A stretch of DNA of 55,646 bases, filler included, from Sanchytrium tribonematis (GCA_018985235.1; 4 parts of 4 records of this genome joined end to end with filler, not necessarily neighbours in it), one strand, 5' to 3'; counted from the whole stretch's first letter, positions 1 through 55,646 are shown. The notes: a model not told the origin generated them from the sequence alone. Made by a program: numbers and translations.

Positions 1-70
1 AAGAAGATGAATAATAAATACCTTTACTGATAATGAGTGATTTGCAAGTGTCCAGTGGCAATACAGAACA
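1..70 (+). repeat. 3' part of 5' LTR
   Basis: Exact copy of 4012-4081, ends ...CAGAACA. Confidence 0.9.
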
Positions 71-3000
71 TACTATTTCGGATTCCGCGCAAAGATGCGT
101 GATTGACTATAAATTTGACCACAAACAGGTTGGATTTACCACTTGGCATTTCGGGTTTTTAAATCTTGCTCGTGCATTAGATGTCCCTGAACATATGTAT
201 TTCCGAGAAATGCTGAAGAATTTACAGCAGGAATACATTAGCTATGCGATGGGAGTCCTTGCAGGACTTGCAAGCTATGAAGGATTTGTAAAGGTGTTGG
301 GTGCGCGATATACAGTTGATTTTCGTGCTGTGGACTTTTACGCATTGAAACAAGGCTCTAAAGGTGTTGAGGAATATGCCGACTATTTGCAAAGATGCGG
401 TAGTATTGCTGGTATTAAAGATCAGGACATTATTGATCATTTCAAGGTGTCATTAAGAGATGAAATTTCTGTAGTATTGATTGCAAGTGAGTTTGGAAAT
501 TGGACAGCTGCTAGAAGAGCAGCTCTTGAAGTTGAAAAAAGATTAGGCAATTCCATGAGCAAGTCCAGTGTTCAAATCCCGGCTGCTTCATCATCTCCAT
601 CTCCATCACCTTTCTGCTTTTATTGCAAAAAGACAGGCCATGTTGCAAAGTACTGCCCCGACAAACCGGCTTTGAGCTGTTCTAAATGTGGAATGAAGGG
701 ACATTTGATTCGAGATTGCCCAAAGAAGGATGTCAACAACATTGAGGTAAAAGAGACAAATTCAGAAGTAAAATTATCTGAAATTTATTTGTCTGTTTGT
801 TTTAATGATCTTCGAACCACTTGCCTCCTCGACACTGGTGCCAATGTATCAATATTAAGTGCCAAAATGGTTGGAAACATGACAAATGTGCAGCTGCAGA
901 AATGCGATTTGGGAGTCTCTTGTGGAGGTGTATTAAAGCAAATCTTAGGAAGAGCATGGGTGAGGGTTGTTCTAAAAGATTTGACGCCCTTTTGGCATTG
1001 GTTTTATGTCTTAGATGGAAATTATCCACTCCATCCAATTATTGGGACTGACATTCTAAATGATCATTTCACCTCCAAATTAGTGATTCAGGAAAAGGAT
1101 TTTGTATTAAACAATGTGGAATATAAAAATGAGATTGAGTCAATTTTGAAACCCAAATTAGCACATTTGGATGAGAAGACATCTTCAATGGTATTGGGAA
1201 TATTCGAGAATTATCATGTGGATCCCCTGAAACCAATCAAAGTTCCTCCAATTGATTTGGAACTGAAAGAAAACGTGGATTTGGAGCAGTTGAGACAGAA
1301 ACCATACCCAGAATCATATCCAGAAGAAAGAGATGAGATTACAGATAAATATATGGCTCGTGGATTCATTAAGAAGGGTGAAAGTCCATTTAGTAGCCCC
1401 TGCTTTATTATTAAACAGAATGGGAAGGCAAGACTAGTCATCGATTATCGAAAGGTCAATACTAATACCAAGCCAAATGGTCTACCCATCCCACGAATTG
1501 ATGATATTGTGCAAGACATTACTGGTTACAAATATGTATCCTGTTTCGATTACGAAACAGGATACAACCAGCTAAGTGTATCAGAGAGAACAGCACAGAT
1601 TACTTCATTTGTTACTGCCAAATCACAATATTTAAATCAACGACTTGGACAAGGATTGCGTATTGGGCCAGGCATATTTCAACATGTTACATCTGAATTG
1701 ACAGCTCATATTGGCAACATCCGCCAGTACATAGACGACATCGCATTATTTCATAATGATCTAGATGAGCATCTGGCAGCAATGGCGGAATTAGTGCGTG
1801 TATGCAGTGAATTTAATATTATTTTAAAATTGAGCAAATGCCAAATAATTCGATCTGAAGTGGAATTCTGCGGATACATGATCTCCCAGCATGGATACAA
1901 GGCCAAGGACAGCTATCTAGTGGAAATCCAGAGCTTGAAATCCCCAGACAGCAAAAGGAAGACTCACAAGATACTTGGCATGTTGTCATGGGTAAAGCCC
2001 TTTATACCTCACTTTGAAGAGGTTGTACAGCCAATAAGAGATGTGATATCTATGAAATCCAAGTTTATATGGTCACCAGCAGCAGAAACAGCTTTGAGAA
2101 ATGCATTGGATTTAGCATCACAGCATCAAATTTCCAACATCAAAAATGGTCCAGATTGTGAGTTGTTTGTTGATGCCAGTAAAGGCAGTATAGGTGGTGC
2201 CATATTCCAGAATGGCATCCTAGTGGGACTGTTTTCTCGTAAATTAAATCGCACCATGCAAAATTGGGATTGTTTTGAAAAAGAATTATACGGTGTTTAC
2301 GTGGGATTGAACAAGTTTGGTAGGTACTTGGGTGGCAACAGGGTTATTATTAGATCAGATAACGAGGCAGCAATCTATTTATTGAATGGTATGGGTAAGA
2401 AGAAGTCCCCCAAAATTCTACGTTGGATCGAATCCATCCAGCTCTATGATTATGATGCATATCACATTTCCGGGGCCAAGAATCAGCTGGCAGATATGTT
2501 GTCTAGATTTGAGCATCGTGAATCCGTAGAGGAGAAGGAGGATCCTCAATTTAGTGTAAATCAAGTGGAAACCAGAAGCAGGAAACGTGCCAGATTGGAA
2601 GAAGAGGCAGCAGAATCTATGGAAGTAGAGCCGACAGTCCAGCAACCAGTGGTGGTGATAGAACCAGTGGTAGAATCAGTGCCAGTTTCTTCTGCTCCAG
2701 TTAATTTGGATACGAATTTGATAAAATGTCATTGTGGAATTCCCAGGCAGGATGATGTTGTTGAATGTACTAATTGTGGTCTATACAGCCATAAATCATG
2801 TATTGCGTGGATGTATACGCCATCTGACTTTTTCTGTGGGCGATGCAATCAATTGCAAAATAAGAGGGGAAATATTCAAAACCGGGATGAACAGATCAAA
2901 TTGCTTCAATCTGCCCATTTGAGTCACCCGGGTAGAAATGCAATGAGGATAATGCTTAGACAGTACCAATGGAATACTAAAGAACAAGATATCAAGGATT

Positions 3001-4025
3001 GTATTGAGAATTGTAGATTTTGTGTGGAGAAAAAGGAGCCAATTATGGCCAAATTACAGCTTAGAAAGCCCAAGAGAGTGAATCACATGTGTGCTATTGA
3101 TTTATTAGAGATTAAGGAAGAGTGTGTGGACTACAGCCATGTAGTTGTGATGCGTGAATACGTGACAGGTGTTTGCGTGCTACATCCAATTCCCAACAAA
3201 TCCCCAGTATATGTATTAGAGGCATTGCTCAAATATTTGGCCAGTTATGGTAAAATGGCAGTGCTAATATGTGACAATGGAACGGAATTCAAGGCTCAAT
3301 TTAAGGAGTATTGTGAAAAAGTGGGTATCCATATGGAATATAGCACGCCAAGAGTGTCACATGAGAATGGATATGCTGAATCAGCTATTAGAGTGGCTAA
3401 ATCTATGATTAGAGTGGCTAGAAAGGAGTTTCCTGAATTACCATTTGAAGTGACAGTTCAGATGGCCAATTTCTGGATTAATTCTAACCCCAAATACAAC
3501 ACAGGGATGTCCCCCACAACATTAATGACAATGATTAATTCCTTTGGGGATGGTTTGGACACAAATATTAGAAATGATTTAATCAAAGAAATCAACAAAA
3601 TGAAGGTAAAACAGGAAATCAGATTTAACAGGGGGTTGAGACATGTAGAAATCAGTGTGGGAGACTCAGTGTGGTATTATCCACCAAATACAAAGCTGAA
3701 ATTGAAAACATTGGCAAAATTAGGAAAAGTCATGGAAATTGTTAGAGAAAAGCAGTATTTAATCCATTTAGAAGGAGAATCCAAATCATTTATTGCACAT
3801 TCAGATGATTTAGTGCCAATTAAAAATGAGATGAATCAGGGGGAATGTTTAGAATTTGGAAATGGAGATGTGAATCATCTCATTTTGAATTGGCAAATGG
3901 ATGGCAACGAGGATGGCAACGAGAGGCGAGAACAAGTAGGAAGTGACCCAGGTGATTGGGTTGATAGAGATGTGAAATTGCCAAATGTGGCAAATAGAGA
4001 ACATAAAAGAGAAGAAGATGAATAA
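33..4025 (+). CDS. Gag-Pol polyprotein (2 CCHC knuckles, aspartic protease, RT, RNase H, PHD finger, integrase)
   Basis: CFYCKKTGHVAKYC, CSKCGMKGHLIRDC, LLDTGA, YIDD, FVDAS/EKEL/RSDN/LADMLS, HLSH..CRFC, IDLL/CDNGTEF/NGYAES. Confidence 0.95.
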   Translation: MSDLQVSSGNTEHTISDSAQRCVIDYKFDHKQVGFTTWHFGFLNLARALDVPEHMYFREMLKNLQQEYISYAMGVLAGLASYEGFVKVLGARYTVDFRAVDFYALKQGSKGVEEYADYLQRCGSIAGIKDQDIIDHFKVSLRDEISVVLIASEFGNWTAARRAALEVEKRLGNSMSKSSVQIPAASSSPSPSPFCFYCKKTGHVAKYCPDKPALSCSKCGMKGHLIRDCPKKDVNNIEVKETNSEVKLSEIYLSVCFNDLRTTCLLDTGANVSILSAKMVGNMTNVQLQKCDLGVSCGGVLKQILGRAWVRVVLKDLTPFWHWFYVLDGNYPLHPIIGTDILNDHFTSKLVIQEKDFVLNNVEYKNEIESILKPKLAHLDEKTSSMVLGIFENYHVDPLKPIKVPPIDLELKENVDLEQLRQKPYPESYPEERDEITDKYMARGFIKKGESPFSSPCFIIKQNGKARLVIDYRKVNTNTKPNGLPIPRIDDIVQDITGYKYVSCFDYETGYNQLSVSERTAQITSFVTAKSQYLNQRLGQGLRIGPGIFQHVTSELTAHIGNIRQYIDDIALFHNDLDEHLAAMAELVRVCSEFNIILKLSKCQIIRSEVEFCGYMISQHGYKAKDSYLVEIQSLKSPDSKRKTHKILGMLSWVKPFIPHFEEVVQPIRDVISMKSKFIWSPAAETALRNALDLASQHQISNIKNGPDCELFVDASKGSIGGAIFQNGILVGLFSRKLNRTMQNWDCFEKELYGVYVGLNKFGRYLGGNRVIIRSDNEAAIYLLNGMGKKKSPKILRWIESIQLYDYDAYHISGAKNQLADMLSRFEHRESVEEKEDPQFSVNQVETRSRKRARLEEEAAESMEVEPTVQQPVVVIEPVVESVPVSSAPVNLDTNLIKCHCGIPRQDDVVECTNCGLYSHKSCIAWMYTPSDFFCGRCNQLQNKRGNIQNRDEQIKLLQSAHLSHPGRNAMRIMLRQYQWNTKEQDIKDCIENCRFCVEKKEPIMAKLQLRKPKRVNHMCAIDLLEIKEECVDYSHVVVMREYVTGVCVLHPIPNKSPVYVLEALLKYLASYGKMAVLICDNGTEFKAQFKEYCEKVGIHMEYSTPRVSHENGYAESAIRVAKSMIRVARKEFPELPFEVTVQMANFWINSNPKYNTGMSPTTLMTMINSFGDGLDTNIRNDLIKEINKMKVKQEIRFNRGLRHVEISVGDSVWYYPPNTKLKLKTLAKLGKVMEIVREKQYLIHLEGESKSFIAHSDDLVPIKNEMNQGECLEFGNGDVNHLILNWQMDGNEDGNERREQVGSDPGDWVDRDVKLPNVANREHKREEDE
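3838..3845 (+). other. Polypurine tract
   Basis: AGGGGGAA immediately before TG of 3' LTR. Confidence 0.75.
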
Positions 4026-4081
4026 TAAATACCTTTACTGATAATGAGTGATTTGCAAGTGTCCAGTGGCAATACAGAACA
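3846..4081 (+). repeat. 3' LTR (~236 bp)
   Basis: TGTT...AACA termini, follows PPT, last 70 nt identical to 1-70; contains GATGGCAACGAG x2 and AATAAA at 4024. Confidence 0.8.
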
Positions 4082-4525
4082 TTACTGGTTGTTTTGATTT
4101 ATTAAAACATCTTTTGTTCCGTTCAAGTAATATCTTAAAAAGTCTTTTTGCCTATTTTCTTCCAAATCTCTTCATTGCCATTTTTGGATCTTTCAATTTC
4201 TTTGCCATTTGCCATGCCATATATCTATTTTGATTATTTAAATACATTAACAGTTCGCGAATTTTAAATTAATACAAATATTCAACTTCATCCAAAGATG
4301 CTCTCAATCCCCCTTTTTCTGTTTCCATATTACATGCATTTGTCACAGCCATGTAATGAAAATTGTAACAAGTGGATCTGTTTTGATCAAAGATACCATG
4401 TAAAATGATTGATTTGTGTGCTTTTATATGTAACGATTGTAGTGATAGGTACATTTTAATAAATAAAAGACGTCTAAAAATTTAAATAAAAAACACGGTG
4501 TGTAATAAAACCAATTATGATACTT

Positions 4526-4834
4526 TCAATTTATTGGTTTTTTTACACGAACAGGAGCTCGATCAATAATAACAGTGCTAAATTGTTTTGAACAATCATA
4601 TTCAGCTTTGAGACAATCTTCATCTTCACATAAAGCATTGCACTTATCCAATTTGTTTTTATCTGGGCTTTCCTGTCGAAGATCATCTCCGTATCTAGTC
4701 TTGCAATTAGCTAATGCTTCAGATTCACAATCAAGTTGATTTTGACAAGATAGACTTTGCCAGACGACACAATTGCTAAATGGAGTCAATGGAGACAAAG
4801 CTGGGATAGCGTAAGAGAACATAATGTAAATCAT
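4526..4834 (-). CDS. Small cysteine-rich putative secreted protein
   Basis: MIYIMFSYAIP leader, 8 Cys, CTCCC motif upstream of ATG; longer ORF extension overlaps 5S and is rejected. Confidence 0.55.
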   Translation of the reverse strand: MIYIMFSYAIPALSPLTPFSNCVVWQSLSCQNQLDCESEALANCKTRYGDDLRQESPDKNKLDKCNALCEDEDCLKAEYDCSKQFSTVIIDRAPVRVKKPIN

Positions 4835-4942
4835 GAACGAAGAAGGGAGTTTTTCTTTAAATTTAACAGTCATTAATTTAAAGCGCCATTTGATTCGTGG
4901 ACTAAATGAGGACGAAATAATAGCAATTGGTAAAAATACAAA

Positions 4943-5060
4943 AGCTACAGCACATGGGATTCCCACCCCGTCTCCGATGGCAGTACTAACCATGCCAGCA
5001 CCTGCTTAACTTCTGAAATTTGACAGGATCAGGTGTTTCCAGGTGTGTATGGCCGTAGCT
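4943..5060 (-). rRNA. 5S rRNA
   Basis: AGCTACGGCCATAC...GAAGTTAAGC...GTTAGTACT...GGGAATCCCATGTGCTGTAGCT then T run; complementary termini, ~118 nt. Confidence 0.92.
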
Positions 5061-5158
5061 GACTTTAAGTTAAGTTACAATACTTGTTTTTTAGATATTG
5101 CCAACCAAGTCGCGTGATAACAGAATAGTTTCGATACATATTCCTGAAAAGTAATTTA

Positions 5159-6209
5159 CTAAACTTCTAAAGCACTTATATGTTTTTGCCAATCCTTGAG
5201 TTTTCCGACAAATAACCCAATGTCTTCTTTTCCTAAAACTTGAGGATATACTCTATCAATGTAAATCATTTGACCAACTTGATCAATTTTTCCTTTCAAA
5301 AGGCCTTGGCCCATTAATCTCATCAGTTGTATTTCTAGATCTGGAACTCTGACCTGTTGCATCAATTGCGAGAATGGAACTTGTTTCGAATTCAATTTGA
5401 ACAAGATTACCAATACAGTCATCAAGTGAAATTTTCGAGTAAGAGCATCCATATGGGAGTTCAATACATTCTAAGTTATTATGAAATACATGCTGGGCTA
5501 TTTTGGGCTTTAATTGCTCGAATTGAGAAAGCTGACCATGTTCAGCAGCTGATATTAAGTCACTCAGCCATTTATCTACATGTTTGAAGACTTCATGTGA
5601 TGTTAATTCTCCAAATCTATAGATATTTCCTAGTAAAGCTGCAATACTCATATTTGTACCCCTACTAACAAGTTCTTCTTTTGATAAATTGGTTGCATAT
5701 TTAAGATACTCAAATGAAGTATTGTAATAAGATTCAAATTCGCCTTTTAGTTGATATACATCTGCTTTCACCTTGTAATATTGTGCATTGACAATTGGTT
5801 CAAAGCTTAGTACTCTAGACATTGTCAATTCCACCTCAGAAAGCAAATTATTAGCAAGTTCAAATTGTTGAAGAGTTTGGTTTTGTTGAATGACCAACAA
5901 CTTGATGTAGACAAAAGCCTGAATTTTGAAGCATGTCCATTTCTTAAAGTCGTCTTCAGTTGGGGTAAATTTTAATAATAAAGGACTTAGAAACGCCAAA
6001 GCATCAGCTGGAGCTTTCAAAAGACAAGTGCGTTGAGCCAAGATTGATAATGATAGTGGGTGAATATTAGACTCCATTGGGTGAACAAATTGAGGGTAAA
6101 GTTGCGGAAGTCGGTCTGGTTGTTTTTCCGAAATATCCAACAGTAACTGCGTCAACTGATGGTATTGTTTGGCTTTTAATAACGATGACAATTGAGATGT
6201 ATCTGCCAT
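5159..6209 (-). CDS. RPN9: 26S proteasome lid subunit Rpn9/PSMD13 (exons 6209-5490, 5470-5159)
   Basis: AALLGNIYRFGEL and PCI tail LMRLMGQGLLKGKIDQV joined by 19-nt intron. Confidence 0.88.
5471..5489 (-). other. 19-nt intron GTATTTCATAATAACTTAG
   Basis: Removal fuses the two Rpn9 frames. Confidence 0.85.
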
Positions 6210-6244
6210 GAAGGAGAAAGTTGCAAAAAATATTCATAAATTTA

Positions 6245-8137
6245 TTATGAGTTACGAAACTTATAACTTCCATCTTGATTCTTTAACAGAAAGGCTTGCT
6301 CATTTAATTTATCAAATGCATTGAAGAACATATTACCAACCAATCCGTACTGACTTCCGATTTGTCTGATTTCTTGAATGGTGATATTGTTACTATTCCG
6401 AGCGCAATGTCGCTCTATTCCTTTCAGAAGATCGTTGGGTCTCCCTTTTGTTTTTACAGGAGCTAATTCAACAGCAAGTCCGACATTCAGCGACTTAAAC
6501 ATAGTACTTTCCATCAATGTAACAATGTCCTGAGCATGTTCTTTGGTGACTTCGTCTTTAAATTCCATTTTTGCCCTTGCTTCTGAAAGCCGAATCATGC
6601 TTTCTAGATGTCTTATCGTAATGTTAGAAATCTCATTGTGCTTCGTAGCCCTTCTTAGCTTTAAATAAAATTCCTTAAGGATTGCTTTTGCCTCTTCAGA
6701 AATCACTGGCGTAATAAATTCTCGACCATATCGAATAAGAGCTTGTAAGGTATTGATTGGTATATCAGGATGCTTAATTATATGGCGGATTCTCACTACT
6801 TTTTCAACTAAAGTGTCATTTTGGTTGTCAATAATAGGAAAGACCAAATCAAATCTGGAAAACAGTGCAAAAGGGATATTGACGTTCTCGTTCAGTGTTT
6901 TATAAGGCATGAACCTACCACCTTTAGGATTTGCAGCACAAATAACTGAGGTCCTGGCTTTTAAGTGGATTTTTAAACCTGCTTTTGCCATTCGGATTTC
7001 ACCTTGCTCCATAGCTTCTAATAGCGGAGCTTTGTCAGGAAGCTTATCAAGCTCATCGATTATACAATGACCCTTATCGGCCAATACTAATGGGCCGGCT
7101 TCGATGGAGAAATCAGGACCATCTCTTATTAATGCAATTGTTAATCCAGAATTTGTCACTCCAGAACTACCGCAGACGTAAAAACCTCTGGGACTAGCTT
7201 GACCTAGCGCATTCAAAAGAACGGATTTACCCTTACCAGGCTCCCCTAGTAACAGTATATGTATTTGATCTCTCATATCATGATCTTTCCTTTTCGTAGG
7301 ACCAAACAAACTTAGCATTAGTCCAAATTTGACTTGTTCCATACCCTCAATATTAACACAAAAAGAATCAATCATCTTTTTAACAATATTTGGATCATTT
7401 ATAAGCTCTTTAATTTGTCTTTTCATTTCATTTGAGAATATTTGTTTCTTAATTTTTAACGATTCTGACTGTATTGAGTTTCCGTAAAGTATAAAGCTGT
7501 ACAAATTGTCTCTGGACTCTGTTACATGAAGAATACCAGAGATTACGCATTCATCTCCAGGCCTAATTTTATCGACAAGATGCTCTCCAAAGAGAAGCAC
7601 CTCTTGTCTTTTTGGAACTCTTCCTTCAAGACCTTCAAAAAGATTCTCTTGAATATAAATGCTTTGCATATTTATAGTTCTTATAAACTCGTGATCTCTC
7701 TCAAAATGAAAAGACTTGGATTTACATCCTAGTTTGTCGCATTTTGTTGGCTTTTCATTTTCGTGAATGTAAATAGTCTTAAGCTGGCTGCAGGTCTTGC
7801 ATGAGTAAACAGCCACTTTCCACACTGGCCTAATATTTCCCAATTTGGATACAATCCCCTTTATTGAGACAAATTCGCCCACTCTATGACTTATCAATTC
7901 ATTAAAAGGGATAACCAGCTGATTTATAATCTGGGGTGGGGTCAATTCATCATTATTTAGACAACACGCCATCAAATTGAGCAATTCTTGATCGATTTTA
8001 AAATCACTCAAGTGATTAAACTCGATTATTGGCTTTACTAGTTTAAAAATATCTTTGAGTTTTTTATACATTTTACCTGTAAAGGGCTCTTTAGGATACA
8101 TCTTCTTGAAATTGTCTTGGACCGAAGAATTAGCCAT
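6245..8137 (-). CDS. MCM8: MCM8 helicase
   Basis: GEPGKGKS, SPRGFYVCG, IDELDK, LEAMEQ, SRFDL; CxxC..C..C Zn finger. Confidence 0.8.
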   Translation of the reverse strand: MANSSVQDNFKKMYPKEPFTGKMYKKLKDIFKLVKPIIEFNHLSDFKIDQELLNLMACCLNNDELTPPQIINQLVIPFNELISHRVGEFVSIKGIVSKLGNIRPVWKVAVYSCKTCSQLKTIYIHENEKPTKCDKLGCKSKSFHFERDHEFIRTINMQSIYIQENLFEGLEGRVPKRQEVLLFGEHLVDKIRPGDECVISGILHVTESRDNLYSFILYGNSIQSESLKIKKQIFSNEMKRQIKELINDPNIVKKMIDSFCVNIEGMEQVKFGLMLSLFGPTKRKDHDMRDQIHILLLGEPGKGKSVLLNALGQASPRGFYVCGSSGVTNSGLTIALIRDGPDFSIEAGPLVLADKGHCIIDELDKLPDKAPLLEAMEQGEIRMAKAGLKIHLKARTSVICAANPKGGRFMPYKTLNENVNIPFALFSRFDLVFPIIDNQNDTLVEKVVRIRHIIKHPDIPINTLQALIRYGREFITPVISEEAKAILKEFYLKLRRATKHNEISNITIRHLESMIRLSEARAKMEFKDEVTKEHAQDIVTLMESTMFKSLNVGLAVELAPVKTKGRPNDLLKGIERHCARNSNNITIQEIRQIGSQYGLVGNMFFNAFDKLNEQAFLLKNQDGSYKFRNS

Positions 8138-8164
8138 ACAAGTTTAAAGAACAGTTTCGAACGG

Positions 8165-9568
8165 ATGAAACCGGAAGAATTGCAATTAAGTAGCGAAACA
8201 AAGAGTTTGATCCACGATTTAAAGGAAAATGGTTACCATTGGCTTCATCAAGAAGTTTTTGAAAAAAATCCTCTCGAGACTGTTGAAAATTTAGTTCCGT
8301 TTTTGCCTATTGAAGCACTTATTGACGGCAAATTAAATCCACTTTACACAGAACACGAATATCTGTTTGCATTATTTAAATTAGGGTGTATAAAAATGCA
8401 AAGATACAGAAAAGCAAACTTTTTGAATATGGACGAATTGATTGATATTATTGATAGAAGTAAAAAAATATTGGTCATAACAGGAGCTGGGATATCTGTT
8501 GCCGCCGGAATACCTGATTTTAGAGGTAAGAATGGGTTGTACTCTCAATTGAAGACAGAATATCCCGAACTCACTGAGCCTCAGGAAATGTTTGACTTGC
8601 ATGTATTTAAAGACAATCCGTCAATATTCTATTCATTTGCTCACAAAATATATCCTTCTAATTTTAACCCAACCTTATCTCATAAATTTATTTTGGAATT
8701 GGAAAAAAAAGGAAAATTGTTAAAAAATTATACACAAAATATCGATGGACTTGAAAATGTTGCAGGTATTACAAAAGTGATTCAGTGTCATGGCTCTTTC
8801 GAATTTGCGTATTGCCTTAAATGTGGTTTAAAAGTAAAAGGGGGCACCATTGAGAAAGAAATATTTGAGAAAGTCGTGCCTTTTTGCAAGAAATGTCCTA
8901 AAGACGAGGATTTACCTGCAATAATGAAGCCTTGTATAACCTTCTTTCACGAAAAGCTTCCGCAGACTTTCGACGATGCAATCGAACACGACGTTGACGA
9001 GTGCGACCTCGTAATCGTCATGGGAAGTTCATTGAAAGTAGCACCAGTTGCCGAGCTTGTACACCTTGTTCGTCCTCAGGTTCCGCAAGTTCTGATCAAC
9101 CGAGAACTGCTCCGTCATTTAAGATCCCATTTCGATATTCATCTGTTGGGTAATTCAGACGCTGTTGTATCTGATATATGCAATAGACTGAATTGGAATT
9201 TAGAATCTTCTTTAGATTCTGTGCCACCTGTTGTCTCTCAACCTAATCATTACATTTATGAAAACGGAAAACTCGAAATAGAATCGCAGATTACTGTTAC
9301 AAGCATCACAGAATCTGAGACTGGGAATGATGATGGGTCTAGTATTGCAGACGAAGGAAGTATTGAAGAAGATGAGCTGGCTGGTTTATATATGGACCAG
9401 CAAGATATGGAAGATTTGCCGCCAACTGAGGCGAAAATAAGGAAATTTGAAATGAATGTTTTGCAAGAAGAAAGCAGTGAAGATGACAATGATTTTAATC
9501 CTTATAAGAGAAAAAAGCTTGAAAGCCCAAATGCTGAAAAGATCATAAGAATCCCTGAAAAATTGTAA
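8165..9568 (+). CDS. SIR2: Sir2/SIRT1-class NAD-dependent deacetylase
   Basis: GAGISVAAGIPDFR, YTQNIDGLE, QCHGSF, GSSLKVAP; first ATG at 8165. Confidence 0.9.
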   Translation: MKPEELQLSSETKSLIHDLKENGYHWLHQEVFEKNPLETVENLVPFLPIEALIDGKLNPLYTEHEYLFALFKLGCIKMQRYRKANFLNMDELIDIIDRSKKILVITGAGISVAAGIPDFRGKNGLYSQLKTEYPELTEPQEMFDLHVFKDNPSIFYSFAHKIYPSNFNPTLSHKFILELEKKGKLLKNYTQNIDGLENVAGITKVIQCHGSFEFAYCLKCGLKVKGGTIEKEIFEKVVPFCKKCPKDEDLPAIMKPCITFFHEKLPQTFDDAIEHDVDECDLVIVMGSSLKVAPVAELVHLVRPQVPQVLINRELLRHLRSHFDIHLLGNSDAVVSDICNRLNWNLESSLDSVPPVVSQPNHYIYENGKLEIESQITVTSITESETGNDDGSSIADEGSIEEDELAGLYMDQQDMEDLPPTEAKIRKFEMNVLQEESSEDDNDFNPYKRKKLESPNAEKIIRIPEKL

Positions 9569-9576
9569 TTAAATAT

Positions 9577-21533: not shown

Positions 21534-22394
21534 TTAGTATTTTTCAAACCGCTGCATGGCTTGTAACCTTGTAAGTTTTAAAAACCCAGGAAAATGCCCT
21601 GCTTTGTGTAAATTTTCGAGAGCAATATTAAATAGTTCTCGAACTCTGTCGATTTGCCAACTTGAGTGACTTAAATTTCGACCATATTCCATCGGATCTT
21701 CAATAAATAGTCCCACCTGCTTTTCGTTAAAATACACACCGCGACTTGTGATGAGAGCATTTGACCAATTTAAGCAGCAATAAAACTCTAAAAATCGAGT
21801 CAGCAATTTGCTATAAGACGTGCTACATGAGAGGTCAGTGAATTGATGAAATAGCGCGATCATCATGACAGAAATACAGTAGGTGTTTAATCCTCCGTTT
21901 TTTATGCTATCAAGATCGTGCTCGTGTAAAAAATGCTTCAGCAACTGAATAATCAGTCTAGTCTTTGGAAAATTATCGATAAATTTCTTCATAAATTCAC
22001 CTTTAGCCACACCATCGGTGTTGCAAGTTAATTGGACAACAAAAGATTTTTTGTGCATTGTCAAGACAGGTATTTTGGCATCTTTCAAAAGATTATAATT
22101 CCATCCATCTAGTTTCTTTGGAATGTCAGACAACAATTGAACAAGACTATCTTTACCAGACCTCGTCTTATCTACAGTTACATTTAAGTCGATGTCTGAA
22201 TAGGGCAGAGCCGTATTGCTTGATATTGAACCAAAAAGTTCGACTTTTAATTTATAAAAGTATTCTATCTTTTGTACAAAGTATGCAAGAATCTGCTGTC
22301 TTTCCAAAACCTCTTTCTTTGTAGACCGAGCGAAGTCTTTGTGGAAATTTAGAATTTGAGTTTCTAAAGAGTTTTGTTTTTGATTGACAGGCAT
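21534..22394 (-). CDS. Non-canonical poly(A) polymerase (Trf4/PAPD5-like)
   Basis: FGS...LPYSDIDL, GGLNTY, IEDP..NLS. Confidence 0.8.
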   Translation of the reverse strand: MPVNQKQNSLETQILNFHKDFARSTKKEVLERQQILAYFVQKIEYFYKLKVELFGSISSNTALPYSDIDLNVTVDKTRSGKDSLVQLLSDIPKKLDGWNYNLLKDAKIPVLTMHKKSFVVQLTCNTDGVAKGEFMKKFIDNFPKTRLIIQLLKHFLHEHDLDSIKNGGLNTYCISVMMIALFHQFTDLSCSTSYSKLLTRFLEFYCCLNWSNALITSRGVYFNEKQVGLFIEDPMEYGRNLSHSSWQIDRVRELFNIALENLHKAGHFPGFLKLTRLQAMQRFEKY

Positions 22395-22555
22395 TGATTC
22401 AAGGAGAAAATTTCGCTAGTTTCAATTTAATCTGTTAATTATTTGAATTTTCAGAAAGAATTATTGAATACCTTGCTCGTTAATTATTTGTTAAGTGATT
22501 TATTAAATATGGCAAATTAAAGGAGATTTGAAACAAATATATAAATTTTGAAGTC

Positions 22556-25127
22556 ATGGTGGAAGTGTCAGAATTTCAAATATTAAGCACATACAAAATC
22601 AATAATTTAAATCCTGAATATTGGATGGATATTCAGATTGACGATATTGCTGTTGATACGAACAATGTAATGACGGGTGCAGTAGTTGCTGATTCTGACC
22701 CATTAGGCGTATACTCATCAGTACTGGAGCAATCTTCATCAAAAGAAAAAAAGACTAGGGCTACGTCAATATTTATTAGGGATAATGTAGTATTAGATGG
22801 TACAGTAAATATACAAGGAATTGTACAAAATCAAAATTTGATGATATTCCACCCTCAATTTGATCCTTTCTTATTTCTCTTAAAGGTGCATGCAGATACC
22901 ACATATCATGACATTGCCGTAGGTATGAAAAAATTAGAGCAAGATGTAGAGGAAAATAAAGACGAATTGAGAACTTTGATAAGAAATCACTTTGATCAAT
23001 TTATTCTCGCTCAAAAGATTGTGGAAGCACTTCACGATGACATGAGAAAAAAGTATCAAAATGAAATTCCGAAAGAAGTTTCTAAATTTGCACGTTCTGT
23101 ACGAGAAACGCAAATTAAATTCAAAGAACAAATGCAACCTTTATTAGAAAGAAATGATAGGATTCAGGGAGTGCAGGAATCTCTGAGAGCACTGGAAAAA
23201 GTTAAAGTATTTTCTGATATACCGAATCAAATCAAAGACTTTAGAGCCAAGAAAAAGTACGAGAGCAGTGTAATATTATTTCACCAGGGTAAAAGAATGC
23301 TTTCAGAGGTTCTTAAAAGTAACAATCCGTCAAAAATTCAGTATTTTAATCTAGTCTGGACTTCTGCTTTGGAGCAAATTACAATTATGCAGAATGAGCT
23401 TATGGAACTTCTTGAAGACGATCAAGGAAATCAAGAAGACACTTTAATCTTGTTAATGGAGCTTGAATTTTCGGATGTTGCTCTTTGGAACTTTATAGAA
23501 GAAAGAAGTAAAAGACTTATGAGATCAATTAGTCAGGATATAATTGCGATTAGTACCCTGGTAGTAAAGGAAGAAAATCATGATGAAGTCATTCATAGCG
23601 ACGAGACAAAAGATGCCATTACAAAAATTTTAAAGTCATCAAACGCTAGGTCCATAGAATTGGCCTATAGTAAAAAAACAGAGTTCATTTTCTGGAAGCG
23701 AATTTATGAAATTACCCAAAGTATTGTGGAAACACTTTGCGGCCCATTTAATGATTTTTGGAAGCTAACTCAGATCTTCTTGGGGGAAAATTTTAAAGAT
23801 ATAGAATTTAAAGAACCCCAAAAACTACCAGAATTAGAGAAAACTAAAACGTTAATTGAAGAACTTGTAACATTTATTAGTGATAAAGTAACTGATTTCT
23901 GGCTTTTGAATGACTCTTCGTCGGTTTTTGATCAAAAATCGAAGTCTCCTTTATTACTTTGTTATTTTTTCGAAAGAATTTTAAATGAACTTAGTCGGGC
24001 AGAAAGAGATTTGTCATCCATGAAATTTTCCAACGGGGAATTAGGCTCGAAGAAAATATTAGCTGTTTTTGAGAGAATAAAACTCAAAGGTCTCATGATC
24101 GCATCTTCCTCGTGGATCCAGGAATCCAAAGTTCTGGGGCAATCGTCAAATCATATCGATGCTTCAGAATTTCAGGAATTTGACAATGCCACGCTAAATT
24201 TGTTTTCGCTTTATCAAAGACAAGTTTTGAAGGATATTTTAAGCATAGCTTCATATTCTAGTATTCTAGATGGTGATATTTTAAGTCCTACAGATATTGT
24301 CAGTTTTTATAGTGATAACTCTGGAAACAACATCCATCCAATGATAATTGAAAAAATTAGAGATTCTTTTGTTGATTCATTACATAATTTTATTGAGGAG
24401 ATGACCAGATCTGTCACCGAAAGTTCCGAAAAAATGAAAACAGATGATTCTCTTCCTCTAAAATGTCTTGCACAGATAAGAATACTGAAAGAAAAATTGA
24501 TTCCCGATTTGATTGCTAGATTTCAAACTCAAACTCAGACATCCCTGTCATCATCTGCTTTAAAGGTTTTCAAACTTATCAATGATATGGATGAATCAAT
24601 ATTTCTAGTTTACGTTGCTTCAAAAAGCGCATTCGTTCAATCGGAAATCGAGAAAACTTGGAATATGAAAACTTTTAATTGGTGCATGATAAGAGAACCT
24701 CAACGTTTATTGTACTAATTTAGAAATACGTCCGTATATTTTGACTATATTGACAGAGTTTGTTTTGATTTACACAGAAATCATCAAATTGAGCAAAAAA
24801 ATGTTACATCGAGTTATGGAAACTCTGATCGAACGATTTGCCGAAGCGCAAGAAAATCAAATTAATAGTGTTACCAATTGGTCACTGGGAGGACTTTTGC
24901 AAGTTTTGATGGAAATTGAGTTCTTAACTTTGGTATTAGAACACTATTTATCTGATAGAGCCAGTCGACTTTTTCACGAATTATACCAACAAATTAAGGC
25001 AAAAACAGTTGCCATTCAAAGCGGAATTGATAGTACTAGCTTGCAGAAAGGACTAGAAGTAGTTAAGTCTACAATCAAGAATACTCATGAGACCACTTCT
25101 GTCCAATTTATATGCTTTAAACAGTAA
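22556..25127 (+). CDS. SEC5: Exocyst subunit Sec5/EXOC2 (exons 22556-24704, 24724-25127)
   Basis: DPLG, FDPFLFLLKVH, LIRNHFDQFI; spliced IRPYILTIL, GGLLQVLMEIEF. Confidence 0.85.
24705..24723 (+). other. 19-nt intron GTTTATTGTACTAATTTAG
   Basis: Joins frames; contains TACTAAT. Confidence 0.85.
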
Positions 25128-25135
25128 AAGTTGCT

Positions 25136-26870
25136 TTATTCTTTTAATTTTAAATTTTTCAAATCCAATTCATTATTGTGTTCAGGCTTCATAGCTAAAT
25201 TAATTAATAATACCAGGAAACAATAAAACCTCTTTGATGTTATTTGCATCAGATAAAAACATAGTGATTCTGTCAATTCCACAACCCCAGCCCGCAGTAG
25301 GCGGTAGCCCATAGGAAAGTGCTGTAATAAAATTTTCGTCTACCATTTGTGCTTCGTCATCACCAGCAGCTTTGTCTTGCGCCTGCTGCTCAAATCTTTC
25401 ACGTTGGTCAAAAGGATCGTTCAATTCCGTGTAAGCATTACAAATCTCTTTTGTAGCCACAAACAATTCAAATCTTTCACACAATCCCGGAATGCTTCGA
25501 TGCTTTTTGGCTAAAGGACTCATAATCATAGGGTGTTCTGTTATGAATGTTGGATTAATACATTCAGATTCAATAAATTCACCAACAAGCTTATCTAACA
25601 ATCGAGCCGCAGTTCTTGGAGAGCTGCAATCTACACTGTGTTTCACACAAATATCATCAAGAAACTTTCGGGCTTCTTCCTTGTCAAGGGTGTCAGCAGG
25701 AGGAAATTTTACGTTTAATTTAGATTCCAAAGTCGGAATCATAGGAAGACGCTTAAAAGGACCAGAAAAATTAATCTCGTAACATTTGTCAGAATCAGGT
25801 TCTGGATGATATTTAACAATATGACCTCCAGTAACTGACTTGGCCATTCCGCTTATCATTGTTTCGGTCATATCCATGAGATCATACATGTCAGCATAAG
25901 CCATGTAAAATTCGCATGTTGTAAATTCTGGATTATGTGTTAAATCAATTGATTCATTTCTGAATTGCCGACCAATTTCATAGACTCTGTCAAGTCCACC
26001 AACAACAAGCATTTTCAAATATAGCTCAGGGGCAATTCGCAGGAATAAGTCCAAATTGAGATCATTGTGGTGCGTGATAAAAGGCTTTGCTGTAGCACCA
26101 CCAGCAATCATGCTCATCTGTGGTGTTTCGACCTCTAAAAATCTTTGCTCGTCCAAAAATCGTCGAATATATTGAATCACCTTGGTCCTGGTGATAAATC
26201 GTTCACGGACCTCAGAATTCATAATTAAATCAAGGTAGCGCTGTCTATATCTGATTTCTTGATCCTTTAGGCCATATTGTTGCTTTGGTAACATATGACA
26301 ACACGGTGTAAGCAAAGCAGTATCATGGGCGAATATACTTAATTCGCCTGCTTTTGATTTTCCAGGAATTCCCTTGACACCAATAATGTCTCCCCTACGA
26401 ATCTGAGAATGAATTGTCTTGAAGTCTAATTTTCCCGTATGATCTTTCAAATTTGCAACGGCCTGAATTTTAACACCATCACAATGAATATCATAGAAAA
26501 TAAGCTTCGACCCAGCTGTCCTGATGGAATGAATTCTACCGGCAATACTTTCTGTGGTTTCTTCTCTTCGTTCCGATTCTTTTAAATGGTTATACTTTTC
26601 AATATAAATTGGCAGTGACACAGAGACACTGAATTTGTGAGGATAATACATTTCTTTCGGAAGAGTTTTGATACTCTGTGTACGGATTTCGTAATACTGA
26701 TTTGGTGTCAAATCGTCCATATTGATAGTTTCGCCATCTTTTTGCTGGGAGGCAAGTTTTTCCTTCTTTTCGGCTTCCTTTTTCCTTTGTTTTTGACGTC
26801 TTTTATATTCACTTTTACTCACATACTCTTTTGTGACTTCATCTAACATTTGCCGCTGTTCTTCAGACAT
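25136..26870 (-). CDS. KRS1: Cytosolic lysyl-tRNA synthetase (exons 26870-25214, 25194-25136)
   Basis: [20 protein letters not shown]; spliced EVLLFP-AMKP. Confidence 0.96.
25195..25213 (-). other. 19-nt intron GTATTATTAATTAATTTAG
   Basis: Restores conserved LLFPAMKP. Confidence 0.93.
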
Positions 26871-27014
26871 ATTTGTTTTATCGGGGAAGTTTTGATGAGA
26901 GCTTTGTGATTACTATTGACATAGCTGTGTAAGTAATAATGACATTAAGCAACATGGAATTCAAATCTTTTTAGTACAGGAACTCTGAGTTAAAATTTTA
27001 ACTTGAAACTTGAA

Positions 27015-27940
27015 ATGAAGTTCAACAACCAGCCACTGCGGCAGACCTTAGAGCAATATATATTAGAACAGAATCAATTTGGCTCCCAGACATTTGAAGA
27101 TCTTAAACTCACACAGCGTAGCCCGATCAAAAGAAGAAAATTCAGCCAAAATGATAATAATATAATGAAAAAAATATCCAAGTCCTCTCAAAAGTCAATT
27201 TGCGGCGAAAAGTTAGAATTCGATGAAAATAAATCAGGCTTCTGCGCCGAAAAATTAACAGCAAAATCAGAAAAAATTACGCAATTAGAAATATTAGAAC
27301 CATTAATAGGCGATGAAAATAAGGATCGATTTAGAGCCTCTGCTTTCAAAAAATCAAATGGGGAGGCAATAAAACAGCCTGATGCTTTAGCGTTAAATAA
27401 TGCAGCTAAGATTTTCTACAACTCAGATCTAGAAACTGCCAAAACATCGCTTTTCAAAAAATCAAATGGAAAAGGAATAGTGAAACCTGACACTACAGCA
27501 CTGCAGAAGGCTTCGAAAGTCATAATTGCTCCTGATAGGACTTTAAAAAACTTAGAAATTGCTAACTCATCCCTCTTCACCAAATCAAATGGAAGAGCAA
27601 TTAAAAATTCTGAATATGTAGATCTGGTTAATACTTCTAGCAATATCATGGATTCTGATCAGAAATCAAAAATTGAAGAAAGTGCACAGGGTGTAGATCC
27701 GATCAATGGTGCTAATATTATAATGGAGTCTGGACAGAAACCAAAAATCAAAAAAAGCGCCAAATCTTCGCTTTTTACAAAATCAAATGGTAAATTAGTG
27801 CAAAGACCTAATGCTGAATTAATTGATCATGCATCCAAGCTTTTCAAAACTTCTGAAGAACCGCTTAAAAACATGGATATTGAAAAAATTTCACTTTCAA
27901 CTAAAATAGCAACCGATAAATTATCGGAAAATTCTTTTAT
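27015..27940 (+). CDS. BRCA2-like protein N-terminus with 4 BRC-like repeats (truncated by contig end)
   Basis: Repeats FKKSNGE..ALNNAAKIF, FKKSNGK..ALQKASKVI, FTKSNGR.., FTKSNGK..LIDHASKLF. Confidence 0.65.
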
Positions 27941-28040
27941 NNNNNNNNNNNNNNNNNNNNNNNNNNNNNNNNNNNNNNNNNNNNTTAATTAATTAANNNN
28001 NNNNNNNNNNNNNNNNNNNNNNNNNNNNNNNNNNNNNNNN
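27941..28040. other. Artificial contig spacer
   Basis: N-TTAATTAATTAA-N, 100 nt. Confidence 0.98.
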
Positions 28041-29309
28041 TATAAATTGATTGTTGGATGCATCTAAATAAGTTGTAGCACCAGTCACATTTAATGTGCC
28101 ATTGAATGTATTGAAGCTGACATCTACAGTGGCAACATTGGTAGAAATAGTTGCATTTCCATAAAAGAAGCTGTGGGATACATTTAAATAGACTAAACTG
28201 GCTGGTAAAACTGGTAATTTTCCTTGCATTTTCGTATTAGACACATCTAAATGCTCTAAATTTGGTGGTAGATCTGGCAAAAGACCAGAGAATAAATTTT
28301 GTGAAATATCAATATAGGTGAATGTAGGGGCTAGAAACACAATTGATCCACTTATAGAATTGTTGGAGACATCTAGAATTCTTATATAAAATTGAGAAAC
28401 ATAGGATACAGCTGATATTTGATTATTTGCTAAATTTAATATTTCAACAGCATTGGAACCGATGTAGAATGCCCCTTTTAATAAATTGTTATTTGCATAA
28501 AATTGACTTACCCCATTTGGTATTGATGGGAATGAGCTAAATAAATTGTATGAAATATCAATAACATCCAAATTAGACGAAAATGAAGAAATATACGAGA
28601 TTGAATTTCGAGATACATTTAAAACAGTCAATGGACCATTAGACGAAACTATGCTGATTCCAGTCAAAAAATTAAAGCCCGCATTAAATTCTCTACATCC
28701 AATTGGAATAAGCGGAGCGCCCGTAAAGGAATTATTTGACAAATCCAGAAATTGAGTCGGATATAATAAGGACAGAAATATAACCCCCCTAAATTGGTTA
28801 TTAGCACCTCTGAGCTGAATAATAGACGACATTCCTGGTAATGTTCCACCAAATTGATTGTTGGAAATTGACACATTTGTGAAAATAAAACTTGAAATGT
28901 TTCCACTTAATAAATTATCATTTGCAATAAATGTCTTCATACTAGCTGGTGCAGAGGTAGGATACTCACCCGTTAACTGGTTGAAACTGACATCTAAAGT
29001 GTTGAATGAAGTCCATCCACTTGGTCCACCTGGAATCACAGGGACCGGACCTGTAATTTGATTGTGACTCACATCTATATAGATTAAGGATGATAATCCA
29101 TTTGGTAAACTAGACGGAAATGAGCCAGTGAGACCCATTCTTGTGAAATTGAGGGATAAAATCGCAGTTTTTCCAGAATTACAATTAATCCCTGGTAGCG
29201 TACAGCAATTTGATATAGAATATCCTACCAAGCCCAAGCTAGTCGCTATATTACCTGCAATATTACATTCTGTAGAAAGAAATCCAAAGAAAAACTGTAG
29301 AAAGAGCAT
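28041..29309 (-). CDS. Secreted/surface leucine-rich repeat protein (3' truncated)
   Basis: MLFLQFFFG leader, CC..GINC N-cap, repeats LDVSxNQLTG/LxGxxP. Confidence 0.85.
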
Positions 29310-29345
29310 CGCGTTTTTAAAAAATGGCTTGGAATGGGTAATTAT

Positions 29346-29759
29346 TTATTTTTTACCTCGAGTCAATGGCTGTCCAATATCTTTACCACGTAGTTTGACA
29401 CCTAGTACACGCTCTAATTTACCCAATACTTGCTGATTAGGCTTAGATTTACCACTTTCCAAATCAGAAACAACTTGCTGTTTCTCGTTTATTTTAGTGG
29501 CTAGATCTTTTTGAGTCATTTTCTTATCTTGACGTGCTTGTTGTATGGCTCTACTCACATCTAATGAGACAGTTTGGACCTTGTTGGGCTCATCTAAATC
29601 TGCTACTCGGGCTAAATGACTTCCTTCTACATTCACGGATTTGTTACCACTGTAAAATTCTTTCTTCTCACCTGCTTTTTGTTCTGATGGCTTCTTTGGT
29701 CTACTTTTACTACCTATAACAATTTTATCATCCCATCCAACATTAGAATGTTGCTGCAT
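29346..29759 (-). CDS. MBF1: Multiprotein bridging factor 1
   Basis: [22 protein letters not shown]...[16 protein letters not shown]. Confidence 0.95.
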
Positions 29760-30000
29760 TACACGGAGAAGTTCTAGAAAATTTACAAGTATTTGTCAAA
29801 ATCATTTGTTATACATTGAAAGGCACCGGTCTCATTATTTCTGGTCTATTCACATTCAATTTTGATCTAAATTAGTTTAAAAAATGGACTCAAAACTGAT
29901 CCAATCAAAAAACGACGTCGCTGTTTCATTTTAGAAATATTTTGATTTTCTTCACTAGGCCTTCAAAATTTTAGAAAAAGTCAAGAAATATTTTAAGCGC

Positions 30001-31150
30001 ATGTCTACTCAACAGCCAGACTCACAATTACCACATAATGTCTTACCTCACTATGAATTAAAAGAAATACTGGGAAAAGGCGCATTTGGTCAAATCTACT
30101 TAGCTACAAAGGATAACATAGATGTAGCCATCAAAATTGAATCACCATCTACTAAAAAACAAGTATTAAAACTAGAAACCAATATTTTAAAGAAATGTCA
30201 AGAAAGTCATTCTCCCTATTTTCTGACATTATTGGGACATGGTAGCTTTGAATATAAATCTAAATATTACCAATTCATGGTGATGCAATTAGCAGGTCAA
30301 AATTTAAGTGAAATTCGTAAAAAACAACAAAATCAACGATTTTCAATGGCCACTTCAGCACTTTTAATCAAAGAAATGATTTGTGCTATTCGTGATTTCC
30401 ATAAAGCAGGATATGTTCATAGAGATATCAAACCATCCAATTTTGCAATAGATAAACAAAAACAAGTCCCAAGAAGTAAAATTTACATTCTTGATTTTGG
30501 ATTGGCTCGTAAATTAATTAGAAGTGATGGACAGTTGAAACCACCTAGAAATGAAGCAGGATTCCGTGGTACTGCTAGATATGCCTCTATTGGTGCCCAT
30601 GATGGTAAAGATTTGTCTAAAATCGATGATTTATGGAGTTTGTTTTATGTCATGGTTGAATTTATGAAGGGCCAATTGCCATGGCGCAAAGAGAAAGAGA
30701 AGGAAAGAATCGGAGAAATGAAGAAAGTGATGACCACCATGCAATTACTCGTGGGATTGCCAGAACAAACTGTTTTATTTCTCAAATATTTAAAAACTCT
30801 AGATTATTTCAGTGAACCCAATTACGATTACATGATTAACTTATTTGATCAAATATTCGCAAGTACGGGTGAATCTAGTGATGTATGCTGGGATTGGGAG
30901 AGAGAAGTCTTTGAAACTGCAAGTTTGATGACGACAGAGGGATTACGCGGTATTTCTTCATTTCCAGCAGAGCGAGATGATAACTTATTAGATGTACTTG
31001 AAATTTATTTAGAAATCAGATAAAGAAGTGATTAATCCACCTATTGAAGAACCACCTCATTCTACAAGCACCCGATTTAGAAAATTTAGAAGAAGGGATA
31101 AAACATTTTTACAGAAAATATTAAAAAGTAATCATATTGGTGCCGTGTAA
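30001..31150 (+). CDS. Tau-tubulin kinase-like CK1-group kinase (exons 30001-30993, 31013-31150)
   Basis: HRDIKPSNF, DFGLAR, AGFRGTARYAS, DDLWSLFY. Confidence 0.85.
30994..31012 (+). other. 19-nt intron GTACTTGAAATTTATTTAG
   Basis: Fits consensus; opens a 46-codon exon ending TAA followed by AATAAA; no conserved motif to confirm. Confidence 0.7.
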
Positions 31151-31226
31151 ATAATAAATATTGTTTTTAATCAGTGATTCATTTATTTTATAAAATCAAG
31201 CCACATTTCAATATTTCCCCAGAAAC

Positions 31227-31916
31227 ATGAATTTATTCACTGCTGGTCTCATATTCGCGTTTATTATTTGTCATTTATATATATGGTCTACTAAAAAGAC
31301 TAAAATGTATATTTCTATGGCTCATTTACTCCATTTAATATTTATGAGTTTATTTCTCATTTGTGCAGTGGTTGATTCATTAAATGGTCCTTTGAAATCA
31401 ATTATGTTAATTATTGCCAATATAGAATCATTTGAATTACTTTATCCATTTATATTCAAATTAAAAAAGCATATTTTATGGATGATTTTCATTTTTAGTG
31501 TTTTAGAGTGGATTGCAGTTGGTATTTTAGCATTTAAAGGCTTCCAATTAACCAGTTTATCATGCGCACTCGTCTTATCCATATTCATTGATTTATTATA
31601 TACATTTAGACCCATTAAATCTCATGACACGCATGTTAGATTTTTTGCCATGATTAGTGCCGTATTCTGCTTATATCAAATATTTATATTGACAGTGCAT
31701 GGTGAAATGATTATGGAAATGTATATGGTGGTTCAAAGTGGGTTAATTTTGAGTTTGAATTATATTGAAGAATTGCCAATGCGGGGTCCTAAAATACCAT
31801 CTAGTAGTCGACATGTGGAATTAAAAGAGTATCCGAATGAATCTTATGTGAATGTGGATATTCCATCACCTGTGAGTGCCACGAGACGGGGATTTAGGGG
31901 AGACACTGTGGATTAA
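31227..31916 (+). CDS. Multi-pass membrane protein, unknown function
   Basis: ~6-7 hydrophobic segments; TTTCCCC before ATG. Confidence 0.7.
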   Translation: MNLFTAGLIFAFIICHLYIWSTKKTKMYISMAHLLHLIFMSLFLICAVVDSLNGPLKSIMLIIANIESFELLYPFIFKLKKHILWMIFIFSVLEWIAVGILAFKGFQLTSLSCALVLSIFIDLLYTFRPIKSHDTHVRFFAMISAVFCLYQIFILTVHGEMIMEMYMVVQSGLILSLNYIEELPMRGPKIPSSSRHVELKEYPNESYVNVDIPSPVSATRRGFRGDTVD

Positions 31917-31952
31917 AATAAAATTGAGAATTTTACTTATATTTAATTTGCT

Positions 31953-32912
31953 TTATTGAGGTAAATGACTAAAATCGACTTCTGTTTTCATTGAATGTTC
32001 TTGACTTTGTAAAAGATTAGATTGTGCCTCGGCTTCAATTTCTGTGAAACCTGTCGCGTTTCCTTCAATAAGTTCCAAAGGAAGCAAATTTATCACATTT
32101 GGATTGGTTGGTTTAAACGCATTCATAAATGGATCATAAAAGTCACGTGGGAGTAATTTTGAGTATTGTGAACCCAACCCTGGATCATTGAATTCAGCTG
32201 TGATTGATTTTATGGCTTTAATTTGCTTAATCTTATCTGTTGGTCTTTCTAAAAAGAAAACAATTACGAATCTGATCAAAAGTTTAGGAATGCTTCTAAA
32301 ATCATTTTTTAAAACAAACCGAAACAATGCAATCATTACAATTGGATAAATGTTACCTTGTGTAAACCTTTCATCCAACAGATTGAATGATCCAATGACA
32401 CTCGAGACTACCCTATCAATTTCAGTATAATCTGGCCCATACTGTTCTAATTTTACAGATGTGATTTTGTCCAACATATTAGGGATCCATTTGGCCAAAT
32501 AATACATCGAATTAACAGGATAAGCTGCGTCGAGATTAACAATTTGATACTGGTTAAAACCAATTTCAAATAAAGTCGTATAGCGTACTCTAGCGTCATA
32601 GAACGCATTGGCGCAGGAAACTAATGTTAAAAGATCATCAGTTCTTCTCTTTTGATTATAGCGCAAGGAAGATAAGTGTCCAATGGATTCCTGATGCCAA
32701 TTGTCACCGTGTCTATCATTAAAATGTGAAGGTATGTGTTTATAGCCCCTATTAGCAAAGCTACTTTCTAAACCGTGAGACGACTCATTCGATACTGCTT
32801 CCAATGGTGGACGTACTTCGCCTTCATATTGATTATTAGTTTCCTTTTGTGGCGATTCAGTGTATGGTTCATTCAAGTACATTCCAAATACACACAACAA
32901 TGCAAACAACAT
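31953..32912 (-). CDS. Lineage-specific putative secreted protein, family A copy 1
   Basis: MLFALLCVFG leader; homologous to 33754-34485 (FTQ..IY, IP.LL, FF..RP). Confidence 0.75.
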   Translation of the reverse strand: MLFALLCVFGMYLNEPYTESPQKETNNQYEGEVRPPLEAVSNESSHGLESSFANRGYKHIPSHFNDRHGDNWHQESIGHLSSLRYNQKRRTDDLLTLVSCANAFYDARVRYTTLFEIGFNQYQIVNLDAAYPVNSMYYLAKWIPNMLDKITSVKLEQYGPDYTEIDRVVSSVIGSFNLLDERFTQGNIYPIVMIALFRFVLKNDFRSIPKLLIRFVIVFFLERPTDKIKQIKAIKSITAEFNDPGLGSQYSKLLPRDFYDPFMNAFKPTNPNVINLLPLELIEGNATGFTEIEAEAQSNLLQSQEHSMKTEVDFSHLPQ

Positions 32913-33521
32913 GGGGGATGGACATCATGTCTCTTTTATAACAAATGGGGCAACACGTGGTTGTACAAATATACTCCGCTGCTAAATAGTCAAGTCGCAC
33001 ACAGGTGAGTACAACGAATTTGCAAATGGACGCCCCCGAAATGACTCAAACAATCAATCTACTTCCAAAATGTCAAAAATCCATTTATTTGCCCAATTGA
33101 CTCAATCATTTATATAATTCTCTGACTACGACGCTGGTCAACTCGATTCGTATACCTCTAAAGTCATTTAAAATCAAATGGGACCTTAGGTGCGATTGCG
33201 CAATCTATTTTACTAAAATCCTTTATAAAATAGTATTCTTTTATTTATTAAGTTATGATTGTTTTCGGTGGTCATTTTGCAGTTTAAAATAGGCAATGAT
33301 TTTGTAAAATCCATTTAATAGCTCTATTAGTTTCTGTCATCAATTTGCTACTATAATTCCTATGGAACATGTGGTTGTACATGATTTACAATTTGAAATT
33401 TGATTGGCAAAATCCCAATTTTTTTGACAATTAATGTAATCAATAGATTATGAAAATAGAAAGAATCAGATCATTCTTTAGTCAATTGGATTGTTAGTAT
33501 TCATTAAATTTCCACATATAT

Positions 33522-33719
33522 TTATTCATTTTTATAACGCCACTGTTGATAACGATCTTCAACCCAGTTCTCCACAAAAACATTCTCAATTTGAATTAAA
33601 CCAGTGAATGGATCATCAAATTGTGTTTGTGGGAGATAAACACATCCTACGGCCCATGTTTTCCAATTGCTACCATATAATTTTGTAAAATATGTGATGG
33701 ATCCATCTTGTTGACCTCT
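33522..33719 (-). pseudogene. Start-less 3' coding fragment (RGQQDGSITY...WVEDRYQQWRYKNE*)
   Basis: 66 open codons, protein-like, stop overlapping AATAAA, no ATG. Confidence 0.4.
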
Positions 33720-33753
33720 ATTTTTATTTGTTATTGTTAAATTAAAAATAAGT

Positions 33754-34485
33754 TTATTGATCCATTAAGAGCATGATTCCTAAAACTTCTGATGGAAGCC
33801 ATGACTTGACTCTATTTTTTCGAAAATAATCTCTAGTAGTGTCGTTATCTACTTTTTTCAAATCATTATTATACTCATTTAAATCATCTGATTCCCATTG
33901 AGTCATTGTTTCACAATACTGATTTACAACTTCATTTACCACATTCACCTGATCAATACCTTTGTGAGGACGATTGATGAAAAACTTGTACATGAAATCT
34001 AAAAGAAGATTTGGAATTTTTCGATAATTGGAACCATTAATTACATTAACAAAAATAAGGCTCATTAATTTATAGTAGATTCCATCTTGGGTAAACATGC
34101 CACCCAATCTTAAAATACTGGTTAAAGTATAAGCTCCAATGAAATGATGGATTTTGTAGTGTTCTTCTGATTTTGTAAAATCAGACCCTCTGAATTGTTG
34201 TAATAACGATTGTGCGAATTGTGATCCGTAATAGAATGCATTGACTATCCAGCCAGGATCTTTATTTAAAAACTCTGGCCTTGGGTTTCCCAGCATATTC
34301 ATGTAATCTCTTTTTCTGTCTTCTTCTAAAACTGGACTCATATCTAAGGACAATAGATTATTGGTGTATGTTCTTTCATCCTGTTTTATTTTGATATCCC
34401 GCTGCTCGGATAGACTGAGTGATCTTTGAGTGCTTTTGACAGTACCATGATGCATCCCAAATACACACAACAATGCAAACAACAT
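33754..34485 (-). CDS. Lineage-specific putative secreted protein, family A copy 2
   Basis: Same MLFALLCVFGM leader, CCCC directly before ATG at 34485. Confidence 0.75.
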   Translation of the reverse strand: MLFALLCVFGMHHGTVKSTQRSLSLSEQRDIKIKQDERTYTNNLLSLDMSPVLEEDRKRDYMNMLGNPRPEFLNKDPGWIVNAFYYGSQFAQSLLQQFRGSDFTKSEEHYKIHHFIGAYTLTSILRLGGMFTQDGIYYKLMSLIFVNVINGSNYRKIPNLLLDFMYKFFINRPHKGIDQVNVVNEVVNQYCETMTQWESDDLNEYNNDLKKVDNDTTRDYFRKNRVKSWLPSEVLGIMLLMDQ

Positions 34486-34554
34486 GGGGAGGGTACTGTC
34501 AGTCTCTTTTATGATAAATTGGGGAAGCACGTGGTCACACCAAAACACTCCTGT

Positions 34555-34976
34555 CGTACAATTTTAGAATCATCAAATGGATCAAAAACTTTATTCCAGA
34601 TCAGCCAAATTTGAGCATATTTCTGCATCGGATCTCATTTCACAATGTCAATGGATCACCGATAATTTAAACTCACCCCAAATAGATTTCCATTTTGTTA
34701 AAGCACACTCAAATAACATCCTAAATAATTTTGTGGACTCGCTTCGTAATGTTAGTCTAGATCTTTTATTACCAGTGCCATTACAATTGGTTACACATTT
34801 AAAGAAAAACGAATCAGTCAGCTTCTAAGAAAACGGAAGCTTTTGAGCAATTTATTTATATTTTAACTGAGATCCAATCATTTTCTCATACTATACAACA
34901 TCGTATAGATCTACTGCGCCAAAAAACTTGATTTCATCTCCACCCAAAGAACCTTGTTCTTTTTAACAAAAAAAAA
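34555..34976 (+). mobile_element. Non-LTR retrotransposon-like relic (RNase H fragment + 3' end with A-tail)
   Basis: IDFHFVKAHSNNILNNFVDSL RNase H C-terminal motif; 34811-34976 repeated at 44199-44432; ends in A run. Confidence 0.6.
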
Positions 34977-35078
34977 GGACGCCCACAAATGACAAAATGA
35001 TCAAATAGAGGATCAAGTACTACTCAGTTTTGGCGAATATGTCAAATAACTCATTCAAATTGCAATTATTTATTAAAT

Positions 35079-35473
35079 TCACCCATAATTCAATCTGAAA
35101 ATATCATTTAATACGTAAAATCCTTCTCCTTCAGCCACCAAATTAAACACTTGTGCAAATTTCAATGGATTTGCATTATCATCTACTAATAATTGACCAG
35201 TCACCTAAATTAATTTAAATTTACACTAACTAGAATATAACCACCATCTGGATGAGATGGCTGTGCATCAATACTCTCTACTTTATGTTGCACTTTTTGA
35301 AATGGCAAATTGGTTAATTTTTCAGCGATTAATGCGGCACTTTGCGTATGATTGCCTTCAAAACTTAACATTGAGAAATCTCTATATAGTCCTTGTAAAT
35401 TGGATCTATTGGTGTCGAATGTTTGGTAGTAATAATTTACAAATTCTTTGGCAACTGCGTCAAAGTTGGACAT
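35079..35473 (-). CDS. NTF2: Nuclear transport factor 2 (exons 35473-35225, 35204-35079)
   Basis: [10 protein letters not shown]; spliced [12 protein letters not shown]...NDIFRLNYG*. Confidence 0.95.
35205..35224 (-). other. 20-nt intron GTAAATTTAAATTAATTTAG
   Basis: Restores NTF2 C-terminus. Confidence 0.92.
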
Positions 35474-35526
35474 GGTTTCAAAAAATATTAGAAGTTTCTA
35501 GAAGTTGCGAAATGGGTAATTTTATT

Positions 35527-35916
35527 TTAAGAGCTCCCTTGGTTGTTATCGTCGCCAGAGTCATTTAAATCAGGATCATTTGAGTCTGCTGAAGTATCTG
35601 TTGAGGGTTCTTGTGGATCTGCTGATGGTTCTGTAATGGCTGAATCTTTTAATGGATCCACTGTAGAATTCCAATTAGTAGATGTATCTGTCAAATTACC
35701 ACTACCTAATCCACCTGCTAATGAATTATCTGACTCACCTAACCCTGACAGTGCAGAATCTTTAGAATCGACTGTCTCGCCTTTCCCATCAGATGGCAAT
35801 CCATCCGTAAATGTATCTGGTTGATCAGCTGCCAATCCAATTGAAGAATGTATATCTCCATCTTCATTCTGGTTATTCATTTGTGGAATGGCAAATAAGA
35901 GTGTCAAGTAAATCAT
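35527..35916 (-). CDS. Acidic Asp/Ser-rich low-complexity putative secreted protein
   Basis: MIYLTLLFAIP leader then D/S/G/N-rich. Confidence 0.7.
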   Translation of the reverse strand: MIYLTLLFAIPQMNNQNEDGDIHSSIGLAADQPDTFTDGLPSDGKGETVDSKDSALSGLGESDNSLAGGLGSGNLTDTSTNWNSTVDPLKDSAITEPSADPQEPSTDTSADSNDPDLNDSGDDNNQGSS

Positions 35917-36139
35917 ATTTTAAATGGGATATTTGGGTTTAAATATCTCAAAAGAGTGATTCACAGATTGTATGAGACATCTCAGACAGACTCAGATGGT
36001 TCCAGACAATCTATTTGACTCTCTTGTCTGAAATGTGTCTGTGAATTCACAATCTTGTTTTAGTGCCAATCAAATTAAAGTGCGCAAATTAACAGACCTG
36101 GTAATGACTTGTGATATTACCGCAGAATGTGGAATTGGT

Positions 36140-36952
36140 TTATTTATAATTGAACATTTGAGATACTTTAACTTCCAATTTGCGAAATATTGTCAAGTAT
36201 TCACTTGGTAATTGCAAACAAGTAATGCTCACAGCACGTCGTTGTGGGGAATAAGTTGCTTGTTCTCTCATTCCCAATGATCCATGAATCGTAGAATCAT
36301 TAAAAAAGACACCTTGACCATGTTTCATATTTTCATAGTAATAAACTCTATTTTGTGACTGCATTTTAGAAACCAAAGATAATGGATATTCTGTAATGTC
36401 ATTTCCAACATTCACCCAATATGTGTATGAATTCACCACTTCATACATATTTAAATCCCATATATAATCCCTATCCTCATCTGTGAGTTTGTTCAAGACC
36501 TCGGGTGGAAATATATCTTCCAAAATAATTTTGGACAGTGTCTCGAAATCTTGGTGCATATCTGCTGGTGTCCAATTGACATTCAGTTGAAATACATTAA
36601 ATTCGTGACACAACAAGTCTAATCCCCACTTTTCCATAATTAAAGCCTCAATGGATTTCATAAATCCCAATTTTTGTGAACCAGTCTTGTATTTGATAAA
36701 TATTTTAAAGTTTTCCACAATTTTGAATCCGTTTAATTTTAAATTCTTTATATTTTTAAATTCTTCAAGAAGATTCTCCTCCAATTTATCAGTTACAAAT
36801 TCAAATCCATCTTCTTTCAACTTAAATTCGTTTGTATCACATTTGTAAATTTCAGTAATTTTAGTCATTTTTAATGGAAATTTAACAAGTGGCGTCAAAT
36901 ATTCATTAGTACTTGGTCTACATTCACCATAAATCAAGAATGGTAATAGCAT
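36140..36952 (-). CDS. Divergent AsaB/CmcJ/NvfI-like Fe(II)/2OG oxygenase
   Basis: FKLKEDGF, HQD, YWVNV..ITEYPL, YYYENM..GVFF...HGS, RRAV; alternative start 36985. Confidence 0.5.
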   Translation of the reverse strand: MLLPFLIYGECRPSTNEYLTPLVKFPLKMTKITEIYKCDTNEFKLKEDGFEFVTDKLEENLLEEFKNIKNLKLNGFKIVENFKIFIKYKTGSQKLGFMKSIEALIMEKWGLDLLCHEFNVFQLNVNWTPADMHQDFETLSKIILEDIFPPEVLNKLTDEDRDYIWDLNMYEVVNSYTYWVNVGNDITEYPLSLVSKMQSQNRVYYYENMKHGQGVFFNDSTIHGSLGMREQATYSPQRRAVSITCLQLPSEYLTIFRKLEVKVSQMFNYK

Positions 36953-37078
36953 GTCATTGAATTGGAATACAGTTATTAAATACATTTATGGTAACACGCC
37001 AAATTACACAAGTCACACACAAAGTTACACACTGTTTGACAAAGAGTCGCACAAATTACACAATTCAATTCAATGCAA

Positions 37079-37997
37079 TTATGCAGATTTATTAACCAAA
37101 TCAAAGGGGGGTCGAATAGTTCCTTGAAAAAACCCATGTGTCAATGCTTCTCTAGCACCAATCCGCAATTCTGGCTGTACACTCAATAATTTACCCAATA
37201 AATCCAATCCCAATACATCCAATGGGACTACACTTGAAATACTCCTAACGGGTAAATTGGGCATATTTTGCATCATGGAGTGATATTCTGGTAATTGGGT
37301 TAATCCTGGCCAAATAGTCTCATTGGGGGTACCAAATAAATGGAATATACGTAATAATTGATCCTGATTGTTCTTTCCTGGGAATAATGGCCTTTTAATC
37401 ACCATTTCTGCTAAAATACAGCCAATACTAAATGAAATTAAAATACCTCCAAATATCAATGGTAGTCGTGTAATTTCGACTACCTAGGAGCACATCTGGT
37501 GATCTGTACCATAATGTGACTACTTCATGGCTAAATGTGTTGACGGGAATGCCAAATGCCCTAGCTAATCCGAAATCACCAATTTTGAGCCATCCTTGAT
37601 TTGTTAACAGGATATTTTGTGGTTTTAAATCTCTGTGGAGTATACGTTGTTGATGGCAATATGCAATACCATCCATTAATTGAAAAGTAAATGATTTGAT
37701 CATATCTGTCGTCAAAGTCATTAAATCCATACATTTCTTTAAATCTAAATCCATAAATTCAAAGACTAATAAAAGAATAGATTCTGTATGAACGACTTCA
37801 ATTAATGATAGGATATTTGGATGGTTTAATTCTTTCATTAATGAGATTTCACGGATGGCAGTGGATGGGGCACCTTCTTCAGGATCTAAAGTGATTTCTT
37901 TTAAGGCACAAATTTGATTGGTGTGGATGTTGATGGCTTTGGTGACGATGGCATAAGTGCCTTCACCTAATTTTTCTAATCTGCGATAGTTTTGCAT
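37079..37997 (-). CDS. PHO85: PHO85-like cyclin-dependent kinase (exons 37997-37447, 37427-37079)
   Basis: [24 protein letters not shown], spliced [12 protein letters not shown]. Confidence 0.85.
37428..37446 (-). other. 19-nt intron GTATTTTAATTTCATTTAG
   Basis: Restores kinase subdomain IX DIWSIGC. Confidence 0.93.
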
Positions 37998-38025
37998 GAA
38001 GAGACTGGGGTGTTTTAAAAATTAT

Positions 38026-39078
38026 TTATTTGCGTTTTTTGAATCGCATTTGTCCTGGCATCATACCTGGTGCGCCCATGCCTGGTGCCATTCCCATTCC
38101 CATGGCTGGATTGCCCATTTGATTCTGCATCATTGGATTCATGGGTTGTGCTGGAAAAGGTTGTTGCATGCCTACAGGCCCTGCTACTTGTGGTGGTCGT
38201 GGTGTATTTCTGAATAAAGTGGCTGCTAATACACCTAATGTGCCTAATATACCAGCAGCAGCAACAAATGGGAGGGCACCTGATCCACTGCCATGATGAG
38301 ATTCTACTCCGTGGGTCACAGCACTTTGCGCCCTTTCAGCAGCACCTTCAGCAGTACTAGTTGCTGAGCCACTTCTACGGAATGGATTCCAGCTTCTTCC
38401 TGAAGGTGTTGTCGATTGTGTTTGCGACTGACCATGTTGAAATTTAGGTTGATAATAATGATTGTTTTGTTTGTTAAGACCAGCTATTTGCTGTTGCAAT
38501 TCATTTGTATGTTTACTACCATAATATTCTGATGGTTTCATCAGTTGATTTATATTAAATGATTCAGTTTTGGAAGCCTTAAAAGATTCAGCATTATCTT
38601 GAATAGCCTTAATGACTTGAGCTTCATCCACATCATTGCCACTAATCAAATTGAATAAATCTGATTGATATTTTAATCCATACGCTTGAAGATCCATTTT
38701 ATATGCATTTTCTTTTGTGGCTTGTGATGCTGGAAATTCAAATTTTGGAACCGGTTTAAATTCCCCAGTTTCTTGATTATACTCATAAATGAAATTTCGA
38801 TCGAGATGTCTTGCGTTGTATTTTATGACTTGTAGTCGAGTTGCATCACTCGTTCTAAATTCTTTCAAAATATCATCAGCGGATCTCGTATGTAATTCAT
38901 TAAATCTTGTACGAATAAAGTTTTTAAATCCTTCATTGGCATCAGTATTTGGAAATTCGCTATTGTATTTGTGAAGCAGTTGTTGCAATTTGTTACGCTG
39001 TTCTAGATCAGCAGGTGCTGGAACATCATCAAAGATATGTTCTAATTTAATAGCTAATAAACAAAAATAAAATAACAT
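38026..39078 (-). CDS. Putative type I membrane protein with Pro/Gly/Met/Gln-rich tail
   Basis: MLFYFCLLA leader; TM LPFVAAAGILGTLGVLAATLF. Confidence 0.7.
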   Translation of the reverse strand: MLFYFCLLAIKLEHIFDDVPAPADLEQRNKLQQLLHKYNSEFPNTDANEGFKNFIRTRFNELHTRSADDILKEFRTSDATRLQVIKYNARHLDRNFIYEYNQETGEFKPVPKFEFPASQATKENAYKMDLQAYGLKYQSDLFNLISGNDVDEAQVIKAIQDNAESFKASKTESFNINQLMKPSEYYGSKHTNELQQQIAGLNKQNNHYYQPKFQHGQSQTQSTTPSGRSWNPFRRSGSATSTAEGAAERAQSAVTHGVESHHGSGSGALPFVAAAGILGTLGVLAATLFRNTPRPPQVAGPVGMQQPFPAQPMNPMMQNQMGNPAMGMGMAPGMGAPGMMPGQMRFKKRK

Positions 39079-39296
39079 GTTGTATGGGATATCCTTTTGA
39101 TTTTGTATGATTGTGATTGTATTTGTGAGAGACTCCTTGTTGTACAAATCCAATCAGATTGGATGTGGGGTGATACAGAGTGGGGACAAGTTTGAAACAG
39201 TGTGACAATTGGGTACAATGTATGACAATGGGATTTGATGGAACTAGAGAGATTTGGATGATTTGAAAATATAGCAAGTGATGATCATAAGTTTAT

Positions 39297-40316
39297 TCAA
39301 ACTCGTGGTTCTACTTTTGGTTTGCCATCTCCTTCGACTTTACCACTTGGGACTCCTTCACCCTCACCTGGGACAAAAAAATCAGCTGGTGGCACTTCGT
39401 TCAGAGGTCCAACTTCACCCACCTGAACTGTTCTTGTATCTGGTCGATTTTCTGCGGCGCTTGCAGCATTTACGGCACGAGTAAGAGCATCAATATCAAG
39501 TGTATCAATTCTACCTGTTACTGGTTCAACTCTATCACTTGATGAAATTAATCCTTTTTCTTGCAATTTTTTGACTCCGGCTTCAAACACCTTCCAAAAA
39601 GGCTCTCTTATTATTTTATCAAAGAAAACCTTACCAACCACTGCAACAAGAATCGGACTCGAAACTGCTCCTATTGCTGAAACCGCTGCAATAAATGCGA
39701 CGCCAGTGATACAAACTTTTACAGACATGATTGCTTTTTTGGTTGGTGATAAATCTTTAAATGTTTGCAAAGCCGATTTCGTCTGTAAATTTGCAGAAAT
39801 ATAGATGCTTTTTGCTTTTTGAAGACTAGTAAGATCAGATTCAGATGAATTGTCTTCTGAGGTTGGTTGCTGTTCGTGCGTTTTCGAATCTGCTTCTTCA
39901 ATCGCTTCTTTTAGTGCTTGTGATACTTGTTTGTTCGTGAGCATATCTCGAATAGATTCTTGAAACTCTGAATTGCTCAGCCAACGGAGCAATTCAACTT
40001 GAGATTCACTTAATTCTGAAGCTTGATTCGAATCTATATTCGTAGATCTAAAACTTGCTTCCAAACTCTCTTCAGGAATGGTGAACAAAGGATATTTCTC
40101 CAAATAAGATCTCACTGCCTCTAAATTATCTTTACCTGCAACCGATAACAAGCGTCTTAAATTTTCTTCTTGTTCTGCCGCCATTTTCTTTGCTTCTTCA
40201 GAACTGGGTAATGTTTCTAATGATAAAACATTAACCGAAGATTGTGATGGTGTTCGTAACAAGCCACTTAACCCTTTTAGTATTGGTGGTAATGCAAAGA
40301 CAGTCAACCATAACAT
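39297..40316 (-). CDS. Putative secreted/membrane protein, family B
   Basis: MLWLTVFALPP leader, long hydrophobic segment, PGEGEG tail. Confidence 0.7.
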   Translation of the reverse strand: MLWLTVFALPPILKGLSGLLRTPSQSSVNVLSLETLPSSEEAKKMAAEQEENLRRLLSVAGKDNLEAVRSYLEKYPLFTIPEESLEASFRSTNIDSNQASELSESQVELLRWLSNSEFQESIRDMLTNKQVSQALKEAIEEADSKTHEQQPTSEDNSSESDLTSLQKAKSIYISANLQTKSALQTFKDLSPTKKAIMSVKVCITGVAFIAAVSAIGAVSSPILVAVVGKVFFDKIIREPFWKVFEAGVKKLQEKGLISSSDRVEPVTGRIDTLDIDALTRAVNAASAAENRPDTRTVQVGEVGPLNEVPPADFFVPGEGEGVPSGKVEGDGKPKVEPRV

Positions 40317-40468
40317 TTTGTCTCTTGGTCTCTCTCTCTTTTAACTTGCAACACAGTACTGTGTCATTTATTTCCCCCAATCACAGTCTTAAATTACGTC
40401 TATTTTGAAATGAATCTCATAAAGACACAGACTGTGCTGCAAAATAGCGAATTTACCCCAAACATCAT

Positions 40469-40564
40469 TTATTCAATTTTAACTGTCCCTTCTCCTTCTC
40501 CTGGTCCCTCGTTTGTGCCAGTAGTATCAATGCCATCGATACCATCTATTGAAATAGCTGGATC
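40469..40564 (-). pseudogene. 3' remnant of a family B paralogue (DPAISIDGIDGIDTTGTNEGPGEGEGTVKIE*)
   Basis: Near-identical to 40826-40864; PGEGEG shared with 39297 tail. Confidence 0.65.
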
Positions 40565-40747
40565 CCGCTTTTGGTGGTTATACGACTTAATCAAGTTGAA
40601 ACCTATCTAAAAAATCACCTGGAGCTTCATTTGGAAATAATCCTATTAGGTGGTTCAATGGTGATGATAATAGATTATCAAGATATTTTCTTGGATCATC
40701 ACAAGAAGATTGGAAACAAATTTGAAATATTTAAATATTGAATATTT

Positions 40748-41530
40748 TTATTTAATAAATCTAAATCTTGGTTCTGCTTCTGTGAATCCACTATCTGATC
40801 CACCTCGTTCCCCACCTGCTTCTCCATCAATGCCATCAATACCATCTATTGAAATAGCTGGATCTGCGGGTGGCGTATATTTTGGATCTGTAATTGGAAA
40901 ATCAGGCTGTTCATTTACCCCAGTACCCTCTGAATGTCCATCTTTACCTACATTGGCAACTGCATCACCCATTTCATGAAATGCATCTGGTTTTATTGGA
41001 GTATCAACAACATTATTGGAATGCGTTGAAACCAAATTTGAAAATGATTTCCAAATGGGTTTTTTCATCATGTATTCAACTAATGAGCTTATTACATTGC
41101 CTGGTAATTTCAGCAAATATCTCAATCCTTTGACAAATAATTTAGCAGTAGCAATGGTGCGCTGACGTGTTGTTTGAGATTGTAATTTTTCGTAATATTG
41201 TTTTTGTGCTGCTAAAAAATCAGGTGATAATTCTCCGTCATAATAAGTTGTTAAAGTAGATAGAACATCTTGATCCCCAAAAAGTTCAAGGGTGACTTGT
41301 TCTTCTGCTGTTTCATCACCTTCTGGAATGGATTCTAATTTATCAATATTCAATGCACCTTGTTTTAACAATAAAATTCCTTCTAAAATAGATGGATGTA
41401 GCTGTTGAGCCATTGGTCCTTGCGCATTTAACAGATCTAATGGGCTCTCTTTGATACGTCTTACTTTTGGATGTCTTTGAAGTGATGGTTTCACAAATGG
41501 AATGGCAAATAGAAGTGAATGAAGAATCAT
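40748..41530 (-). CDS. Putative secreted protein, family B
   Basis: MILHSLLFAIP leader; KPIWKSF resembles REPFWKVF of 39297 gene; SIDGIDGID tail. Confidence 0.7.
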   Translation of the reverse strand: MILHSLLFAIPFVKPSLQRHPKVRRIKESPLDLLNAQGPMAQQLHPSILEGILLLKQGALNIDKLESIPEGDETAEEQVTLELFGDQDVLSTLTTYYDGELSPDFLAAQKQYYEKLQSQTTRQRTIATAKLFVKGLRYLLKLPGNVISSLVEYMMKKPIWKSFSNLVSTHSNNVVDTPIKPDAFHEMGDAVANVGKDGHSEGTGVNEQPDFPITDPKYTPPADPAISIDGIDGIDGEAGGERGGSDSGFTEAEPRFRFIK

Positions 41531-41719
41531 TTGAATGCCATGGGAGCGCATTGCTCCTTTTATGGATTGACACAGAGAATCAAAATATATGTCACGAATC
41601 ACAGCATCAGAATGAAATGACACAGGATTTGACTGCAAAACTGATTATGGGAGAGAGTCAGACCCATTTGACTGCCATTAGAATAGAAATGGGAGAGATG
41701 TTTGAAAAAATATATTTGT

Positions 41720-41794
41720 TTATTTGACCATTGCTCTGACTGGAGTTCTCTCTGTTTTCCCAACACCATCTCTAATACCTGGTACCTCTAATCC
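41720..41794 (-). CDS. 3' end of a gene cut by contig end (…GLEVPGIRDGVGKTERTPVRAMVK*)
   Basis: 25 open codons, stop overlapping AATAAA. Confidence 0.4.
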   Translation of the reverse strand, partial: GLEVPGIRDGVGKTERTPVRAMVK

Positions 41795-41894
41795 NNNNNN
41801 NNNNNNNNNNNNNNNNNNNNNNNNNNNNNNNNNNNNNNTTAATTAATTAANNNNNNNNNNNNNNNNNNNNNNNNNNNNNNNNNNNNNNNNNNNN
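41795..41894. other. Artificial contig spacer
   Basis: N-TTAATTAATTAA-N, 100 nt. Confidence 0.98.
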
Positions 41895-41950
41895 TTCAAA
41901 CATGTTGGGTGTTTGAGGGAGCATTTGGCGAAGATACAATTTTGATTTAT

Positions 41951-42362
41951 TTACCAGTAAGCTGGAGGTGGTGCATCGCCAGATTCATCTGATGTAGGTG
42001 GAATGCCCTGTCCTCCCAAAGTATCAGTAGTCTCAGTGAGAGTGGCTGTTTCTCCTAAATTGGTCACTTCTGTTGATTGACCTCCATCTTCTGATTCAGT
42101 GTCAACTGTCCCTGCGGTGTATGGTGTTACTTCTTCAGTAGAAGTGTCTGCTCCACCTTTTTTACCTTTCTTACTTTTCTTTCCTTTCTTAAGCTTTTTG
42201 GCTTTTTTCTGTTTTTTTGGGTTGTTTCGTTCCTTTGTTTCCAGACCCATGTGCCTTTACAGCTGATTTTCCATGTGATTTGCCAGTTGAAACTGTCGCT
42301 TTAGTGGACCCATAAGCTTTGGTTGGGAATGCAGCAACAAGAACAAGTAGAATCCAGATCAT
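41951..42362 (-). pseudogene. Putative secreted Lys-rich/acidic protein with a +1 frameshift, likely in A7 run (error or real)
   Basis: MIWILLVLVAAFP leader; removing one A at 42212-42218 gives QPKKQKKAKKLKKGKKSKKGKKGGAD...PPPAYW. Confidence 0.6.
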
Positions 42363-42580
42363 GATATACCTAAATGGGAAATCAACGAATTTATAGTCCA
42401 TTACATAGCAAAGGCCACTTGTGATACCTTTGCAAATGAAATCCGACACCAATCAAATTCTTAAAAAGTCATTTGCAAGCTGCAAGTCACATACAAGTGG
42501 CTGCAGCACCATTTACGGTTAATTAGATTGATGCTTGATTGAATTAACTATGCCCATCTCTTGCTTCTCTTCATGTCAAA

Positions 42581-43306
42581 ATGGGATCAAACATGTCTCG
42601 ATTCACTCCGCTTAATCAAGTGAAATTATCCAATGTCAGCATCGTCAGGTTAAAAAAGGGCGGTAAACGATTCGAATTAGCCTGTTATAAGAACAAAATA
42701 ACAGATTATAGAAATGGTCTAGATACCAATCTAGATAATATTTTACAAATTGATCAAATATTCATGAATGTCAGCAAAGGATTAGTCGCAAATCAAAAAG
42801 ATTTATCCATATTCAACAAACCACAAGATCAAATCATCATGGAGATATTAACAAAGGGAGATATTCAATTAGGCGAATTAGAAAGAAAAGATCAATATTC
42901 TCAAATAGAGAAAGAAATAGCCCATTGGATCACTGAAAACACAGTTCATCCATCCACCAATAAGCCATATTCACTAGGCATTATTGAGAAGTCTATTAAA
43001 CAAGTCCATTTTAGCATTAATATTCATAAAAATACAAAACAGCAAGCCATTGAAGTATTGAAATTAATTCAAAATGAGAATGTATTAGAAATCACCAGAG
43101 TGCAATTAAAAGTGCGTGTCACACTACCACATAAATATAAGCAAATTTATACAGATATTAAAGCATTTATCCAAATTGAAGAAGAATCAGTCGAAGATGA
43201 ATTGGAAGTATTTGGGAGTATTGAGCCAAATGCATATAAGCAAATACAAGATATGATGAAGCAGACGAAAGGAAAAGGACGTGTTGAATTGGTAACAGTG
43301 AAATAA
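42581..43306 (+). CDS. SDO1: Ribosome maturation protein SBDS/Sdo1
   Basis: TPLNQVKLSNVSIVRLKKGGKRFELACYKNK, IFMNVSKG. Confidence 0.95.
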   Translation: MGSNMSRFTPLNQVKLSNVSIVRLKKGGKRFELACYKNKITDYRNGLDTNLDNILQIDQIFMNVSKGLVANQKDLSIFNKPQDQIIMEILTKGDIQLGELERKDQYSQIEKEIAHWITENTVHPSTNKPYSLGIIEKSIKQVHFSINIHKNTKQQAIEVLKLIQNENVLEITRVQLKVRVTLPHKYKQIYTDIKAFIQIEEESVEDELEVFGSIEPNAYKQIQDMMKQTKGKGRVELVTVK

Positions 43307-43353
43307 ACTTATTTATTCAATACATTTGCCAAAATACCCCTGAAACCACAAAA

Positions 43354-44052
43354 ATGACGCGTGAAGAAAATAGAAGATTATTTCGTGCCATGTATGATAA
43401 AACCAAATCAGCATATCACAATCAAGTGCATGACATCAAATACACCTATCCAGATAGTAATTTGAAATTACAACCACGTTTTAATTCATCCATTCCTACA
43501 TTAATCCCCACTTTAAATGACTGTATTGAAGATATTTTCACATATCAATCTGGTCAGACATTACTCATCAATAGTGCATCATCATTCAAAATGGGTGGTG
43601 GCGTCGTAAATGGCAGTACAGCACAAGAAGAACATTTGTGTAGATGGTCTAATTTATATCATTTTTTAGAATCATCTCATCAAAACCAACCATGGCCATT
43701 AAGACATAGAGTATCCTCTATTTATTGCAAGAATGTTCATTTTTATCATCCCAAAAATGAATCAGAAATGGATGTCAATGTTGTTTCATTATTTTCATCT
43801 AAATTTGCAACTAATCCCAATACATTTGCATTGCATTATAATATATTCAAGCATCTCGTTTATTGGATCAACCAATGCCATATTCAAACTGTCATTTTAG
43901 TGCCTGTAGGATGTGGTGTATTTAAACATGATCCACAAATTGTTGCAAATGCATTAAAATCAGTGTTAGATGAATTTGAATGTCATTGTAAGACTATTTA
44001 TGTGTCTTGTTATAATAATCAAAATAATTTTGATTGTTTTTCAAATGAATAA
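43354..44052 (+). CDS. Bacterial-type PARG / DUF2263 (TIGR02452-like) macrodomain protein
   Basis: NSASSFKMGGGVVNGSTAQEEHLCRWSNLY and GCGVFKHDP. Confidence 0.85.
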   Translation: MTREENRRLFRAMYDKTKSAYHNQVHDIKYTYPDSNLKLQPRFNSSIPTLIPTLNDCIEDIFTYQSGQTLLINSASSFKMGGGVVNGSTAQEEHLCRWSNLYHFLESSHQNQPWPLRHRVSSIYCKNVHFYHPKNESEMDVNVVSLFSSKFATNPNTFALHYNIFKHLVYWINQCHIQTVILVPVGCGVFKHDPQIVANALKSVLDEFECHCKTIYVSCYNNQNNFDCFSNE

Positions 44053-44059
44053 ATGACAT

Positions 44060-44200
44060 TTATTGAACATTTTCTGTCATTTGTTGTTCTGATTGTAACT
44101 GCTGTTGCTGTTGCTTCTTTGAATCTGATATCATTTCCTTGAAATCAACCCATGTTACAATTCCAAATGAAACTGCAACGAATCCAAAAATGAATGTGAA
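44060..44200 (-). pseudogene. 3' fragment of a membrane-protein gene, cut by retroelement relic
   Basis: FTFIFGFVAVSFGIVTWVDFKEM...QQQQQ...ENVQ*, no start. Confidence 0.45.
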
Positions 44201-44432
44201 ATCAGTCAGCTTTTAAGAATAGACCAAATCAAATGGACGGAATTAGAAATTTAGAATGTCTTGATTTCATTCTTTTTTACAACAAAACGGAAGCATTTGA
44301 GCAATTTATTCATATTTTAACTGAGATCCCATCATTTTCTCATACTATACAACATCTTATAGATTCACTGCGCCAAAAATCTTGATTTCATCTCCACCCA
44401 AAGAACCTTGTTCTTTTTAACAAAAAACAAAA
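44199..44432 (+). mobile_element. 5'-truncated non-LTR element 3' end, copy 2
   Basis: High identity to 34811-34976 plus ~64 nt absent there; ~61 open codons, TGA, short UTR, A-rich tail. Confidence 0.6.
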
Positions 44433-44435
44433 TCC

Positions 44436-44514
44436 CATCTTTTCTTTTTCATATACGCGTAATGCAATATGTTGTCCGACACTTAGATAGTATAGTGTCT
44501 CTTGCAATAGTGTA
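44436..44514 (-). pseudogene. 79-nt duplicated fragment of ATP synthase g gene
   Basis: Matches 46777-46855 with 5 substitutions. Confidence 0.85.
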
Positions 44515-44579
44515 ATCATTTCTCCAAGTTTGGAGGGAAAGATTGCAAATAGTTCGCAGTTAGCAACATATCCATATTA

Positions 44580-45575
44580 TTATTTATTTTTCTTATGTAA
44601 ATCTTCCAGTAAATTATACGCATTGCTTATCTCTTGAAACTTATTTGTTGCGCCAGAATCCTTATTTCTATCTGGATGAAATTCCTTTGCCAATTTGCGA
44701 TAAACTTTTTTGATTGCGCTATCACTAGCACCTTGACTCAATCCCAATATTTTGTAGGCCTGTGCTGATTTATCTGCTGCAGAATTAAAAAATGATGGAC
44801 CACTATTAGTATTAGTATTAGTGTTAGATTGAGCATTCGACTTGGTGTTAGAATCTGATGGAGATGACCCAGTATTATCTCCTGTATCCGGATTATTTGA
44901 TCTTTCCCTATGCCTTATCAATCTTGTAAATTCCATAGCTGATAGCACGAGACCCGCAGCTCCAGAAACGAATGCAAAGATAGACCCGATGAGAAACACA
45001 AATTCTTTGTTACTGCAAGCTTCTTCAATGTCACCAATGCATTTAAATCTATTAAAAGAATCAATATACGAGTCATATGCTGCAGGATCTCCTCTGAGTG
45101 TTGCATCCGGACAATTTTTGTCATACAATGCTTCACGAAAATCTGTTGACATGTAATGATCGTATTGTTCCACAAAGAAGCCACCAGCAATCAATGCTGC
45201 CAAAGATATTATAAGTAATGGAATTGCCCTCTTTTTACTTCTCTTTTTCAATTCATGACTCCCGAAAGATTCGACCTCAAACCCCTCAATTGGCAATTTG
45301 TTTGGCAATAAATCACTTTCAGAACCTCCCTGCTGTAAATACAAAGCAAATGACTTCTTCAAGAATTCCACTGCATCCGAATGATCACTTGCAAGTCCAC
45401 AAAGACTTGGTAACGTATTTCCTGATTGTTTTGAGTGTAAGTTGTACAAATGAATCATCAAATCGTGCAATTCTATTCTTAAATAAGGCGGCACTTGACC
45501 CTTATCTAAGAATGTCTGAATTTCACTCGATGGTACCATCATGGCAAATACCATTGTCAATTGTATCCAAATCAT
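44580..45575 (-). CDS. Leader + two TM + C-terminal J-domain protein
   Basis: MIWIQLTMVFA; AYKILGL...YRKLAKEFHPDRN...FQEISNAYNLL. Confidence 0.85.
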   Translation of the reverse strand: MIWIQLTMVFAMMVPSSEIQTFLDKGQVPPYLRIELHDLMIHLYNLHSKQSGNTLPSLCGLASDHSDAVEFLKKSFALYLQQGGSESDLLPNKLPIEGFEVESFGSHELKKRSKKRAIPLLIISLAALIAGGFFVEQYDHYMSTDFREALYDKNCPDATLRGDPAAYDSYIDSFNRFKCIGDIEEACSNKEFVFLIGSIFAFVSGAAGLVLSAMEFTRLIRHRERSNNPDTGDNTGSSPSDSNTKSNAQSNTNTNTNSGPSFFNSAADKSAQAYKILGLSQGASDSAIKKVYRKLAKEFHPDRNKDSGATNKFQEISNAYNLLEDLHKKNK

Positions 45576-45779
45576 GTTTCAAGGACCTACTTGTGCTTCA
45601 AACACATGTTGGGTCATTTGACTAAAATGACGCAATAATGATGTCATTGGTGCATAGATCACTCTGTCAAATCAATGACATGTACATCAAAATGAACAAC
45701 ACGTAATACGTATTTGTATTGATTGTATTTGCATTAAAATCCCATCTGGATTGATCAAACGAGGAGATTCTCTCTAAAA

Positions 45780-46547
45780 ATGGGCCATTTTGAAGACTAT
45801 TTCCAATATATTCTCACTGGTATGGAATCCATCTTATTTATAATCACTATAGTCATGGCATATTACATATTTCCACAAAAAATAAAGCCATTTTATATTA
45901 TATTGAATATTGCATTGATTTCTACCATGATTACTGCATTATTTGCAACACCGCAACTCGTTGAGATACCCACAATGATGCAATTGATTATTCAGGGATT
46001 CTTTTGGCATAGTATGATCTTTTTTGGAAATTGGGCTTATTCTAGACGGATATTGACATTGGGGATACAAAGTCAATATGATAAATTGGTGAAATTGACA
46101 CCTTACATATTGATTATTATTACGACACCTACTGCTGGATTGGTGACTGGATTTGTGGATTTTAAATCGGAATATTTGAGAGCCATGGCGGATATTTCAT
46201 TTATTGTGTTTTCTGTGTGTATGTGCATTGTGGAATTTGGATTATTTGCCATTTTATTACAGAAAGTATTTTATATTTTGGAGTATAGAGTGGCAGCTAA
46301 ACGTAAAATTAGAAATGAGTTGATTTTTAGTTTAATTTTATTGATTATTATTGAGACTGGATTGGTTGTGAGTATTGTGAGACAGAGTGCATTTGCTGTG
46401 ACTTTAAGACCATTGACTTATTTTATTCGATTGTTGTTTTTGATTCGATTTTATTCGGGATTGATGGATTCTTTGGATCAGCCAATTGATTTGAGAAATA
46501 CGTCTAAATCGAATGATTCTGGGTATCATTTGAGTTTTAATGTTTAA
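45780..46547 (+). CDS. ~7-TM membrane protein (GPCR-like topology, unassigned)
   Basis: Regularly spaced hydrophobic helices. Confidence 0.65.
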   Translation: MGHFEDYFQYILTGMESILFIITIVMAYYIFPQKIKPFYIILNIALISTMITALFATPQLVEIPTMMQLIIQGFFWHSMIFFGNWAYSRRILTLGIQSQYDKLVKLTPYILIIITTPTAGLVTGFVDFKSEYLRAMADISFIVFSVCMCIVEFGLFAILLQKVFYILEYRVAAKRKIRNELIFSLILLIIIETGLVVSIVRQSAFAVTLRPLTYFIRLLFLIRFYSGLMDSLDQPIDLRNTSKSNDSGYHLSFNV

Positions 46548-46560
46548 TAAAATGCATTTA

Positions 46561-46893
46561 TTAATGATGTACGTGTGGTTTTCTTGGTAAAATAGAGCCT
46601 CTTCCAATCATTTCTCCAATTGTGAAAAATCCAACTAATTCTAATCCGACTTTACCAGTGCTCTTTAATTGTTCAACATTAGGCATCTGCTTATTTCTGA
46701 CCATTTGAATGGCTTGTCGGGCTACAGTCAACAATCCTTTTGAGGATGCTTCTAATTCTTTCGCATTTGGAGGAGACATCTTTTCTTTTTCGTATACGCG
46801 TAATGCAATGTGTTGTCCGACACGTAGATAGTATAGTGTCTCTTGTAATAGCGTATTTGCCATTTTAGAAGCACGATTTGCGAATGATGACAT
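46561..46893 (-). CDS. ATP20: Mitochondrial ATP synthase subunit g
   Basis: VYEKEKMSPP, ELVGFFTIGEMIGR. Confidence 0.88.
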   Translation of the reverse strand: MSSFANRASKMANTLLQETLYYLRVGQHIALRVYEKEKMSPPNAKELEASSKGLLTVARQAIQMVRNKQMPNVEQLKSTGKVGLELVGFFTIGEMIGRGSILPRKPHVHH

Positions 46894-46917
46894 TGTTTGA
46901 CCCGTTTAAAATAAAAT

Positions 46918-47364
46918 TTATTTGATAGATCCACTTAAATTCATTAATGAGAGACAAATGCCACTATCCAGTACTTCAACCCAGTCATCATCAACATCTG
47001 CTTCAATATTATTAACAAGAAATGGAGCACATGGCTCGTATCCAATGATTTCTACGCCTCTGACTTCAAAAATGGCAAAATCAAATGTGATTTCTCCATT
47101 CTCTGGCTCATCTACTTGATATACGAGCGCCTCCAATACGTCTATTTTACCATCTTTTTTACAGAATTTGCAATGAATGACTACATTCGCATCTGATCGT
47201 GAATTTTGCGCAGAATATCTCTCATTTGGGTCAACTGTGATTAAATTGGCATACTCCTCTCTACATTGGGTGCATTTAAGTCGAATCGGATACACCATAT
47301 CGCTACTTGCTTCAATTTTAGTGATATTTTCAACTTCGCAGTGAATCTGCAATGTTTGTTTCAT
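46918..47364 (-). CDS. DUF866 / CXXC zinc-binding protein (CZIB-like)
   Basis: LKCTQCRE, SRSDAN, CKFCKK, FEVRGVE. Confidence 0.85.
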   Translation of the reverse strand: MKQTLQIHCEVENITKIEASSDMVYPIRLKCTQCREEYANLITVDPNERYSAQNSRSDANVVIHCKFCKKDGKIDVLEALVYQVDEPENGEITFDFAIFEVRGVEIIGYEPCAPFLVNNIEADVDDDWVEVLDSGICLSLMNLSGSIK

Positions 47365-48892
47365 AACAATCTCCCTCTACGCTGCTTGATTTGTTACATT
47401 ATCAGCTCCAATTGCTCTGCCTAATATTTAAATTACTATTTGATGAATAAATGCCGTTAGTTATGAAAGTCTGAACTGTGCGCCATCTCGCATTTCTCCG
47501 GGTGCACATGAAACACACATGTCTGCCCATTGATTTCGATGCAGCATTCTACGATTATTCGAGTAATAATTACATATAAATGGGTATAATTTTATAAGCA
47601 AAGAAGTCTAATTTAAATTCACCTCACAAATAGCACTCGAATGACAAGGAAGCTGAATATCCAGGCAGTGGAGAAGTTTATTGGGTCAAATCCTACTTAG
47701 AGCCATTATCATCAGTGTCTACTATATGAATCACAGCGTACCACGTTATGGCACTCTTGGAAATCCTACTTAAGGCGTTTAGATTGTATTAAAAGTATTT
47801 GTCACTAAATTGACTATAGATAGCTAAAAAGAGAGATTCCAGGTAATGAAGATCTAATTAAGACTTCTGACTTGTTTGCGGGTGATATTCAATCCAAACG
47901 GGAAGAATACAGCCATTCCTGTAGTGCATACGTTTCGCATATTTACAAAAATCTGTGAGAGAGACAATTCATCATAAGAGACATGCTCGACACACTAAAG
48001 ATATATTTAATAAGCTATGTTATGAGTTTCAAGCTATGATATTTCCAGGTAAATGGAATGTGATGAGTATGGTGAAAATATTGAAATATTTTTTACATAC
48101 TTCCAAATACGTGCTGCAGGTCTAGTAATCCCTCCATTAGTTGCTTTGAACATTAATGAAGCTTAATTTGATGCAAAATATTGTAGAATATCAATCATGT
48201 TTACAAATAGCTCAGTTGCATTTTGGGTGTTTTAAAACTAGACTCGTATCTCACTAAGATCTGTCACTAAAAACATCCTGTTACTTCTAAAAGTTGCCTG
48301 TTGTATAGTTGACTCGATATTAGCCTAGATTTGTCTTGCTTTGTGGATATTTGTGTGACAGCTTAAAAAAGAGTTGAATTTTATGCTAAAATGTGCCTTT
48401 TTGATCTACTTTCCAGCATTTAAATACATGAGATGAGTTGGCATGACATATCATATGATTCTTCTATGTTGAAAGATTCTTAATTACCTATAAATGCCCT
48501 CATAATGAAAAAATTGATGGTTTTTAAATGAGGTCGATCAAACATCATGCGATTTAACAGACTAACCGGCATGTATTCGCTTTAATAAATAGATTTATTT
48601 ATTATCTACCACTAGATCTAGTCCAAAAACCCGACCATTTGGAAGATATCGTGAACGATGGGACTAAATAAATCGAAATTACTGCTGGATTGATTTGGCA
48701 TTCTGATAATACACGAGCGTGGGTTGATGCGGTAGTGTCGTCATCTTTTCTACCTTTAATCTGGAAGTATTTAAAATATCACGCTGAGGAGCCATCGATG
48801 TTCAGAGATCAAGGGGTTGTTTTGTTTTAAAGCCACCCGGAATAGCCAATAGAATCACTTGCATGGATGACTAAAAGGTAAACGACGCCTAT

Positions 48893-49981
48893 TTATTGAT
48901 TGATCATAGAAATAAAATCATTTTTTTCAATCGACTGCCATCTAGATCCAAATTTCTTCATAAATTGATTTTTCATTTTCCACAATGTCATATTGGCCAA
49001 TTTGATCTTTAATTCATGTACTCTAGGCATCTCTACAATAGGCAAGTCGCTATGTATCTCTTGACAGTAAATATTGAACTGGGGAATCAGCAAATTTTGA
49101 AAATGTAAATCAATAAAAACATGTTTTGCTCTTAAATTAAGTTGTTTTAATGAGCATTCTTTCGGTAGGGTATTGAAATTGATTAAATGATCTGTCTCAT
49201 AATCAAATAACTCCAAATTCTTGAAATCTGCAAGAAATTTAAACGTATTAATATACTGCTTTTTTTCAAAGATTTTAAGGGTCTTGAGATTTGGATAAGT
49301 CCATGGCAATACGCTACTAAAGTCCATTGTGATATTCTCATGTCCATAAATCACATTCATGATCCATAACTCTGTTATAAATGCAAATGTCATCTTTTGC
49401 ACCAATTGAGGCAATGCGCGGGTTCCACCGTACACAAAATCAGCGTAATCATCGTTAATTTCACCCACATTATCCCATAAAATAGCAGTTTTGACATTGG
49501 GTTTGTCTTGGCATTTAAGATATGCGATGGAATCTTGCGATGAAATTGTCCAACATTCTTGTAAATTGGGCATTAAATCGAATTCACACCAGTCTATGCA
49601 GTTGCAATACGCTTTAAGTACCTTGACATGCTTTAAAAAAGATGCTGTTTTGTAGAATGAAGGGAAATCAACCACGGAAGAATTAATTCTAAAATGCGTT
49701 GGAGTCAAATGCTGCCATAAAACACTCAATTCGGGTATCTGAGATCTTTCAAACTCACCAAATATACTTAGGGTGACCACTTGATCACCGTGAAATTGAT
49801 TAATTTCTAGTAAATGGATCAAATGAAGATAATTGGATGGATTCACGAATAAATGCTTCCAATTGATGAGATACAGCTTGGAATAGAGTGATTTGTTGAC
49901 TAGGGACAAGTGATAAATGTCGGATTCCTCTAAATTTAGAAGAAGCATGTTTAAAATATCCTCTGAAAAATTTTCAATCAT
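48893..49981 (-). CDS. F-box + LRR-like protein
   Basis: NFSEDILNMLLLNLEESDIYHLSLVNKSLY F-box; PNLKTLKI/KNLELFD repeats; CCCCC before ATG 49981. Confidence 0.7.
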   Translation of the reverse strand: MIENFSEDILNMLLLNLEESDIYHLSLVNKSLYSKLYLINWKHLFVNPSNYLHLIHLLEINQFHGDQVVTLSIFGEFERSQIPELSVLWQHLTPTHFRINSSVVDFPSFYKTASFLKHVKVLKAYCNCIDWCEFDLMPNLQECWTISSQDSIAYLKCQDKPNVKTAILWDNVGEINDDYADFVYGGTRALPQLVQKMTFAFITELWIMNVIYGHENITMDFSSVLPWTYPNLKTLKIFEKKQYINTFKFLADFKNLELFDYETDHLINFNTLPKECSLKQLNLRAKHVFIDLHFQNLLIPQFNIYCQEIHSDLPIVEMPRVHELKIKLANMTLWKMKNQFMKKFGSRWQSIEKNDFISMINQ

Positions 49982-50159
49982 TTTCTTACTGGGGGAAAAG
50001 ACGACCAAAGATGCGCCCTTCAAATGATGACTCATCCGATGTGTTTATTTTATCATCGATGATGTAAAATACACGAGATATACCTGCTTATTAAGGAAAT
50101 GTGACTGGGAAGCCGAAAAAACAATAAAATATTTTAAATTTTCATTAAAAGCTCATTTA

Positions 50160-50618
50160 TTAATTTTTATTATAACGGCCACGTTGATATGATGCAGAGA
50201 CTTGCGTCAATACAATAGTATTCTTCAAAAGTTTGGTATAATACGCAAAACTCTTTTTTGTTCTCAATTGAGATTCGTCAAACATAGATTTATCAACGAT
50301 TTCTCTGGCTCTTTTATATCTTTTCAGTAATGACTTATGCTCCCGCATTTTACGATTCATAAACCACATTCTTACAGGTTCACGATCTGCGTTTCTTAAC
50401 AACGCTATTTCACTAATCAATTTCGAATTCACATTACCATAATTTTGATCAAAAACTCTCTCAAAATATTCAAAATCATCTTCATTAAGAGCAGATTTGT
50501 TACATCCATTGTTTAAAATGCTTGGGTCATCTAGAATACTGATTAAATCCATTTTTGTAAACGAATTTTTAACTGTTTCACCCGATGCTCTGACGTTAAC
50601 TGGCACGGGGAACGACAT
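50160..50618 (-). CDS. Divergent homeodomain protein
   Basis: FERVF..N...ISEIA...VRMWFMNRKMREHK (helix 3 WFxNR). Confidence 0.7.
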   Translation of the reverse strand: MSFPVPVNVRASGETVKNSFTKMDLISILDDPSILNNGCNKSALNEDDFEYFERVFDQNYGNVNSKLISEIALLRNADREPVRMWFMNRKMREHKSLLKRYKRAREIVDKSMFDESQLRTKKSFAYYTKLLKNTIVLTQVSASYQRGRYNKN

Positions 50619-50906
50619 CGTCAGCTGTCTACTTTTTTAGAAGAAACTGGAGATGCGGAGAATTAAAAGAAATAAAGTAATAAACAAATGATTACTCAAT
50701 TCTACATTCACGGTTTTCTTGAAATCGACAAGTTTGAATTCAGGTCACGCATCAAACAATGTCAAGAAATATATTTTTTGGAACATTTAGATAGTTGGAA
50801 TTTCCAATGCAGTGTATTCATGAATAGCATAAATTATGACAAAAGATGACCTGATGATAAATTATTGACTTTAATTTCATAGGCCATTCTCTCTTTTATA
50901 GTCAGA

Positions 50907-51149
50907 ATGAGTTCTACTGCGAAATGCATTTGTGAGACATGTGGGAAGCAATTAGCCAATAGATATACCCTCAAGAGACATATGAATGTACATTTACCCA
51001 AAATTAGATGTCCATTTTGCGATAAATTGATAAAAGCTGCTGTTAGGGTGGATGCAATGAAGAAGCACATTGAGACATGTCCAGAAAGAAGAAAGCAAGA
51101 TAATTTAGAGCTGCATTTTAGAAAAATGAGTGAAAATAGTCAATTTTAA
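50907..51149 (+). CDS. Small C2H2 zinc-finger protein
   Basis: CETCGKQLANRYTLKRHMNVH; CPFC..H...C. Confidence 0.8.
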   Translation: MSSTAKCICETCGKQLANRYTLKRHMNVHLPKIRCPFCDKLIKAAVRVDAMKKHIETCPERRKQDNLELHFRKMSENSQF

Positions 51150-51175
51150 TAAATTCTATTTTTAGAGGAGTAAAC

Positions 51176-51865
51176 ATGGATTCTTCGTATTTTCGATTTG
51201 TTAATGAACAATTATACACGAGGTCGTCCACTAATATTGATTTAACAGAGCAACAAATGCAAGTTTATCACAAAGGATTTAATTTACAATGTAAATTATG
51301 GAAGACAGATCCTTTATTCTTAATTTATAAGACACTGAATCAATTATTCAATAAGAAGACTATAAAAATAGTGGATGTGGGTGCTGGGGATGGGATATTG
51401 AGTAGGACACTACACCATTATAAGAAATTACTGAATGTAAAGGGTGAATTCATAAATGGCAAATATTTCCAAATAAAGCCAAAATTCAATGCAGACATGT
51501 ATGCCTATGATATTTTACCCATTAATGATTACGTAGAAAAGTGTAATGCCACAGAATTACCATTAGATGATCACAGTTGTCATGCAGCTGTATTTTCACT
51601 TTCTCTAATGGGAACAGATTATGACTTATTTCTTAAAGAAGCTAACAGAGTTATAAAAATGAAGGGATTTATAATAATAGCAGAAGTACAGTCACGCTTG
51701 GTAGATTGCAAATCACAATTTGTAAAAGCATGTAAAGGACTGGGTTGGAAAAAGATTCATGTTAGGGAAGAAACTCATTTTTGCTTATTTGTATTCCAGA
51801 AAGTAGATAAACCAAAATTAGTCGTCTTTCCAGCACTCAACCCGTGTCTATATAAGAAGAGATGA
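51176..51865 (+). CDS. RRP8: rRNA m1A methyltransferase Rrp8/NML
   Basis: FRFVNEQLYT, YHKGF, DVGAGDG, VFSLSLMGT, IAEVQSR, PCLYKKR. Confidence 0.92.
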   Translation: MDSSYFRFVNEQLYTRSSTNIDLTEQQMQVYHKGFNLQCKLWKTDPLFLIYKTLNQLFNKKTIKIVDVGAGDGILSRTLHHYKKLLNVKGEFINGKYFQIKPKFNADMYAYDILPINDYVEKCNATELPLDDHSCHAAVFSLSLMGTDYDLFLKEANRVIKMKGFIIIAEVQSRLVDCKSQFVKACKGLGWKKIHVREETHFCLFVFQKVDKPKLVVFPALNPCLYKKR

Positions 51866-51961
51866 CCCTAATAAACGAATTTTAAATATATTTAAAATGA
51901 AATTTAAATATATAAAATCAAGATAACTAATCGCAATTCAATACTCTTGAATATATATTTA

Positions 51962-52159
51962 TTAGTTCAATCGTGTATATTTACCCCAAATATGTAGAAC
52001 AAACACAGATCCAATAAACGCGAGAGATAAGACCAATACGACGATAGGGTCAACTGCAAATCCACTTAAATCTTCTTCTTGTACATTTTCAGAGCTAGCT
52101 GCTTTCTTTTGACGCTTTCTTTGACGTAATTTGGCAGCAACTGCGGGCTGTTGACTCAT
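51962..52159 (-). CDS. SBH1: Sec61 translocon beta subunit
   Basis: [28 protein letters not shown]. Confidence 0.92.
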
Positions 52160-52772
52160 TTTCTAACAAGGAGAAGAAATAGAAAATATTTTTCACTGAT
52201 TTCTGGCAAATCACAATAAATTGCTCTCAGCGTTTCCAAATAAACCAACTAGAAGTATAAATATTAACTCTCATTATTTTAAATACACTGAAGAGGTTAG
52301 AATCCTTCCATGTCGTCGTATTTTCACAAAACTCTTTTTTCGTCGTAAAATCGATAATCTGGTTTAATAAATAGTCTGAACCATGCCTGCTAGTGAGTCC
52401 TAATTAATAAATTGGCCTTACTGATTGCTAATACGTCACTTCATTAAATAATCTCTCTTATTAATGCTCAATGTGTTCCCTTAATGAACGCGCAGCATTT
52501 GAATTAATTGCAATGCTGTCTGAGTAACATGGTGTTAAACACGTTTTGGGTCAAATTGCTTGCAGTTCCATGCAAAAACATCTGCTGGCGATGATGCATA
52601 TGCACAATGCACATGGAAATTGAGACCACATGATGTTATCTCGCATTTTAACTGGTGGATAAGAAGTTTCACAGTCAAATGACGTCAGAAAAAACCACGA
52701 ATCCCAGCTATCTCGTGTGTGATAGATGCCATTATTTGAAGATCTGGAAACACTCCCTCATATTCTAATTCA

Positions 52773-53132
52773 ATGAATTTAGACTGCAAATGGGATGACT
52801 GTAAATCATCTTTTAAAAACGAGAAGAAATTACTACTGCATTTACAGGATGAGCATCTTTATGGATTCCAATGTTTATGGGAGGGATGCGAGTATACCGG
52901 TACTAAATTCTCCCAACTTAAATCGCATGTTAAAATTCACATTCAATATTTTCCATTTTCTTGCAAAGAATGTAAACGGAAGTTTAAAAGGAAATACGAT
53001 TTGAAAAAGCATATCGAAGCAATGCATACTAGAGATACCACTAAAGAAGAAGCTACGCCGCGGAATAGCGTAGAAGAGAGTACTGAGACCACAAACAGAG
53101 TTTCAATAGATTTTTTACTAAATAATGACTAA
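52773..53132 (+). CDS. Three-finger C2H2 protein (tandem CxW type, Gli/PacC-like)
   Basis: CKWDDC, CLWEGC, CKECKRKFKRKYDLKKH. Confidence 0.85.
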   Translation: MNLDCKWDDCKSSFKNEKKLLLHLQDEHLYGFQCLWEGCEYTGTKFSQLKSHVKIHIQYFPFSCKECKRKFKRKYDLKKHIEAMHTRDTTKEEATPRNSVEESTETTNRVSIDFLLNND

Positions 53133-53304
53133 TTCGATATATTTGCCCAGGTATGGCGTAATTATTAATAAATATAATATTTGAATACATGACCTTGGTT
53201 ATGCGGCTGCGCTCTAAATTAGGCACCCATGCTAGGGATGTGCTAGGGACCTATCTAGATGTCAAGTCACCCCCGCTTCGGAGATCTGATCTTCAAACAT
53301 CAAA

Positions 53305-53645
53305 ATGACTCATACTTGCTACTGGAAAGCATGCGGTCAAGAATTCATAGATACCAAATCATTACACTCACATCTGATAGACATTCACGTAGTAGGCAAC
53401 TTAAATTGCAGTTGGGAAAATTGCAGCTACAAAGGACGGCGGACTCCACAGCTCATTTCCCACTTGATAACACATATAGAGTATTATCCGTTTATATGCC
53501 AGCACTGTAGTAAGAAATTTAAGCGGAAATACGACAAATGTAGTCAAATATTAACGTAGCAAAGCATATTCGATCGATCCATACTTCGGATCAAAGCAAC
53601 AAAAACGGTAAATCAAAGACTGAAATAGAGTTTTTATTGAACTAA
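53305..53645 (+). CDS. Paralogous three-finger C2H2 protein (exons 53305-53539, 53560-53645)
   Basis: CYWKAC, CSWENC; spliced KRKYDKSKHIRSIH...IEFLLN matches paralogue IDFLLN. Confidence 0.85.
53540..53559 (+). other. 20-nt intron GTAGTCAAATATTAACGTAG
   Basis: Restores the two His ligands of finger 3. Confidence 0.85.
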
Positions 53646-54146
53646 TAAATCTTATGAATTAATGGAAAGAGTGCAGATGCGTCGACATCCATGCAAGCTG
53701 CAATTTTCATTCTCAATGAGGTCTTTTGGGTGCATCAACACCATTTGAGGTAAATTAGTCAAAATGGTGTACCATTTGTGGTTATGGTGACACTTGAATG
53801 ACTAATAGATCAGCGGCGGGATTGTGTGGAATTAGATTCGATAGTAGATTGCAAGCAAATTCACACACGGAGAAATCAGCGTGATCGCAACCAAAATGGA
53901 ATATTTTTTTGCTGAACTACAACTGTGAAAGAATTGATTAAATCAAGTGAATTTCATTTCTTATTTTAACATTTTCCTTCAATTATCATTACAAACATAA
54001 AATTCTGATAATATGCCTTTTCCACGTATTTTATTCTATCAGCTACAAACTATCAAATGGCAATTCTGAAAATCAAAGAATGTCGTCGTAGTCGATTCAA
54101 TTATTTCTCAAATCAACTAAAAATGGGTATTTTATTTTTTGAAACA

Positions 54147-55319
54147 ATGTTCAAAAGATGTCTTTCTCTTCAACATCAAAACAAAGACATGTTCCAATTC
54201 ACTCATGATTTCTGTAAAAAGTACCTTACTCCCCAACTAGTCACTCAAATGGACCAAAACAACAAAGCAGATCCCACTTTAATCAAACATTTATTCCAAA
54301 ATGGATTCATGTCTCTTGAAATTCCATCAGATTATCAAGGTCAGTCATTATCATTCACATCTGCAATTACTGCTATAGATGTATTTGCACAATATTGTCC
54401 CTCCATTGCTGTCATGGTAGATGTCCAAAACACGCTCGTCATTCCCATTTTCAACAAATTTGGATCTGACAAAGTTAAGAATGAATTTCTACCATTATTA
54501 GCTACTAAATCACTAGGTGCATTTGGTTTAAGTGAGCCATCCAGTGGCAGTGATGCATTTTCATTAAAATCAACAGCCAAAAAACACAAAGATTATTACA
54601 TTCTAAATGGCACCAAATGCTGGATTACCAATGGATCCGAAGCAGATATATTCCTAGTATTCGCTAACCAAGACCCATCCAAAGGCTATAAAGGCATTTC
54701 TTGTTTTGCAGTTCATAAAAATCAAGGCATCCAAGTTTTGAAAAAAGAAGATAAATTAGGAATTAGAGCATCTAGCACTGCTGTACTCGCATTTGATGAT
54801 ATTAAAATTCCATCTCATCAATTAATTGGTAAAGAAGGAGATGGTTACAAATATGCCATCCAAACATTAAATGCAGGCAGAATTGGCATTGCGGCTCAAA
54901 TGATTGGCATTGGCTATGGTGCTTTACAACATTCCATGCAATATACACTTGATAGATCCCAATTTAACACCAAAATCAGTGATTTCCAAGGCATGCAATT
55001 CCAAATGGCTGATTTATTCTCAGAGTATCTACAAATTGCACAATTAACCTATTTAGGCGCACATTGTTATGAGCAAGGTGAAGATATTCAATTAATGGGT
55101 GCTGTGTGTAAATTAAAGAGTTGTCAAATGGCTGAGAAATTGGCATCTCAAGGGATTGAAATGATGGGTGGTGTTGGATTCACAAAAGATTATCCATTAG
55201 AGAAGTTTTATAGAGATGCAAAGATTGGTGCTATTTATGAGGGAACCAGTCATATTCAACGACAAACGATTGCAAAAATGCTATTGGGAAATTTGAAAAA
55301 GAATGGGACATTATTTTAA
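54147..55319 (+). CDS. Short/branched-chain acyl-CoA dehydrogenase (ACADSB-like)
   Basis: LSEPSSGSDAF, KCWITN, KLGIRASST, RDAKIGAIYEGTS. Confidence 0.92.
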   Translation: MFKRCLSLQHQNKDMFQFTHDFCKKYLTPQLVTQMDQNNKADPTLIKHLFQNGFMSLEIPSDYQGQSLSFTSAITAIDVFAQYCPSIAVMVDVQNTLVIPIFNKFGSDKVKNEFLPLLATKSLGAFGLSEPSSGSDAFSLKSTAKKHKDYYILNGTKCWITNGSEADIFLVFANQDPSKGYKGISCFAVHKNQGIQVLKKEDKLGIRASSTAVLAFDDIKIPSHQLIGKEGDGYKYAIQTLNAGRIGIAAQMIGIGYGALQHSMQYTLDRSQFNTKISDFQGMQFQMADLFSEYLQIAQLTYLGAHCYEQGEDIQLMGAVCKLKSCQMAEKLASQGIEMMGGVGFTKDYPLEKFYRDAKIGAIYEGTSHIQRQTIAKMLLGNLKKNGTLF

Positions 55320-55330
55320 TAAATTTGGAT

Positions 55331-55646
55331 TTATTGATTTGGATAGGATTTGGCAAAACATGTATTACCACTACATTGATTGTAGCTATCAGATTTACCA
55401 AATAATGGTCTACAATAAAACTTTGCTTTTATTTCGCCTAATTTGTCACATTCTGATTCTGATTCCTTGGATTTGCAAATTTGTAAATTTGATTTGAACT
55501 AGGATTTATGATTTTCAATGCAAACATAGTATGCTAAACCTTCCAATACATGGCAATTTCCTTTGCAATCATCTGGCAATTTTGGTGTGGTTTTGTTGCA
55601 GTAGTCTTTCGCATCAGTTTCACAATTTGCGTCTTTTGTCTGTTCA
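55331..55646 (-). pseudogene. 3' part of Cys-rich protein gene with in-frame TAG at 55499-55501
   Basis: Cys-rich frame continues 55 codons beyond TAG. Confidence 0.45.

What the first reader, a model, noticed from the sequence alone, without database searches (positions are those of the whole stretch)
2721..2846. PHD finger inserted between RNase H and integrase of a Gypsy element
Seen: IKCHCG-IPRQDDVVECTNCGLYSHKSC-IAWMYTPSDFFCGRC, a complete C4HC3 PHD pattern. It follows a basic NLS-like RSRKRAR and an acidic/Pro linker and directly precedes the integrase HHCC. There is no C-terminal chromodomain. Known: chromoviruses target chromatin via a C-terminal chromodomain; PHD fingers read H3 tails and occur in Bel/Pao Gag and some non-LTR elements. 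Inference: an N-terminal PHD-integrase may be an alternative histone-mark targeting module, valuable in a genome with almost no intergenic space.
Basis: partly seen in the sequence, partly recalled or inferred. Interest (0 to 1): 0.72.

Follow-up and report, generated by a model that had tools for sequence, protein, structure and literature searches.

The report
Fungal Gypsy clade with PHD-led integrase
An intact jumping gene, probably of a small-genome parasitic fungus, carries a PHD zinc finger just ahead of its integrase, as do its closest relatives; the finger likely docks the insertion enzyme on histone tails, but neither binding nor targeting is shown, and a green-algal element already has the same layout.

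Summary
Observation confirmed. 2721-2846 encodes a C4HC3 PHD finger, in frame between RNase H and the integrase HHCC of an intact single-ORF Ty3/Gypsy element with no chromodomain. It is not a one-off. 9 of the 150 best relatives carry the finger at the same place, and PHD-bearing elements form one clade on RT-RH and on the integrase core. Named members are all from the sanchytrid fungus Sanchytrium tribonematis; others are unnamed ENA records. All eight zinc ligands are invariant in 11 aligned fingers. A motif repeated at the three domain borders suggests the finger begins the mature integrase. It belongs to the Set3/MLL5/ASH1L class (H3K4me2/3 readers), but this copy has Tyr and Val where those readers have Trp and Met, and two sister families have lost the aromatic. 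The RH-PHD-IN order is already published for Chlamydomonas Gypsy-7a_cRei, with a different PHD type, so this looks like an independent capture. Earlier scan notes found PHD-integrase fusions on other DNA (C-terminal Gypsy, Copia), none of this clade. Histone tethering is the likeliest role (about 50%), untested; the 5S neighbour is no evidence. New variant of a known kind.

The parts
1..70 (+). 3' end of the 5' LTR (cut by the window start); holds the likely start codon at 33
   Evidence: 71 of 71 bases identical to 4012-4082; ORF and ATG seen in the sequence
71..90 (+). primer-binding-site position; no TGG; codes T-I-S-D
   Evidence: T-I-S-D/E near the N-terminus of 4 of 4 full-length clade polyproteins
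33..4025 (+). single Gag-Pol ORF, 1330 aa, no stop or frameshift, running into the 3' LTR
615..719 (+). two CCHC zinc knuckles of Gag
   Evidence: Pfam zf-CCHC above cut-off, 2 stretches; coordinates
825..842 (+). aspartic protease motif LLDTGA
   Evidence: (weak Pfam matches)
1413..1883 (+). reverse transcriptase (YIDD at 1728)
   Evidence: Pfam RVT_1 E 1.2e-22
2070..2507 (+). RNase H
   Evidence: Pfam RT_RNaseH E 1.6e-15, RT_RNaseH_2 E 5.7e-10; end motif at 2487
2553..2570 (+). inferred RT-RH/integrase protease site (V-N-Q-V); like motifs at 729-746 and 1104-1121
   Evidence: motif at all three borders in 4 of 5 long clade members, 4-5 of 5000 shuffles each; cleavage itself inferred
2574..2594 (+). 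basic patch RSRKRAR, candidate nuclear localisation signal
   Evidence: 4-5 K/R of 7 in 10 of 11 proteins examined, including the PHD-less sisters; function inferred
2595..2720 (+). acidic Val/Pro linker, 42 aa, poorly conserved
   Evidence: (no Pfam)
2721..2846 (+). C4HC3 PHD finger of the Set3/MLL5/ASH1L/PHF20/PHF23 type
2916..3023 (+). integrase HHCC zinc-binding domain
   Evidence: Pfam Integrase_H2C2 26.3 bits, cut-off 25.5
3093..3386 (+). integrase core, D1023-D1081-(35)-E1116 intact
   Evidence: Pfam rve 34.4 bits, cut-off 32.6; spacing
3645..3821 (+). integrase C-terminal segment, SH3-like by eye; no GPY/F motif, no chromodomain
   Evidence: the SH3-like label is my reading, Pfam gave no SH3 match
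3839..3845 (+). polypurine tract
3846..4081 (+). 3' LTR, 236 bases, TG...CA
   Evidence: a contig junction at 3846 in run X1
4942..5060 (-). 5S rRNA gene (neighbour, not part of the element)
   Evidence: Rfam RF00001 90.5 bits

Best explanation
The stretch is a PHD zinc finger kept by a whole clade of Ty3/Gypsy elements, predicted to form the N-terminus of the mature integrase, where it likely tethers the integration complex to histone H3 tails. Shown: sequence, position, conservation, clade, PHD class. Inferred: (1) the element's protease cuts at V-N-Q-V after RNase H and releases NLS-linker-PHD-HHCC-core-tail as one protein; (2) the clade's ancestor captured a Set3/MLL5/ASH1L-type reader of methylated H3K4; (3) tethering on H3K4-marked nucleosomes would bias insertion to the open DNA beside gene starts, the main non-coding space in a gene-dense genome; (4) in this copy the Tyr/Val pocket probably binds the tail more weakly or with less regard to the methyl state than the Trp/Met pocket of P0129/P0131.
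For: In-frame, complete C4HC3 in an intact element with identical LTR ends. 9 of the 150 best hits of a whole-library search have the finger just ahead of the HHCC, 2 more begin inside it; 0 of 122 generic Gypsy hits do. PHD elements are one clade on regions that exclude the finger: RT-RH support 97, integrase core 98. 8 ligands plus the core Phe are the only invariant columns in 11 fingers that are 26-45% identical between families. A diverged sister copy has 6 synonymous and 3 replacement codons in the finger, none at a ligand, against 7 and 7 in the linker. Family profile matches ASH1L, PHF23, Set3, PHF20, MLL5 PHDs at E 2.5e-10 to 1.6e-6; P0131 matches Set3 PHD at 6.6e-9 with Trp kept. An aromatic stands at pocket position I in 9 of 12 fingers. 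The border motif precedes the finger in 4 of 5 long members. Gypsy-7a_cRei, with the same order, inserted between genes 2.6 times more often than chance (PMC9940879; authors leave targeting or selection open).
Against: No binding or insertion-site data. This copy has Tyr918 at position I, Val909 at II and Thr913 where readers have Asp; position I is Cys in P0130 and Gly in P0137/P0276, an apparently intact 1303-aa member, so methyl-lysine reading cannot be the conserved function of the whole clade; a Trp-to-Ala change there abolishes H3K4me2 binding in DUET (PMC4562639). Trp is present in only 3 of 12 fingers, all one subfamily. This copy is below the Pfam cut-off and the fold Z of 6.0 is middling. 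Sister elements P0143, P0174, P0140 do without the finger. The border motif was chosen after seeing it, and P0128 lacks it at the third border. Only one flank of one insertion is visible and it faces the 3' end of a small ORF. Trees are quick searches with long branches.
Confidence: 0.5

Rival explanations
1. The finger is functional but does not read a histone mark: it is a zinc-stabilised module that binds a host protein, nucleic acid or another integrase subunit, filling the place of an N-terminal extension domain.
For: Ligands and core Phe invariant while pocket position I varies W/Y/C/G and II varies M/L/V/F/P; intact P0276 has Gly at position I; Hop1, a close PHD type, did not discriminate H3K4 methylation states in vitro (PMC12365614).
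Against: The closest solved relatives are H3K4me2/3 readers; the ENA subfamily keeps Trp, Met and Asp together; Tyr recurs at position I in five lineages.
Confidence: 0.28
2. A once-useful reader now decaying in the sanchytrid families: only the fold is kept, to avoid misfolding the polyprotein, and it no longer affects where copies land.
For: Pocket residues are lost in the branch holding this copy, P0130, P0137/P0276 and P0156; low Pfam score; PHD-less sisters exist.
Against: No deletion of the finger in any clade member whose region is held, although the flanking linkers vary freely in length; excess of synonymous change in the sister copy.
Confidence: 0.12
3. The finger acts outside integration: it stays on RT-RH or is cut free, or it helps the new copy's expression or escape from silencing after insertion.
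For: Cleavage sites are inferred only; authors propose chromatin remodelling roles for TE PHD fingers (PMC9940879, PMC8557442).
Against: The border motif lies before the finger and none lies between finger and HHCC in the window protein; only 23 residues separate the two.
Confidence: 0.1

Closest known systems
Gypsy-7a_cRei of Chlamydomonas reinhardtii (Craig et al., PMC9940879; section on TEs, Fig. 6 legend and supplement parts 282-283 read; figure not seen)
   Same: Gypsy polyprotein with a PHD finger between the end of RNase H and the integrase HHCC (legend order; confirmed by my by-eye translation of the library sequence); targeting proposed, not shown.
   Different: Its finger starts C-x2-C, ends C-x2-H and has a long spacer of another PHD type, and it sits in long low-complexity linkers far from the HHCC; here C-x-C start, Set3/MLL5 type, 23 residues from the HHCC. 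15.4 kb with 2 kb LTRs and a TGG primer site, against about 4.2 kb, 236-base LTRs and no TGG. RT relationship not tested.
Chromoviruses (Ty3/Gypsy with a C-terminal chromodomain, e.g. MAGGY; as summarised in PMC6673714 and bioRxiv 2021.11.30.470311, passages)
   Same: A chromatin-reader domain fused to a Gypsy integrase.
   Different: Reader is a PHD, at the N-terminal side; no chromodomain or GPY/F; apart from the six chromodomain-bearing rows in the RT-RH tree; the finger's class reads an active mark, not H3K9me.
Host PHD fingers of Set3, MLL5, ASH1L, PHF20, PHF23 and Hop1 (PDB 5tdw, 4l58, 7y0i, 5tab, 6wxk, 9myp)
   Same: C-x-C start, ligand spacing, fold, small hydrophobic residue at pocket position III.
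   Different: Position I Tyr not Trp, position II Val not Met/Thr, shorter first loop without Gly in this copy.
Other PHD-carrying mobile elements: Ginger1-9_HM (C-terminal PHD, PMC2836005), Chlamys Penelope-like elements (PMC8557442), cnidarian retrotransposon-PYGO PHD fusions (bioRxiv 2021.11.30.470311), CR1/Jockey ORF1 (PMC4120745, listing only)
   Same: Repeated capture of PHD fingers by transposons.
   Different: Other element classes or other positions; none of the passages read describes a fungal Gypsy clade with this order.

Membership tests
PHD finger | Cys4-His-Cys3 ligands with PHD spacing | tested here: met
   invariant in 11 of 11 aligned fingers
PHD finger | Pfam PF00628 above the curated cut-off (24 bits) | tested here: inconclusive
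   this copy 14-16 bits over the whole model; P0129 26.6 and P0131 27.2 bits pass; P0126, P0128, P0134, P0156 match below cut-off
PHD finger | PHD fold | tested here: met
   model pLDDT 74; best VIA match ASH1L PHD Z 6.0, rmsd 2.6, 50 of 54 aligned; the first 18 rows are PHD-containing chains; Foldseek probability 1.00 for ASH1L, PHF13, PHF20 but E about 0.05. Z is middling for the library.
PHD finger | binds two zinc ions in cross-brace | not testable with these tools
   model coordinates not available; needs experiment
H3K4me2/3-reading PHD (Set3/MLL5/ASH1L/PHF20 type) | pocket position I tryptophan (PMC12365614) | tested here: not met
   Tyr918 here; W in 3, Y in 6, C in 1, G in 2 of 12 clade fingers
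H3K4me2/3-reading PHD (Set3/MLL5/ASH1L/PHF20 type) | pocket position II methionine (Thr in Set3, Leu in some Hop1) | tested here: not met
   Val909 here; M in 5 of 12, all ENA members
H3K4me2/3-reading PHD (Set3/MLL5/ASH1L/PHF20 type) | position III small hydrophobic, position IV acidic | tested here: inconclusive
   Ile897 fits III; Asp907/908 could be IV but the loop is one residue short; positions assigned by me from alignments
H3K4me2/3-reading PHD (Set3/MLL5/ASH1L/PHF20 type) | binds methylated H3K4 peptide | not testable with these tools
   no binding data
Ty3/Gypsy LTR retrotransposon | domain order Gag-PR-RT-RH-IN | tested here: met
Ty3/Gypsy LTR retrotransposon | LTRs with TG...CA, polypurine tract, D-D(35)E | tested here: met
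   the 5' LTR start lies outside the window
Ty3/Gypsy LTR retrotransposon | primer-binding site for a tRNA 3' end, or self-priming | tested here: inconclusive
   no TGG after the LTR; no duplex with its own LTR or the 5S better than shuffles; host tRNAs not available
Ty3/Gypsy LTR retrotransposon | target-site duplication | not testable with these tools
   left junction outside the window, no genome held
Chromovirus | chromodomain at the integrase C-terminus | tested here: not met
   no Chromo match in the window's C-terminus or in 14 relatives, several of them fragments
Chromovirus | GPY/F motif; RT groups with chromodomain-bearing elements | tested here: not met
   no GP[YF] after the core in 8 of 8 proteins examined; separate from the 6 chromodomain rows; named chromovirus references were not in the tree
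Gypsy-7a_cRei type (RH-PHD-IN) | PHD between RNase H and HHCC | tested here: met
   for the window; for Gypsy-7a_cRei, by eye
Gypsy-7a_cRei type (RH-PHD-IN) | same PHD type, implying one capture | tested here: not met
   ligand spacing differs (C-x-C...C-x2-C against C-x2-C...C-x2-H); by-eye reading, no alignment run
Gypsy-7a_cRei type (RH-PHD-IN) | RT in one clade with Gypsy-7a_cRei | not tested
   its protein was not among the sequences that the tools held

The most novel reading that the evidence does not exclude
An undescribed, deeply diverged Gypsy clade of early-branching fungi is the active-chromatin counterpart of chromoviruses: its integrase begins with a captured Set3/MLL5-type reader that steers insertions to H3K4-methylated promoter edges, and the six or more families living in one 11-Mb genome have retuned the pocket (Trp, Tyr, Cys, Gly) to different chromatin targets.
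Probability: 0.2. Interest if true: 0.75.

Novelty: new variant of a known kind. Interest (0 to 1): 0.46.

Why it matters
PHD fingers are common passengers of transposons, and the papers I read only propose that they guide insertion. This clade gives a clean test: a 4.2-kb intact single-ORF element, PHD-less sister elements, and a natural series of pocket variants (Trp/Met, Tyr/Met, Tyr/Val, Gly). With Gypsy-7a_cRei it shows at least two probably independent captures of different PHD types into the same slot ahead of the integrase, which argues that the slot is useful. If tethering holds, it is a self-encoded route to promoter-side insertion in a genome with about one gene per 1.2 kb, and a compact reader-integrase fusion of interest for steering vectors. 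If not, it is one more accessory domain.

Tried and rejected
Chance pattern: rejected. Recent private capture by this copy: rejected, the finger is clade-wide. RING or other zinc finger: Pfam gave similar weak scores to RING-like and ribbon models, but ligand order, PDB matches and relatives favour PHD. 5S or Pol III targeting: one site, on the 3' side of the gene, 860 bases off, with an ORF between; no support. Self-priming or 5S priming: duplex energies no better than shuffles, 292 and 158 of 300 as low. Word-index protein searches missed the clade: one search gave 3 generic hits, one search gave 119 listed generic hits at 32% identity or less, looked only at proteins of 2282-5000 aa and gave 1 generic hit. 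Locus searches: none in viral contigs (72 candidates); 1 of 262 candidates in metagenome contigs, a lone PHD ORF with no RT or integrase beside it, so no second insertion site was seen. ESM Atlas: no usable hit; a second query did not complete. No RNA holder listed. No genome held. The careful RT-RH tree did not finish; the quick one is used. No complex prediction was run: no histone sequence was in hand and methyl marks cannot be modelled. Paper searches found no description of this clade; PMC8371127 has no passage on transposons; PMC5890265, PMC5408684, PMC3118150, PMC3286476, PMC10799480 gave nothing relevant. Repbase, GyDB, the Craig 2021 thesis and the supplementary table of 823 TE-chromatin fusions of bioRxiv 2021.11.30.470311 were not seen and may hold further RH-PHD-IN cases.

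Full report
The observation. The window starts inside a Ty3/Gypsy element. One ORF, 33-4025, encodes Gag with two zinc knuckles, protease, RT, RNase H and integrase without a break. The last 71 bases of the 5' LTR match 4012-4082 exactly; the 3' LTR is 236 bases, TG...CA, after a purine tract; the catalytic D-D(35)E is intact. The copy looks young, on a short LTR comparison. At 2721-2846 lies a complete C4HC3 finger, after RSRKRAR and an acidic linker and 23 residues before the HHCC. A loose PHD pattern arose in 0 of 20,000 shuffles. Pfam PF00628 aligns over its whole length but scores 14-16 bits against a cut-off of 24. The best PDB sequence match is the PHF23 PHD, E 5.9e-6. A model of the finger (pLDDT 74) matches PHD fingers first, best ASH1L Z 6.0, rmsd 2.6 over 50 residues, a middling score; Foldseek on a PHD+HHCC model also ranks PHD fingers first, with E about 0.05. 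No chromodomain or GPY/F was found.

It is a clade feature. Word-index searches found only distant Gypsy proteins (32% identity or less), and 0 of those 122 has the pattern. A whole-library HMMER search with the RH-to-core region gave 19,906 hits, of which the best 150 were examined: 9 carry a full finger just ahead of the HHCC (P0125, 126, 128, 129, 130, 131, 134, 137, 156), 141 do not, and two of those 141 (P0135, P0145) begin inside its last cysteine pair. Six of the nine also show the RNase H end before the finger; three start in the linker. Cluster members P0275 and P0276 add two more. Named members are all EukProt proteins of Sanchytrium tribonematis (P0125, 126, 130, 133, 135, 137, 138, 156, 276); P0128, 129, 131, 134, 145 are unnamed ENA records. 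P0125 is 85% identical to the window protein, so the host is probably this sanchytrid or a close relative (inference). That species has 11.2 Mb and 9,638 proteins (PMC8371127, passages); ORFs of 100 codons or more cover about 82% of the window. By sequence the named members fall into at least six lineages, the ENA ones into four (my count). On regions that exclude the finger, PHD-bearing elements form one group: support 97 on RT-RH (67 of 226 eligible rows) and 98 on the integrase core (best 40 of 184 rows); both are quick trees with long branches and no named reference clades. The nearest rows, P0143, P0174 and P0140, keep the basic patch and linker but have no finger, which fits one gain in the clade's ancestor.

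It is under constraint. In 11 aligned fingers the only invariant columns are the eight ligands and the Phe before the seventh, at 26-45% identity between families. A diverged, 5'-truncated sister contig in run X1 has 6 synonymous and 3 replacement codons in the covered part of the finger, none at a ligand, against 7 and 7 in the linker (26 of its 31 differences were listed); my ratio of replacement to silent rates is about 0.16 against about 0.4, on small numbers. P0125 shows the same replacements, so the two count once. X1 may be the source of the window and is no independent support.

Which protein carries it. A motif [VIL]-N-x-[VIL] occurs four times in the polyprotein, three of them at the Gag/PR, PR/RT and RH/IN borders. 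It marks all three borders in 4 of 5 long members (4-5 of 5,000 shuffles each) and two of three in P0128. I picked the motif after seeing it, and cleavage is inferred. If it is the protease site, the mature integrase begins with the basic patch, then linker, PHD and HHCC.

What it may bind. The family profile matches ASH1L, PHF23, Set3, PHF20, Hop1 and MLL5 PHDs best among PHD entries; P0131 matches Set3 at E 6.6e-9. In these H3K4me2/3 readers pocket position I is Trp, II mostly Met, III small hydrophobic, IV acidic (PMC12365614, passages), and Trp-to-Ala abolishes binding in DUET (PMC4562639, passages). Among 12 clade fingers position I is W in 3 (one ENA subfamily), Y in 6, C in 1, G in 2; position II is M in 5. 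This copy has Tyr918, Val909, Ile897 and a possible acidic IV. So the clade probably began with a methyl-H3K4 reader; this copy keeps an aromatic but not the canonical pocket, and two families have lost it.

How it likely works. After processing, the basic patch would bring the integration complex into the nucleus and the finger would hold it on H3 tails near gene starts, so that insertion falls in neighbouring open DNA (0.5). Rivals: a non-histone binding or structural module (0.28), a decaying relic (0.12), a role outside integration (0.1). No insertion data bear on this: only the right flank is visible, it faces the 3' end of a 102-codon ORF, and the 5S gene lies beyond that. No second locus was found.

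What is known. PHD fingers are widespread in transposons (PMC6673714, PMC8557442, PMC2836005, bioRxiv 2021.11.30.470311; passages). The RH-PHD-INT order is given for Chlamydomonas Gypsy-7a_cRei (PMC9940879 and its preprint; TE section and legend). I checked it by eye in the paper's repeat library: RNase H end, then a PHD, then the HHCC. That finger has another ligand spacing and sits in long linkers, so a separate capture is likely; I could not place its RT in a tree. Ten paper searches found no account of the sanchytrid clade, but Repbase, GyDB and some supplements were not seen. Earlier scan notes report PHD fingers at the C-terminus of Gypsy integrases and in Copia elements on other DNA, none like this sequence; I did not test them.

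Verdict. Real, conserved, clade-wide, and a probable second capture into a slot already described once. New variant of a known kind; interest 0.46.

Noticed in passing
window 71-90: No TGG primer site follows the 5' LTR; the stretch codes T-I-S-D, and T-I-S-D/E lies near the N-terminus of 4 of 4 full-length clade polyproteins but not P0143. It may be a conserved, unusual primer site inside the Gag frame. No self-priming duplex found. A likeness of its complement to the 5' end of a cytoplasmic tRNA is recalled and untested.
   Followed up: partly
window 3814-3895: A 25-base inverted repeat, 92% complementary, encloses the polypurine tract and the LTR start.
   Followed up: no
window 3840-4025: The ORF runs through the purine tract into the 3' LTR; the junction codes G-E-C, and G-E/D-C recurs at this place in P0128, P0131, P0133, P0135 and P0276. 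A fourth border-like motif just after it could trim the tail.
   Followed up: no
window 4526-4834 (-): A 102-codon Cys-rich ORF with a hydrophobic start lies between the element and the 5S gene; no Pfam match.
   Followed up: partly
window 4801-5200: Summed contig depth over the 5S gene is 545-690 against 73 on single-copy DNA, and one contig joint suggests a tandem unit of about 181 bases; depth is not a copy number.
   Followed up: no
proteins P0030, P0037, P0043, P0057, P0063, P0077, P0086, P0094, P0097, P0101, P0103, P0105, P0111: 13 unrelated Gypsy hits carry a 430-470 aa insert in the same RH-to-HHCC slot, with a second aspartic protease domain (Pfam match in P0030 and P0043; 3 scanned) and a segment that looks OTU-like by eye (no Pfam match).
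   Followed up: partly
window 31194-46547: A run of short, mostly minus-strand ORFs with signal-peptide-like starts and no likeness that I recognised, possibly secreted proteins of a parasite; not scanned.
   Followed up: no
window 13924-14023, 27941-28040, 41795-41894: Three scaffold gaps (paired runs of N), so the window is a scaffold.
   Followed up: no
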